Source of the DNA: Lama glama
Lineage: Eukaryota
NCBI GenBank assembly: GCA_028534125.1
Contig: CM052816.1
Span: forward strand, 35,156,001 to 35,220,000
Direction of reading: 5' to 3'
DNA: 64,000 nucleotides
Shown here: positions 1 through 64,000 of the stretch, one piece after another
How positions within the stretch are numbered: the first letter of the stretch is position 1
Layout of the letters: each line of letters begins with the position of its first letter
Program-made: the position numbers and the translations under genes
Notes under the pieces: generated by a model
The model's input: only the letters and a program-made list of their open reading frames with translations
Database searches by the model: none
What the model was told of the DNA's origin: nothing

Positions 1-129
1 TCCCTTACACCTCTGCTGCCAATTTCAACCCTCTCCTCAAACGTGTAACCCCTGTTACATACACATCAACATCAGTCCTAGTTTGAGTATATAAAATTTC
101 TTTATCACATAAAGGCAAATTCAGACATA

Positions 130-810
130 CAGTCTTACACTCTCATACCTTCCCTATAAAGACAACATAACATAAACTCTGTTTCATAGCTTAGTTCCTT
201 TTACTAACAATGTATCTTGGAACTTGCCAATCGGTATATAGAAAGCTTTCTCATTCACAGTATTCCATTGGCTGGGTTACCATAATTGATTTAACTAGAC
301 TTCTAGTAATGACCACTTTATTTCCAATCTCTTGATACTACAAACAATGCTGAAGTGAATAACCTTGCACTAATATTGTTTCATTTAGACACAAATATAA
401 CTAAAGGATAAATTATAGAAGCATTATTGCTAAGTCAAAGGTACATACATTTTATAATTCTTCTAGATTCTGCCATATTATTTTCTACAGAGGATTTTCT
501 AATTTATACTTCCATTGCCAAATTACCTAATGGTTTTTTTCTGCACATCTTTGCCAAAGAAGTGAATTATTCAGCTGTGAGTTTATGACTATTTAACAGG
601 TGAAAAAAATGATATCTCAGTATAGTTTTAATTTTCAATTATTCTAGTAAGTGAGGTAATCACCTGTCATATCTTTAAAAAGTCATTTGTATTTTTAATT
701 TTTAAACTGTCCACCCATGTCCATTGTCAATTTTCCTATTTGACTGTCTTTTATTAATTTCTAGATGTTCTTTATATATTAAAGAGATTAACCCTTTGCA
801 GCATGTTTCT
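130..810 (-). mobile_element. Old L1 (L1M-type) fragment, ORF2 end/3' region
   Basis: Degenerate antisense L1 phrases, e.g. tttccaatct..tactacaaacaatgctg..gaataacc, tatctcagtatagttttaattt, tctttatatatt. Confidence 0.7.
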
Positions 811-939
811 TGATTAGATTAGTAAATATTTTAAATTGGTGTTGATTTCTTAAAAAGCAGTTATTATATGTGTGTATATATATATATATTTGTTTTCCCT
901 TTTTCTAATTCATTCCTTTATGATTGTATCTTTGTTAAT

Positions 940-1110
940 TCCTTTCTTTTGCTTTCCTTTTGTGTAATTGTGGGTTTGGTTGTTTTTTTCTAATTTTTTG
1001 AATTGTACACTTAATTCATTTATTTTATTCTTTTTGTTTTATTTATGTAAGTATTTAAGGCTCTGAATTTTTCTCTAAGTGCAGCTTTGGCTGCATCTCT
1101 TAAGCTATAT
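940..1110 (-). mobile_element. L1 ORF2 fragment (region just after the endonuclease domain)
   Basis: ORF 1020..1256 ends in LRDAAKAALREKFRALNTYI, resembling L1 ORF2 LWDAAKAVLRGKFIALNAYI. Confidence 0.75.
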
Positions 1111-3247
1111 GTAAAAATTTTTTCTCCCCACCCCATCCTACATTCATTGATGCAAGCAAGGAATATAGCCAAAAACTTCAGGGTGAACTCCTCCCTTTCA
1201 ACAGGCATTTTTTCAGGAGCTTGGTAGGATCCACAGCAACGTGGCTCTTTGATCACTTCTTAACTTTGTATTACACAACTTCTGCCAGTATAAAGTGCTT
1301 TTAATTACCTCAACATGTATTTTGAGGTCTGTGAATTATATATAGCTCTTAGTTTTATAAAAATGCAGTTCATAGATTTTTTATTTTTGCTGTTATTGTT
1401 CTTTTTGTTATTGTTCTATGGTTTTGAATAAGGAACAGGGAAAAAATGTTAAATTATCAACCATGTTCACACCAGAAATCTCTTTATACATTTTCTTGCA
1501 CATTTCCACATGTTTCCCAGTTTGTGTACACAGGTTTCATAAATACTTTAAAATGATGGAATGATACACAACAGGCAATGTTTGTGCTATAAATACCAAA
1601 TCAGATAATTCAATCTGCATTTTAAAAAATTTCAGTAACTTATTCTTTTGGCCATTTAGGCCTCATCTGCCTAGCCCCATCTCTCTTCAAATATTTATAG
1701 GGTAGATAAGAATATGCAACTCATAACCAAAAACCTTGACTCTTCAAACTAAAAATATTATGACATTTAAGAAAGTCTGAGGTAGACTTATGCATGAAAT
1801 ACCTTTGAAAGATCACATAACAAATATTGGTCTCCAAAGTCTATCAATTTTTTGAATCCAACATTGCTCTTTTTCATAATATCTGCTGGTAAATTTTGAG
1901 ATAAAAAACTGAGTCAGTCTATGTTATATGCTCTATGACTTTTTTTATTTTATTAAATGGAAGAACCATAAAATCCAAGTATAATTTGACTTCACCAAAC
2001 TATGCTAAGTGAAAGCTAAACATTCAAATATTATCTGTATTTCCCTTAGCACAACATGCTATTTATTTCTTGCTAGATATTTCTCCTCCAAATTTATTAG
2101 GAGGCCTTCTTTGATTACAATGTTTTTTAAAAAAGGCAGCTCTCCCCTAAACAAATACACACACACACACACACCACCTAAACCCTGCCTTCATCATCAC
2201 AATCAGGTCATTGTCTCCTAAACCTGCTTCACTTTCACAGCATTTATTACACTCTGACATAATACAGAGCACTAACAAGCACAGGCTCAGTGCCAAGTAA
2301 GTATCTGCTAAGTGAATAAATGTATTTTTTAATTTTCTCTTTATTAAAATTTTAAATGATTTTAATAATTTAATGAAATAATTAAGGAATTAAGGAACAT
2401 GGATGTAGATTTAAGGAACAGGAAGTCTCTTTAATTCTATAAAGTGTTAAATCAAAAAACACCTCAACATAACAAAAATTGTATCGTAAGCCTCTATTAA
2501 AGGAAAATCATTAAACGGTAGTATTAGAAGCAGCAGCTACATTATTTAAGTTTAAGGTAAAGTAAGAGTCTTTAAGTGGTCTGAAGCTAAACAAACAAAC
2601 AAAAAGTGAATGAAGTACCTAAATTAAAAGTACAGCTTTCCCCTCTTATAAACTGTTCTTTGCATGAGTCTGATCAAGAATGCTACGGCCAGGAGCCTGT
2701 CTCCTCATGACAAGTTACTGTCAGTCACAAAAAGATTTACTTTCATCTCAAAAATCTGCTTCTAATATTCTGGCATGCTATATCAAATTCTGATTAAAAA
2801 GCCACAATTACTTGATTTAAGCTGGTAGGCAAGTCATTTGTCTAAGTTTCAACTTAACAGTTCACTGCCTAACTTGCCTGAATTTAATCCTAAACTTTAA
2901 CTTTCATTCAGAAAGAAAATGTTTTTAAAACAGCTAAATTTGAAGAAATATTAAACTAACAAGACAAACTTTCAAGGCACATTTAAATGTTAAAGTTGAA
3001 CTAGATGTCTTTCTTACCTATCTTACAAAGTCCTATATTTTACCTCAAATCCCAGCTCTGCCACCCAATGTTACTGTTTAAAAATTTTCCTTTTATAGAA
3101 ACTTATTGTTTCTGCTATGTTAAAGACTTTTTCAGTTTGACATTTTATGGAATCAAAGATACTTCCTTTCCCCTAAACCCACATTTATGTTCCTTAAAAT
3201 ACACATTTTATTTTCTAAAGTCTCTAAAATCTGGACTCTATAATCCA

Positions 3248-3455
3248 GGCAGATAGTGGTTAAGAACATGGGCTCAAATCCCATCTCCACCTCTTAATAG
3301 TTGTGTTATCTTATGCAAGTTATTTACCATTTTAAGCTTCAGTTCCTCATTCATAACACTGTATGTGGTTAATAACAATACTTACTTCATAGGAATATCT
3401 AGCGTTAACACATATAAAAAGCTCATAAGTACCTGGATCCTAGCAATCGCTCAAT
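3248..3455 (+). mobile_element. MIR SINE
   Basis: agtggttaagaacatgggctc..aaatccc..tgtgttatcttatgcaagtt..cttcagttcctcat..aatacttacttcatagg: MIR core. Confidence 0.75.
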
Positions 3456-3770
3456 GAATTCAATTCTTCAACATTTACTGAACACCTACTATGGGCTAGT
3501 AGTGTTCTAGCTACTGGGAATATAGTTTCACTGATTGTTAAATGTAATTCTGGCCCTTATGGAATTTTTGTTTCTCTTAGGAAAGACAGACAAATAAAAA
3601 TGTATCACATAATATCAGGTAAACATAACCATGACAAAGATAAAGCAAGGAGAAGAGAGGAACATAAGGGGTGAGGTGCTGTTTCACACATGGTAGTCAG
3701 AAAAGGCCTCTCTGATGAAGTGACATTTGAATAGAGACTGAACTCAGTAAAGAACAGGCCCTGTGCATCC
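3456..3770 (-). mobile_element. L2 3' fragment
   Basis: caacatttactgaacacctactatg..ggcctctctgatgaagtgacatttga: antisense L2 3' end. Confidence 0.7.
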
Positions 3771-5009
3771 CAATGTCTTTGGTAATGTAAGCAAGATGAT
3801 CATGAGGGATCAATTACCCATTTACAACATGCCTTTCATCTCCCATATCTTTACACAGGCTTTGGGAAGTAGTGTAGGAGAAATCAGCCAGTGGAGGGTC
3901 AGGCACCTGCTAGCTTTATTATCATGAGAACATTAAATAATTTCTCTAATTTAGATTGTCTAGTTTCCTGTACACCTGGAGATAAAAAAGAGACTACTGT
4001 GGCCACCATGTCCTCTAGTTATGCGTGGATGTTATACTTTCATTTTTATGGGTTAGAAACAAATAAATGGAGAAAAGTAAGTTGCTATTAACAGAAATTA
4101 TACTGAGACCAAAATAGCATTCTTTACGTAGGTTAAAAATGAAGTTCAGCAAGGTGGAAATTAGATATTTAACAGCACATTATATGGTCAAAGATATTAA
4201 CTCCTGACACAAATTAAATAAAGAAACAGATACCAGTTATAAGCATACAAAAAACTTCCCAAAGGAAAATACGTAACAGATAATACCCCCATAATGAAAT
4301 CCATATCAATTTGTTCTCCAGTCATAATTGAAAATTACCTACTTTCACAACCTCTGCTTTGTGATTTTCTTTTGAAAAAGTGATATGATTCTTTAAATCA
4401 AGTGCATAACAATATTTAGTACAAACTGAGATAATGATTTGCATATTTCAAGTATCAGTACTTTAGATCAGGTTAATAGTCAGCTAGATAAACTTCAAAT
4501 TTCTACCTCATAAAACAATCATATGTAGCCCCTTAATTTTGTATAGCTTTCAGTTTACAGTTATTTTCATGGCTAGTGCTATAAAATGATAGGATAATCA
4601 GCTCCACAGCCAGTATTGGGGGTTTGGGAGAAAGAGAATAATTGGCTGTGTAACCGTCCAGAGAATCTACTCCATTTATCAAGGCTTGTTTCATGGAAAA
4701 TTTTATACTGTGAGGAATACTGCTTTATTTGCAATTATATACTCCTATACAAGCCCACAAGAGCATTTTTATGTGTCTCTTTTATGGCTTTGATCTCTCA
4801 ATTTAGACCTGGTTAAGCAAGGAGACAATGCAAATATTTAGTTAGCCTGTGAAATGAGATATCAGCATCTCTGAAAACCACATTCTATATCTCATTAACT
4901 TAACATGGTAAAAAGTATCTTCACTGTAGTGAATTTTATTTCATACTAGATTATACTGAAATTGAGTTCACACTTCCACATGTACTATTAAGTATACAAA
5001 ACTCCTGTC

Positions 5010-5270
5010 ACTTAAAGTGCTGTAGGGAGGGCAGTGGTGAAGAGATGTCCAAGATAGCCCTAGGTTTATGGTTTGAGCAGTTGGGTATATGGTGGCACCA
5101 TTTACTAAAATAGGACAAATTTTGTGGTTAAAAATAATAAACTCAGTTTTAGGTGAAAAGAAAATGTTTAGAATTGAGAAAGATATAAAACTGAGCTAGA
5201 AATATAATTTGCTAGTCACTGACACATTAATAGTAAATGAAGCCATGAAAATAGATGAGCTGAACTAAAG
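5010..5270 (-). mobile_element. L2 fragment
   Basis: ggtttgagcagttgggtatatggtggcaccatttactaaaatagga..tagtaaatgaagccatg. Confidence 0.6.
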
Positions 5271-6513
5271 AAAAGGGCTCTTAGAATTCTGCAAAACAAT
5301 AGAAATTATTACTCACTGATGAAAGAGAAAACATTGATACTCTTTTTTTTTTTTACTAAAGAAAAAATATAACAGCTTGTTCTAGATTAAAGGAGAAATT
5401 TTATAGGGTTTTCTGCAATTAAAATGAAAAAAGGGGAAATGGAAAAATGCTAACAAAGAATGAGCTGATCTCATAATTCTAGAAAATAATGCAAGGAGGC
5501 CAATTCGTTAGCCTCAGAATTTAGTGTTTAGCAACTGACTGTTAAAATCTTCTGTGAGAAGAACGTTAAAGTTCAGCCCCTCAATAAAGACTGAATAATA
5601 TAGGTACCAGTACTGACATTATGTTCTAGACTTACAAAGGGAAATATAGTAATTGTTTTTTAAATTAGCTCAGCTAATTTAGATTATATACTAGCATTCT
5701 TGGGAATAACAATTGCTTCATATTAAAAGTCATTCCTAGATATGAAAAACTCAAATCACCAAGTATTAACCTACCAGGTTTGATGACTTTCCTATCACTG
5801 TACTATTCTTATTAGAGGGCTCCCAAAGGAAAGGACTCATACTGACCCCAGCCTACTTCCTGGAATATTCAAAGTGCTTAGAAACTAAGCCAGCTGTAGT
5901 GTATCTCTGAGTCCAGGTCTCACAATTTTTACCTTAAAAACACAAACCTTCCTCATATCCATTCCCTACCTCACAAATCTCTTTAAAACCACATGAAAGC
6001 AATCTGTTCTATGATAGATGTGAGAGGTAAAAATGACCTAGAACAATCTCTCACCCAGCTACCTGGCTCTACACAGGGAAGTTACGATTTACTGCCTTTG
6101 AGGAGAACGGGATGGTTTTTAGAAGTTCCAGCGTCTTAAAATAAATATTAAACTTGACACTTCAAATTAAAATTCTAATTTACGCATGAGTGCTGGACAT
6201 TTTCTCTGAGTTCTACATCTCAGAATTTTTTATAAACTGAATCTTTCAAAGTCTGAACCTTATAGTGTGAAAGAAAGCTTCAAATATTCCAAGAAAACAT
6301 GGGAAGGAAAACAAAACAAAAAAAAACAGGCTATCTGTAACCTAGCAAGCACTGAATAAAGGCAACACATCTCCAATCTTAATAAAACCAAGGAAATTCT
6401 ATGCTTCAACCATATTACTAGTAATGGTAATCACAATGCCCTTTTGTTTCCAAACTCTATAAATAATTTAAGAACTTTATTTACTGTGGAAATAACTTAT
6501 AAAGCAGTCTTTA

Positions 6514-6717
<204 letters not shown>

Positions 6718-8394
6718 TCAGCAACACTACAGTCATCAATAAATTAAGTTCCATTTAAGAAAAATGATAATTGTACAATAATATGAAGCTACTCAACACT
6801 ACCGAACTATACACTTAAAAATGGTTAAGATGGTAAAAATGAAAATAGATAAATTCCAGGGTGCTAAAAAATTTACCTTTGCATCAAGAAATTGATTTTT
6901 ATAATGACTGAATATAATTCTAATTGTTAAAAAGGAAGAAAAAGAAAGACTTAAAAACAGACCTGGAATGCATTTTGCTAAAATGATAACCAAAGGAAAT
7001 AAAGCAAGGATACATTTAAGTTAAAGAACAAGAAATATGTGTATATATGTTTGCATATATGTTTCATTTGATAAAATTTTCAAAATCAAAAATCATGTCA
7101 AAAGTTTGAGGAATTATGTCCAATGTAATAATATATTTTAACAATACCTCTGATGATCATTTATTTCCTTTTTATCAACATAGTATTAATTGATTTTTCT
7201 ATACTAGGGTTATTCACATACTATTCTTTCACCAAAACCACTCAGTCATTCACACACCTTTGATAAACAAATAAAATGCAGCAACAACAAAACTGCACAT
7301 ATCAGCATGGTCAAAACTTAGCACTTCTTGATCTCATAAAGTTTCAGGTGAGTCATATTTTCCCAAACTCTGCCAAGAACCCTTATCTTTGTCTTCATAT
7401 TTCATATAGGCATGCAGGTTGGCGGTTATCATATGGATAAATAGATGGCAATAAATTTATCAAGGAAAAAACATCTTATTGGGCAAATTTTTCAATGCAA
7501 CAGGCATTATAATACAGTGTTCTGTAATAACGGCTTCCATCTGATTGGTCACAAAGAATGCATCTGTACATATACTGGTGATGTGTACAGACACTGATAC
7601 GTGTTTGAGCCATTTTAAGAAAACTCTTAAGAAATAAAAATTTCAAAACTCTCAAAATTTGGATATTATTTACATTACTGGAAAATCATCTTCCCAGTTA
7701 AAAGATAAAACACTCAAAGCTCCTTTTCTACAGTATAAAACTAGATTCAACTTACCAGAATTCAATTTATATACAACCTCTTAAATGAGTATTTCTGTTT
7801 CATCAAGTGAGGGACAAACATGCATTAGTTTACTTTAACACTTAACTACATAGTTCAACTTAGGCAGTTTGTGTTAGGGTCAATTCAAGGCAGTCATTAA
7901 TAAATTGATTAAGGAATTTTTGCACATAAGAGGCAGACCTACTATGATATGTTAGCAAAGAGGCTTAAGAATAATTCACACTGATGACAGTACTGTATTT
8001 CTAGATGTGCAAGGCACTGAGCAAGTCCTCTCAATGTCTCAGTTTATCCACTGAAACAGAAATAATATCTGGACCTCCGCACAGAGTGTGAGGCTTGAGT
8101 AACTATTAGCATGCAAACCACTGCATAGTATATGGCACATGCTACACACTCAATTACGTATCATTATACAAATAATAAACCTTGGATTACAAAAATAATT
8201 CCAAATCTGAATATATGATAAAAAAACATTTTCAAAGAACACTTCAAAACTGTAAATTATATTTTCTCAAGGAATAATGATTATCTGTAAATAATCAAAT
8301 ATCCTAGAAAGCATTCTTATATGAAATTAAGAAATGAAGAAATATAAAAAGTTACAGAGGTATAAATGTAATAATAACAATAAGAATATTTCAG

Positions 8395-8605
8395 TCAAAT
8401 ATATGGTACTATATACTTAAAGTTCCTGAGAGTAGATCTTAAGCAGTCTCACCAGAAAGAAGAAAAAAAAATGTTAACTACGTGACGTGATGTGTTAATT
8501 ATCTTGATCTTGGAAACCATTCTACAATGTATATCAAATTATCATGTTGTACACTTTACATTTTAGATTACACAATTATAGTTGTTATTTATTCCTCAAT
8601 AAAGT
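8395..8605 (+). mobile_element. L1MA-type 3' UTR terminal fragment
   Basis: gagagtagatcttaag..gttaattatcttgat..catgttgtacacttta..cctcaataaag. Confidence 0.7.
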
Positions 8606-8607
8606 TT

Positions 8608-8644
8608 ATATATATATATATATACATAGAGAGAGAGAGAGAGA
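8608..8644. repeat. Compound (TA)n(GA)n microsatellite
   Basis: tatatatatatatatatacatagagagagagagagaga at the tail of the L1 fragment. Confidence 0.9.
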
Positions 8645-9143
8645 AAGTTTCTCTCTTTGTCTTCCTTCAGTCTACTCTCAACACAGAGCCAGGAGATCCT
8701 GTTATAACAGACCATTCCACTACTGTGCTCAAAATGCTCATCTCTATCAGAATAAAAGCCAAAGTCTTTACTATGGTCTGTAAGGCTCTCTACTCTGTCC
8801 TCTAACCTATTTTCCACCTTACCTCTTACCAAATCCCCCACCCCACCTGCTTTCCCCTTCAGCCACACATTTCCCTCTTGTTTTATAAACACACCACACA
8901 TTCCTTCCTTAGGGAGTTTACATTTGCTGCTTGAAATAGTTCTTCAAATGACCATTTGGGTAATGGCTTCCTTACTTCCTTTCAGTCTTTCATCAAATGT
9001 CACTTATTCAGTGACATCTACTCTGGCCATTATACATAATATTTAATATCCATTTTCTCATGCCAACTAAATTTTTTACTGCCTTTTCCTTACTGAATTT
9101 TTCTTCTTAGAACTGATCACTATTTAACATCATATATATTTTA

Positions 9144-10934
9144 ATTGATCAAAGACTTAAACATAAGACAAGACACAATAAACCTCCTAGAGGAAAACAT
9201 AGGGAAAACATTATCTGACATACATTTCAAAAATTTTCTCCTAGAAGAAATAAAAGCAAGAATAAACAAATGGGACCTAATGAAGCTTACAAGCTTCTGC
9301 ACAGCAAAGGAAACCATATGTAAAACAAAAAGACAACCTACGGAATGGGAGAAAAATTTTGCAAAATGAAACCGACAAAGGCTTGATCTCCAGAATATAT
9401 AAGCAGCTCATATGACTCAATAAGAAAAAAATAAACAACCCAATCCAAAAATGGGCAGAAGACCTAAACAAGCAATTCTCCAAGGAAGACATACAAATGA
9501 TCAAAAAGCACATGAAAAAATGCTCAATATCACTAATTATCAGAGAAATGCAAATCAAAACTACAATGAGGTATATCACCTCACACCAGTCAGAATGGCC
9601 GTCATTCAAAAATCCACAAATGACAGATGCTGGAGAGGCTGTGGAGAAAGGGGAACCCTCCTACACTGCTGGTGGGAATGCAGTTTGGTGCAGCCACTAT
9701 GGAAAACAGTGTGGAGATTCCTCAAAAGACTAGGAATAGACTTACCATATGACCCAGGAATCCCACTCCTGGGCTTGTATCCAGAAGGAACCCTACTTCA
9801 GGATGACACCTACACCCCAATGTTCATAGCAGCACTATTTACAATAGCCAAGACNNNNNNNNNNNNNNNNNNNNNNNNNNNNNNNNNNNNNNNNNNNNNN
9901 NNNNNNNNNNNNNNNNNNNNNNNNNNNNNNNNNNNNNNNNNNNNNNNNNNNNNNNNNNNNNNNNNNNNNNNNNNNNNNNNNNNNNNNNNNNNNNNNNNNN
10001 NNNNNNNNNNNNNNNNNNNNNNNNNNNNNNNNNNNNNNNNNNNNNNNNNNNNNNNNNNNNNNNNNNNNNNNNNNNNNNNNNNNNNNNNNNNNNNNNNNNN
10101 NNNNNNNNNNNNNNNNNNNNNNNNNNNNNNNNNNNNNNNNNNNNNNNNNNNNNNNNNNNNNNNNNNNNNNNNNNNNNNNNNNNNNNNNNNNNNNNNNNNN
10201 NNNNNNNNNNNNNNNNNNNNNNNNNNNNNNNNNNNNNNNNNNNNNNNNNNNNNNNNNNNNNNNNNNNNNNNNNNNNNNNNNNNNNNNNNNNNNNNNNNNN
10301 NNNNNNNNNNNNNNNNNNNNNNNNNNNNNNNNNNNNNNNNNNNNNNNNNNNNNNAATGTTCATAGCAGCACTATTTACAATAGCCAAGACATGGAAACAG
10401 CCTAAATGTCCATCAACAGGTGACTGGATAAATAAGAGGTGGTATATTTATACAATGGAATACTACTCAGCCATAAAAACCAACAACATAACGGCATTTG
10501 CAGCAACATGGATGCTCCTGGAGAATGTCATTCTAAGTGAAGTAAGCCAGAAAGAGAAAGAAAAATATCATATGAGATCGCTCATATGTGGAATTTAAAA
10601 AACAAAAACAAAAACAAAAAAAAAGTAAATACAAAACAGAAATAGACTCATAGGCATAGAATACAAACTTGTGGTTGCCAAGGGGGCAGAGAGTGGGAAG
10701 GGATAGACTGGGATTTCAAAATTGTAGAATAGATAAACAAGATTATACTGTATAGCACAGGGAAATATACACAAATTCTTATGGTAGCTCACAGAGAAAA
10801 AAATGTGACAATGAATATATATGTTCATGTATAACTGAAAAATTGTGCTGAACACTGGAATTTGACATAACATTGTAAAATTATTATAAATCAATAAAAA
10901 AGTTAAAGAAAAAACAAAAACAAAGCAAATATAT
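9144..10934 (+). mobile_element. Young lineage-specific 5'-truncated L1 (ORF2 C-terminus, 3' UTR, poly-A), non-functional, interrupted by N gap
   Basis: ORF2 peptides [66 protein letters not shown] at 10893-10898, A-rich tail, and TSD ATATATATTTTA at 9132-9143 and 10935-10946. Confidence 0.95.
9855..10354. other. Assembly gap, exactly 500 N
   Basis: N run, flanked on both sides by the same 36-mer (9819-9854 = 10355-10390). Confidence 0.99.
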
Positions 10935-11639
10935 ATATATATTTTACTTATTTATCTTTTTTATTGCCTGTCTCCTCTTCTAGAATGTCAGCTCACAAGG
11001 TGATAAATTTTTACATTTGTTTTGTTCATCAGAGTATCCCCATGGTAAAAAACAGTGCCTGGCATATATTGTGGATAAATTCATGTGAATCAATGAAATG
11101 CAGGGCATATAAAATGACTGTAAAGTTCAAGGGACAAGTAGGACAACTCAACATAGAAATGAATACTGGAAAGTTCACACACTCAAGAAACCTCCAGCAC
11201 AGTGTTTAATAAAAAGTAAGCAATGAGATGGAGTTCACACAGAATGAAATTTCACATCAGCCTCTAGTGTCATAATGTCTTACATAAATTTCTAATATAC
11301 TTCCTACAACTAGACAAATAGTGAATAAAATAATGGGGAATTTTCAGCATCCCTTTCTTAATTTAGAAACATATCTAATTTTGAATCTAAAGATAGTTTT
11401 CTGTCATTGACACAGTAATCACGATCGACTAATACAGTGAGTGGTACAAGCAGCAGTATTTCCTTCCTGGACCAAAAAAAGGAACTGATTCCAAGCAATT
11501 ATATTTTTTTAAGTCATGTGCAAAACCAATTAACTCACTTTCTTAAAGATGAAGATAAAGTATTGAATCTAAAAATGATGCTGAGACTGGTTTGCTTATA
11601 AAGTTCATATAAGCAACTAAAAAGTCAAGAATAGTACAT

Positions 11640-11909
11640 ATATGGAACCCTCACGCACTATTGGTGAAGATGTAAATTGCTACAGCCACTATGGAAGACA
11701 GTATGGAATTTCCTCAAAAAATTAAAAACAGAATGACCATATGATCTGACCATTTCACTTTTCGGTATTATTCTGAAGGAAACAAAAACACTAATTAGAA
11801 AAGATATAGGCACCCCTGTGTTTAATGCAGCATTATTTACAAAAGCCAAGATACGGAAGCAACTTAGGAGTCCATCAATAGGGGAATGGATAAAGAAGAT
11901 ATGTGTGTG

Positions 11910-11961
<52 letters not shown>

Positions 11962-12396
11962 AATATTACTCAGCCATAAAAAGAGAATGAAATCTTGCCA
12001 TTTATGACAATGCAGATGGACCTATAGAGTATTATGTTAAGTGAAATAAGTCACAGCAAGACAAATACCATATGAGGAATCTAAAAAACAAAACAAAAAA
12101 CATAACAAAATAGAAACAGACTTACAGATACAGAGAACAAGCTGGTGGCCGACGGGGGGGGGGGGGGGAGAAATAGGTAACAGAGATTAAGAGGTATGAA
12201 TTTCTAGTCATAAAATAAATGTCACAAGGATGTAATATACAGCATAGGGAATATAGTCAATAAAACTGTAATAACTTTGTATGGTAACTAGATGTATTGC
12301 GATGATCATTTTGCAGTGTATAAAAATATCTAATCACCCTGATGTACATCTGAAACAAATATAATATTGTAAGTCAATTATACTTCAATTAAAAAA
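11640..12396 (+). mobile_element. 5'-truncated L1 (ORF2 end plus 3' UTR) with internal (AC)23 and G15
   Basis: ggaaccctc..cagccactatggaagacagtatgg..tacttcaattaaaaaa. TSD CAAGAATAGTACAT (11626-11639) / CAAGAATATTACAT (12397-12410), 1 mismatch. Confidence 0.9.
11913..11958. repeat. (AC)23 perfect microsatellite
   Basis: Uninterrupted AC run, preceded by a short (TG) run. Confidence 0.97.
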
Positions 12397-12782
12397 CAAG
12401 AATATTACATTCACCAAGGCTATTGAGGACTTGTTTCTTGATACACTCAAAATTCTGAATATTATATTTGACCTTGTACAAATCTGTGTAAATTTCTTAT
12501 AGTTCAGATGACCTGAGGTTGGATTCATATATACATGGATTCTTTTTTAAGTTCTTCTACATGGCTTTAACAATAATATGACAGAGAGAATTCAGGTTAA
12601 CTTTTAAATATGAGACTTCTCTTTGGAGCTACTAATGATCTCTTAGGTTAATTCCAAAGAAGCAATAAAAAATAATAGCATAGAATACATTTCTACAAAT
12701 TCCTATAAAGATCATTTGTTGATTGTCATTTGCATTACATGTTAAATATCATGCAATATGTCATTAAAAAATAAGGAGCAAA

Positions 12783-12919
12783 GGGGGAGGGTATAGCTCA
12801 GTGGTAAAGGGCATTCTCAGCATGCCTGAGGTTCTGGGTTCAATTCCCAGTACCTCCATTAAAATACATATATAAATCTAATTACCTCCCCCTGAAAAAA
12901 AAGTGAAAAAGAAAAAAAG
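12783..12919 (+). mobile_element. tRNA-Ala-derived SINE (vic-1-type, camelid)
   Basis: gggggagggtatagctcagtggta (A box)..gggttcaattcccagtacctcc (B box), then ctaattacctccccc and an A-rich tail. One of four related copies in the window. Confidence 0.9.
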
Positions 12920-15900
12920 TATAAATTTAAAATGCACAATTCAATTTTTGTAAAATAAACTATATAGATACATTCCAATTAAAATTAGAATATATTCTAA
13001 AAATTTCAAAGAATGAACACTGAGCCCTTAAGGGGGTGTTACTGTGAAACACACATTCCATGACACATATTTCTGAATTCTTATTGAGAGTAGGCATTAC
13101 CTTTGTTTTTTAAACATTTACTATATCTAGAATCTCTTCCAGACCTATCACTGTGCTACTGAAGAATCAATCAGGCATATAAATGAAAAACATATAAGAA
13201 GCAGAATCAGATTTTGTTGCTACACGTATTTCCAGAGGGCTATTATTATGCAAAGAAGTCAGACAGAACAGAATAAGCACACAAAAATGAGAAGGGGATT
13301 CAATAAATATGTAATTTGAAATAATATGCCTGAGTAGATCTCCTGAAAAAAAAAATTGAGGATAAATACGCTTAGGAAAAAAAGAAAAATCATTTCTGAA
13401 AGAGGCTAAGTAAGCGGAATAAAAACAAAAGGCTAATTCACTCCTTTTTGGGGTAACACATGAAAATGAAACTATTAAACATAAACATTAGCTTTCTCAA
13501 ATAAAAAGGGCATACTGAATAGTTATATAACTAACTAAACCAGCACACAGGCAGAATTGTTGGGGAATCTGAAGAATAATATTAATAAGATTCTGATACG
13601 GCTTCTCCTACTTAACTGTATTCATTCTTCAGATATTGTCTCACACTTAAACCTTCCTTAAGTTTCACAGTTAAAAGCTTTTACAGCACTGTGGATCTTT
13701 ACAGCACTTAACTGCAGTATATTGTGTGTATGATTTGTGAATGACTGTGACTATAAGCTCCACCATTATATCTCGGGGCCTTAAAAGTACTCACTCAATT
13801 AGAATTTCCTGGAAATTAATAAGTTTTGAAATGGTTTTGTTTACTGTTAAGAAGGAAGTCTCCTAAGTCCCTAACTGTGTGTCAGGGCACAGAAAATGTT
13901 ATCTTATGATGGTTTCATTTTGACATGAAGGTACTCATTGCCTTCTCTTGAATCCTTGGATGGCTGGAGCAGAACAGTTAAAATGATCTTAAGCGTACAA
14001 GAGTAAGGCCACAAACCTGGAATTAACTGTCATCCAAACAAGTTTTGGGCCTCTATTTATTTTCACTTAATCTTCCTTAAGACCCACAGTATGAATGTAA
14101 AAGGTAGTTCAAAGAGCCTAAAGATGGTGGCAATAAAACAAAGTAAACCTGTCTGGTACATTCAGAGACTATATCCATCAGCTCAAAGTGGAACTTAGCA
14201 CATGATAGACATCCAATAACTATCTGTTGAATGAACTGATGATTTAATGCACTGAGCTACCCAATTTCACATAGTAATTATTCACAAACTCCACTTTTGT
14301 GTAATTTTTGTTTTATTGGCCTGTAATCCCTGGGCCTTGTAGAGTACTTGTTCATTTAGTATTTCCTGAATGAATAAATGGATGAATGAAAAAATTAAAA
14401 ATGATATGCTATTACATAGAGGATTTTTCCTCAAGTTTTATTTTTAAACATTTATGTTGTTATTTTTAAATTCATCAGCAGATATTAACTCAAATTTCTG
14501 GCTCAATCATCCCTAATTCTAACTCTGTTCATGAAGTCTGCTAATGTCTCATCTACCAGGTTTCAAGCTCACTGAGAAGGCCACCATTTTCAGTTTCACC
14601 TCCCTACCCTGCATAACATGATACTCTGCATTAGTGTGTTTTTAGGAAACATGTGCCAGATAAATAGAGAAATAGGAATTGGTACTTTCCTATTAGTAAT
14701 AGCATAAAAAGTTCTTTTTGGAGTACCTTTGTTTTATCACGTGTATTCTTGTTTATCATATACAAAAGCAAGGATTTGATTATATATTAACTAATCAAAT
14801 GGAACAATATTATTGGAATCTCTAAAAAAAAATCTATCAACATTTATGACACAAAATAAACAGTTTTAGGTACAAACTCTGACTATGGCTTTTTATCAAG
14901 CACCATAAACAGGTTAGAGTAAAGAACATTAAAATTACACTAAGATTCAGATACTTAGATAGGCTTAATATATCTGGCTTTATGAAATCAATATAATTAA
15001 TGTCCAGTAAAAAGTACAACTCTTTTTGCTTGAATTAGCTAAAACAACAGAGAGATATTCTCTTCTGGAGTAGTGAAAAAACTGAAAGTGTCTGCATTTA
15101 TGTTGATCAGTCATAATGTTCACTGCGTGCAGTTTTACACCATGTTAAAAAAAATCTGTGAGATGCACATAGAAACAAAGCTTCAAAATAACTGGCAAAC
15201 TAGACTCTCGCTGACAGAGGCAATGTTGCTAAAAATAACTGTGACCAATGGATACCTCAAACCTAAATATATAAATTCTAAAACACTTTATTACTATTTA
15301 AATTTCACAAATAAATCCCAATAAATAGGAACCAAAAAAAATCTTAAATTAACTTTTCCAATTACACTGATATTTCTTGCAGAGTACATTTGTAGGTTTT
15401 TTCAAATCAAGTCATCAAACAACAGTAAAAATGCTTAACTATCTGCATAGCACTTTACGTGTTACAAATAATGTATTCACTGCTCTGTCTGATTCTCACA
15501 ATCACTGTATTGGCCATTACCCTCATTACTTCCCAAACAACAGAGCTGGTAAAGTGCAGATCTGGGACTAAAACCTCATTTCCATTGATTCACTATTTAA
15601 CATTTTTTCCATTCTCTAAAATCCCATATTTCTTTATATCTTCCTTTCTTAGGACACCTGTCCCCTCATTTATGTACAGTTTTTATAATCTACTACTGGA
15701 TTATAAACTCTCTCATTGGAATATAATAGGCAATCATTAAATATCTGGTAATAAATTCCCCCATTTATTGACCCCTTCCAGGCAACAGGTATATGAGAAA
15801 TGAAATGGGATAATTTTAGCTCATCTAAGATTCATCTCCACAAAAAGAAAAAGAACTAAAAATTCTCCAAACATGCAATATCACCTTAAAACTCTTATTT

Positions 15901-17673
15901 TCAACTGATTGAAGAACTCACCATTATATAGTTAGGGCAAACTAAATAAAATTAAGCAGTGTAATACCTGAAGCACTTACAGCTCTCTTCTTTACTCGAG
16001 ATCATTGCAAAATTTCAATGACAGAGGAAGCTGAATAAAATCTTTAAATGTGACCTTTTAACAATGTCTAATTTTTAAAATATATTATGCTGTTCACTTT
16101 AGTCACTTAAAACAAAATGGCAATATTAAAGATAAGTGATAATTTGCAAGTGAATCCTTTCCTTTTTGTATCTAAAAATACCAATTTAAATTCCTATGGT
16201 TACATTTTAAACTACAAGAGGTAATAAGTGAAATATTTCAGTCTAATATATGACGTATATCAAAATAGTAACTTTTAGAGCTTAGAAGTAGAAGGAAACA
16301 CTCATGTAAATTGTAGTTACTTCACACCTTACCTACGATCTTTCTACTATTCTCATACCATTTTATAAATGTTGCCAACATAGTCACAGGTTGTAATAAG
16401 ATCATCTACATCCATAACTTAAAGGCACATACAAATTATAAAAGAGTTTGCCAGGGAAATATGGAATGACATACTATTAGAAACAGTAGCTTGGATGTAT
16501 GAGAGTAGGCAACCATAATTATCAAGTTGAGGTCTGAATACGATGCAAAATTAACAAACAGTATAAAAATTATAATATATACTTTAAAGGACTTATTCTC
16601 CTTAACCTAAATGAATGGTATCTATTTTCACTTAAATATAACTCCTAGATGTGATTATACTACATGCCACTTTTAAATGGTTACTTTTATGATACGTGAA
16701 TCTCATCTCAGAATTATATCTACATAATAGATAGATAATACAATATGTAATATCATTAGATGAACTTATATGTATGTGAACTATGTATGAACTTGAACAT
16801 ATATGTTCCTAAAACCCTATGAAGTTCATCTAATGATTATGGTTCAATCTTCTTGTAATGTAATTAGTATCAGTATAGTGCCTGGAAATAAGCTTCAATC
16901 CTATAGACAGCCAACTTGAAAATGCATTCCATTTGAAATGATGGGTTAAAAAATGATAAAAAGAGGCCTCAATTCCTTCATATGCCAAAAATATTAAAAA
17001 TTTCTCAGTGGGTAAAGTTAAAATTTTGAGATCACTCATCTCTTCTTGATGAAGAATGTAACAGATAATAATAAGTAGTTTGGCAATACTTAAATAAATA
17101 AATAAAAATGATAAATAAATCAGTATTAGAACAAGCAATGTAAATAAATCATTTTTAAAAATTGTTTCTCAATTTCTATGTATTGTTCATTAATGCTAAC
17201 AAATAATAGCTCATACAAAAAGGGGGAATAAACCTTAACCCTCAATGTATCATAAAACCAATTCAACCATCACTTTCTGATTTATTAAAAAATGTTATTA
17301 TTACTATTTAATAGAATATTTTAAAAATCTCTCATGGTAACATTTTTGAATGCAATTTCAAGGGCCAAGTTCAAGAGCATAAAATTCATAATTAAGTTTC
17401 TCCAGAAAAATTTATGATAATCACATTATTTCTTTTTATTTTTAATTTAAAGGAGATTTAATGTTCAAATTTAACTTAAAATATTTTAAATATTTATGCA
17501 TTTAAATTTAATGTAAATTTGTAATGATTATTTTTAACTTACATTTTAAAATATGTATTTCCTTAAAAAGATTAACATTTTAATGAATTCTGGTGCACTG
17601 TATCTAAGGAACTCAGAAAAAAAATTAAGTGCTAAACTTTGTGTTACATTCATTTATCACAAACTGTTCATTA

Positions 17674-18066
<393 letters not shown>

Positions 18067-20101
18067 TTATATGATGAATCTGAAATTTTCCTAACTTTTA
18101 AAGAACATGCATCCTGGCACACTAGCGCTGAAGTTTAGCACAAATGCATATCCTTCAATACTTCAAGGTTATTGTTTCTTTTTTTCTGTCTATCATACAT
18201 AGGTACAACACAATATTAGCAGGTAGAGTTAGCATTTACAGTCTTACCATATCATAAAATAAATCCATATATTTCAATTTTTTCAATCAGAGAATTACGA
18301 TGAAAAGGGAGCATTATCAGAGAAATTTATCACAAAGCAACTTCATTTTTATTTAAATTAAAAGTTGAGTTATTTCTTTTTATGAAAGTAACTCTTAATC
18401 ACATAGACGGTGGGCTTTCCAAGTCATAGGTCCCAGGGGCACTATCTAAGGCTTCATTTCATGCTGCCTTATTGCTGTGAACTCCCATTCTTAAACTGAT
18501 TCCTCTGATTTCCTTAACCATTACCTCTGCCACACGGCTGGTCCTGATCCTGTACGGCAATGGCACATAAAGCTTTAGGTAAAACAGCGTCACTGAAAAC
18601 CACCACACGCAATTACAAACATAAGGCAAAAACAAGGGAGGAGTGTAAGTCATGAGTGCAGCAAGAAAAGCAAATCGCCTGTTCCTTTAGGAGGCCAAAT
18701 GCTGATAACAAATAACAGAGGTAACAGCTGGCTATATCTCCTTGAAATGTTTCTAATTAATGACAGATGAAATCACACATTTTCTGGTTACAAGTAAAAA
18801 GCTATTTGTTTATTGTTATCATCCACAGAAATTAAACTGCCCCAGATGGTAAGAGTAGTTTATGGAGAAGGTACAGTAATATGCACTCACTCTTAACGTT
18901 CTCAAAATATAATATGCACAATACCTGGTGAGAAAGTAATTTACAAACTGGAAAAATCAGAATTAAGAATAAATGAAAGGCAAATATTTACACACAAAGT
19001 TTTTCAGGATAATATTATGAACTCTATACAGGGAAAAATACGGTATTTTTCTGGTAAATGAAAACTAGCTTTGAGGAGGTTTCAAAAACCCATCCTACTG
19101 ATTTAAAAAAAGAACCTTGAGAAATCCCAAATAGACTCCAAAGTCCACTGTTTGGTTTCTACTTCTACCACTTGGATAATCTTTAATTCTTTAAATATAT
19201 ACATGGTGTTATTGTACATGGAAACTTTGTAAGTTAAATCAGCCTTTTTTCTTTCAGTACTAATTATAAGTATGGTATTTCCCCAAAAATTAAACTGTGT
19301 TCCCAAAAATTGGTTTCAAAAGTGAATTATATAATAGAACCAGCCACAACTACAAGAGGTAAAAAAGTAATACTTTTAAAAACAAATTACATAATCCACA
19401 CAAAATTAACTTCTGTATATTGATACCAACAGTTTATAATTATTAAAGTAGATAGCCAAAATTACTAAATATTTCTTTTTCAAAATTGTCACAGTGCATT
19501 TCAATACAGTAAATACTAAAAATTTTACTATAATAGAGATATTTCCCAAGTTTTGCCAATAGCAAAGTGTTACACTGATATTTTTCCACAGGGGGAAAAT
19601 CAATAAAATAAGAAATTCAATGTCACCTCTGTGCAAAGAACTTGTTTTTATCATTATCTCTCAAAAAAGGTCTACATAATAGAAAGTCATCATAAACAAG
19701 GAAGTTCATGTGCTTGATTTCTTGTCCTATTCAACCTATACTCCCAAATTTTGATTCATTTAGAATTGAGAGAATGCAGAGCCTAGAGAATTCATTAAGT
19801 CAAAAGGGCATCTGAAATACAAGAGCTCAGCTAACACTGAGAAATTACTTTAAGGATCTGAAGGTGAGGAATACTTTTGGGAAAAAAATCATCCTGAAAC
19901 ATCTAAGTTTATTTGTTTCTTTGTTTATTAAAAAAAAAAGAAGACGAATTGAATAGGAAGGAACTTATAATGCCATTTCATAGGGATTATGCTCCAGTTC
20001 TTTGGGTATATTGGCTTCTTTTGAGTAGGAAGGGAAGCTCAGGGATCTTTTGTTCCCCAGCCCCTAGACAATACTGTTAGGAAGTGTAGGCTGAACTTAC
20101 T

Positions 20102-20144
20102 GTGGGTGTGTGTGTGTGTGTATGTGTGTGCACACACACACACA
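20102..20144. repeat. (TG)n(CA)n self-complementary microsatellite
   Basis: gtgtgtgtgtgtgtgtatgtgtgtg directly followed by cacacacacacaca. Confidence 0.9.
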
Positions 20145-23100
20145 GGGAAAGGATGTACATTTCTCCTATATGGTCTACCAGGTCCTTCAGGGACTTCCCT
20201 GGAAATGTCGGAAGGAATGTTTTTATTAATATGATTTCAATTAAAGTCCAACACAATTTTTCAAGCTTGATAGTAAAAGAATATAGGATGTATCAGCAAC
20301 AAAATCCAGCATCCCAAAAGCCTTCATAACGACATCAAAAATGAAATAAAGTTTTTTAATTTAAATATCACATCTTTCTAAGCCTCAGTGGGGAAAGATT
20401 TTTCCTTGTCAGTAAGTTATCTAAAATGTTTGCCAAAGATATGGGAAAGGGGAAATCTCCTTTTTTAATGTACAGTAATCCAACAGTTACTAAGTTATAC
20501 ATAATAAGGCAAGCTTTCCTGATTGACTAGGCTAGCTGTTTAATTATTTTCCCTGGGCCTTGTTCTTAAGGAATATTCCAGCAAAACATACTGGGACAGT
20601 GAAATTAAAAGATTGGTTTAAATGAAGAGACACTGAGGAGTCAGTACTAGAAAATGGAAATACTTTTTTTTCTTGACTTAAAAATAAGAAGCTATTTTTT
20701 TTCTTACTTAGTTCAGGCTAATTCTTGAATTAATTCATAAGTATATAATGAAGATTTGTATGCTTTTACCTCAAACATTTGAACACAAGATGAGCTCCTT
20801 TTTGAGAGGCAATGCAGAAGTTTAAAAAAAAAATCAAACTCTGGATTTTATTCAAATTAAGCACCCAAATAAGAAACCATTAAAAAATAAAATAAAACAG
20901 CATTGAAAAATATACAAGGAAACCTCTCAAATGAGCTTGAACAAGCTAAATAAAACTTTAACACAATCATAAAAATTTTTATCAAGTTTAGTTATTAGTT
21001 TAATAATCTAAGTGCTGAATTATTTCAAATCTAGTATAATAATATACTACTAGGGTGACTACAAGTTACCTACAGGATTTTAAACATTGCTCAAAAATTC
21101 CATAAAGACCTCTTTAATTTTAAAGCTATATATCACTGGGAAATTTTAGGAGACAATTAAGAATCAAATGTCATACAATCAGAAATAAGAGAATCACCAA
21201 ACACTTGCAAAAGGTGGGAAATTTTGGTGTATTGAATAGAAATCTGCCTGACGGTAGTAAAAGTTATTTTCAGTGAAAGGGAAATGTAGCCATAGGTAGG
21301 GAATGTATTTTATATCATTTAGAGTTTGATAGTTGAACAAATGCTTAACATAAAATGAAAGCGTGAATAATAATGTTCTTCCTGTTACTTTTTTCCCCAA
21401 ATTTCTAAACAATTATGTTTTGAATTTATTGAATAAGTTAATTCTGAAAATAATAAAAAATAAAGAATATTCTGGATATTTGACCTTCACAATCATTTTC
21501 CTTTAAGCTAGACAAACAGGATATAAATAAATTAGAGCAGTAGTTCTGTCTTTAACAGGCACTACGGCCTATCTGTAAATCTGCAAATTCTAATTTTTCA
21601 GCAGTAAAGTAGAATTCACTATTTTTTTCATGCATTGATATCTTATTTTCATGATAAAGATACTTCACCTAATGTTCAATTTCCACTATGCAACTAGCAA
21701 CAAAAGTCTTATTCACAAATGTCTTAATTAATAATTGTTTATACTTTCTGAGAATTTGACTTAGCTCGGTCTTTAGCTAGTAATATAACTGTGGTCTATC
21801 AAAACGACTAGGCATAATTACATACTAATCAGAGATTCTCATTCTTACACAATTCTTCCCAAAACTTTATTTAAAAAAATAGACAGGTAGGCCAAACTTG
21901 AATATTACCTTACTTCTACAATTCCTCATTTCCTTGATTGCCTTTTTATGCACCTTATTGGATCTCTAATAGGAGACACTATCTCAAGCAAAATATTTTT
22001 TCTTTAAAGTCATTCATTTTTGGTCTAACACGAGTGCTTCCTCCAACCCTTCTGATTTCCCCTGACTTTGCTGGTTTTTTAACCCTGCTTCTTTAATTCT
22101 CTTACTCATCTTCTCTTTATTAGTAATCATTCTTTGTTCTTTATTCTCTTTATCCATTTAATTTTTCTAATTGTGCTTGTGACTTTCACTCATCCTCTCT
22201 CATCTGATCATTTCACTGTGGTTTTTTTTTCAGTTTTATTTTTTCAGTATCAAATATCCTGTCCTTAAGCTCATATAATATTACATATAAAATGTGACAC
22301 AGTATCAATAAAAACATGTTTTAGTCCATTAATGGTACTCAGTGCTAATTTAATATTACACATCTCAACTAAAACTATTACCAGATTATTCCAGTGAGTC
22401 AGTATGAAATCATAGCTCAGTAAATTTAAACATTTCTCTTCAAGTTAGGATCGCTTGTCTAGAATGTAGTATCACTCTGACATGATTTGGGTCATTTGTT
22501 TTAATTAAGCATTTGAGCAAACATATAAAATAGATTTACTCCCTATAAAGTGAAATTAAAGCAAATAAATCCTGATAGGCTCTTCTTGAAAATTACGTAT
22601 AATAGTACTAGTGATTCAAAACCTGCAGTTCTGAGAATAACATTTAGTTTTCCTAAACATGACTGACTATATTGGAGAATTTAGTGTATTTATGGCAGTG
22701 ATACTATGCAAGAAATTTAATTTTCATTTTCCCTTGTTTCTCATTTTTCTACATCTTAGTGCCTGGGCAAAAATAAATAAGTAAGTAAAACAAAGAATAA
22801 AATAAATAAAGACCTTAAGAACAAAAGAAGACAACTGAGGTTTAAAATATATACTATTAAAGCTTAATTTAACAACATGCCTTGTTTCAGGAAGAACAAG
22901 GTTGCTTTGTAAGACTTGAAGGAGAACAGTAAAAAAATATAAGCAGTTTATTATATTATGAATGAAAATTACGACATTCTCCTATGCTAATAGTGGAAAC
23001 CAAGCATTATAATACCAACACTAGAAATGACGTACATCTTAAACATAGCTGAATTATAATTTGCTAATTTTTTAAAAAGAAGCCAACAAGTAAATCTTAT

Positions 23101-24157
23101 CTACTATATTATTATATATAATGGAAGCACATCTTTCTTTTTTAATATTTGTATTTTCTAAATTCAAGTGCAAAGTAATTCTAAAATTAAAGTAACCTAT
23201 ATGTCAACAGAATATAGAAAAATACTAATTTTAAGGAGACAGAAGTTGAATAACTTTAATAATTCTTCTGATGTCTGAAGAATAATTATCTGGACCAAAA
23301 TGTGCTTTATTCTGGTTTTAAAGAACATTTTCCAAAAAGTGCTACTATTATATTATAAGGGTGTTCTGCACTTCATTGATCTGTGAACAACTAGTACTCA
23401 AAAATGGCTGTAAGATGGAACAAACTGTTTGCTCAGCCCTTATAACAAACGTTCTGCAAGAAAAACAATGCCTCTGGAGAGAGGGCAGTATTCTTGACAT
23501 GACTAGAACAGATCTCATTAAAAATAATGTGGTTTGAAAGACTTTCAGTGGAAATGCACACTTTCGATTGCCAGGCTTTCAAATTCTGCAACGAATCCTG
23601 TCTAATACACCTGGCCTTGACTTCAGAAGAAATCTATGAGAAACAGTTCTCAATGCAAATTTATAACTTTCTAAAGTATGGGAAGATGTTGAGTATGGAG
23701 TAGATCTCAGTGCCTGGAGGTACTAATGATAGGTTATTAAACTCTTTCAGTACAGTGGAAAAAAAGAGCACATGCTTAGCTGATATAACATATTAAAATG
23801 ATCCTAACAATAAACAGCAAACATTTACCATCAGATACTAAAACTCAGCTAAAGCCAAATTCATCTATGAGCTAACTGTCTCACATCCTTCCAGCAACAC
23901 TGCTGACTGAAGTGTTACATTAGACTGTCTTCACCCGTAGTTCTACATTTCGCCTGTTAAAAATGTTGAAAAAAATAGCTACGACAAGTCCAACGGGAAT
24001 ATTATTATGATTAATTCCTTTCCCTATATATGATGCAAATAATTGTTTAATTTATCTGAAATTGTTTTATATTTCCAATTTTTGTATGTTTATTTGAGTA
24101 AAGAGAGTGATTTCATAGTTCCTGCTTTTTTTAAATTTTAAGTTAAATACGTTTACA

Positions 24158-25385
24158 TACAAAAGAATGAATTTAGACGTCTACCTCACATCATATACAA
24201 AAGTTAACTCATAATAGATCAAAGACCTATATGTAAGAGCTAAAACTATAAAACTCTCAGAAGGAAACACAGATGAAAATTTTCATGACCATGCATTAGA
24301 CAATGATTTTTTTCAGATATGACACCAAAAGTATGTGCAAGGAAAGAAAAATAGATATACCGGACTTTGTCAAAATTAAAACTTTTGTATGTCACAGAAC
24401 ACTATCAGGAAAGTAAAAAAATTCACAAACTAAGAAAAATTTTTTCCAAATTATGTATCTGATAAGGGAATTGTATCCAGAGTATATTAAGAACCTTTAT
24501 AACTCAATAATGAAAAAAACACACCAATTAAAAAGTATGCAAAGCACGTGAATAGTCGTATCTCCAAAGAACATACATAGGTGGCCAATAAGCACATTGA
24601 AAGATGCTTAACGTTATTAGTCATCAGGAAAATACAAATAAAACTACAATGAAATACCACTTCTTTCATACAGGATGCCTATAATGTTTTAAAAATGGGA
24701 AGAAAAATGTTGAGGTTGCAGATAAATTGAAACACTCATACATTGCATACATTGATGGGAATGTAAAACGTTGCAACCATTGTGGACAACAGTTTGGCAG
24801 TTCCTCAAAAACTTAAACACAGAATTACCATATGACCCAGTAATTCCTAGGTATATAACTGAGAGATTTAAAAATATATGTTTACATAAAAAGTTGTATA
24901 TGAATGTTCATTGCAGCATTATTCATTACAGCCCAAAGGTGGTACAACCCAAATGTCCATCAGCTGAAGAACGGATAAACAATTTGTGATAAATCCATAC
25001 AGTGCAACACCATTCTGTCATGAAAAGGAATGAAGGACTGTCACATGCTACACCATGGGTGAACCTTGGAAACAGTATACTATGTGAAAGAAACTAGACA
25101 CAAAATGTCATATATTGTATCACTCTGGTTATATGAAATATCCAGAAAAGGCAAATCCACAGGGATCAAAAATGGATGAGTGATTGCCAGAAAGTTAAGA
25201 AAGGGGGGAATTGAGACTAATTGCTAAGAGGAATGGAATTTTTTATGAGGGAGATTAAAATGGTCTGAAATTAGATAGTGATGATGGTTGCAAAACATAA
25301 TGAATATGCTAAAACCACTGTGTGTACTCTTTTAAATGGTGACTTTAACGTTGTGTGAAGCATATCACAATAAAATAATTTAAAT
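24158..25385 (+). mobile_element. Older L1 (L1MB-like) 3' portion, about 1.2 kb
   Basis: Degenerate ORF2 (QPLWTTVWQFLKNLNTELPYDP..QPKCPS) and 3' UTR ending tagatagtgatgatggttgca..cacaataaa. Confidence 0.88.
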
Positions 25386-26915
25386 GTGTTCATGTATGTC
25401 ATTTTGGCAGGTTTTTTTTAACTTTTTTTATGAATAAAAAGTCATTTTTTGTAACTAAAAAATTTCCTTTTTCTTTACCTTTACCAAATTAGAACACTCC
25501 AAAAATACTATATTATGTCAGAAAAAATTTTAAATTATGATTAAGTAGCCTCTAAATGTTATTCATCTTAGATTATTATGCTTAACACTGAAACCTTCAC
25601 CTTCACCTTCACATTCAAATTAAGACTCAAGACTTCAGTTACCTGTATAGTTTAAGGAAAAACCTCCTTCTCCAAATAAATAGGATATCTAACACCTCAG
25701 AGAACTAGTTTTGTACCTTTATTCATAGTGTAGCATAGCTTCATAAGCCAGACTGTCTCAATCCTTTTGGTTCATGAGATTTCTAAACGAATCAGGAAAT
25801 ACCAAAGGGCACTTAACTGATGGAGATAATGACTGTCTTAATCACGAAGACAAAAATGCGATCGACTAGGGAGAGGAAGTGAGCATTCCCTAGAAATCTC
25901 AATTAGAGAGAGAACATTTTCTTAGATGAAATGGGCATCTCATAGCTTTATGGATGTTGGTAAGTTTATAAAAAAAATGTATATTTGAATGAGGCATACA
26001 CTGCAGGAAAAGCACTTCATGTAGGGTAAAAGCTCTCTGTTAAAAAGCAAACATTAACCTATATCAATGACTATCAACATACTAATTTTACTCAAGAATA
26101 AGGTAAATACCACTTTTAAGTGGAGAAAACAACATGTAAATATCTTCAGGTATGAAAAAAAGTTATAGCGTATACCAATATTATACCTGACATATTTTAG
26201 GATAGCCAATCCTATACAACTTCATCATAATGAGCAAAATGGATTTCTCCTCTGTAAATCAGTGTGTCTTAAAGGGAAAAAAAAAAACCTCTCTCATCTT
26301 CTGATCAGCCCTGACTTACCAAATCACAGCCAAAAGCTGAAGTTCTCATAACTATGAGCTTCAAAGTAACGTATGTAACATGAAGTCTCAGAGCCACTGG
26401 TGCACCCCTAGACATCCGTCTTGAGAGCACAAGGTTCTCAGACACCCCAGGTCGTGGGGGAGAAAAACAAACAAACATGGGAAATGTCACCCCATTCTCA
26501 CAATCATTGATTTCTTATTGTTCTGTGACTAGTTAAACTTTTTAAGCTCTTAGTTCTACTCTCCTACCTTTACCTCTAAGAACAAAGCTAAAGGAAACCT
26601 TGGGTTTATAAGGAGCTTGGTTCCCAAGTATTTAAAACATTTTATTCAAGTTAAGAGCTTGCTCTTTCACAGCACACAGAAAGAAAAACTGTGGGACACA
26701 CCCTTCATGAACTAGCCACCAACATACAGCTATTAGTTGCCAGCACAAAGACCTCTGACCTCAGTGAAATAAAGGTGAGTTAATAACAACTTAACTATGC
26801 CCCTGTGTTTCACTGACTTATTTTAATGTTAAATAACTTTACAAAGGGCTCACTGGGGTATCTGAACATTTCTTTTCTAGAACTATGTTTTTCTTTTTTA
26901 AAAAAAACTTGTTTC

Positions 26916-27124
26916 TTGTTTTTTTTTCTTTTTTCTTTTTTGATGTTGAGTTGTATAAGCTGTTTATTTTGGGGGGGAATTGGGTTTATTTAATTATTTA
27001 CTTATCTATTTATTTACTTACTTATTTACTTACGTATTTTTTAAATGGAGGTACTGGGGCTTGAACTCAAGACCTCGTGCATGCTAAGCACGTGCTCTAC
27101 CACTCGGCTATACCCACCTCCCCC
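26916..27124 (-). mobile_element. tRNA-Ala-derived SINE (vic-1-type) with extended tail containing a short L1-like segment
   Basis: Minus strand gggtatagccgagtggtagagcacgtgcttagcatgcacgaggtcttgagttcaagccccagtacctcca, then TAAA-rich tail and poly-A. Confidence 0.9.
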
Positions 27125-28500
27125 ACCAAAAAAACTGTGTTTTAATATTTTAAGACCTGATTTTCTTTTTCTCCTAATAAAAGTTATCAAAAAACTGGCC
27201 TCACACAGTTTCTGGAACTTCTTATAAATTCTTAATCTACTTTTCTACACTTTAGTTTGAATGTCAAATCATAATAAACCAAGTCCTATGAACGACTATT
27301 TATCTGCAAAGCTGTAAATCATGAATTTAAGAAAACAAGAATAGGAGATAAGATTTGAAAGAGATTTACTTATGATGTAACTCTTGCCCATAATTATTTT
27401 TATTTTCATTTGCTTTTTAATGCCACATGAGATCATCTGCGTTATTTCAGGGCTCCCTCCCTACTCCCACAGAACACTTTTGTATGTTGGAAGTGACAGT
27501 GGGAGCATCAAAGGCTAAAATATAAGTTGAAAATCTCTTTTATACAAAAATACAATTTTCTTCTTTTTTTGTTAATTAAAATACCTGATGCTTTGCCTTT
27601 ATTGTGTGTTAAAGATTGTTGCCTGAGTAGAATAAATATGGGAATGTGTTACATATTAAAAAGAAATTATAGCAAATGAATCCAAAATGTGAATGGACAT
27701 TTAACTCATCTGGTTAGGAAAATATTATTTTTTTCTAAGTAAGAGTAGGGTACATTGTCTTAGCTAAACTTTTAAAGAATAAGAACTAACATTAAGATAT
27801 CACCCTTTAGAAACTTGACAAGATGGTGGAAGTACAGTATAATTAGTTTTATTGAATACTGTTGTTTAACCATCATTCAGTAAGATACGATTATAAAGCT
27901 CTTTTGTGAATGAGGCATGACAAGAATAAAAAGTTTTATAATTTACTTTTATAGGTAATGAAGAAAGAAAAACACTTTATGATTTTACTATATAAATGGG
28001 ATAAGAATTTTTTTTTATCTTGCTTGGCTATAGCTGCTGTTACTAGGAATAATTAGTAATTTATGCATTACTCTGATATGCCAAGCCCAAATTCCAAGCA
28101 GACTTAAATTCTAATTAAAAGGTTCTTAAAAATATGAACACACATATACACTGATACATTTAAAAATACATATACAATCATCCCTGTTATAAAAATGTTT
28201 CACTGTAAAAGAATGTGTTTATATTTTTCTTCTAATAAGGCCCCAAAGTACATAAAATGCTTCCTGTAATTATTAACATGTAGTACAAAAAGTCTACACA
28301 TATATTTCTTCCTTCCTACATCAGTGTTACATGGGGTTTTATTATATACATATATGCAAAGCTTCATACGCATACAAAAAGTTAAATGCTGTACCCACCT
28401 TTCCATTTGTAAGAACAAATTTACATATGATATTCACTAGTATATCAGAAAGAAGCTAGACAATAAAGATTTTCAGTAGCACAGAGTTCATCCTACTTAC

Positions 28501-28593
28501 TGTTGAAGTGCCCAGTGAAGATTTTGGAGACCTAATCATTCCAGCAATTGAATGGCGAATAGACTCAAATTTGGATAGCCTCTCCTTTCTTTC
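28501..28593 (-). CDS. FER: FER coding exon (approx. exon 11): FX-to-SH2 linker, first exon shared by full-length FER and FerT
   Basis: Acceptor ctttcttaatctctccag|GAA, donor ACA|gtaagt. 93 bp, phase 0/0, translates [31 protein letters not shown], matching FER (human [31 protein letters not shown] as recalled). Not in ORF track. Confidence 0.97.
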
Positions 28594-31500
28594 CTGGAGA
28601 GATTAAGAAAGAAGCCTTCAGCAATAGTAAACTACCCAACACATATACACTTATAGGTATTTAGGTACTTATCCACAGCTTACATCCATCCATTATGCCT
28701 TCTAACTAAATAAGATGTAAACTCCCTATCATTAAAGATGACAAATAACCAAATGCATATAAACTCTACAGCATTTTACCTTCCTGACCCCTCAATAAAT
28801 GTCTTCATTAAGGGGGAAGTGGGGAGGAGTGGGGAGCACAATAAGAAAGAAATAGGAATTCATGAGATGAGAGAAAACAAGAAATGCAAAGGAAGCAAAC
28901 AGAAAACCAAGTATTAGCATGCAGGGGGGAAAAAGACACAAGCTAGAAGGAAACATTCTAACATAAAAGATTTCAGATAGTACTGTAGTTTTGAGGGATT
29001 TTCAAGGAAAAAACAAATTGGAAACAAAGAGGAGGAGAATTAGATGGAACACATTTTTAAACAATGAATTCCACTTAAGAGGCCAGAAAGTTTCCCAAAG
29101 ATTCACATGACGATGATGACGATGAAGACCACGCCGTTCGTTGACAACAAGAGAAGAGGAGAAAGGAGAAGAAGGAAGTAGTGGTAGAACTATCACTAAG
29201 GAAAGTAATCCAGGTTGCTGTTTGCTGTTAGATGCATAATTCTGATCACATAACACAACTGAAGGAAATTTTTCCTCAAAATTTCAAAGCCTTAAATCCA
29301 TTTTACAAACACAAGTGAATGGAGCATATAAGAAGGTAGGAAAGAAGAGAAAGGAGAAAAACAAAAATGAGAACCAGGAGGCAAGAAGGACAATAATGGC
29401 AAAGCGTGTGTGAGGATTTATAATGGAAGCATTGACTAATTTTCCAATAATGACTACATATCAACTGTTAGCAGCAGACAAAGAACAAGATATCCTACTG
29501 CCAAGTACTGACTTTCCATTTGTCTTCCTTCAGTAGTGATGCTCAATTTTACTTGTCAGCAGCAAATAACTAGAGTAGGCTACAAATAATATCTTTTGTT
29601 TCCTTTGTGTCCAATACCTAGCATACGTCTGTGTAAACGAAGACATTTTTGGTTACATGCTGCCTGATAAACACCCTAGTTTCTGAAATGTAACTTCTGT
29701 CTCTCTACTTGCCTCTTCTCACTTTATTTCCTTTCATTCTAATAGTTGTGGCACTATTAGTTCGCATTACTCCAAAAACATATACCTATTAAAGATTGAA
29801 AATAGTCTTAGGATAACCCTGAAACAGAACAGATCATCTCAACTTCTTTTTTAACATCATCATCACTTAAATCATTAATTTGCTTATGATCTATGTAAAT
29901 CACAAGCTAGAATTCAATTTGATCACTATAAAATGGAAAAAATAATACAAACCTTCCTCAGAGGGAACTGAGAAGTAAATTATCATAAGTAGTTAAAAAT
30001 TAACACGTTAAAAGCATGTACATATTTAATAAAATTGACTTTTAAAAAATGAATCTTTACTGTAGTACAATTGATCATCACCTTAGGAATGTGAGCACAC
30101 ACTCCACAGCCTTAGTCCTAGCTACAGATTCAGTTTTACTTTTTAGCAGAAATCACTGTAATTGAGCCACAAGAAGTGCTGAAAGAAAGTCTTGAATTAC
30201 TGAAGGAATACGGTGGCCTTTCATTAGAGCATGTCCATCTTCCACTGGGTGTTTTTTCTTTTTAATCCATTTCTGGCGCTTGAGAACTCTCCAGGAATAA
30301 AAACATTCGGGAAGGTAAAAACTGATTTTAAAAAAATATAGCCAGGATATGGAGAATAGAAGAGCGGGGAGGAAGGCACACACAGCAGTTGTTTTGTAAT
30401 TAGATTTATGAAGAGTAGGTCACAAAGGTGTAAAGCACACACACTGGGAAGTCTGTAGACCACTACTGACAGGAAGGTAAGATGAAAGTGCCAACCTTGC
30501 CGATTTGGCAAAGTTTCACAAGAAATCTGCAGGCACCTCTACTGTAAATTCAGGCTTCTCCTCTGAGTCAGTGCTCTCAAAATATTACAGAGAGTATAGT
30601 CCCCACGCACTATAAGAACAGAACAGAAAATTGCATGGGAGGTTAGGCAGAAAAGCAGAAAATTAAGGGAAGAGTCTCAAGTATTAGAAACCATTTTATT
30701 TGCATATTATTTAATAATATCCCCTGAGATGGTAAAAACAAAACAAAACAAAACAAAAAAAAACCTCTCCTTAAGCTGTATCTTAGGCATCAAACCCTAC
30801 AAATGATGAAAGAGAACAATTTCTCCCCAAACCCTTTAATAATACTAAAAAAGAAAACATTTTCTTAAGATGTTATTATTAGAGAAGACTAATGGATAGT
30901 TCCAGGTGTGGGGTAAAGAAGACGTCAAAAATTGCTTCCTTCAATATTGTTACAAAGCATAATATATAGTGTGCTCAAAGGGATATGATTAACGAAAGCA
31001 CTCTTTCATTTAAAGGTACTCTTTAAATAGGCTGATACAAAAAATGTATTATCAGAAGCAGTAAGTAGACTTTAAGTTTCATACAGGAATAATCAATAGG
31101 GTTTATAAAACATTTTAACCAGTGTCAGCTCACTCGATGCCCAGATTTCCACAAATAAAACATGGAATTCACTTGCTAAAGCTCTAGTCTTTACGTATCA
31201 GTTTTACATATCAGCTTTAAATTGTGGTCTACCTAACAACACATCAGACTATGTCAAATTCACTGATAGGCTGATTTTTGTATCAAAGAATTAAATGGTA
31301 CTTAAAAAAATTAAAATTAAAATTAAAAAGCTTCCATCCAATTACCACAAACACAGTGCCTAACTTTGCCTGTAAGCCTGTCAAGGCTGGAAGTGATATA
31401 CTCATTTTATCCACCTCAAGTAGTGACAAGGTAAAGAGCCTTTTCCAGATAAACAGAGATGCGTTTTGGCCAAAGGACAGTGGAGGTAGGTGAGGGCCAG

Positions 31501-33979
31501 TGAGGCGGGTAAATAAGAGGCAATGTTATAAAATAATACCTGATGTTATAAAGTAATATTATGAATAACATTCATAAAAATGCTGAAAGTACAGCTGTAA
31601 ATCTATTTTGAAAGAAAAGTTCTAGATGCACTTTCACATCTCACTGAAGGGCAGTTTCTCATAACTTTAGAATTAAATGAAGCAGGAGCTCTCAATATTT
31701 CTCTCTATAGACACATAAGATAACTAAGGAATTTTCATAATAATTAAAAGTCTACCTATGGTCAACTAAAAAAAAATTCTTGTAAAAAATAATTCCTAAA
31801 TTACGGTTCAAGTAAAACCATACCTATCAAGTTATCAAATTAATCTTTACTAAAACTCTCAAATTGCATTAAAAGAGGCTCTCAAGTTACCTCCCTCCAC
31901 TGTCCACTAAAGCATATGCAGAGATACAAAAAGTAAGTATTGAAATTTTGCTGACTGAAGTGATTGACAAAAATTAACAGCTCTTCCAAATGACAGTCTG
32001 TCTAGATGCTACAGTACATTACAAATTAATGATTTTAACCAAAAGGCACGTAACAGTTCTCAAAGCAAGACTTCTAAAGGAGGCACTAAGGTAGAAAGAA
32101 TAAGGTTCTTGATGTCAGAACGGATAAAGGGTATAAATCTGAGTAAATCACTTAACTACTCTGGCTCTCAGTTTCCCTATCAGTAAACAAGAGTACACTG
32201 GACTAGATTAAAATCTTCATCTCAACAATTCTGTGACCGGTGTTCAACTCCCCAGTCATTTGCACTGCACTGATCGTTGAGGAAACTCCCAGAGAAAAGC
32301 TCCATTGCACTAGGCTGGCAACCTTAGTAACATTCTGCCTGAGGATGCGCTCAGAACTTGCCCCTCAAAGGGAACGGTGAACTATGTGTGGTGAAAGGTA
32401 ACACCAGAACACTCTGTTAATAATAGCTCATGGAAAAAATAACCATGTATTATTTCTCACAGATTCCTGTAAATAAACTCAATTTAATAACATTCTTAGA
32501 AGGAACAATGAAAGTGATTATTTGGCCCTGTAGGAACAGTCAGATACTTATTCAAATCAGGAGGTAATATTATTCAAGAAAAAGATAATATTCGTGCTCA
32601 AACTCCAGGCTGAGTGCCAAATATCTTTGGGACTACTTATGCAAAGCAACCATGAAACTTGGAGGGATTTTGTGAGAAATAACTACAGGAAAATTATAAC
32701 CCTAGAGAAGATTGTTTCCTGAAAAAAGTTCTATACTGTTGATGACTCCATAATGAAAAAGAAATACTGCAAATATCAGTATGTCCCTCATCAAAGTAAT
32801 ACATTTATAAATAAACAAATAACTTAGTCTTTTGCAGATGTTGATTTGCTGGAGAGAATGAAGGATACACAGTTTCTAATCGCATCAGGATACAGAATTT
32901 AAGTATTAAAACAGTTTCTAAATGATTTATTTTAGCAATCAGGTTCTGACTGAAGACAAATCATTTTACAAGTATTCACTGCCTAGTAACCTAGTTTGTC
33001 ATGCTGTCTTTTTTCTTTGATGCTTGTATATTAAGAATATTTATTAAAAGAAAGACAGCCCCCTTGCTAGGTCAAGAATTATATTCTGAAATAATGAAAC
33101 TGGAAACGAAGTATGCAAGAGAAACATTTAAATGATTAAGAATATGTCTTAAAATCACAAGGCTAAAGAAATTTACAGTGTAACAGAATAGAGTTCAACG
33201 AAACCTAGGATGTAAAATGTCCTATCATTCTTCTTGCTTTTTTTGACTCTGTATCTCTTAAATGAGATGATTTCTCTAGGGAAACAAGTCCCAAGCAGGA
33301 GGCTTAATCAGCTCCCTTCCTGTTCAATATCTAAATATAATTCATGCCCCATGGTGCTTTTCTCAAATGTATGAGCAAAAATGTAGTATAATTCTTTTTA
33401 TAAATTATCCAGTAGTGCAAGATGCACACCAACCAGTTTCCTTTGGCACCTCACTAACTCCACAATTTAAGTCCTGACAGAGCTTGCTCAGTAAACCAAC
33501 TGTGCATTTCAGTTTTTTGAAAAATTACACTAGTATGAGTTAAATTATCAAGACTCATCTTAACTGAGATTGCACTTTTAAAACAATTAAGGGACATCAC
33601 ACTACGGCAGTCCATTTATCTTCTTTGATTAAACTAATAAATTATAAAACAAAAAATATATGAAAACGAGAATGAAAGTATTATTTCATTAGAGATCCCT
33701 ACGTCTAGAAGCCAAGGCACTTTACCAACTTCGCCACACCCTCACAAACTCCCAGGCTCATTACTCTAGTTAGCACGTTGTTTTGATCAAGTTAAAACAA
33801 ACCTCTGATCACTACCTGTGTGGGCTGCATGGGTCTTTCTCACAGCAGCTTCCTCGTCTCTCCTCTCTCTCCCCTCTCTGCCTCCCATTTTCCCTTCTTT
33901 CTTCCTCCCTTTCTCCCTTACCATAACGAACGGTAATAAATAGTAGCTATTATTACTTGAGTTTTACCAATATTGACAA

Positions 33980-34080
33980 GGACATCTGGGCTGTTTCCAT
34001 CTTCTGGCTAATGTAAACAATGCTGCTTTGGATATTCACATACATGGTACTTCAGTATCTGTTTTCAACTCTTTGGGGCA
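33980..34080 (-). mobile_element. L1 fragment
   Basis: ggacatctgggctgtttccatcttctggcta..aatgctgct..ttttcaactctttgggg: typical antisense L1 ORF2-end text. Confidence 0.7.
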
Positions 34081-34087
34081 TGTTATC

Positions 34088-34702
34088 TGTTACAGCAGGC
34101 AGACAGCTAGATGTGAGCACAGAAAGGGGGGCACAGGGCCAAATGACAGCAAACCACACCTCTTGTGAACAATGGAGGTCCTTGGGCAGACACAGAAAAT
34201 CAGGAACCTCCAAACTGATAAGAAATCACACATTCTGGGGTGACAAGTGTCCTGGAGGCAGGCAAAGAAAGGTAGGGAAAGGCAGAAATCTCCAGTGTTT
34301 GAATTTTCTTCATTATGCCTCATTACAGTAAAATCAGCCTTGCAGATTAGAAGTACCCATCATGCACCAACACCATGACACTTCTGACCTAGACTAAATA
34401 AGGACAAACATCCCCCCCTCCTTGGGAAGATGGAGCTGTGATGAAAATCAGGGAATATGAATCCAGATCCCTTCCTCCCCCGTGAATATTCTGCCCATTG
34501 ATGTTTATACCCTATGTAACCACAGGGTTACACAGAAACTCAGGTAGCTGCTCACCTGAGCCTGCCTGCTGTCTCCTTGAGAGCAAAGTATCTATCCTTT
34601 AATAAATGCTCACTTTACTTTCTTGACCTCCATGTCTCAGATTGTGAAAATCTGGACTGCTCAGTCCTCCTGCCCAAACCTCAAGTACCACCCTCCACAA
34701 CA
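34088..34702 (+). mobile_element. Probable solo LTR of an endogenous retrovirus (family not identified, 3' boundary uncertain)
   Basis: Begins TGTTAC with an abrupt rise in GC. Contains cctttAATAAAtgctcactttacttt (about 34600), a typical LTR poly-A context, and ends near ..ccacaaca. No clear TSD found. Confidence 0.55.
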
Positions 34703-37700
34703 ACACTGCACCACCTTGTGGTGGTGCGGGGAGGGCTTCATTTGGAATATCCTTCCCAAGTCTCCTTCTCTGATCCCCTGCTCCATTCAGTGAAGCCCCC
34801 TGAGTAAATACCGGTCAGTGTTAGCTGTCTCACTCTGTGGGTAGGGCTCCTCCAGATTCTAATATGTCACATCAGCCTACACACTATTATTACAAGAGTG
34901 TTAAAAGCTTGTTGAGTTGATTTCCTCTTACCCACTTTCATGGAAGATTCCTCTTATCATACAGTTTCACCAAGGATGGATGTAGTGGTAGGTCTTTATT
35001 TTTTCCCCCATGAAAGGCTTGTCATTCCTGGATTTTGGTTCATTTAGATTTCTTTCAGTCCTCAAATCTCTGGTGAGTATTTTTTAACATTATTTTTTAG
35101 CTTATCCTTATTTTGGTTGAGGTAAGAATGATGGCCTGGCGACTTTCCATACCCAAACAGGATGCAGAATTCCTATGTACTTAATTAAGACAAGTAATCT
35201 ACTAGTCATCATTTTATTTACCTTTATCCACAAACCAAGAAAATATAAAGACAGAATTTAAGGGTCTTTGGTATGACAAAGAAAAAGGCCATTAATTTAT
35301 CAAAGGTATAGACTTGAATTTAACTACCATTTCCTAAATTAGCCAATTACCACAAAAGGCCTTTTGAGTTAAAGCCTGTATTCCTCAGAAGATTATTTAA
35401 AGGGCTTAAGTGCGGACTTCTCAAAAGTTTTGCTTCTTGTTATCTTTGTTTGATTTTGTTGATTGCTTTGATGGGGTAGGGGGATGAAGTTCACTGGTTT
35501 TACATTTGCTGCAGAGGACCCCACAAGGACAATATAAAGACTTATTATTCACATATTTCATTTCTGTAAGTTTCCAACTTTATCTAAGAAATTTCCTGAA
35601 CGGTTTTACTGTTTTGATATTCTCATACTGAACATGTATATAAATAATTCTCTTATCTGTTCAGAGCTCCTTTTGTTACTGGAACTAGTAATTGAGAACA
35701 TTTGAAGTTTCAAGGCCTCAATCAAGATTTTACTTATTAGAATGTAATCAGAAACTGCATAACCTAAAAGAAAAGTCTAAGACTTAATAAAAGAACAGAA
35801 AATAGTGAATTTTAAAGAAAGGAATGTGGTGCTTATAATATAGCACTTCTATTATCAGCAAACAAAATCCAACTGGGCAATCTGTTTTAGACAGAAGTCA
35901 ACCAGGTCCTAAGCATTTGTGTCACCCTCAGGCCCTTTAAGAGAAACTGCCACACTATGGGATTGATGGTACCATCTGCCTGAGAATGAAGTCAATACAA
36001 TAAAAGGTAGAACTGAGGAATGAAGACAGACAAATTCTTGATGACATGGTTTGAATTTCTGATATATCCAGTTACATGAGTGGATAAACCCTCTTTTTAT
36101 GCTTTAACTAATCTGCCTTGGTTGACTATTACATAGAATGGACACACTAGGGTGTTCCTAGAATATCCAGTAGTAATTTCCAGATTTCTAATAAATGATT
36201 ACAAATATCTCAGTTCTCCCTGACAAAATAATACACTAATATTTTTAATGTTTTGGACCCACATTTACTTTTAATAGGAAAACAAATATTTTAAGACTGA
36301 AATACATGCATATAAATGTAAAACTTCTTTGTAAAATAAACACATTATGTTGAGATAATTACTCTTACTAATTCCCATTAATTTAACAGTTTTAGCACAT
36401 GGACAACAAAATAACTGCTTAACATGCTGGTGAAAACGTTATACTACAAAAGGTTCAATAATCCCACAGATTTTAGAACTGCCCAGTTAAACAAATTTAA
36501 ATAGATTTCTTAAATACGCTATGTCTCAGAGCCTCAATACTGCATTAGTACATGTGCTCTGCTTTTAGAGGAAATATTATTCTGCAAAATTCACTTCAGG
36601 AAAACCTGTTACAAAGCTTTCATTATGATGGGGTAGAAGGGAAAAAATTTTCCTCCACTTTTTCAGTCATGGTTTTTTCTTGGACATTATCATCACATAC
36701 AACAGCTCCAAATTAACTAATTCCAGCTCCTCTGTTTCTGGGGCCACACTCATCTGCCCCACTATCAATTTGTTTTCAATCAGTTCCACTATAACCATTT
36801 TTCAATCTTACTGAAATTTTAAGGCTTTGAGTTAGGCTTAGTAAGGCTAATTTCTCCCAATCAATCACCTTTTCTTTTCTTCTCTTCTTTTTTCTAACTG
36901 AGACGCCATGATACATCATTTCAATGACACACTTGCCAACAGTCTAAATAAACTCCCTTGCAATCCTTTCTCTCAGTTGAATACCCATGAAGCAAACCCC
37001 AACCGTGGATGCTCTAACTTTCTGATCTCTCTCAGCTTGTACTCAGCAACTCAACACTGCTGGAGAGAATCACATCATTATTACTTCAAATGGGCCCTAA
37101 ATATCTCACAAGACTACATTTTCCAGCCAACTCACTTCTTAACCCTCCCACTGTCACTGTCAACCATTTGAAACCTTTCTCACTTTTCTTACATATAAAA
37201 ACCACCTGTTCTACCCCCTCCAGCTTCTTTTGAAAGAAACTACAAGGCAGCAACCCCTTCGTTTTGCTTTTTCAAACCTACACATCCATTCCTTCTCTTC
37301 CCATTACTGGACACAGAGCTGTCTCTCTCCCATCCAAGGATGAGCACTCTACTAGTACCTCACCCCTTTCTGCCCTCCCAAGAACATTATGCCTTAAAAA
37401 ACATAATAGACCTAACTTTGATGTACTGTCCCATCAGCTTTTATATTTACTTAAGTTGGTCCCATAGGGGAAAAAAGTAGGAGAGGTTGTAAGAGAAAAA
37501 GGATGGAGAAGAGGAGGGAGGGAGGAATAAAGAGAGGAAGGAATGAACCTCTCCCTTCACCACACACCCTGCTCCACCTACTGCTTGCTCTTGATTCCTG
37601 CCCCCACCCTGCAAATTACTGAAAGAGTTCTCTATGTTGGATAGAACTCTCAGGACCAAGTGTCTATTCCTACATAACAGGCTCTAGTCTATTTAAGTTA

Positions 37701-39892
37701 ATAAAGCACCCACTGGAAATACTGGTATTTTCAGAAATTCATTAACTATTTCATCAATAGGCACTAAGCAGAGTAGAATCAATAAGAGATGAAGAGCATA
37801 CAAAACTACTGGCCTGGAACAGACATCGGGTAACTCTAAACATCAGACTTATAATCAGGAAGAACTCTGATTAAGTGTCATCATCCAAACCACAATTCCT
37901 CATCTGAAAATTAACCACCAAATAACCTTATCAACAGTTTCATAAAATTATTAACGGTAGAATAAAATGACCATTATCCTCTAAAATTGTATTTTTTATT
38001 AAGCAAAACTGTTACATTGGAGAAAGGTTTAGAGATATGAGAATCAGAACACCCTCTAAATCCCTCTGTTCCTGTTGGATTTATAGCTAGCCTTGTCCAT
38101 ATCTGTCCTTACAGAAAGTACCTTAATCCACATCTACTGCAAACACTCATAGAAAAGATAATAACAAAGAAAGCGTAATCTAGAAACACTAATTGTATTT
38201 TTTTTCATCCATCAGCTTGAGGCAAATCTCTATAGCTCTGATTACAGAGCTGACTGAACCCCCCAAATAAGGTCTTTCCAGGAAGGTTTCCTGTAGTTAT
38301 CTTAGTCAGCGCAAAACTTCATGAAGATTCTAGTAAAAGTATCTGAAAGGTTATGAATGGTGGTTAAATGTTTATTCCTGATGAGTTTTCCCAGCCTACA
38401 ACATTCTTTTTGGCTCTGATTATATACTTTCTAACTCAAGAAACAACTAGAGTTAAAAAGTGATTTGCTGGCTTGGAAGTAGAGGCCCTGAAAATATAGA
38501 GGCTGTATTTTATTAAAATAATGGCCATTGGGAATGTCAAATGTCTTGATTAAATTCCCCTAAGTTCGCATGACCCACATACATTAGAAAGCACAGTTTT
38601 TTTAAAGGACATGATTGTTCTTCACTGTCTTCATTCCTTAGTTAGGCTAGCACTCCTTTTCAAGATCCACAATGCAAATACTTCCTCCCTGTCAAGCATT
38701 AACTTCCTAAGGTAGGAGCTGCTGCAATGTGCTTTATCTGAGATTCAGAAATGTTTATAGAGAAGAAAAGTTTTCCTATTAAAAAGGAGGAAGGCTGATA
38801 CAAATATTTCTAATGTCTTGTAATAATCAGATGGTTTCACGACTTCTGAGGATGGGTGAGGAAAAGAGGAAGTTGTTAAGAGCCAATCAAGGTCTATTTA
38901 ACACGAGCTGCTCTGCTCAATGGCACAGAGCAAGCTCAGCAGATTTTTTTTTAACATAACCAAGAGAATTAGAATAACACTATATAGGTGTAGGGCATTT
39001 GATTCTAATATATACTTTCATGGTTTTCGACACTGCAAACATTTACAGCCTTGAAACACCTTTTAGCCATATTCAGAGTTTCTCAGAAGAAAAAATTCAC
39101 TCCTCAGAAAGCATTTTAAAGCCCCTTAATTCATGATAAGTTCACAATTCACATTTAAAATTCAAAGGGCATAAAGAACTTTATCTCTAACAGATGTGAA
39201 GATGAAAGAACTTAGGTATTACTTTTTTAATCTTCAATATAAGGCAAAAATACCAGTGATTCCCTTGGCCACAGAAGTCACTGAAATTATACGATTAGTT
39301 TGTATTATTTCTAATCAGAATACCTTTGCATAACTATACTTTATTTCAAGTAAAAGACTGATCTTTTATCAGTACTACTCAAACTGTAGTATAATATCTG
39401 TAGAACTGATTGACAGACACATGATATTTTCATTTGAAATAATACCAAGAGAAACAATAATTCAACAGAGGATGAATCTTAATTAAACAACAATCCTGAA
39501 CAAAGATAAAGAAAAAAGATTATCTCACCATTTTTTAATTTTAAAAAAGGAGTCTGGAATTTTCCTCTCATTAAGAAAATAAAACAAAAGCAAACAAAAA
39601 AACCCCACCAGATGCACTATGAAAGCATTATCAAAATATACCCTAGCCTTTCTTTGTTTCATCTAAAATTAAAGCAGATAAGTTAACCAAGGAAAATTAT
39701 ACAAGAAAGCAGGTAATTAGGAAGTGTTCTGTCAATGGGTGAAAGCCCAATGACATTCACAATGATCAGTCTCAACACTGGTATAGTGGTCCAACTAAAA
39801 TATACTTCATTTTCCACAGATCATTACCCTAACTTTTCCTTCCCTCCAAAACTTAGCTACTTGAAAGTGCTGACAGAAAATAAGAAAAATCA

Positions 39893-40018
39893 GGGGGAGG
39901 GTATAGCTCAAGTGGTAGAGCACATGTTTAGCATATACAAGGTCCTGAGTTCAATCCCCAGTACCTCCTCTAAAAATAAATAAGTAAGCCTAATTACCCC
40001 CCAAAAAAGAGGAAAAAA
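39893..40018 (+). mobile_element. tRNA-Ala-derived SINE (vic-1-type)
   Basis: gggggagggtatagctcaagtggtagagcacatgtttagcatatacaaggtcctgagttcaatccccagtacctcc, tail cctaattacccccc plus A-rich sequence. Flanked by aagaaaaatca / aagaaaaaaatca (TSD-like). Confidence 0.9.
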
Positions 40019-40089
40019 AGAAAAAAATCAATTATATAATCACTTCTGTTTATTCCTTGATATCTACTTGCTTCTCATGTTACTGAAAT

Positions 40090-41220
40090 TTTAATTTGTC
40101 CCCCAATATAACCTTGATGTCGCCAAAACCATTAGGTACTTTATTTGACTTTGCCAGGAATGTTTTCCTGTTGACTCTTACTCTCTTTTCCCTAGGCTTC
40201 AGTAACACCACTGTCTTGTTGGTTTTCCTTCTCTCTGTCTGGTTGTTCTACCTCATTCTTCCTTACAACATCCTCTAACGTTTGCCTGCCCCTTAAATGC
40301 CGGTCACCCAACACTACTATCCTTGGCCCTCACTTCTCTTTCCCTAATCAAATACGTTTATCTCCATCACTTCAATTACCACCTGCATGCTGATGATTCC
40401 CAACAGCTACATCTCTAGGGTGGACCTCTAACTAGAACTCCTCATCCTTCCCTCAGTCTAAGCTACTCCTTCTACTATGAGCCTTATCTTCTGTGACTAG
40501 CACCAACAACTACAGAACTCCCGAGGCAGAGATCTGGAGGTCTGTCTTGGTGCTCGTTCTCCCTCATATCCGTAGCCAGTCAGTCACTACATTCTAAAGT
40601 CTGTATCTATAAACTATCTCTAAAATCAGCCCCCTTCTTCCAGTGCCCCCTGATGTGATGTTAGCTCAGGCACCAGCATCACTGCCCTGGATTGTTCAGA
40701 GTGGTCTTTGTATAAAGGTAAACCAGGTCATTTCATTCTGCTGCTTACCATCTTAAACAGCTTCCCCACTCAGTTCACAATAAAATCCCAATGCATACAC
40801 AAAGGTTTTTCCATACTATAGCTCCTACATACTTATTCAATATCATCTCTCACCATTTGACTTTTCATGCCTATAATACATTCATTTATAAATACTGAAG
40901 ATTTAGAACGTATCATATTTTCTCTTACCTAAGTTATATATGATGCTTCTTCCTTTTCCTGAAATATCATTCCAATTTTTTTTTTTTGGCTTACCTACTT
41001 CTTATACCTTCTTCAGATCCAAAGCAGACTTCTACCCTGAGATTTGACACTCTAAATGAAGAGCACCCTTCTTATGCACTGACAGTATCCAGCCTTCACT
41101 CTCATAGAACTCATCATCACACTCTGGTTATAATTATCTGTTAACTTGCCTCTCACTCAACTGTGAGCTCCTTGAGGGCAAGGACTTTATCTCATTCTGC
41201 TTTGTATACAAAGCTGGGAT
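40090..41220 (+). mobile_element. L2 element 3' region, about 1.1 kb
   Basis: ttcaattaccacctgcatgctgatgattccc..ctgtgagctccttgagggcaaggact. Its terminus resumes briefly after the MLT at about 41748. Confidence 0.75.
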
Positions 41221-41225
41221 AATAT

Positions 41226-41747
41226 GTGTGGCATACAGCACTTTGGAAAATGGCCTCAACAATATCTCCATTGCACGGGCTCTTCCTGCCATGAAGACTT
41301 CGATTCTTCTTTCATTGAGAAGTGGGCATGTTCTCCTTGAATTTGGGCAGGTATGTGATTATGATGAAAGTGATACTACATGGCTTCTGAGGCTGGGTCA
41401 TAAAACCAGCTTCCTTCTGGTTCTTCTGGAATACACACTCTTGAACCTAGCCACCACAAGCTGTAACAAACCTCAAGTGACCCACAGACAGACCCATAAG
41501 GAGATACACAGAGCTCAGTTGAGCTTGCAGTGAGCAGCACCCAAACTGCAAATCATGAGTTATCCACTTAGGAAGCAGATTCTAAGGCCTCTAGTCCAAC
41601 TGTTTGAAGTTATGACCCATGGAACAAAGATAAGCCTTCTGCACTGATCTCTTCCCAAATGGAGTTTCATTATCAAATGAAATAATTCATTATATAAGCC
41701 ATTAAATTTTGCAGTGACCTGTTACATCGCAATAGATAACCAGAGCA
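41226..41747 (+). mobile_element. MaLR LTR (MLT1-type)
   Basis: Ends aagccattaaattttgcagtgacctgttacatcgcaatagataaccagagca, a characteristic MLT1 terminus. Internal ttctgaggctgggtcataaaa. Confidence 0.8.
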
Positions 41748-41929
41748 ATGCCTGTCATAGAGTACATAAACACACACACAGAGAATAACATATATACATA
41801 CACACAACACATACTCACACACTTACATAAAGTTTGGTGAATCCATGAACACATTTTCTAAATCAATTTTACTCTATAAGTTAGATTTGGTGGATAGAGC
41901 ACAGGACAATTTCCAAATATTTTAATTAG

Positions 41930-42720
41930 GATATTTAAATTATCTTAATTTTTATCATTAAAAACTGATATAAAAAATCAAACACAAGAAATATATAGTT
42001 TAAGGCAAATATCCCTGCAATCACCACCCTGTTCGAGTCATAGAACTTTGCCAAATACTGCAGAAGGCTTCCAGATGACATGTCCCAATTACAAGTACCT
42101 GTATCCTTCCCTCCAACGTAACCACCATCATCCCCTCCAAAACAAATCACATACTTGCATTATTTTTAGTCTTATTTTTAGTTTTCAGTGTGCAACCCTA
42201 GACAATATAATTCTAGTCTTGAACATTATAAAAATTTATTTAATGTATTTCTAAGCATCTTTTAATCTATAAATTCCTTCTCCATCCTTACATTTTCCTT
42301 ACAATGTAGCTGTTCAAAAACTGAGCCATCTGACTCAGAGTTTTGAACAGCATGGATATGGAAGATTTCATACTCATGGGGCAGTCCAACACGTCCTCTG
42401 TCCTCTTTTCTGCAAAGCGGCAGCTGGGATCAGAGGCTAGGTCAGACTTAGATTCAATACGTTTAGGGGGATCATGGTGGCATATATCAGGAGACAACGT
42501 TGCGATGTTAGCTGTTACTGATGCTCAAGGTCTATATTCACTAATTCATGGGGTATTATAAAATGGTGATACTGCTCTAAATTCGATCATTTGTTTCCCG
42601 ATTATTAGCTGGAATATTTCTATCAAAAGATGCTTTCTCTCATCACTTATTTGGTTAATTGGTAATTATTTGATAACACAGTTCATACAGGAAAGGCAGG
42701 ATAAATGTTTGACTTTTATA
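41930..42720 (-). mobile_element. Old L1 (L1MC-like) 3' region
   Basis: ctgggatcagaggctaggtcagacttagattcaa..tcatacaggaaaggcaggataaatg resemble the antisense L1MC 3' UTR. Confidence 0.6.
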
Positions 42721-42849
42721 TGAATTTTTTTTAAATTTAGAGTCTTTGAAAGCATAATTATAAACAAATCAAGAAAAGTTTTAAATAGACTCATTACTGT
42801 AATAATAATAATGATGGTGGTGGTGAGGAAGAAAATAAAAATAATCAAA

Positions 42850-43000
42850 GCTAATACTATGTAACAAACTTTTTAAAAGAGCTTTACATATATTAATTCA
42901 TGTAATCCTCACAACTACTTTACCAGGTAGGTACTATTATTTTTCTCCTTTTTACAGATGAGGAAAATGAAACAGTAAATGACTGAAGCAAATAGAGGTA
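42850..43000 (-). mobile_element. MIR SINE
   Basis: taatcctcacaac..aggtaggtactattat..ttttacagatgaggaaaatga. Confidence 0.8.
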
Positions 43001-45039
43001 TGGTTAATACACTCAACAAACATTCAAACGCGGTCCAGCAATAGCATACAGATATTCTCAAGTTCACTGATATCCTTCTATGGACCCTTATGGGATAATC
43101 TTCATTTAGCACCATGATATTTAGCTATGTGACAAAGAGAAATGAGTCCATAAAAAACTTAGAAAGTGGATAAACAGGGCTGACTCTATACCAAACCTAG
43201 CTTAGTTATCTATAACTCTTTTAAATTCTCTTCCTTGGTCATCTTCAATTTCCCGTCTCTCTTTGGATAAGTTTTAATTCAAGTAGATGTTTTAAATTTC
43301 TTTCCTACCCCTAGCTTGTCCAAATTCCTAATATGAACTTTAATGTACCTAAGTTCTTTTTCTAACTTAAGAAAGTTCATATTTACTTTTCCACATAAAA
43401 TAAGTTATTCTATCTCAGGCTCCAGTTAAAACTTACATGATGGTATCTTAATGCATTGACATAAGCTAATAACTATATTATTATAAAGATAAATTATAAT
43501 CATTAGTTTGCAAAGTTAATGTGAGAAATTGTCTCTAAAAATTTTTCTTGAAGTAATATTTTCTAAATGTCTGCTGAGACAGAAAGTTCCAAAGCTATTA
43601 CAGATAGTAATAATCTCTGTATGAGAACAAGGTATTTTAACTGGGTCTTTACAATTTAATGTATATAGATATTTCACCTATCATTTACTCATGTTTACTT
43701 GTAAAATTATTCTTCAGAAGTCCATTTAGGTAAATTACAAAAATATCATAAAACTGAAAAAGATTTTAAAGAAAAACCAAGATACATAAATTAGATACTG
43801 GCTAGTACATTATACATGCTTCTCATTATTTTAAAGCTTTTACACAAGAGTGAACAAGTTAAAAGTATAGAAAAACTGTATCAGCCAATGCATGCTTAAC
43901 GAAGGAATTCAACCAGCAAACTACTCAAGCAAATGAGTATCTGTCTGGTAAAGAGATTTGAAAAATTAAGTTTAAAAGTAACTATTTTTAAAGATTCAAA
44001 TCTGCTAGAAATAACGTTGATTAAAGAGTTTATCCTCAAATTCCCGTAACTTTAACAAAAAGCAATGTTACTTAGATATTATAGGTGTATAAGATTAAGA
44101 AGAACTTGTTATTTTAAAATGCATGTTGAAGAGAGATTTAAAAAAAACAAAGCAAAATAGAAGTTACACAAACATAACACTAATTTGGCCAATACTAACC
44201 ACAATGCCTAAGAAAGTAAAAACAATGCTTTCCTAAGGAGTTTTGCTTTTACATAAATACATAAACTAGAAGAGAAAAAAATGTACAAGTACGTAGACTA
44301 AATCTCATGTGGTTAGTCTGCATGAGAACTATTACAATTTCATACTCCTGTCTTCAAAAGGCCTATAGCAGTTCATTAAAAATCATCTGATAGATTAATA
44401 CAAGAATGTAATTTCACTGAAACACAACATGTAGTTCTCTTAATAGGACATGTGATGCAGATTTAAATGAGAAATCCGTGTGGGATGGCTATTTGTGATT
44501 ACCTAACTGGACTATTAATTCAAGTATAATTATTATATTTACCAAATAATTAATAATAAATTTTCACTTGAGACTTAATATTTTCACTTTCTTCATACTA
44601 AGGCTGAACTAAGTGTACAAATGGAGAATGTGAATCTTCTCAAATATAGATAATTAAATATGAGTCATCAAAATAAGCAAAGGATATTCTACTAGATAAT
44701 TACCTCAAACATAGAGAAAATATTTAAAATACTTTTGGACATTGCATTATGAAGTTGATATAACATTCTGTGAAAATTTACAAATTATTACTAGCATGCC
44801 TACAAAAGTATTTTTCAAATGCAATTCTCAATTATATAATTTCCTAAATATTTGTTACCATTTCTTGATTCATGACAAAAGTTTACTTCGGCATGTAATA
44901 TTAAAAATAACCTTAAAATAATCTAAAACTTTATTTAAAACATGCATTTTTGAGAAAATGTATTACCTAAAAAGTTCTCCTTAATGTTTTTGCTATAAAA
45001 GCAATAAAAAGATAAAAACAACAAATTACCAGCATATTA

Positions 45040-45386
45040 CATTGGCTGGCACATATTTTCTGTAAAGCGTAGGACAGGAAATATTTTCGGTTCCTGGGCC
45101 ATGTGGTGTCTGTCACCACTACTCAACCAGGTCGATGTATGCAGCGCTGTAGTAGGAAAGCAGCTCCAGTCAATATATCACAAATAAGCAAGGCTGTGTT
45201 CCAATAAAACTTTATTTATAGATACTGAACTCTGGTTTCATATAAACTTTATATGGCACAAAGTATTATCTTTCTTCTGATTTTTTTTAATCATTTAAAG
45301 ATATAAAAGCAAATCTTAGCTTTTGGCCACCCAACAATAGACAGCAGGCCAGATTTGGCACAAAGGGCCATAATTTTTTACCCCTA
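45040..45386 (+). mobile_element. MER58-like hAT-Charlie DNA transposon (MITE)
   Basis: ttttctgtaaag..aaatatttt..gggccat..ctactcaac..ggctgtgttccaataaaactttattta..ggccagatttggc..cccct. Confidence 0.8.
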
Positions 45387-45429
45387 TTACATCACTTAAA
45401 GTACAGAAACTATACAACAGAGGCTATCT

Positions 45430-45680
45430 AAGCAGTTGTAAAGAGAACCGATTCTGCAGTCAGACTGATGGGTTCAAATCCTGGATCTCCTACTTCCAAT
45501 CCATATGACTGTAGACAAGTTGCACAAGACTCTGTACATCAATTTCAGTAATAATAGTACTGCCTATCAGAAATAATAATAGTTTTGCCTAATAGGGCTG
45601 CTGTAAGGATTAAATGTGGCATGGAAAGGACTAAGCAAAGCTCCCAGTATCCAGTAACTAGTTAATCTTCTATAAATATG
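45430..45680 (+). mobile_element. MIR SINE
   Basis: gcagtcagactgatgggttcaaatcctgg..agggctgctgtaaggattaaatg. Confidence 0.75.
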
Positions 45681-45715
45681 TTGCCAATACTATAATCAAA
45701 ACACAGGAAAAGACG

Positions 45716-46900
45716 CAAGCAATAGAAATAAAAGCAAAAATAAACAAATGGGACCTGATTAGCTTACAAGCTTTTGCACAGCAAAGGAAACCATAAGCAA
45801 AACAAAAAGACAACCTACAGAATGGAGGAAAATATTTGCAAAAGATGAGACTGACAAGGGCTTAATTTCCAGGATGTATAAACAGTTCATACAACTTAAT
45901 AACAGAGAAACAAACAACCCAATCCAAAAATGGGCAGAAGATCTAAATAAGCAATTCTCCAATGAAGACATACAAATGGCCAACAGGCACATGAAAAGAT
46001 GCTCAGTATCGCTAATTATCAGAAAACTGCAAATCAAAACTACAATGAGGTTATCACCTCACACCAGTTAGAATGGCCATTATTCAAAAGTCCACGAACA
46101 ATAAATGCTAGAGAGGCTGTGGAGAAAAGGGAACCCTCCTACACTGCTCGTGGGAATGTAGTTTTGCGCAGCCATGATGGAAAACAGTATGGAGATTCAT
46201 TAAAAGACTAAAAATAGACTTACCATATGATCCAGCAACCCCACTCCTGGGCATATATCCAGAGGGAACCCTAATTTTAAAAATATATGCACCCCAATGT
46301 CCATAGCAGCACTATTTACAATAGCCAAGACATGGAAACAACTTCACTGTCCATCAACAGTTGACTGCATACAGAAGTTGCAGTATATTTATACAACGAA
46401 ATACTACTCAGCCATAAAAAAGAATAAAATAATGCCATTTGCAGCAACATGGATGGACCTGGAGAATGTCATTCTAAGCGAAGTAAGCCAGAAAGAGAAA
46501 GAAAAATACCATATGGTATCACTTACACGTGGAATCTTTAAAAAAAAAAAAAGACAAACTTATTTACAAAACAGAAACAGACTCACAGACAGAAAACAAA
46601 CATGGTTACCAGGAGGGGAAGGAGGTGGGAAGGGATAAAGTGGGAGTTCGAGATTTGCAGATACTAACTACTATATATAAAACAGATAAACAACAAGTTT
46701 ATCTTGCATACCTGTGTATAGCACAGGGAACTATATTCAATATCTTGTAGTAACTTATGATCTAAAATGAATATGGAAACGAATATATGTATGTTCCTAT
46801 ATGACTGAAGTATTGTGCTGTACACCAGAAATTGACACAACACTGTAAACTGACTATATTTCAATAAAAATATATTTAAATAAATAAATACATACATACA
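45716..46900 (+). mobile_element. Young 5'-truncated L1 closely related to 9144-10934, frameshifted
   Basis: ORF2 peptides [72 protein letters not shown] at 46863-46868 and (TAAA)/(TACA) tail. Confidence 0.93.
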
Positions 46901-47629
46901 TTTTAGATTCATTTCTGAAAGTTTATAGGTTTCCATATGGAAGCACTGGCTTTTTTGTGTTTCATTAAAAATCTGTTATAAATTAAACAAAAAAACCACA
47001 GGAAAAGTTCTATCTCATAAAAGTATATATTGTAATATGCAAAGACATTCTATTTGCAAAATGCCTCCAGACAAAATTTGGGGAAAAAGTCCTTTAAAAA
47101 ACAGTCACAGTATTTCAGAACTGAGAGGTATCATAAAAATAATCTTGTTTTACCAGAAGTTTGGAGATGTTTCTGGTTCAAGTCTGAGTTAAAGTCAAAA
47201 CCAGGACTAGAATCAAGTGTCATCATCTGAATTAAGCGATCAGAAAGTCCTATGTTTCTTGTACCTATATAGCAATTTAGTGGACATTTATTGACCAAAA
47301 TTTAAACAACATTCCTTTCTGAGAGGTTTGGAAAGGACTATTTGGAAAATATGAGGTCAGGGGCTGGCAAAATCTACTCCAGGCAGGCAAAACAGCGTGA
47401 TGATTAAGAGCAAGAATTTGATATCAAAGCTGAATTTAAATTGTAGCAGTTTGACCACATGACCTTGGGCTAATTTAATATTTCTGAGGTTCATAGAATA
47501 GATACTTAAAAAATATTTGAATGAAAGGCCAAAAGAAGCAGCTTCTCTCAAAGTTGAGGGTCTTACCCACAATCAAAGCTTCAACTTTTGAAAACTTCCT
47601 TGATAATAAAAGAGAATAAACACACAAGC

Positions 47630-47905
47630 TCTAATGGGTTGGACGTGACTCCCCCTGTAAAAGGAGAACCTGCAAAGGAGTTTTTGCAGATATAATTAAA
47701 TTAAGGATCTCAAAATGAGGTGATCCTGGATTTTCCAGGTGGGTCCTAAATCCAGTGAGAAGCTTCCTTAAAATCAGAGTCTCCAGAAGGAACCAAGTCT
47801 GTAGACACTTTTGAGTTCTAACCAACTGTGAGAGAATAAATTTATGTTGTTTTAATCCATCAAGTTTGTGGTAATTTGTTATAGCAGTCTGAGGAAACTA
47901 ATACA
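47630..47905 (+). mobile_element. MaLR LTR (MLT1C/D-like), internally deleted
   Basis: tttgcagatataattaa..ggtgggtcctaaatcc..aactgtgagagaataaattt..ttgttatagcag..ggaaactaataca. Confidence 0.85.
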
Positions 47906-49096
47906 CATCTGACAAAGAATCACTAAATACTTACCTTGTAAAGTGATCATCAGCTATCCTAAACATCAAAAAACAAACAAAAAACCCTTATATGAATTCT
48001 ATTATTTAGGAAAACTGGTCAAAAATTGCATTATTTCCATAAATTCTATACAGTGAGATTAAAATGTGTATATGTGCATTTTTATTGTTCATTTCTCACT
48101 CCAGGTTTTAGAACCTTCTCTCTCAATAAAACAACACTTTGCTCCAAAATTCACAGTCAGAAATATAGCTGCAGTTTCAAAGACAGTTTTTCTCAACAGG
48201 AACCCTGATAACTCCAGAAACTATGCAGCAATATTCACAGCTCAGCAGTAGCAAGGTCACAGGAACGTCTCCCTTGGGCTTTGCATTCATTTACAGTGCA
48301 GGAGCTGGAACACTGGCTAACTTTTTTATTTGCTTTGCTAGCATCTATTTTCACACTAATTAGCACATGTGGCTTGAAGTTTCTTTTCATATTTTGGGGG
48401 TCCAACATTGTTTCCGATAATAAGGTGGGAGCAAAGAAAGAAGGAATTTCAAAGGTAACCAACTACTAAGAAAAAATAAGTTGATCAATATAAGCTTATA
48501 TAGATAGGGCATGTAATAAAAAGATTAACATTGAAAATAAGTATAAAAATTACTAGGTCAGTCTTTATTCCATTATACTTTTTTTTCCACAGAGCAGTCA
48601 TGTAACAAAACTGTTTGATACGGAGTCAGTCATAGAAGAAATTTTCCAAGTTAGAGAGAGATTTATCTACTTCAGTCTTTTCACTTTATAATAGATGAGA
48701 AAATGAAGATCAGAGGAGGTAAAATAATCTTACTCGTGACACACATATGATGACAAAGCTAACTCCATCCTTTCTCCCTTTTCCCCTATAACACATTGCC
48801 TAGATTACATCCCCAAAGTCAACCAAATGCTGGGCACTGGTCATTCATTCAAAAATTTATGACGGGGGGAGGGGGGGAGGAAAGGCTCTGATTACTAAAG
48901 TTAAATTGTTACACTAAAACAAGATTCAAAATTCATAACATTTAATACAAAACATGTTCATTTATACCCCCAAAATGATACACTATTTTGCATATCACAC
49001 CAAGATTGTGATTAAAAAAAAAAGAAAAATACCAGTAAAACTTAATTTAAAATAATTATAGGACCTGGAATGCTGCTAATATGAAGATACACTCTC

Positions 49097-49141
49097 ACAC
49101 ACACACACACACACACACATACACACACACACACACACACA
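49097..49141. repeat. (CA)n microsatellite, about 22 units with one interruption
   Basis: cacacacacacacacacacacacatacacacacacacacacacaca. Confidence 0.95.
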
Positions 49142-52100
49142 AGCATTTTAGGCCTGGAATGGTGAAAGGTTAGATATGACTGAAAATTACAAAACATTCA
49201 TGACAAATAAAATTATCTTTTTTTGGCCATTAAAGATAAAACACCAGGATAGGGGAAAGGCCTTTGAATACAGACACCGGAAAGTTCGGATCCACATTTC
49301 AGACATGCTCCATTCAGTGCCTATAAATTCATTAAATCTCAAAATAGTTCAGTGAGAAGTCAAATGATTTTTTTAGATATTATTAAATACTCAAATAGGT
49401 GAATAAAACTGAGAGTATCATTGTTATTAGCAATTGCTTCTCTCACTCCCTACCTCTGCTAAAGGTTTACGGGCTATGTCAAAGAGGATAGCCATAATAT
49501 ACACTTGAAATCTCTGTTGAAAAAATACTGACACACTTAGAAAATGGCTCTAATGCGGAAGGTAGCTAATATTTACTGAGCACTAACTATGTGCCAAGAG
49601 CCCTGTACCCTGTCCATGCATTCCTCTGTACATTTAACCATCTAGAACCCTATATTGCAGGTCCTGTTACCTCATTTTATAAAGCCAAAGATTGGAGTGG
49701 TTAAATAACTTTTGCAAGAACAATAATAAGTTCTTACTCAGAATACTAATTCTTACATTCAAATCTATGATATAATCTCAGTCATACCATTTGTTCTCTT
49801 CCCTACACTGATTGTGCAGCAACAAGATAATTTATGGAACCGAAGGACTAATATCTAGAATTTTTTAAAAGCAGCTTCAGTGCTCTAAGAATTATACTTA
49901 AATTCAAAAAATTACCCACAAGTAGCCTTAAGGCTTTAAAGGTCAAAATAAAATCAATCAAGTAGCTAATTATATCTTTAAACTTAAGTAGAATGGAGAA
50001 TTTTTGGAAGAATAACTTACTTCTGAACTAAATGGCACTAATGAGATGTCTCACTTGGCCATATCTTTATAAAGGGTTATCCTTACAAAACAAATTTCTG
50101 TTTCTGTCTTCTTACATAGATCACAATGAACATAATCTGGCCTTATCTTGCTAAATCAATAAGGTTGATTAACTGTTTTGGTTTCCTCCATCTGTATTTT
50201 GTACCTTTTTCTATCCCAGATTCCTCCCTTGGTTTTAAAATACGGGTTATCACTTATTGTTACTGACAATGCCTGAGTCTGCTCCACCCCCTCTCCTCTG
50301 CCACCCCACGCCTACACTCACTATTTACCATTTGCTCTTTCTAATCTACAGCACTCTGAGAAATCACGATGATAAGTTCATTAAACTGCTTTTAAATAAG
50401 AGTAAAAAGATCTAAGATTCTTTCTGAGTAAGGCGTATGATCTGTATTGTGTGAACTTAGTGACATTTATCTGTGAAATCCAAATAGGTAATTTTTTTCT
50501 CCTAACTTCAGTTTCAGAGTAGAGGTCACAGAGAGAATGACCTGTGGAGAAATCGGGTGTTTTTCTACTTGTTCTTATATGTAAAACTATACTTGGATGC
50601 CTTAAATTCGGGTAGCATTTTCCAGGTTTTCACTCCCATCCTGGAAAGAGGTCCTGCCAAATCTGTTGCAGCCTATTCAGTGTTCATTTTATCTGAGCTC
50701 TGTGGAAAGCAGATTTCTCTGGTGGTCTCTACAATTCCCAGCCCTTGGTATGCACGTCCTGCATGATCACTAGCACAGTGATCAGGCTATGGGTTATGTT
50801 ATAACTGCCTCCTAATCATCTCTACAAGAAAGTTTAGGACACCCCAAACTTCAAATATCTGAAATCAAGAGCCCCTCATCTGCTTGCTCCTCCTGCTCTG
50901 GTGACCTCGTGAGCACCTTCTAAAACATACCAACAAATAAATAATAACAATGAAAATAGCAGAACTATGCTGAGTCACATTTTTCTATTTTTACTAAAAT
51001 TTTACTTTTTCAGTCAGAATTGCACTCAGAGACATGTGGCAAAACTGTGCCTAAAATTAAACTAACTTAAAAAGATTCTATGTTTCTTAAAAAACAAGAA
51101 GTTTGTAAAGGAAGTATTCCAGAGCTGGTGCCAGAAACTCAAGAGGGACGAGGGCCAAAGAGTTCTCTTCCTCCTTTAAGAGGAAGCCTCTTGGTCTAAA
51201 CTTGCTTACCAGCCACTGTCCCGTGGTCAACATTATTTTTAGACTGATGGACACAGAAACTAAGGTTTTGGATGGGTCTTCCACATGATCGCTAAAGTAA
51301 TCCCAAATAGCTAAGGGTAGAAAAAGAGACAATGAACCAGAGAACACAATCTTTGATAAATGAAGAGGAATGAACAGAAATATGAAAGAGCTGTCGTCAA
51401 TGAGAAGGAGTAAATGTAGTACAACCGAACCCCACAAGCCTCAAAAACACAGAGGCTTTCACATAAAGTGAATGAATTAAAAAGGCAGTATTAAGGAACA
51501 CTTCCCAACGCTGAGTCATATGGGATGTGAGAGGGTGAATGACCTTCTCTTGAAAAGTTTGCTTACCAGAATAAGATGCCAGTGCTCACAGTAAAAAATT
51601 CTGACAAGATGAAGAGCTGTACAAGGATGCTTCAGAGAAGTGAAAATACAGTAAAGAATGGGTCTGCCATATACAAAGCAGAATTAACATGACATACTAC
51701 GTGACGTGACGGAGGCAGCAGATGGCTAGTGACAGCAAGATGGTGGGGGCAGGGGGCGTTACCAGAAGAAGACAAACTAGGCCTGGACCCTTTATCAGAA
51801 TCTACATTTCTGGTAAAAGGGAATAGCTCCTGCCTAAAATTAGCCCTCAAGAGTCAGTATGTATCTTAACGGTGATAAGAATTTACTAGAAACATCATCA
51901 AATAGTATCAGAGAATAAAAGCCAAATTAGTCAGAACACCCCTATGAAAAGAGGACAAATAGTGACCCCACAACGATACAGAAGCCTTCTCCTTTGATCA
52001 GCTGAAGTATGAACTCATCACATAAGCTAGTACATGTGAATCTGAACATGTGTGTGTCTGAGTGGGTGTAGTCACATCTGCCTAAGCAGACTGATGATAA

Positions 52101-53812
52101 ATGTTTAAATATTTAAAAGTATATTTATAGATTTATCATAAACTTCTTATATTTAGGCCAGCATTAGCTAATAACCAAAGATAAGCTATCATGGTTATGG
52201 GTAGAAGTTCACAGGTATGGGAGTTCAATAAGTATTTACTTGGTGGATTGTCTGAAAATTTAATGATAGTGTGCATACCTGTATTAAATGTCTTCCTCAG
52301 GATGGTGCCTGTTAGCCACCAACACAGAAACTCTTATCCTATTTACTTAAGATAGTGTAGTAATAATGCAGGATGATGTAGAAATTTATACAATAAATAA
52401 TAAAATTCTAATCTTTTCTACTTTATTTTGAAAACATGCAACAGAGCTGACACAAAATAAAAGTAAAAGTTAAGAGGACTAAAAATAATTTCAAAAATGA
52501 GAAATAAAGAACATAAAGTTGTCTGAAAAAACAATGATGAGATATATTAAAAATACATACAAATACAGAAAAATATCAAATAAGGATCGTAAAATATATC
52601 AGGAAATAAAGAATGAAAAGGAAGCAAGACTTTATTTTAAAGCTACAGAAAATTAGAGTTGTGTATGTCACTAGCCAACTACGTGAGTCACTAATTATCT
52701 CAGGCTTCAGGGGCACTGTTATATAAAAATGATAAACTGGACAAGATGACACCAACAGATTCTATATCCTCTAACATTTTTATGACTCTCTAAATCAAGA
52801 TGACACAAAACTTACAAATATAAGGAATGATTCTTATACTTATGAAAAATACTTACCCAGTGACTATAAGACAGTAATATTTAGAACACCATAACTTACC
52901 AAATTTAGTAACATTAAAACAGGAATTATATGTTGATTAAACGCTCTTCAAATAGAAGAAAAAAATACTGACACTATATAACCACTGAATATTCTTTTTG
53001 ACATTTACCATTCTTATCTGAAGGCCAGAATTTATTTCTCCCAATATAGTGAATCTAAAAGAATGACAGCCTAAAATATAGGGTCATTAATTAAGGGACT
53101 TGCAGGATGCAGGCAATTAAGTTTAAACTGCAAAATAACATATAAGCATAATCCTTATCTAAGGTAGGACTCCATTCCTATTACTCATAGAAATGATATG
53201 TTATGCATTAAAATATTAAGAAGTTAGTGTGTTCCAGGTTACTAAATTAAACCACAAGAACTGATTATAAAATTAGTACTGAACTATACATCATAGTGAA
53301 AAATTTTATTAGGTATTATCACCGATTTAATACCTATCAAGAAAAATGTTATTTTCCTTTGCTCACAGAAATTGAAAATAAGAAGGTAACATTAGGTTCA
53401 CGAGCCAGTAAGAAAACTGAAATCTGGAGAAAAGAAATCTTAATACCACCACAGATTTTAAAATAAGCAATGATTCTCCTCAGATATCCAACAAAACTGC
53501 ACTCGTTTCCCTTCTCATGTTTCGGAATATTAGAAAGCACGTATTTTTCTCACAGCCGAGAGGGGAACAAAGGGAACAAATAAGATAAAAGTGGAAGACA
53601 AGCCATTCTCACTTTTTAATGGGCTTGGATTGGCTGCTGTTAGAATAGAAGTGATAGAATTCCTTCAAAAGAATTATCTACTCTCACATCCAGCAGCCAA
53701 AGAGAAGTATTCTTCCCGGTTATGAAGAAAAGCCATAAAGCAGAGGCTCTGCTGGGCTCTCAGACGACCTCTGGGCCCAGAGCAGAGCAGGCCTGAGAGG
53801 CCTCCCCCTTAC

Positions 53813-53950
53813 CTGGTCTCTTTTCACTTCTGATGTGGAAGGAAAGGCGGCCTCCTTGCTGTACCTGACAGCACATGTTTGACAGGACTGGGAGTCAGAA
53901 CTGGGCTGCAGCTTACCCTCACAACAGAAACATTTATTTTTCCTCAACAT
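53813..53950 (-). CDS. FER: Alternative first coding exon of testis-specific FerT isoform (unique 46-aa N-terminus)
   Basis: gagATG at 53950, 46 open codons MLRKNKCFCCEGKLQPSSDSQSCQTCAVRYSKEAAFPSTSEVKRDQ, ending at strong donor CAG|gtaagg in phase 0, so it joins exon 28593 in frame. Resembles the human FerT N-terminus as I recall it (..KCPHC..SQSCKTCA..PSTSEVHRDQ). Lies in the intron upstream of the ERKERL exon, where the FerT exon is known to be. Confidence 0.9.
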
Positions 53951-54049
53951 CTCAGACCTTAGCCAAAAGCTGGTGATAGTGGGCCCGCAGAAGCCAATCT
54001 GTCCACAGACCTTCCTGTCTGAGCCAAAAGCAAGATAGAGAAGACAGAT

Positions 54050-54088
54050 CTGCACCTCCTGTTTGACTCTATCTCCCCCTGTTGGCAG
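54050..54088 (-). promoter_or_regulatory. Pair of CTCF/BORIS-like motifs just upstream of the FerT ATG (putative intronic FerT promoter)
   Basis: Minus strand CTGCCAACAGGGGGAGATAG (54088-54069), followed by weaker TCAAACAGGAGGTGCAG (54066-54050), compared by eye with core CCASYAGRKGGCRS. The FerT intronic promoter is reported to be BORIS-regulated. Confidence 0.45.
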
Positions 54089-54607
54089 GGAAGTATACCA
54101 GTCAGTTCTGGGTTACAGGCATTCACATATCCAACAAATGCTATCAGCCAAGAGGAAACCTTCATGCATTAAGTGAAGACCCATTATTTAAGAAATAAAT
54201 CTGTTTTCTAAGTGACTTTTTAAATAAAGTAACTCATTTTCTTCCTGTACAACAAGAAGTCTTCTGCTTTAGGAACTTGAATCTTAAGTTCTCTGAAAAC
54301 AGACCAAACTTTCAAGCACTTTTTGAAACTAAACCTTGCAAAAAGCTTTGCTACAAAGCCTCTCTTAACCCAGTGGTTTTTAATTAATTTTACTGAGGTA
54401 TAAATCTCCAATGTTAATAATTCTGAATCAAAGAGAAAGAATCTACACACAAATGATCTTTAAGGTTTCAATAAAAATAAAAATTAAAGATTTCCTTGCA
54501 AGACTGTGTCAAACTTAATAACATGCAATGAAGTGACAGAGCTGGAGAAGCAGCAGAGTGTCGGGAGACTTAAAACCATAAATGTTTAATTTGAAAATAA
54601 GACTTCT

Positions 54608-54763
54608 GGGGGAGGGTCTGGCTCAAGTAGTAGAGTGCATGCTTAGCATGCATGAGGTCCTGAGTTCGATCCCCACTACCTATTAAATTAAATAATTAAA
54701 AAAACAAATGAACAAACCTAAATTATTTCCCCCCTAAACAACAAGAACAAATTTTTAAAAAAA
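54608..54763 (+). mobile_element. tRNA-Ala-derived SINE (vic-1-type) with 15-bp TSD
   Basis: gggggagggtctggctcaagtagtagagtgcatgcttagcatgcatgaggtcctgagttcgatcccc. TSD GAAAATAAGACTTCT (54593-54607) / GAAAATAAGACTCCT (54764-54778). Confidence 0.92.
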
Positions 54764-55264
54764 GAAAATAAGACTCCTGTTTTGATAATATGTTCTATAA
54801 TAGCTTGTTAATTGCTATGTAAATTGCTGTTTTATTCATTCATTTTTTTTAAAAAAGAAGATACTATGCAACTATACTAGATGCCAGATACCATATTCAG
54901 GTACCATGCAGAACATTCTTTAAAATGGACCAAAGTTTAAGAAATCTTTTTTAAAACAAATAAGAGAAATAGGAAAAGAGTGAGAGAGACCTACTATACA
55001 AAAGTCTTACTTGGCAAAACTTTCCTGGGTCACAGTTCTGACACGGCACCTTTAAATCATTTGCCTCCCTTTCCAATTCCATGCACTTAAAAAAAAATTA
55101 TGACTTACCTGTTTGTATAATTTCCTCTATTTCTCTATTTTAAATAAATCAACATTTTTATTTTGTTGCCTATAACAACCATCCACCTTTACATCACGTT
55201 CATCAGGGAAAAACCCCATTTTATATTTTGAGAATAATTTAATAAAATGTTACATTTAAAAAAT

Positions 55265-55510
55265 AATTATAGATAACATGGGTAAGGAGCTTTTTATGAG
55301 CTAGGCATTGTTTTAAACATTTTAGGTGGATTATCTCATTTAATCCCCCATAATAACCCTATGAGGTAGGTTCTATCACAAGCCCTAGTTTACAGATGAG
55401 AAAACTGAGGCACAGAAAGGTGAACTAACTTGCCCAGTGTTACATGTCCAATAAATGGTTAATCCAGGATTCACATACAAGCAACCGTGCTCCAAAATCT
55501 AAGCAATTAA
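55265..55510 (-). mobile_element. MIR SINE, near full length
   Basis: ctcatttaatccccataataaccctatgaggtagg..tttacagatgagaaaactgaggcacagaaaggtgaactaacttgccc. Confidence 0.88.
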
Positions 55511-56095
55511 CTACAATTCTATGCTTCCTGGGCTAAGTCCCTGCTCCACCTCAACAAATGTATTCTGTTGCCAAAACAGAGTCTCAAAGGATGCATTAGC
55601 AATTTATTAATTTTGTCTTTTTGCTATAGGTTGACACACTCAATAAACAATGAATTTTAACTGTCAAAGTTCTTTCCTTGGTTTCATTTTTCTCCCTAGG
55701 CTATTTAAAACATATAACGTAGATTTACTTATATTCTTCACTCTTTCTGTATTTCCTGTTTGGTTGTATTTATTTATTCTTTCAATACTTACTGAGCATT
55801 TACTAGGTGCCTGGCATATAAATTCAGAGGTTCATAAAATCACAGAACTTCAAGTCTGGGAACAATCTTGGAGATAAAATAAAATTAATGTTCACAGTCA
55901 AGGAGTATAAAATCTAGAAAAGCTAGATTTCTCACATCTTGTTCTAGCCAAGAAAAATATAATTCAGGTATTCCTTCTGTGATCATTTGTACCTGCTGGT
56001 TTTACTCTTCACAACTAGAAACATTTGATATCATCTAAATACCTCACTAGGTAGTCTTTCAGATCACTTACAAAGAAAATAAACACAAAGGATGC

Positions 56096-56533
56096 TGCAT
56101 TAGAGTCCTAGGTCTGCTGTTAACAAAATACGACAAACTGGGTGGCTTAAAGGAACAGAAATTTATTTTCTCAAAGTTCTGGAGGACGCTAGAAGTCTGA
56201 AATCAAGGTTATGACACGGTCATTCTCCCTCCAAAATCCCTCGGGAAGGATCCTTCCTTGCCTCTTACAGCTTCAGGTAGCCCCAGGCAATCTCTGCGTG
56301 TGGCAGTGTAACTTCAATCTCTGCCTCTTTCTTCACATGGCTGTATTACCTGTATGTCAGCCTATGTTTTCTTCTAATAAGGAATAAAGTCATATTGAAT
56401 CAGAACCTATCCCAAAGACCTCATCTTAACTTGATTACATCTACAGATCCTATTTTCAATTAAGGGCTGTTCACAGGTACTGGGTATTAGGATTCCAACA
56501 TGTCTTTTTCAGGAAATAATTCAACCCGTAACA
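56096..56533 (-). mobile_element. MaLR LTR (MLT1C-like), near complete
   Basis: tgcattag..gctgttaacaaaatacgacaaactgggtggcttaaa..cagaaatttattt..ttcaacccgtaaca. 5-bp flanks GATGC / GATGG, consistent with a TSD. Confidence 0.88.
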
Positions 56534-56897
56534 GATGGGATTATTAACTGCTTAAGTACCTTGATGTTTATACTTTTCCAGCTAAATAAATACCTATTTC
56601 CACCCTTTGATTTCTGATTTTAAACCTTTTCTTGGGCCGTGCTAAAAGTACATTTCCCATCCAGCGGTGACTTACCATTTAGTCATCTTTGATAAAGAAC
56701 ACTGTCAAGTCTTTCCCGAAGCCTAAGTAGATGATTTTATATGCTCTATTACCTTCATGTAAAAGAACTCCGAGAATAATCAGTTAGGCACGATTTCTTC
56801 CTCTGAAAATGTTCCCTTTCCCCTAGAAGGTAATTTTACTTAAATATTTGATCACTCTATTTGTTATTATGAATTCTAAGAGCTTGCCCAATATTCA

Positions 56898-57890
56898 GAA
56901 AATATTTACTGAGCCTCCACTATTTGCCAAGTACTGCTCAAGGCAAAGAATGTTGTGGTAAACAAAATGAGGGTGATTGTCTTGTAGGAGCTGCAGTTTG
57001 GGGGTGCTAGTAAAGATTATAGGGGAAGAAAATAGATACTAAAACCATTCATACATATGTATATACACAATCAAATGAGTTAATAACATATAAGTACACA
57101 CACTAAAGTATTTAATGCATAGAAATGCTTAGAAGAAACCTCCCACTTAGTAAACGTTAGCCAACAAAACAGTAGTAGTAGCAGCAAAAATACTAGAAGT
57201 ACGTGTCACGTAAGAAATGGAAAAGGGCAATAGGACACCTAGCAATGGTAGGGATGGAGGGATGATAATATAAAAGCCTATTACAGCTAGAGAAGTCACA
57301 GAGATGTCTCAAAGGAATGACATTTGAGCTGAAATGATGAAAAGAAGGCAGTTAGACATATGAAGAACCGGGGAAAGAGTTATTAAGGAGAGAGGAAACA
57401 GAAAGGCCCTGAGATGAGAATAGGCTTGGTCTGCTCAAAGGGCAGTGAGATCAGAAAGGCTAGATGTGGTAGATGAGGAGGAGTAGGCTATGCTGGGGGC
57501 AGGCGGGCAGGGACATGATCATGTAGTTTAAGCTTTGCTAAGGAATTTTATTCTAGTTACATAAGGATGCCACTGGAGGGCCATAAGCAGGAGCTATACA
57601 AGATGACATTAAGATCAACTTTAGTTACTATACAGAAAATATAATGTAGGAAGAGCAAGGGAGCAGACAGATAGTCTGGCAGAAGCAGTCCAAGCTACAC
57701 TTTCTGATGTGTTTTATTAGGATGATCACAGTGAAGGTGCTGCCAAGAAGTCAGATTTGGGACGTATTTTGGGAGTGGCACCATGAGAATTTACTGATGG
57801 AGCGGATGTGAGCTTTGTGAAAGAGTGAACACAGGGCAATTCCCACGATTTTTGGCTTTAACAGCTAATTTGCAATTTACTAAGAAGACG
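56898..57890 (-). mobile_element. L2 element, about 1 kb, interrupted
   Basis: aaatatttactgagcctccactatttgccaag..tgacatttgagctga..gccactggaggg..gtcagatttgggacgtattttg. Confidence 0.75.
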
Positions 57891-58271
57891 AATATTATGA
57901 TACTTGCAGATTTGAGGGTATTGACAAGTTTAAATGAGCGTATCAGTCCAATTACTGAATGAAATGATCAAATTCTAAGTCAGTCTTTATAAATTAAATT
58001 CACTTTCAGCATGTTTTCTCCATGCAAATGAACTGTCACACATTATATATAATACCAGAAATAACAAAGAATTTTAAATGATCAGAATAACCAAAGCATT
58101 ACTTTCACATATTTAAGAACCACATGGCAGGGTGATGACTCTTGGTAGGCATGTTAAAAACAGTAAAACCTTGACATATAAATTTCAAAACTGTATGCAT
58201 TAATTTAATTTAATTTTTAAAATGTAAGGTGAAAAATAGCTCAATTTCAGAAACTGGGTTTCTCTGACACT

Positions 58272-58290
58272 GAGCTCCACCTGCTGGTAA
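58272..58290 (-). promoter_or_regulatory. Strong CTCF core motif
   Basis: Minus strand TTACCAGCAGGTGGAGCTC. Core CCAGCAGGTGGAGC differs from CCASYAGRKGGCRS at one commonly tolerated position. Confidence 0.5.
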
Positions 58291-58336
58291 CTTCTTATCG
58301 TTAGGTATTTCTTTTCTTTAGGTATTACACTCTGAA

Positions 58337-59175
58337 AAAGAATAAAACTCCTAGAGGAAAACATGGGCAGAACACTCTTTGACATAAATTGTAGCAAATT
58401 TTTTTTGGATCTGTCTTTTAAAGCAAAGGAAATAAAAGCAAAAATAAACAAATGGAACCTAATTAAACTTAAAAGCTTCTGCACAGCAAAGGAAAACCAT
58501 TAACAAAACGAAAATCTACTAAATGGGAGAAAATATTTGCAAATGATATGGCCAATAAGGGGTTAATATCCAAACTATACAGCTCATACAACTCAACATC
58601 AGAAAAACAAACAACCCAATTAAAAAATAAGCAGAGGACCTGAATAGATAATTTTCCAAAGAGGACATACATATGGCCAACAGGCAAATGAAAAGATGCT
58701 CAACGTTGCTAATCATCAAGGAAATGCAAATCAAAAACACAATGAGATATCACCTCACACCTATCAGAATCACTATCATCAAAAAGAACACACATAACAA
58801 ATGTTGGTGGGATGTGGAGAAAAGGGAACACTCGTACACTGTTGGCAGCAATGTAAACTAGTGCAGCCACCGTGGAAAATAGTATGGAGGTTTCTCAAAA
58901 AACTAAAAATAGACCTACCATATGACTCAGCAATTCCACTGGTGGGTATTTATTTGAAGAAAACAAGGACATAAATTTGAAGAGATACATGTACCATATG
59001 TATAAAATAAGCTACAAGGATACATTTTACAACATAAGGAATATAGCCAGTATTTCATACTATTATATAACTATAAATGGAGTATATTCTTTAAAAATTG
59101 TTAATCACTATATTATACACCTACAACTTATCTAATATTATACATCAACTATACATCAGTAAAAACAGAAAGAAA
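58337..59175 (+). mobile_element. 5'-truncated L1 with an internal deletion near 58995
   Basis: ORF2 peptide [32 protein letters not shown]. Jumps from agagatacatgtacc straight into 3' UTR text (ctacaaggata..catcaactatacatcagtaaaaa). Confidence 0.9.
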
Positions 59176-60559
59176 AGCTTTTTCTTATCAGCTGGATCTC
59201 ATTTGACTCTACTTGACTTTCTCCTTCCACCAATCCTGTTCTCACAGTTCTTTAGTCACTGACCTCTGAAACCAGCCACCTTTCACATTTCCCAAGTTAC
59301 TAGCTACCCCTTTTCCTCCTTATTCATGCTAAGCCCATTTCTTTCCACCTATAGCCCTGGCCTTCTCACAGAAAAAGAAGTCAGTTCTCCTTTCCAAATT
59401 TCAAGACCTTTTCCTTTCGATTTCTCCTCTAATTTTTTTCTACATCTCTCAATCTAAACTACTTTTGAAAAGGGAAAGGCCAGGCCTAGACGAAACTGTA
59501 AAATATATTAAATTCACCTTCAGCAATCTCTTACTTTCTCTTTTAACACCACACCCACTCACTAGCCTGCTTACCTGTATTGGGACCGCCATCAAATTCT
59601 TTTAACATGCTTGCACTACCCACTGAGAGTAACTGCCACTCTCTTTAGCGACCCAAGCTCCTGATTTTCGGTACTTATCCATATCTCACAACACTTAGTG
59701 TGCTACTTTGATAAGAGGCATTCAGAATTTAAAAGAGCTCTTTAAGACAAAATCCTTTGCCCAGCAGTTCTCAAACTTTTTTCAACTCCAGGAGACCTGA
59801 AGGATGCAACACTTTCTCAGCATACTAAGCTTACGATTTTGCCTATATAAGATGAGGTATTTCTACTAACAGCATAAGTGAATCTAGGACATTTTCATTC
59901 TCAATGCTATTATTTACTGGCCTCTCAGACATTCTCCTTCATTTATTGAGATCTTTGCAAGTGGCTTATGATTATTTTTTTTCTAAAAGAACCCCTAACA
60001 TTATCAGAATTATTCTTGTATTTCTAAGTTCCTTGGATGTCTTCATCTCCAACAATGTTCATTCATGCTTAACTTCAGCATCACATTATCCCATTCACAA
60101 CTACCAGTCAGAACTGCTTCACTTGTGAGAGTTCAGACCACACTTAATAGCTTCTTACAAACCTCTTTTTATCTTACTCTAACTATACTTGTTCTTAAAC
60201 TAGATTAAAACAATCAGTCCTTGAACTACTCTAAGATTTTTCTCCCAGGACTTCAGCCCTTATATCCCACCTTTTTTTTTTTTTTGCTATTTCTTCCATA
60301 GGGTGGATAGGACCAGCATCCATTCTGGCTGTCCGGAGTCCATGATAGGGGGCCAAAAAATATAAAGCATTTAGGCAGACCATTTAGAGAAACTGCTGCT
60401 TATCCCAAGAATTATAAGTAGCCATTCTTGGAGAGGGGGGACAATATAACCAGATTTGTTCTGATCTGAAATTTTAAAAGATTACTTCAGCTGGAGCATG
60501 GTGAATAGGCTGAAAGGAGGCCACTGTGGATGGTAACAGACAAGTTAAATAACTCATTA

Positions 60560-61100
60560 TTTTCTAATTGCATTTCTTAATCATTATTTTCATTACTAGT
60601 GTGGTTGAATTTTTCATATTTTTATTAAAGCTTATATTTTCTTTATTATGCATTTCTTATTCATGTTCTTTGTCCATTCTAAATTGATGCATTACTTTTA
60701 TAAACCAATTTGGATGATTTGCTTGCATATTTTAAAACATTAATCCTTTGTCATATTTGCAGCACATATTATTTCTAGCTTTTACTCTGTAATTTAACTT
60801 TTGTTTTTCTACATAGAAAAATGTTCACTTATATTTTCTTCAGTAGTTTTGCAGCTTTTTTTTATATTTGAGTAATATATCTGAAATTTATTTTTTTATG
60901 TGGCATGAGCTTAAGATCCAAACTGATATTTATCAAACATATAGAATAGTCTTTCAATCTTTCATTTTCCTTAAAATAGTCTTATATCCTTATATTAAGA
61001 CCACATATAGGCTTCTTTGAGCTGAGTATTCTTTTCTATTAATCTACCTAAATGTTCTTGTATTTTACTATGCTGTTTTAAATAATGTAACGTTCTAGCT
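60560..61100 (-). mobile_element. Old degenerate L1 fragment
   Basis: ctaattgcatttctt..ttctttgtccatt..attaatcctttgtcatatttgcag: T-rich antisense L1 text. Confidence 0.55.
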
Positions 61101-62819
61101 GTTCAAATGTTACGTTTCTAACATCATCAGTATGAGAGCATTCAATCAAGTTTCAAAATGAAAGCAGATAAAAGAATATGAATTTGTTTATATTCTTCTT
61201 GTAGTCCCTTATAACATGTGCTACACAGTACACAGAAGTATAACTGATTTTTTCTGATTGAGTTGCTTCTCCTTCAAAGGATTAAATGATTTTTAAACAA
61301 TTTTGAGAATTTATCTGGAAGAATTGGCTCCTACACTAAAAGATCTCTAGGTAAATTCTGACAGAGAAAAATCTTTCCTTAGTCCAAGATCTTACACCAT
61401 TCATTTGAGATTTACAAACTAAACCAATGATTTTAAAAATTAACAGCTGAGTCTTAATCTTTTAAATATTAATAATAAGAAATAATTTTCTGCAGAACAT
61501 TATAATAAAAGGGAAAATTTATTAGGATTTAAAATTCTTTCATTAGGTACCAAATGAATCAGTAAATCATAATATTCACATATTCTCTTTATTAAACCTC
61601 TCAATTAAATTAAAGAAATTAATGTGTCATAAAAATAATTTTCAAAGTTTAAGACAAAAGACTTCGGAGATAAAAATATATGAATCCTTCGCTACTACAT
61701 GCAAGGTCAACCGTCTACCTACAAATCAAGTCAAAAGATAAATTTTAAGACAGACACTATTCAGTTTAATCAAGGACTTAGCAAATAAATTGTAGAGGCT
61801 GAAATAACTTTCTTCAGATAGAAGGAAATTAGATTATTTTAAAATTTTTAGGAAATGTCCTGAATATGTTATGCAGTGCTTCACATGCCAAGTAGTTGCT
61901 TTTGATTGATTTACTTTAATGGGTGTAAAAAAAAAACCAAAAACCAAAATTGTATAATATAGGAAAAAAGGAAGAATTGTATTCATTCATGAATAGAAAT
62001 TTTTAGCAATTTTATTATTCAGTATCATGAAAAATTAACCATGTTTCTAAAAATATTTTTTCTTTAGATGATTAAATTTCTCCTGTCTTTTCAAACAATG
62101 TATCTGTGTTAAACTACAATATGTAATAGTCCAAAGATTTTCTTAAATTTTTAATTAACACAGAATGAATGTCAGTTACTACTGTCTAAAAGTTAAGTAA
62201 ACAGTAATCCAAGAAAAAAATCCACAGAAGAAAATCTAATTACTGTGTAAATAATAATAAAATCACTATTAATAAATTAAAATGCTATGTTACATTTAAC
62301 TTTTTTGTGAATTTGCATTAAGTCACCTAACTTTTCTGCTTTCATTTTTCATTTTTATCTTGAGTGGTATTCCAGTATTCCTAATTTCCTTGGAAATGTA
62401 GATTTGGGAGTCATCAATTGATGTTTAAATCATGACAGAAGGGAAAGAAAGCCCACAGATACATGATTGAAAAGAAAAGAAAAGGACTGAAGGCCAAGGC
62501 CTCCAGGCTAAAGCCTGAGGAATATTAATGATCAATTTCATCACAGCACTTAACGCTGATGTTTTCTTGTTAATCAATTATTTATGGCAACTTTCTGCCT
62601 GCTGAATGCTGATTTTCAAGTGCAGAGACCTTGTCTATTATTCCTGGATGCCTCCATCTGTGGCACACAATAGATACTTACAGAAGTTGGTTAACACTGT
62701 CTAATAAGAAGGCAGAGGAGGGGAACAGGAGAATGGGGACAAAGGTACAAGGTATAGAAGAAAAGATTTAAAAAGAGAAATGGAGAGGATAGGGAAAAGA
62801 GAAGGGACCAAAAGCCAAG

Positions 62820-63010
62820 TGCATACTAAGCACCTTCCTAACTATCTCTGGGGCTCTAGAATGTGCCTTTGTCTTCGCATTCACTCCTTTAGTCCCCGTA
62901 ACAATTCTGTAAGGTGCACATTACTAATTACATTTTACAGATGAAGAAACCGAGGTTTAGGGGTGTAAAAATTCACTTAAAGCAACTGAACTCATGACGA
63001 TTAGATTCAA
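62820..63010 (-). mobile_element. MIR SINE
   Basis: aacaattctgtaagg..cattttacagatgaagaaaccgaggtttag. Confidence 0.7.
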
Positions 63011-63553
63011 GTTTCCACATTTTCTCCACCCTGCCCTGCTGGTAAAAAGACAGCCTTTAAATAACACTGAAAGAAAGGAATCAACAAAGAATGAAGAAAA
63101 AACAGAGTTCAACTAATAGAATGAATAAATAATAGTATGGCATAAATTGACAACAAAGAGTTATTTTTGAAAGGCAATATGAGTATTAAAAGCTGTTAAT
63201 TGAATTTTCCATCACTGCAAACTTTAAAGAAAAATGTTATTTTAGGAATGAAGTTATAAAATACAACGGCATTTAGGAATTTTTTTCTTTCAAACTATTA
63301 AAGAAGACTGGCATTAATATAACATGAGTAATATTTGTGTAAAAATTGCTTTGTGCAAAATTTTAAACATAAATTTTAACCAAGTAGTAGAAGAAGAAAG
63401 TGGGCTTCAAGTAAACTAATAACACTAAAACTTTTCTTTAAAAAATTAGCTGGTCAATGCTATTGATGTCAGCAATACATAAGTAATAAGTTAATTACAT
63501 GATACTTTATTTAAAAAATATTTTGTAACCTATTATGGCTAAAGGACACAATA

Positions 63554-63837
63554 CAGTCGGCCCTCCATATCTGTAGGTTCTACACTCACAGATTCAACCA
63601 AATGGAGATCAAAAATATCTGGGGAAAAAAAAAATTCCAGGAATTTCCAAAAAGTAAAACTTCCGTTTGCCCTGTGCAGTCAACTATTCCCATTGCATTT
63701 ACATTGTATTAGGTATTATAAGTAATCTAGAGATGATTTAAAGTATCATCATGGGTGTAGGTTATATGCAAATACTAAACTGTAACTACAGCAGGGGCTC
63801 CTGGAACCAATCCCTCTTGGATACCCAGGCAAGTCTG
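63554..63837 (-). mobile_element. MER2-like TcMar-Tigger DNA transposon
   Basis: Ends CAGTCGGCCCTCCATATC.. and ..GGATACCCAGGCAAGTCTG form degenerate terminal inverted repeats. TA dinucleotide on both sides (63552-63553, 63838-63839). Confidence 0.88.
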
Positions 63838-64000
63838 TACTTCAAACACAATGCAGATCTCAAACATGCTTATCTATCATCTAAACTAATAGGATACATT
63901 TTTAAAAGATTTATGCTTAATGAAAAATAATACCAAGACCAAGAATAAAGACTAGCCGAGAAATAAGCACACATTAAGTCATCATTCCTGTGATACTCAA

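Follow-up and report, generated by a model that had tools for sequence, protein, structure and literature searches.

Does the FER gene of the llama possess the alternative first exon from which the short kinase FerT would be made, and, if so, what does this exon encode? The window (the whole 64,000-nt stretch of Lama glama DNA that was analyzed) contains, on its minus strand, a stop-free frame of 46 codons, running from an ATG at 53950 to a Gln codon that ends at 53813 and is directly followed by GTAAGG. The first-pass annotation had described such a frame with a phase-0 donor, about 25.2 kb upstream of the exon at 28593, and both were confirmed when the sequence was re-read. The candidate exon is located in the FER intron that precedes the exon encoding residue 413 onward.

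Gene Context of the Candidate Exon

The features of this part of the gene are as follows.

53813..53950, minus strand: protein-coding stretch of the FerT-type alternative first exon, 46 phase-0 codons from ATG to Gln, based on the frame and on pig, horse, and primate matches
53807..53812, minus strand: 5' splice donor GTAAGG, second among 3,664 minus-strand GT sites when scored with a textbook donor matrix; RNA contigs of runs X3 and X5 break at 53812
28594..53812, minus strand: predicted first intron of FerT, 25,219 nt, with the junction placed according to orthologous proteins
28501..28593, minus strand: first exon common to FER and FerT (FER residues 413-443), a 100% tblastn match to Vicugna FER (P0007)
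17740..17943, minus strand: SH2 exon 1 (68 codons, FER residues 444-511), from tblastn with alpaca FER P0007
6541..6663, minus strand: SH2 exon 2 (41 codons), from tblastn with alpaca FER P0007

All four exons of the window, the first exon and the three FER exons, are in phase 0. The exon at 28593 is preceded by a pyrimidine-rich AG and is open in phase 0 for 31 codons. Upstream of 28600, five donors score within 1.5 bits of this one, and only the one at 53812 closes an ATG frame of at least 25 codons. Thirty-four coding bases into the exon comes a second good donor (GTAAGC, 53911-53916, minus strand, rank 20 of 3,664); splicing from it would lead out of frame, and no RNA contig broke there in four runs.

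By sequence, the host gene is the camelid FER. Among the 120 matches listed for the 68-codon SH2 exon, seven FER proteins, all from Camelus or Vicugna, show 100% identity, and none of the remaining 113 exceeds 97%; the best solved structures for this exon are those of the human FER SH2 domain. The FER exon preceding residue 413 was not found in the 64-kb window and therefore lies beyond position 64000. A run of 500 N (an assembly gap) interrupts the window at about 9860-10360, between LINE-like flanks. Short elements at about 54610-54690 and 27040-27230 appear to resemble the camelid tRNA-derived SINE.

Orthology to Short FER Isoforms

Annotated short FER isoforms of other mammals begin with a similar peptide. 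The N-terminus of the 456-aa isoform of pig and warthog (P0124; Sus scrofa X4, XP_020940270.1, and Phacochoerus X2) matches the window peptide at 32 of 46 positions without gaps (70%), and that of the horse isoform of the same length (P0172; Equus przewalskii X3, XP_070425696.1) at 28 of 46, also ungapped (61%). The exon is also carried by a giant panda isoform (P0138; Ailuropoda X4, XP_034512492.1; 27/47) and by a Rhinopithecus bieti record (P0191; UniRef A0A2K6LLM4), with a 43-aa tail and 26 matches of 46 across one 3-residue gap. Tail identity with the window thus ranges from 57 to 70%. In all of these, the tail runs straight into the same exon as the one at 28593. The Rhinopithecus record is a partial sequence of 245 aa lacking the first SH2 exon. 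In the pig and horse isoforms, the SH2 and kinase Pfam domains are present and F-BAR is absent; the 46 residues of the llama tail and the 410 common residues add up to 456 aa, exactly the length of these two proteins.

This likeness is not due to chance, since the pig tail finds 32 matches at the exon, whereas no other position out of 127,720 (six frames, ungapped) gives more than 11, and the maximum over 100,000 shuffles is 12. The pig, horse, and panda isoforms were uncovered by listing the cluster members of FER hits, independently of the tail. A phmmer search with the tail itself gave 14 hits, nine of which are orthologues: the Rhinopithecus record and eight mammalian read-through ORFs that contain the same exon and also track the flanking DNA of the window. 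The remaining five were excluded as cysteine-rich repeat matches, with 6-26 matching stretches each; one is a cysteine-rich protein of Hexamita. Word-indexed protein searches with the window tail and with pig residues 1-46 returned no tail match, because the pig and horse isoforms are hidden as members of clusters. The ESM Atlas, searched with the pig tail, gave no usable hit. Two sequences of the FER cluster, P0150 and P0153, are succinyl-CoA:3-ketoacid CoA transferases, which suggests a chimeric clustering link.

These alignments establish 53813-53950 (minus strand) as the camelid orthologue of FerT-type first exons. The orthology had been proposed in the first-pass annotation, and it is borne out by the isoforms of pig and warthog, horse, panda, and snub-nosed monkey, which share both the peptide and the junction. 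The connection with the FerT studied in human and mouse is made through the 43-aa primate record (not named FerT), the position, the architecture, and the tail length. As outlined in PMC10049441 and PMC10832218, the human and mouse FerT begin with an alternative exon housed in the intron upstream of the SH2-proximal exon, as in the window; a short unique tail, retained SH2 and kinase domains, and a CTCF-like motif near the start are further common traits. The tail is 46 aa in the camelid, in contrast with 43 aa (PMC7826929) or 44 aa (PMC10049441) for FerT, and the activity of the camelid promoter, its control by BORIS, and its tissue restriction are proposed by analogy only. The earlier estimate of about three additional residues is correct relative to the primate record but does not single out the llama, as 46 aa is also the length in pig and horse.

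It had also been supposed that automated annotation could miss this exon. RefSeq contains the isoform in pig, warthog, horse, and panda, so the kind of exon is already known and the camelid orthologue is an addition to it; the supposition does apply to the seven camelid FER proteins listed, none of which is of the 456-aa type. Of the most relevant cluster, 15 of the 77 members were covered. A camelid copy could exist among the other members of this cluster. No published camelid FerT was found among open-licence papers, judged by their titles or the beginning of their abstracts.

We are nearly certain that the locus represents the camelid FerT orthologue, in which a germ-line intronic promoter would give rise to a 456-aa FerT. 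Transcription would start in male germ cells from a promoter within the intron, some 180-200 nt before the ATG; by analogy with human, CTCF/BORIS would activate this promoter through a conserved motif. The new exon would then be joined in phase 0 to the one at 28593. The predicted product is a kinase with the 46-aa tail in place of the 412-residue F-BAR/coiled-coil part, and with SH2 and kinase domains kept. The exact junction, the promoter, the BORIS control, the germ-cell restriction, and the FerT protein itself are what we infer from the orthologues and the literature. The importance of the exon on its own is modest: the camelid FER model would gain a sperm isoform, and studies of camelid fertility could draw on the exon for primers and for a peptide antigen.

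Evolution of the Tail

The first exon is less conserved than the exons that follow. Its identity to pig is 70% vs. 94-100% for the next three exons, and to horse, 61% vs. 87-98%; the comparison with pig agrees with the initial remark that it is more diverged than the SH2 exons. An alignment of 12 non-duplicate rows was used, from which three near-duplicates (P0201-P0203) had been dropped and which included no rodent. Its non-cysteine columns show a mean pairwise identity of 57%. The invariant columns are M1, C7, C10, C23, C26, S38, T39, and E41, the last three forming a Ser-Thr-x-Glu motif near the end of the tail. The idea of a fast-evolving exon, put forward in the first-pass annotation, thus holds for the tail apart from M1, the cysteines, and Ser-Thr-x-Glu. 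With horse as the outgroup, nine changes were counted on the camelid side vs. two on that of pig (p = 0.065), and eight vs. four in the common part, which does not support a camelid-specific acceleration. The camelid row has six private residues; the other rows have 0-12.

A Conserved Cysteine Motif

The tail contains a conserved pair of CxxC motifs.

53873..53932, minus strand: C-x2-C-x12-C-x2-C motif, codons 7-26, possible C4 zinc finger, invariant in 12/12 rows

The spacing is exact in every row, and the cysteine columns reach 264/264 pairwise identity, whereas the residues between the four cysteines average 49%. Nine of the 12 rows were found with a cysteine-rich query, which favors cysteine conservation, but pig, horse, and panda were found independently and keep all four. 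Insertions and deletions in the tail occur only after C26 and never between C7 and C26. The other cysteines of the tail, eight in seven columns, are all lineage-specific. The mouse tail is perhaps more diverged around the second cysteine pair.

Structure prediction gives a less uniform picture. With three sequences, AlphaFold produced a ribbon-like model with a mean pLDDT of 70; with 15 sequences, the five models scored 70.6-72.2, and in the best one a helix (residues 24-35) begins with the second cysteine pair. This topology differs from that of the 3-sequence model. With a short bridge close to the first pair and a helix opening at the second, the 15-sequence model matches the treble-clef layout as defined in PMC4999995. 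The top fold matches are mostly zinc-binding proteins: YfgJ, PriA, and TFIIB for the 3-sequence model, and TraR, YbiI, A20, and GATA for the 15-sequence model. All of them are weak (Foldseek E of 0.28 or worse; Z of 3.3 or lower, the best 3.1-3.3); for example, TraR (5w1s_M) aligns with the 15-sequence model over 38 residues with a Z of 3.1 and an rmsd of 1.9. Pfam gave sub-threshold matches only, to Prok-RING_1 (E = 0.0034) and, for the pig tail, to a double zinc ribbon (E = 0.1). No significant match to the tail was obtained in sequence and structure searches of the PDB (best sequence E = 0.19).

Peptides with two CxxC pairs tend to be modeled as zinc-finger folds; therefore, it is the conservation pattern, and not the model, that carries the argument for zinc. 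From this pattern, the four cysteines most likely constitute a single C4 metal (zinc) site, an assignment towards which we lean only slightly. The two CxxC pairs are shared with C4 treble-clef zinc fingers (TraR/DksA, GATA, A20) and with zinc ribbons (YfgJ, TFIIB). Unlike these, the FerT-type tail is without a significant sequence or structure match, and its metal binding is predicted only.

The cysteines could instead be S-acylated, so as to anchor the protein to membranes, or could become linked as disulfides while sperm mature. The basic residues before the first cysteine pair would suit this alternative, as would the weakness of the fold matches and the differing topologies of the two models. 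On the contrary, acylation would presumably need no fixed spacing, and both pairs and the 12 residues between them are strictly maintained, in a segment devoid of indels and in a tail where additional cysteines come and go between lineages. This alternative is considered possible, at roughly one chance in three.

The zinc-finger reading can be carried further, with chances that we regard as even: the FerT tail would be a small zinc finger of the C4 type, probably similar to a treble clef, which a germ-line promoter provides as a replacement for F-BAR. It would target or regulate the kinase in spermatids and sperm, would possibly be sensitive to zinc or redox state, and would have a fast-evolving surface. 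No such reading was encountered in the literature covered (open-licence papers, mostly through titles and the first lines of abstracts), and the parts available of PMC10049441 and PMC7826929 describe the tail by its length, without a fold. As the tail is the sole difference between FerT and somatic FER, the cysteine pattern would, if the reading is true, matter more than the exon. It would offer a testable handle on the localization and regulation of FerT in sperm and in tumors that re-express it, as well as a FerT-specific surface. According to PMC11480905, mouse FERT reportedly causes the capacitation-associated tyrosine phosphorylation.

RNA Evidence

Nineteen of the 24 listed sequencing runs contain part of 53813-54120. 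Six are recorded as RNA, and five of these six, from two studies, are labeled "reproductive system metagenome"; two of the five are among the mapped runs, which include no somatic run. Four of the 24 runs (X3, X4, X5, and X14) were placed on 52600-54560, and the small-share rows X12 and X13 were left unused. The RNA of the mapped runs comes from a relative that is ~96% identical to the window and differs from it in species. The mapped stretch excludes the acceptor at 28593, and the junction 53813-28593 is deduced from the orthologous proteins.

In X3 and X5, which belong to two studies, the exon contig ends at 53812 and overlaps the intron contig by 30 nt; therefore, a second path of the assembly graph leaves one base after the donor G. 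Such a path fits splicing to an acceptor exon starting with GA, as the exon at 28593 does. The coverage by RNA libraries with a branch at the donor is, like the frame, the donor, and the orthology to annotated short FER isoforms, a direct observation. In X5, the depth is 21.3 over the exon vs. 8.1 over the intron. A SNP at the donor was considered as the cause of the contig break and rejected: it would give a second contig of 61 nt and a broken intron contig, and no bubble was seen. The intron contig of X5 is unbroken from 53841 to 53497. In X4, a single contig (53366-54132) reads through the donor, and X14 passes it by 6 nt. In X3, the exon (depth 3.1) is covered no more deeply than the intron and the upstream stretch (3-4), which shows that this run contains DNA or unspliced RNA.

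Over the 138 coding nucleotides, the relative differs from the window by three replacement and two silent changes, without a clear signal of purifying selection. In a rival reading, the exon is orthologous but no longer productively used in camelids, either decaying or retained in sperm as an unspliced intronic element. In its favor, the divergence of the exon (5/138) is about equal to that of the flanks (12/345 and 24/767), the contigs of X4 and X14 read through, and the listed camelid proteins lack the 456-aa form. However, the window preserves the ATG, the frame, the donor, and all four cysteines, none of which is altered in the relative; moreover, two studies show contigs that branch precisely at the donor, with an excess of exon over intron depth in X5. 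Disuse of the exon is thus judged very unlikely.

Even less probable, to the point of being negligible, is an internal cassette exon to which an upstream exon of full-length FER would be spliced. An 18-nt loose end of an X5 contig at 54148 might suggest one, as might the AG sites at 54141, 54079, 54019, and 53958, each of which has 10-11 pyrimidines in 15 nt. However, none of these four sites gives the phase-0 entry required by the preceding FER exon, and no position of the window matches the loose end with fewer than four mismatches. Met1 is invariant in 12/12 rows, and every annotated orthologue begins in or just before the exon, without F-BAR residues.

Probable Promoter and 5' Region

For the FerT-type first exon, the region upstream of the ATG comprises two further features.

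53951..54148, minus strand: probable 5' UTR of the first exon, with an approximate upper limit, from RNA contig ends (weak) and from panda P0138, which includes the orthologue of about 54111-54043
54070..54088, minus strand: CTCF/BORIS-like motif in the probable promoter/5' UTR, third of 126,928 positions with a CTCF matrix, a putative binding site

The 5' ends of RNA contigs from three studies fall at 54127, 54132, and 54148, a weak hint of a transcript start. The loose end of X5 at 54148 is partly self-complementary and is probably a library artefact at the 5' end.

The block around the CTCF-like motif is more conserved than the coding exon in the comparison with panda: 14 consecutive codons across the motif translate identically, and 20/23 do so over the block, vs. 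57% for the exon. In another mammal, nine consecutive codons across the motif translate identically. An IUPAC CTCF pattern needs three mismatches at 54070-54088 and shows no enrichment in the window (37 matches vs. 28.4 ± 5.3). The motif is a lead, not proof. In PMC10049441, PMC7826929, and PMC10832218, FerT is described as driven by an intronic BORIS-dependent promoter; the last of these places the start of human FERT at a CTCF/BORIS site within the intron, supported by CAGE from testis and K562. The same intron of the window also contains two stronger CTCF-like motifs on the minus strand, at 58272-58290 and 34706-34724, ranked first and second with the same matrix.

Two upstream ATGs, both out of frame, are present in the probable 5' UTR: 54128 (Met-stop) and 54122 (six codons). 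The former is the apparent counterpart of the ATG at which the longer panda isoform P0138 begins in frame, 60 codons further upstream; in the camelid, this ATG lies out of frame, with a stop directly behind it. Just downstream of the exon, a pseudo-translation of the intron at 53352-53549 (minus strand) is ~65% identical to P0180 over 108 positions, similar to the exon; this conserved stretch is possibly regulatory.
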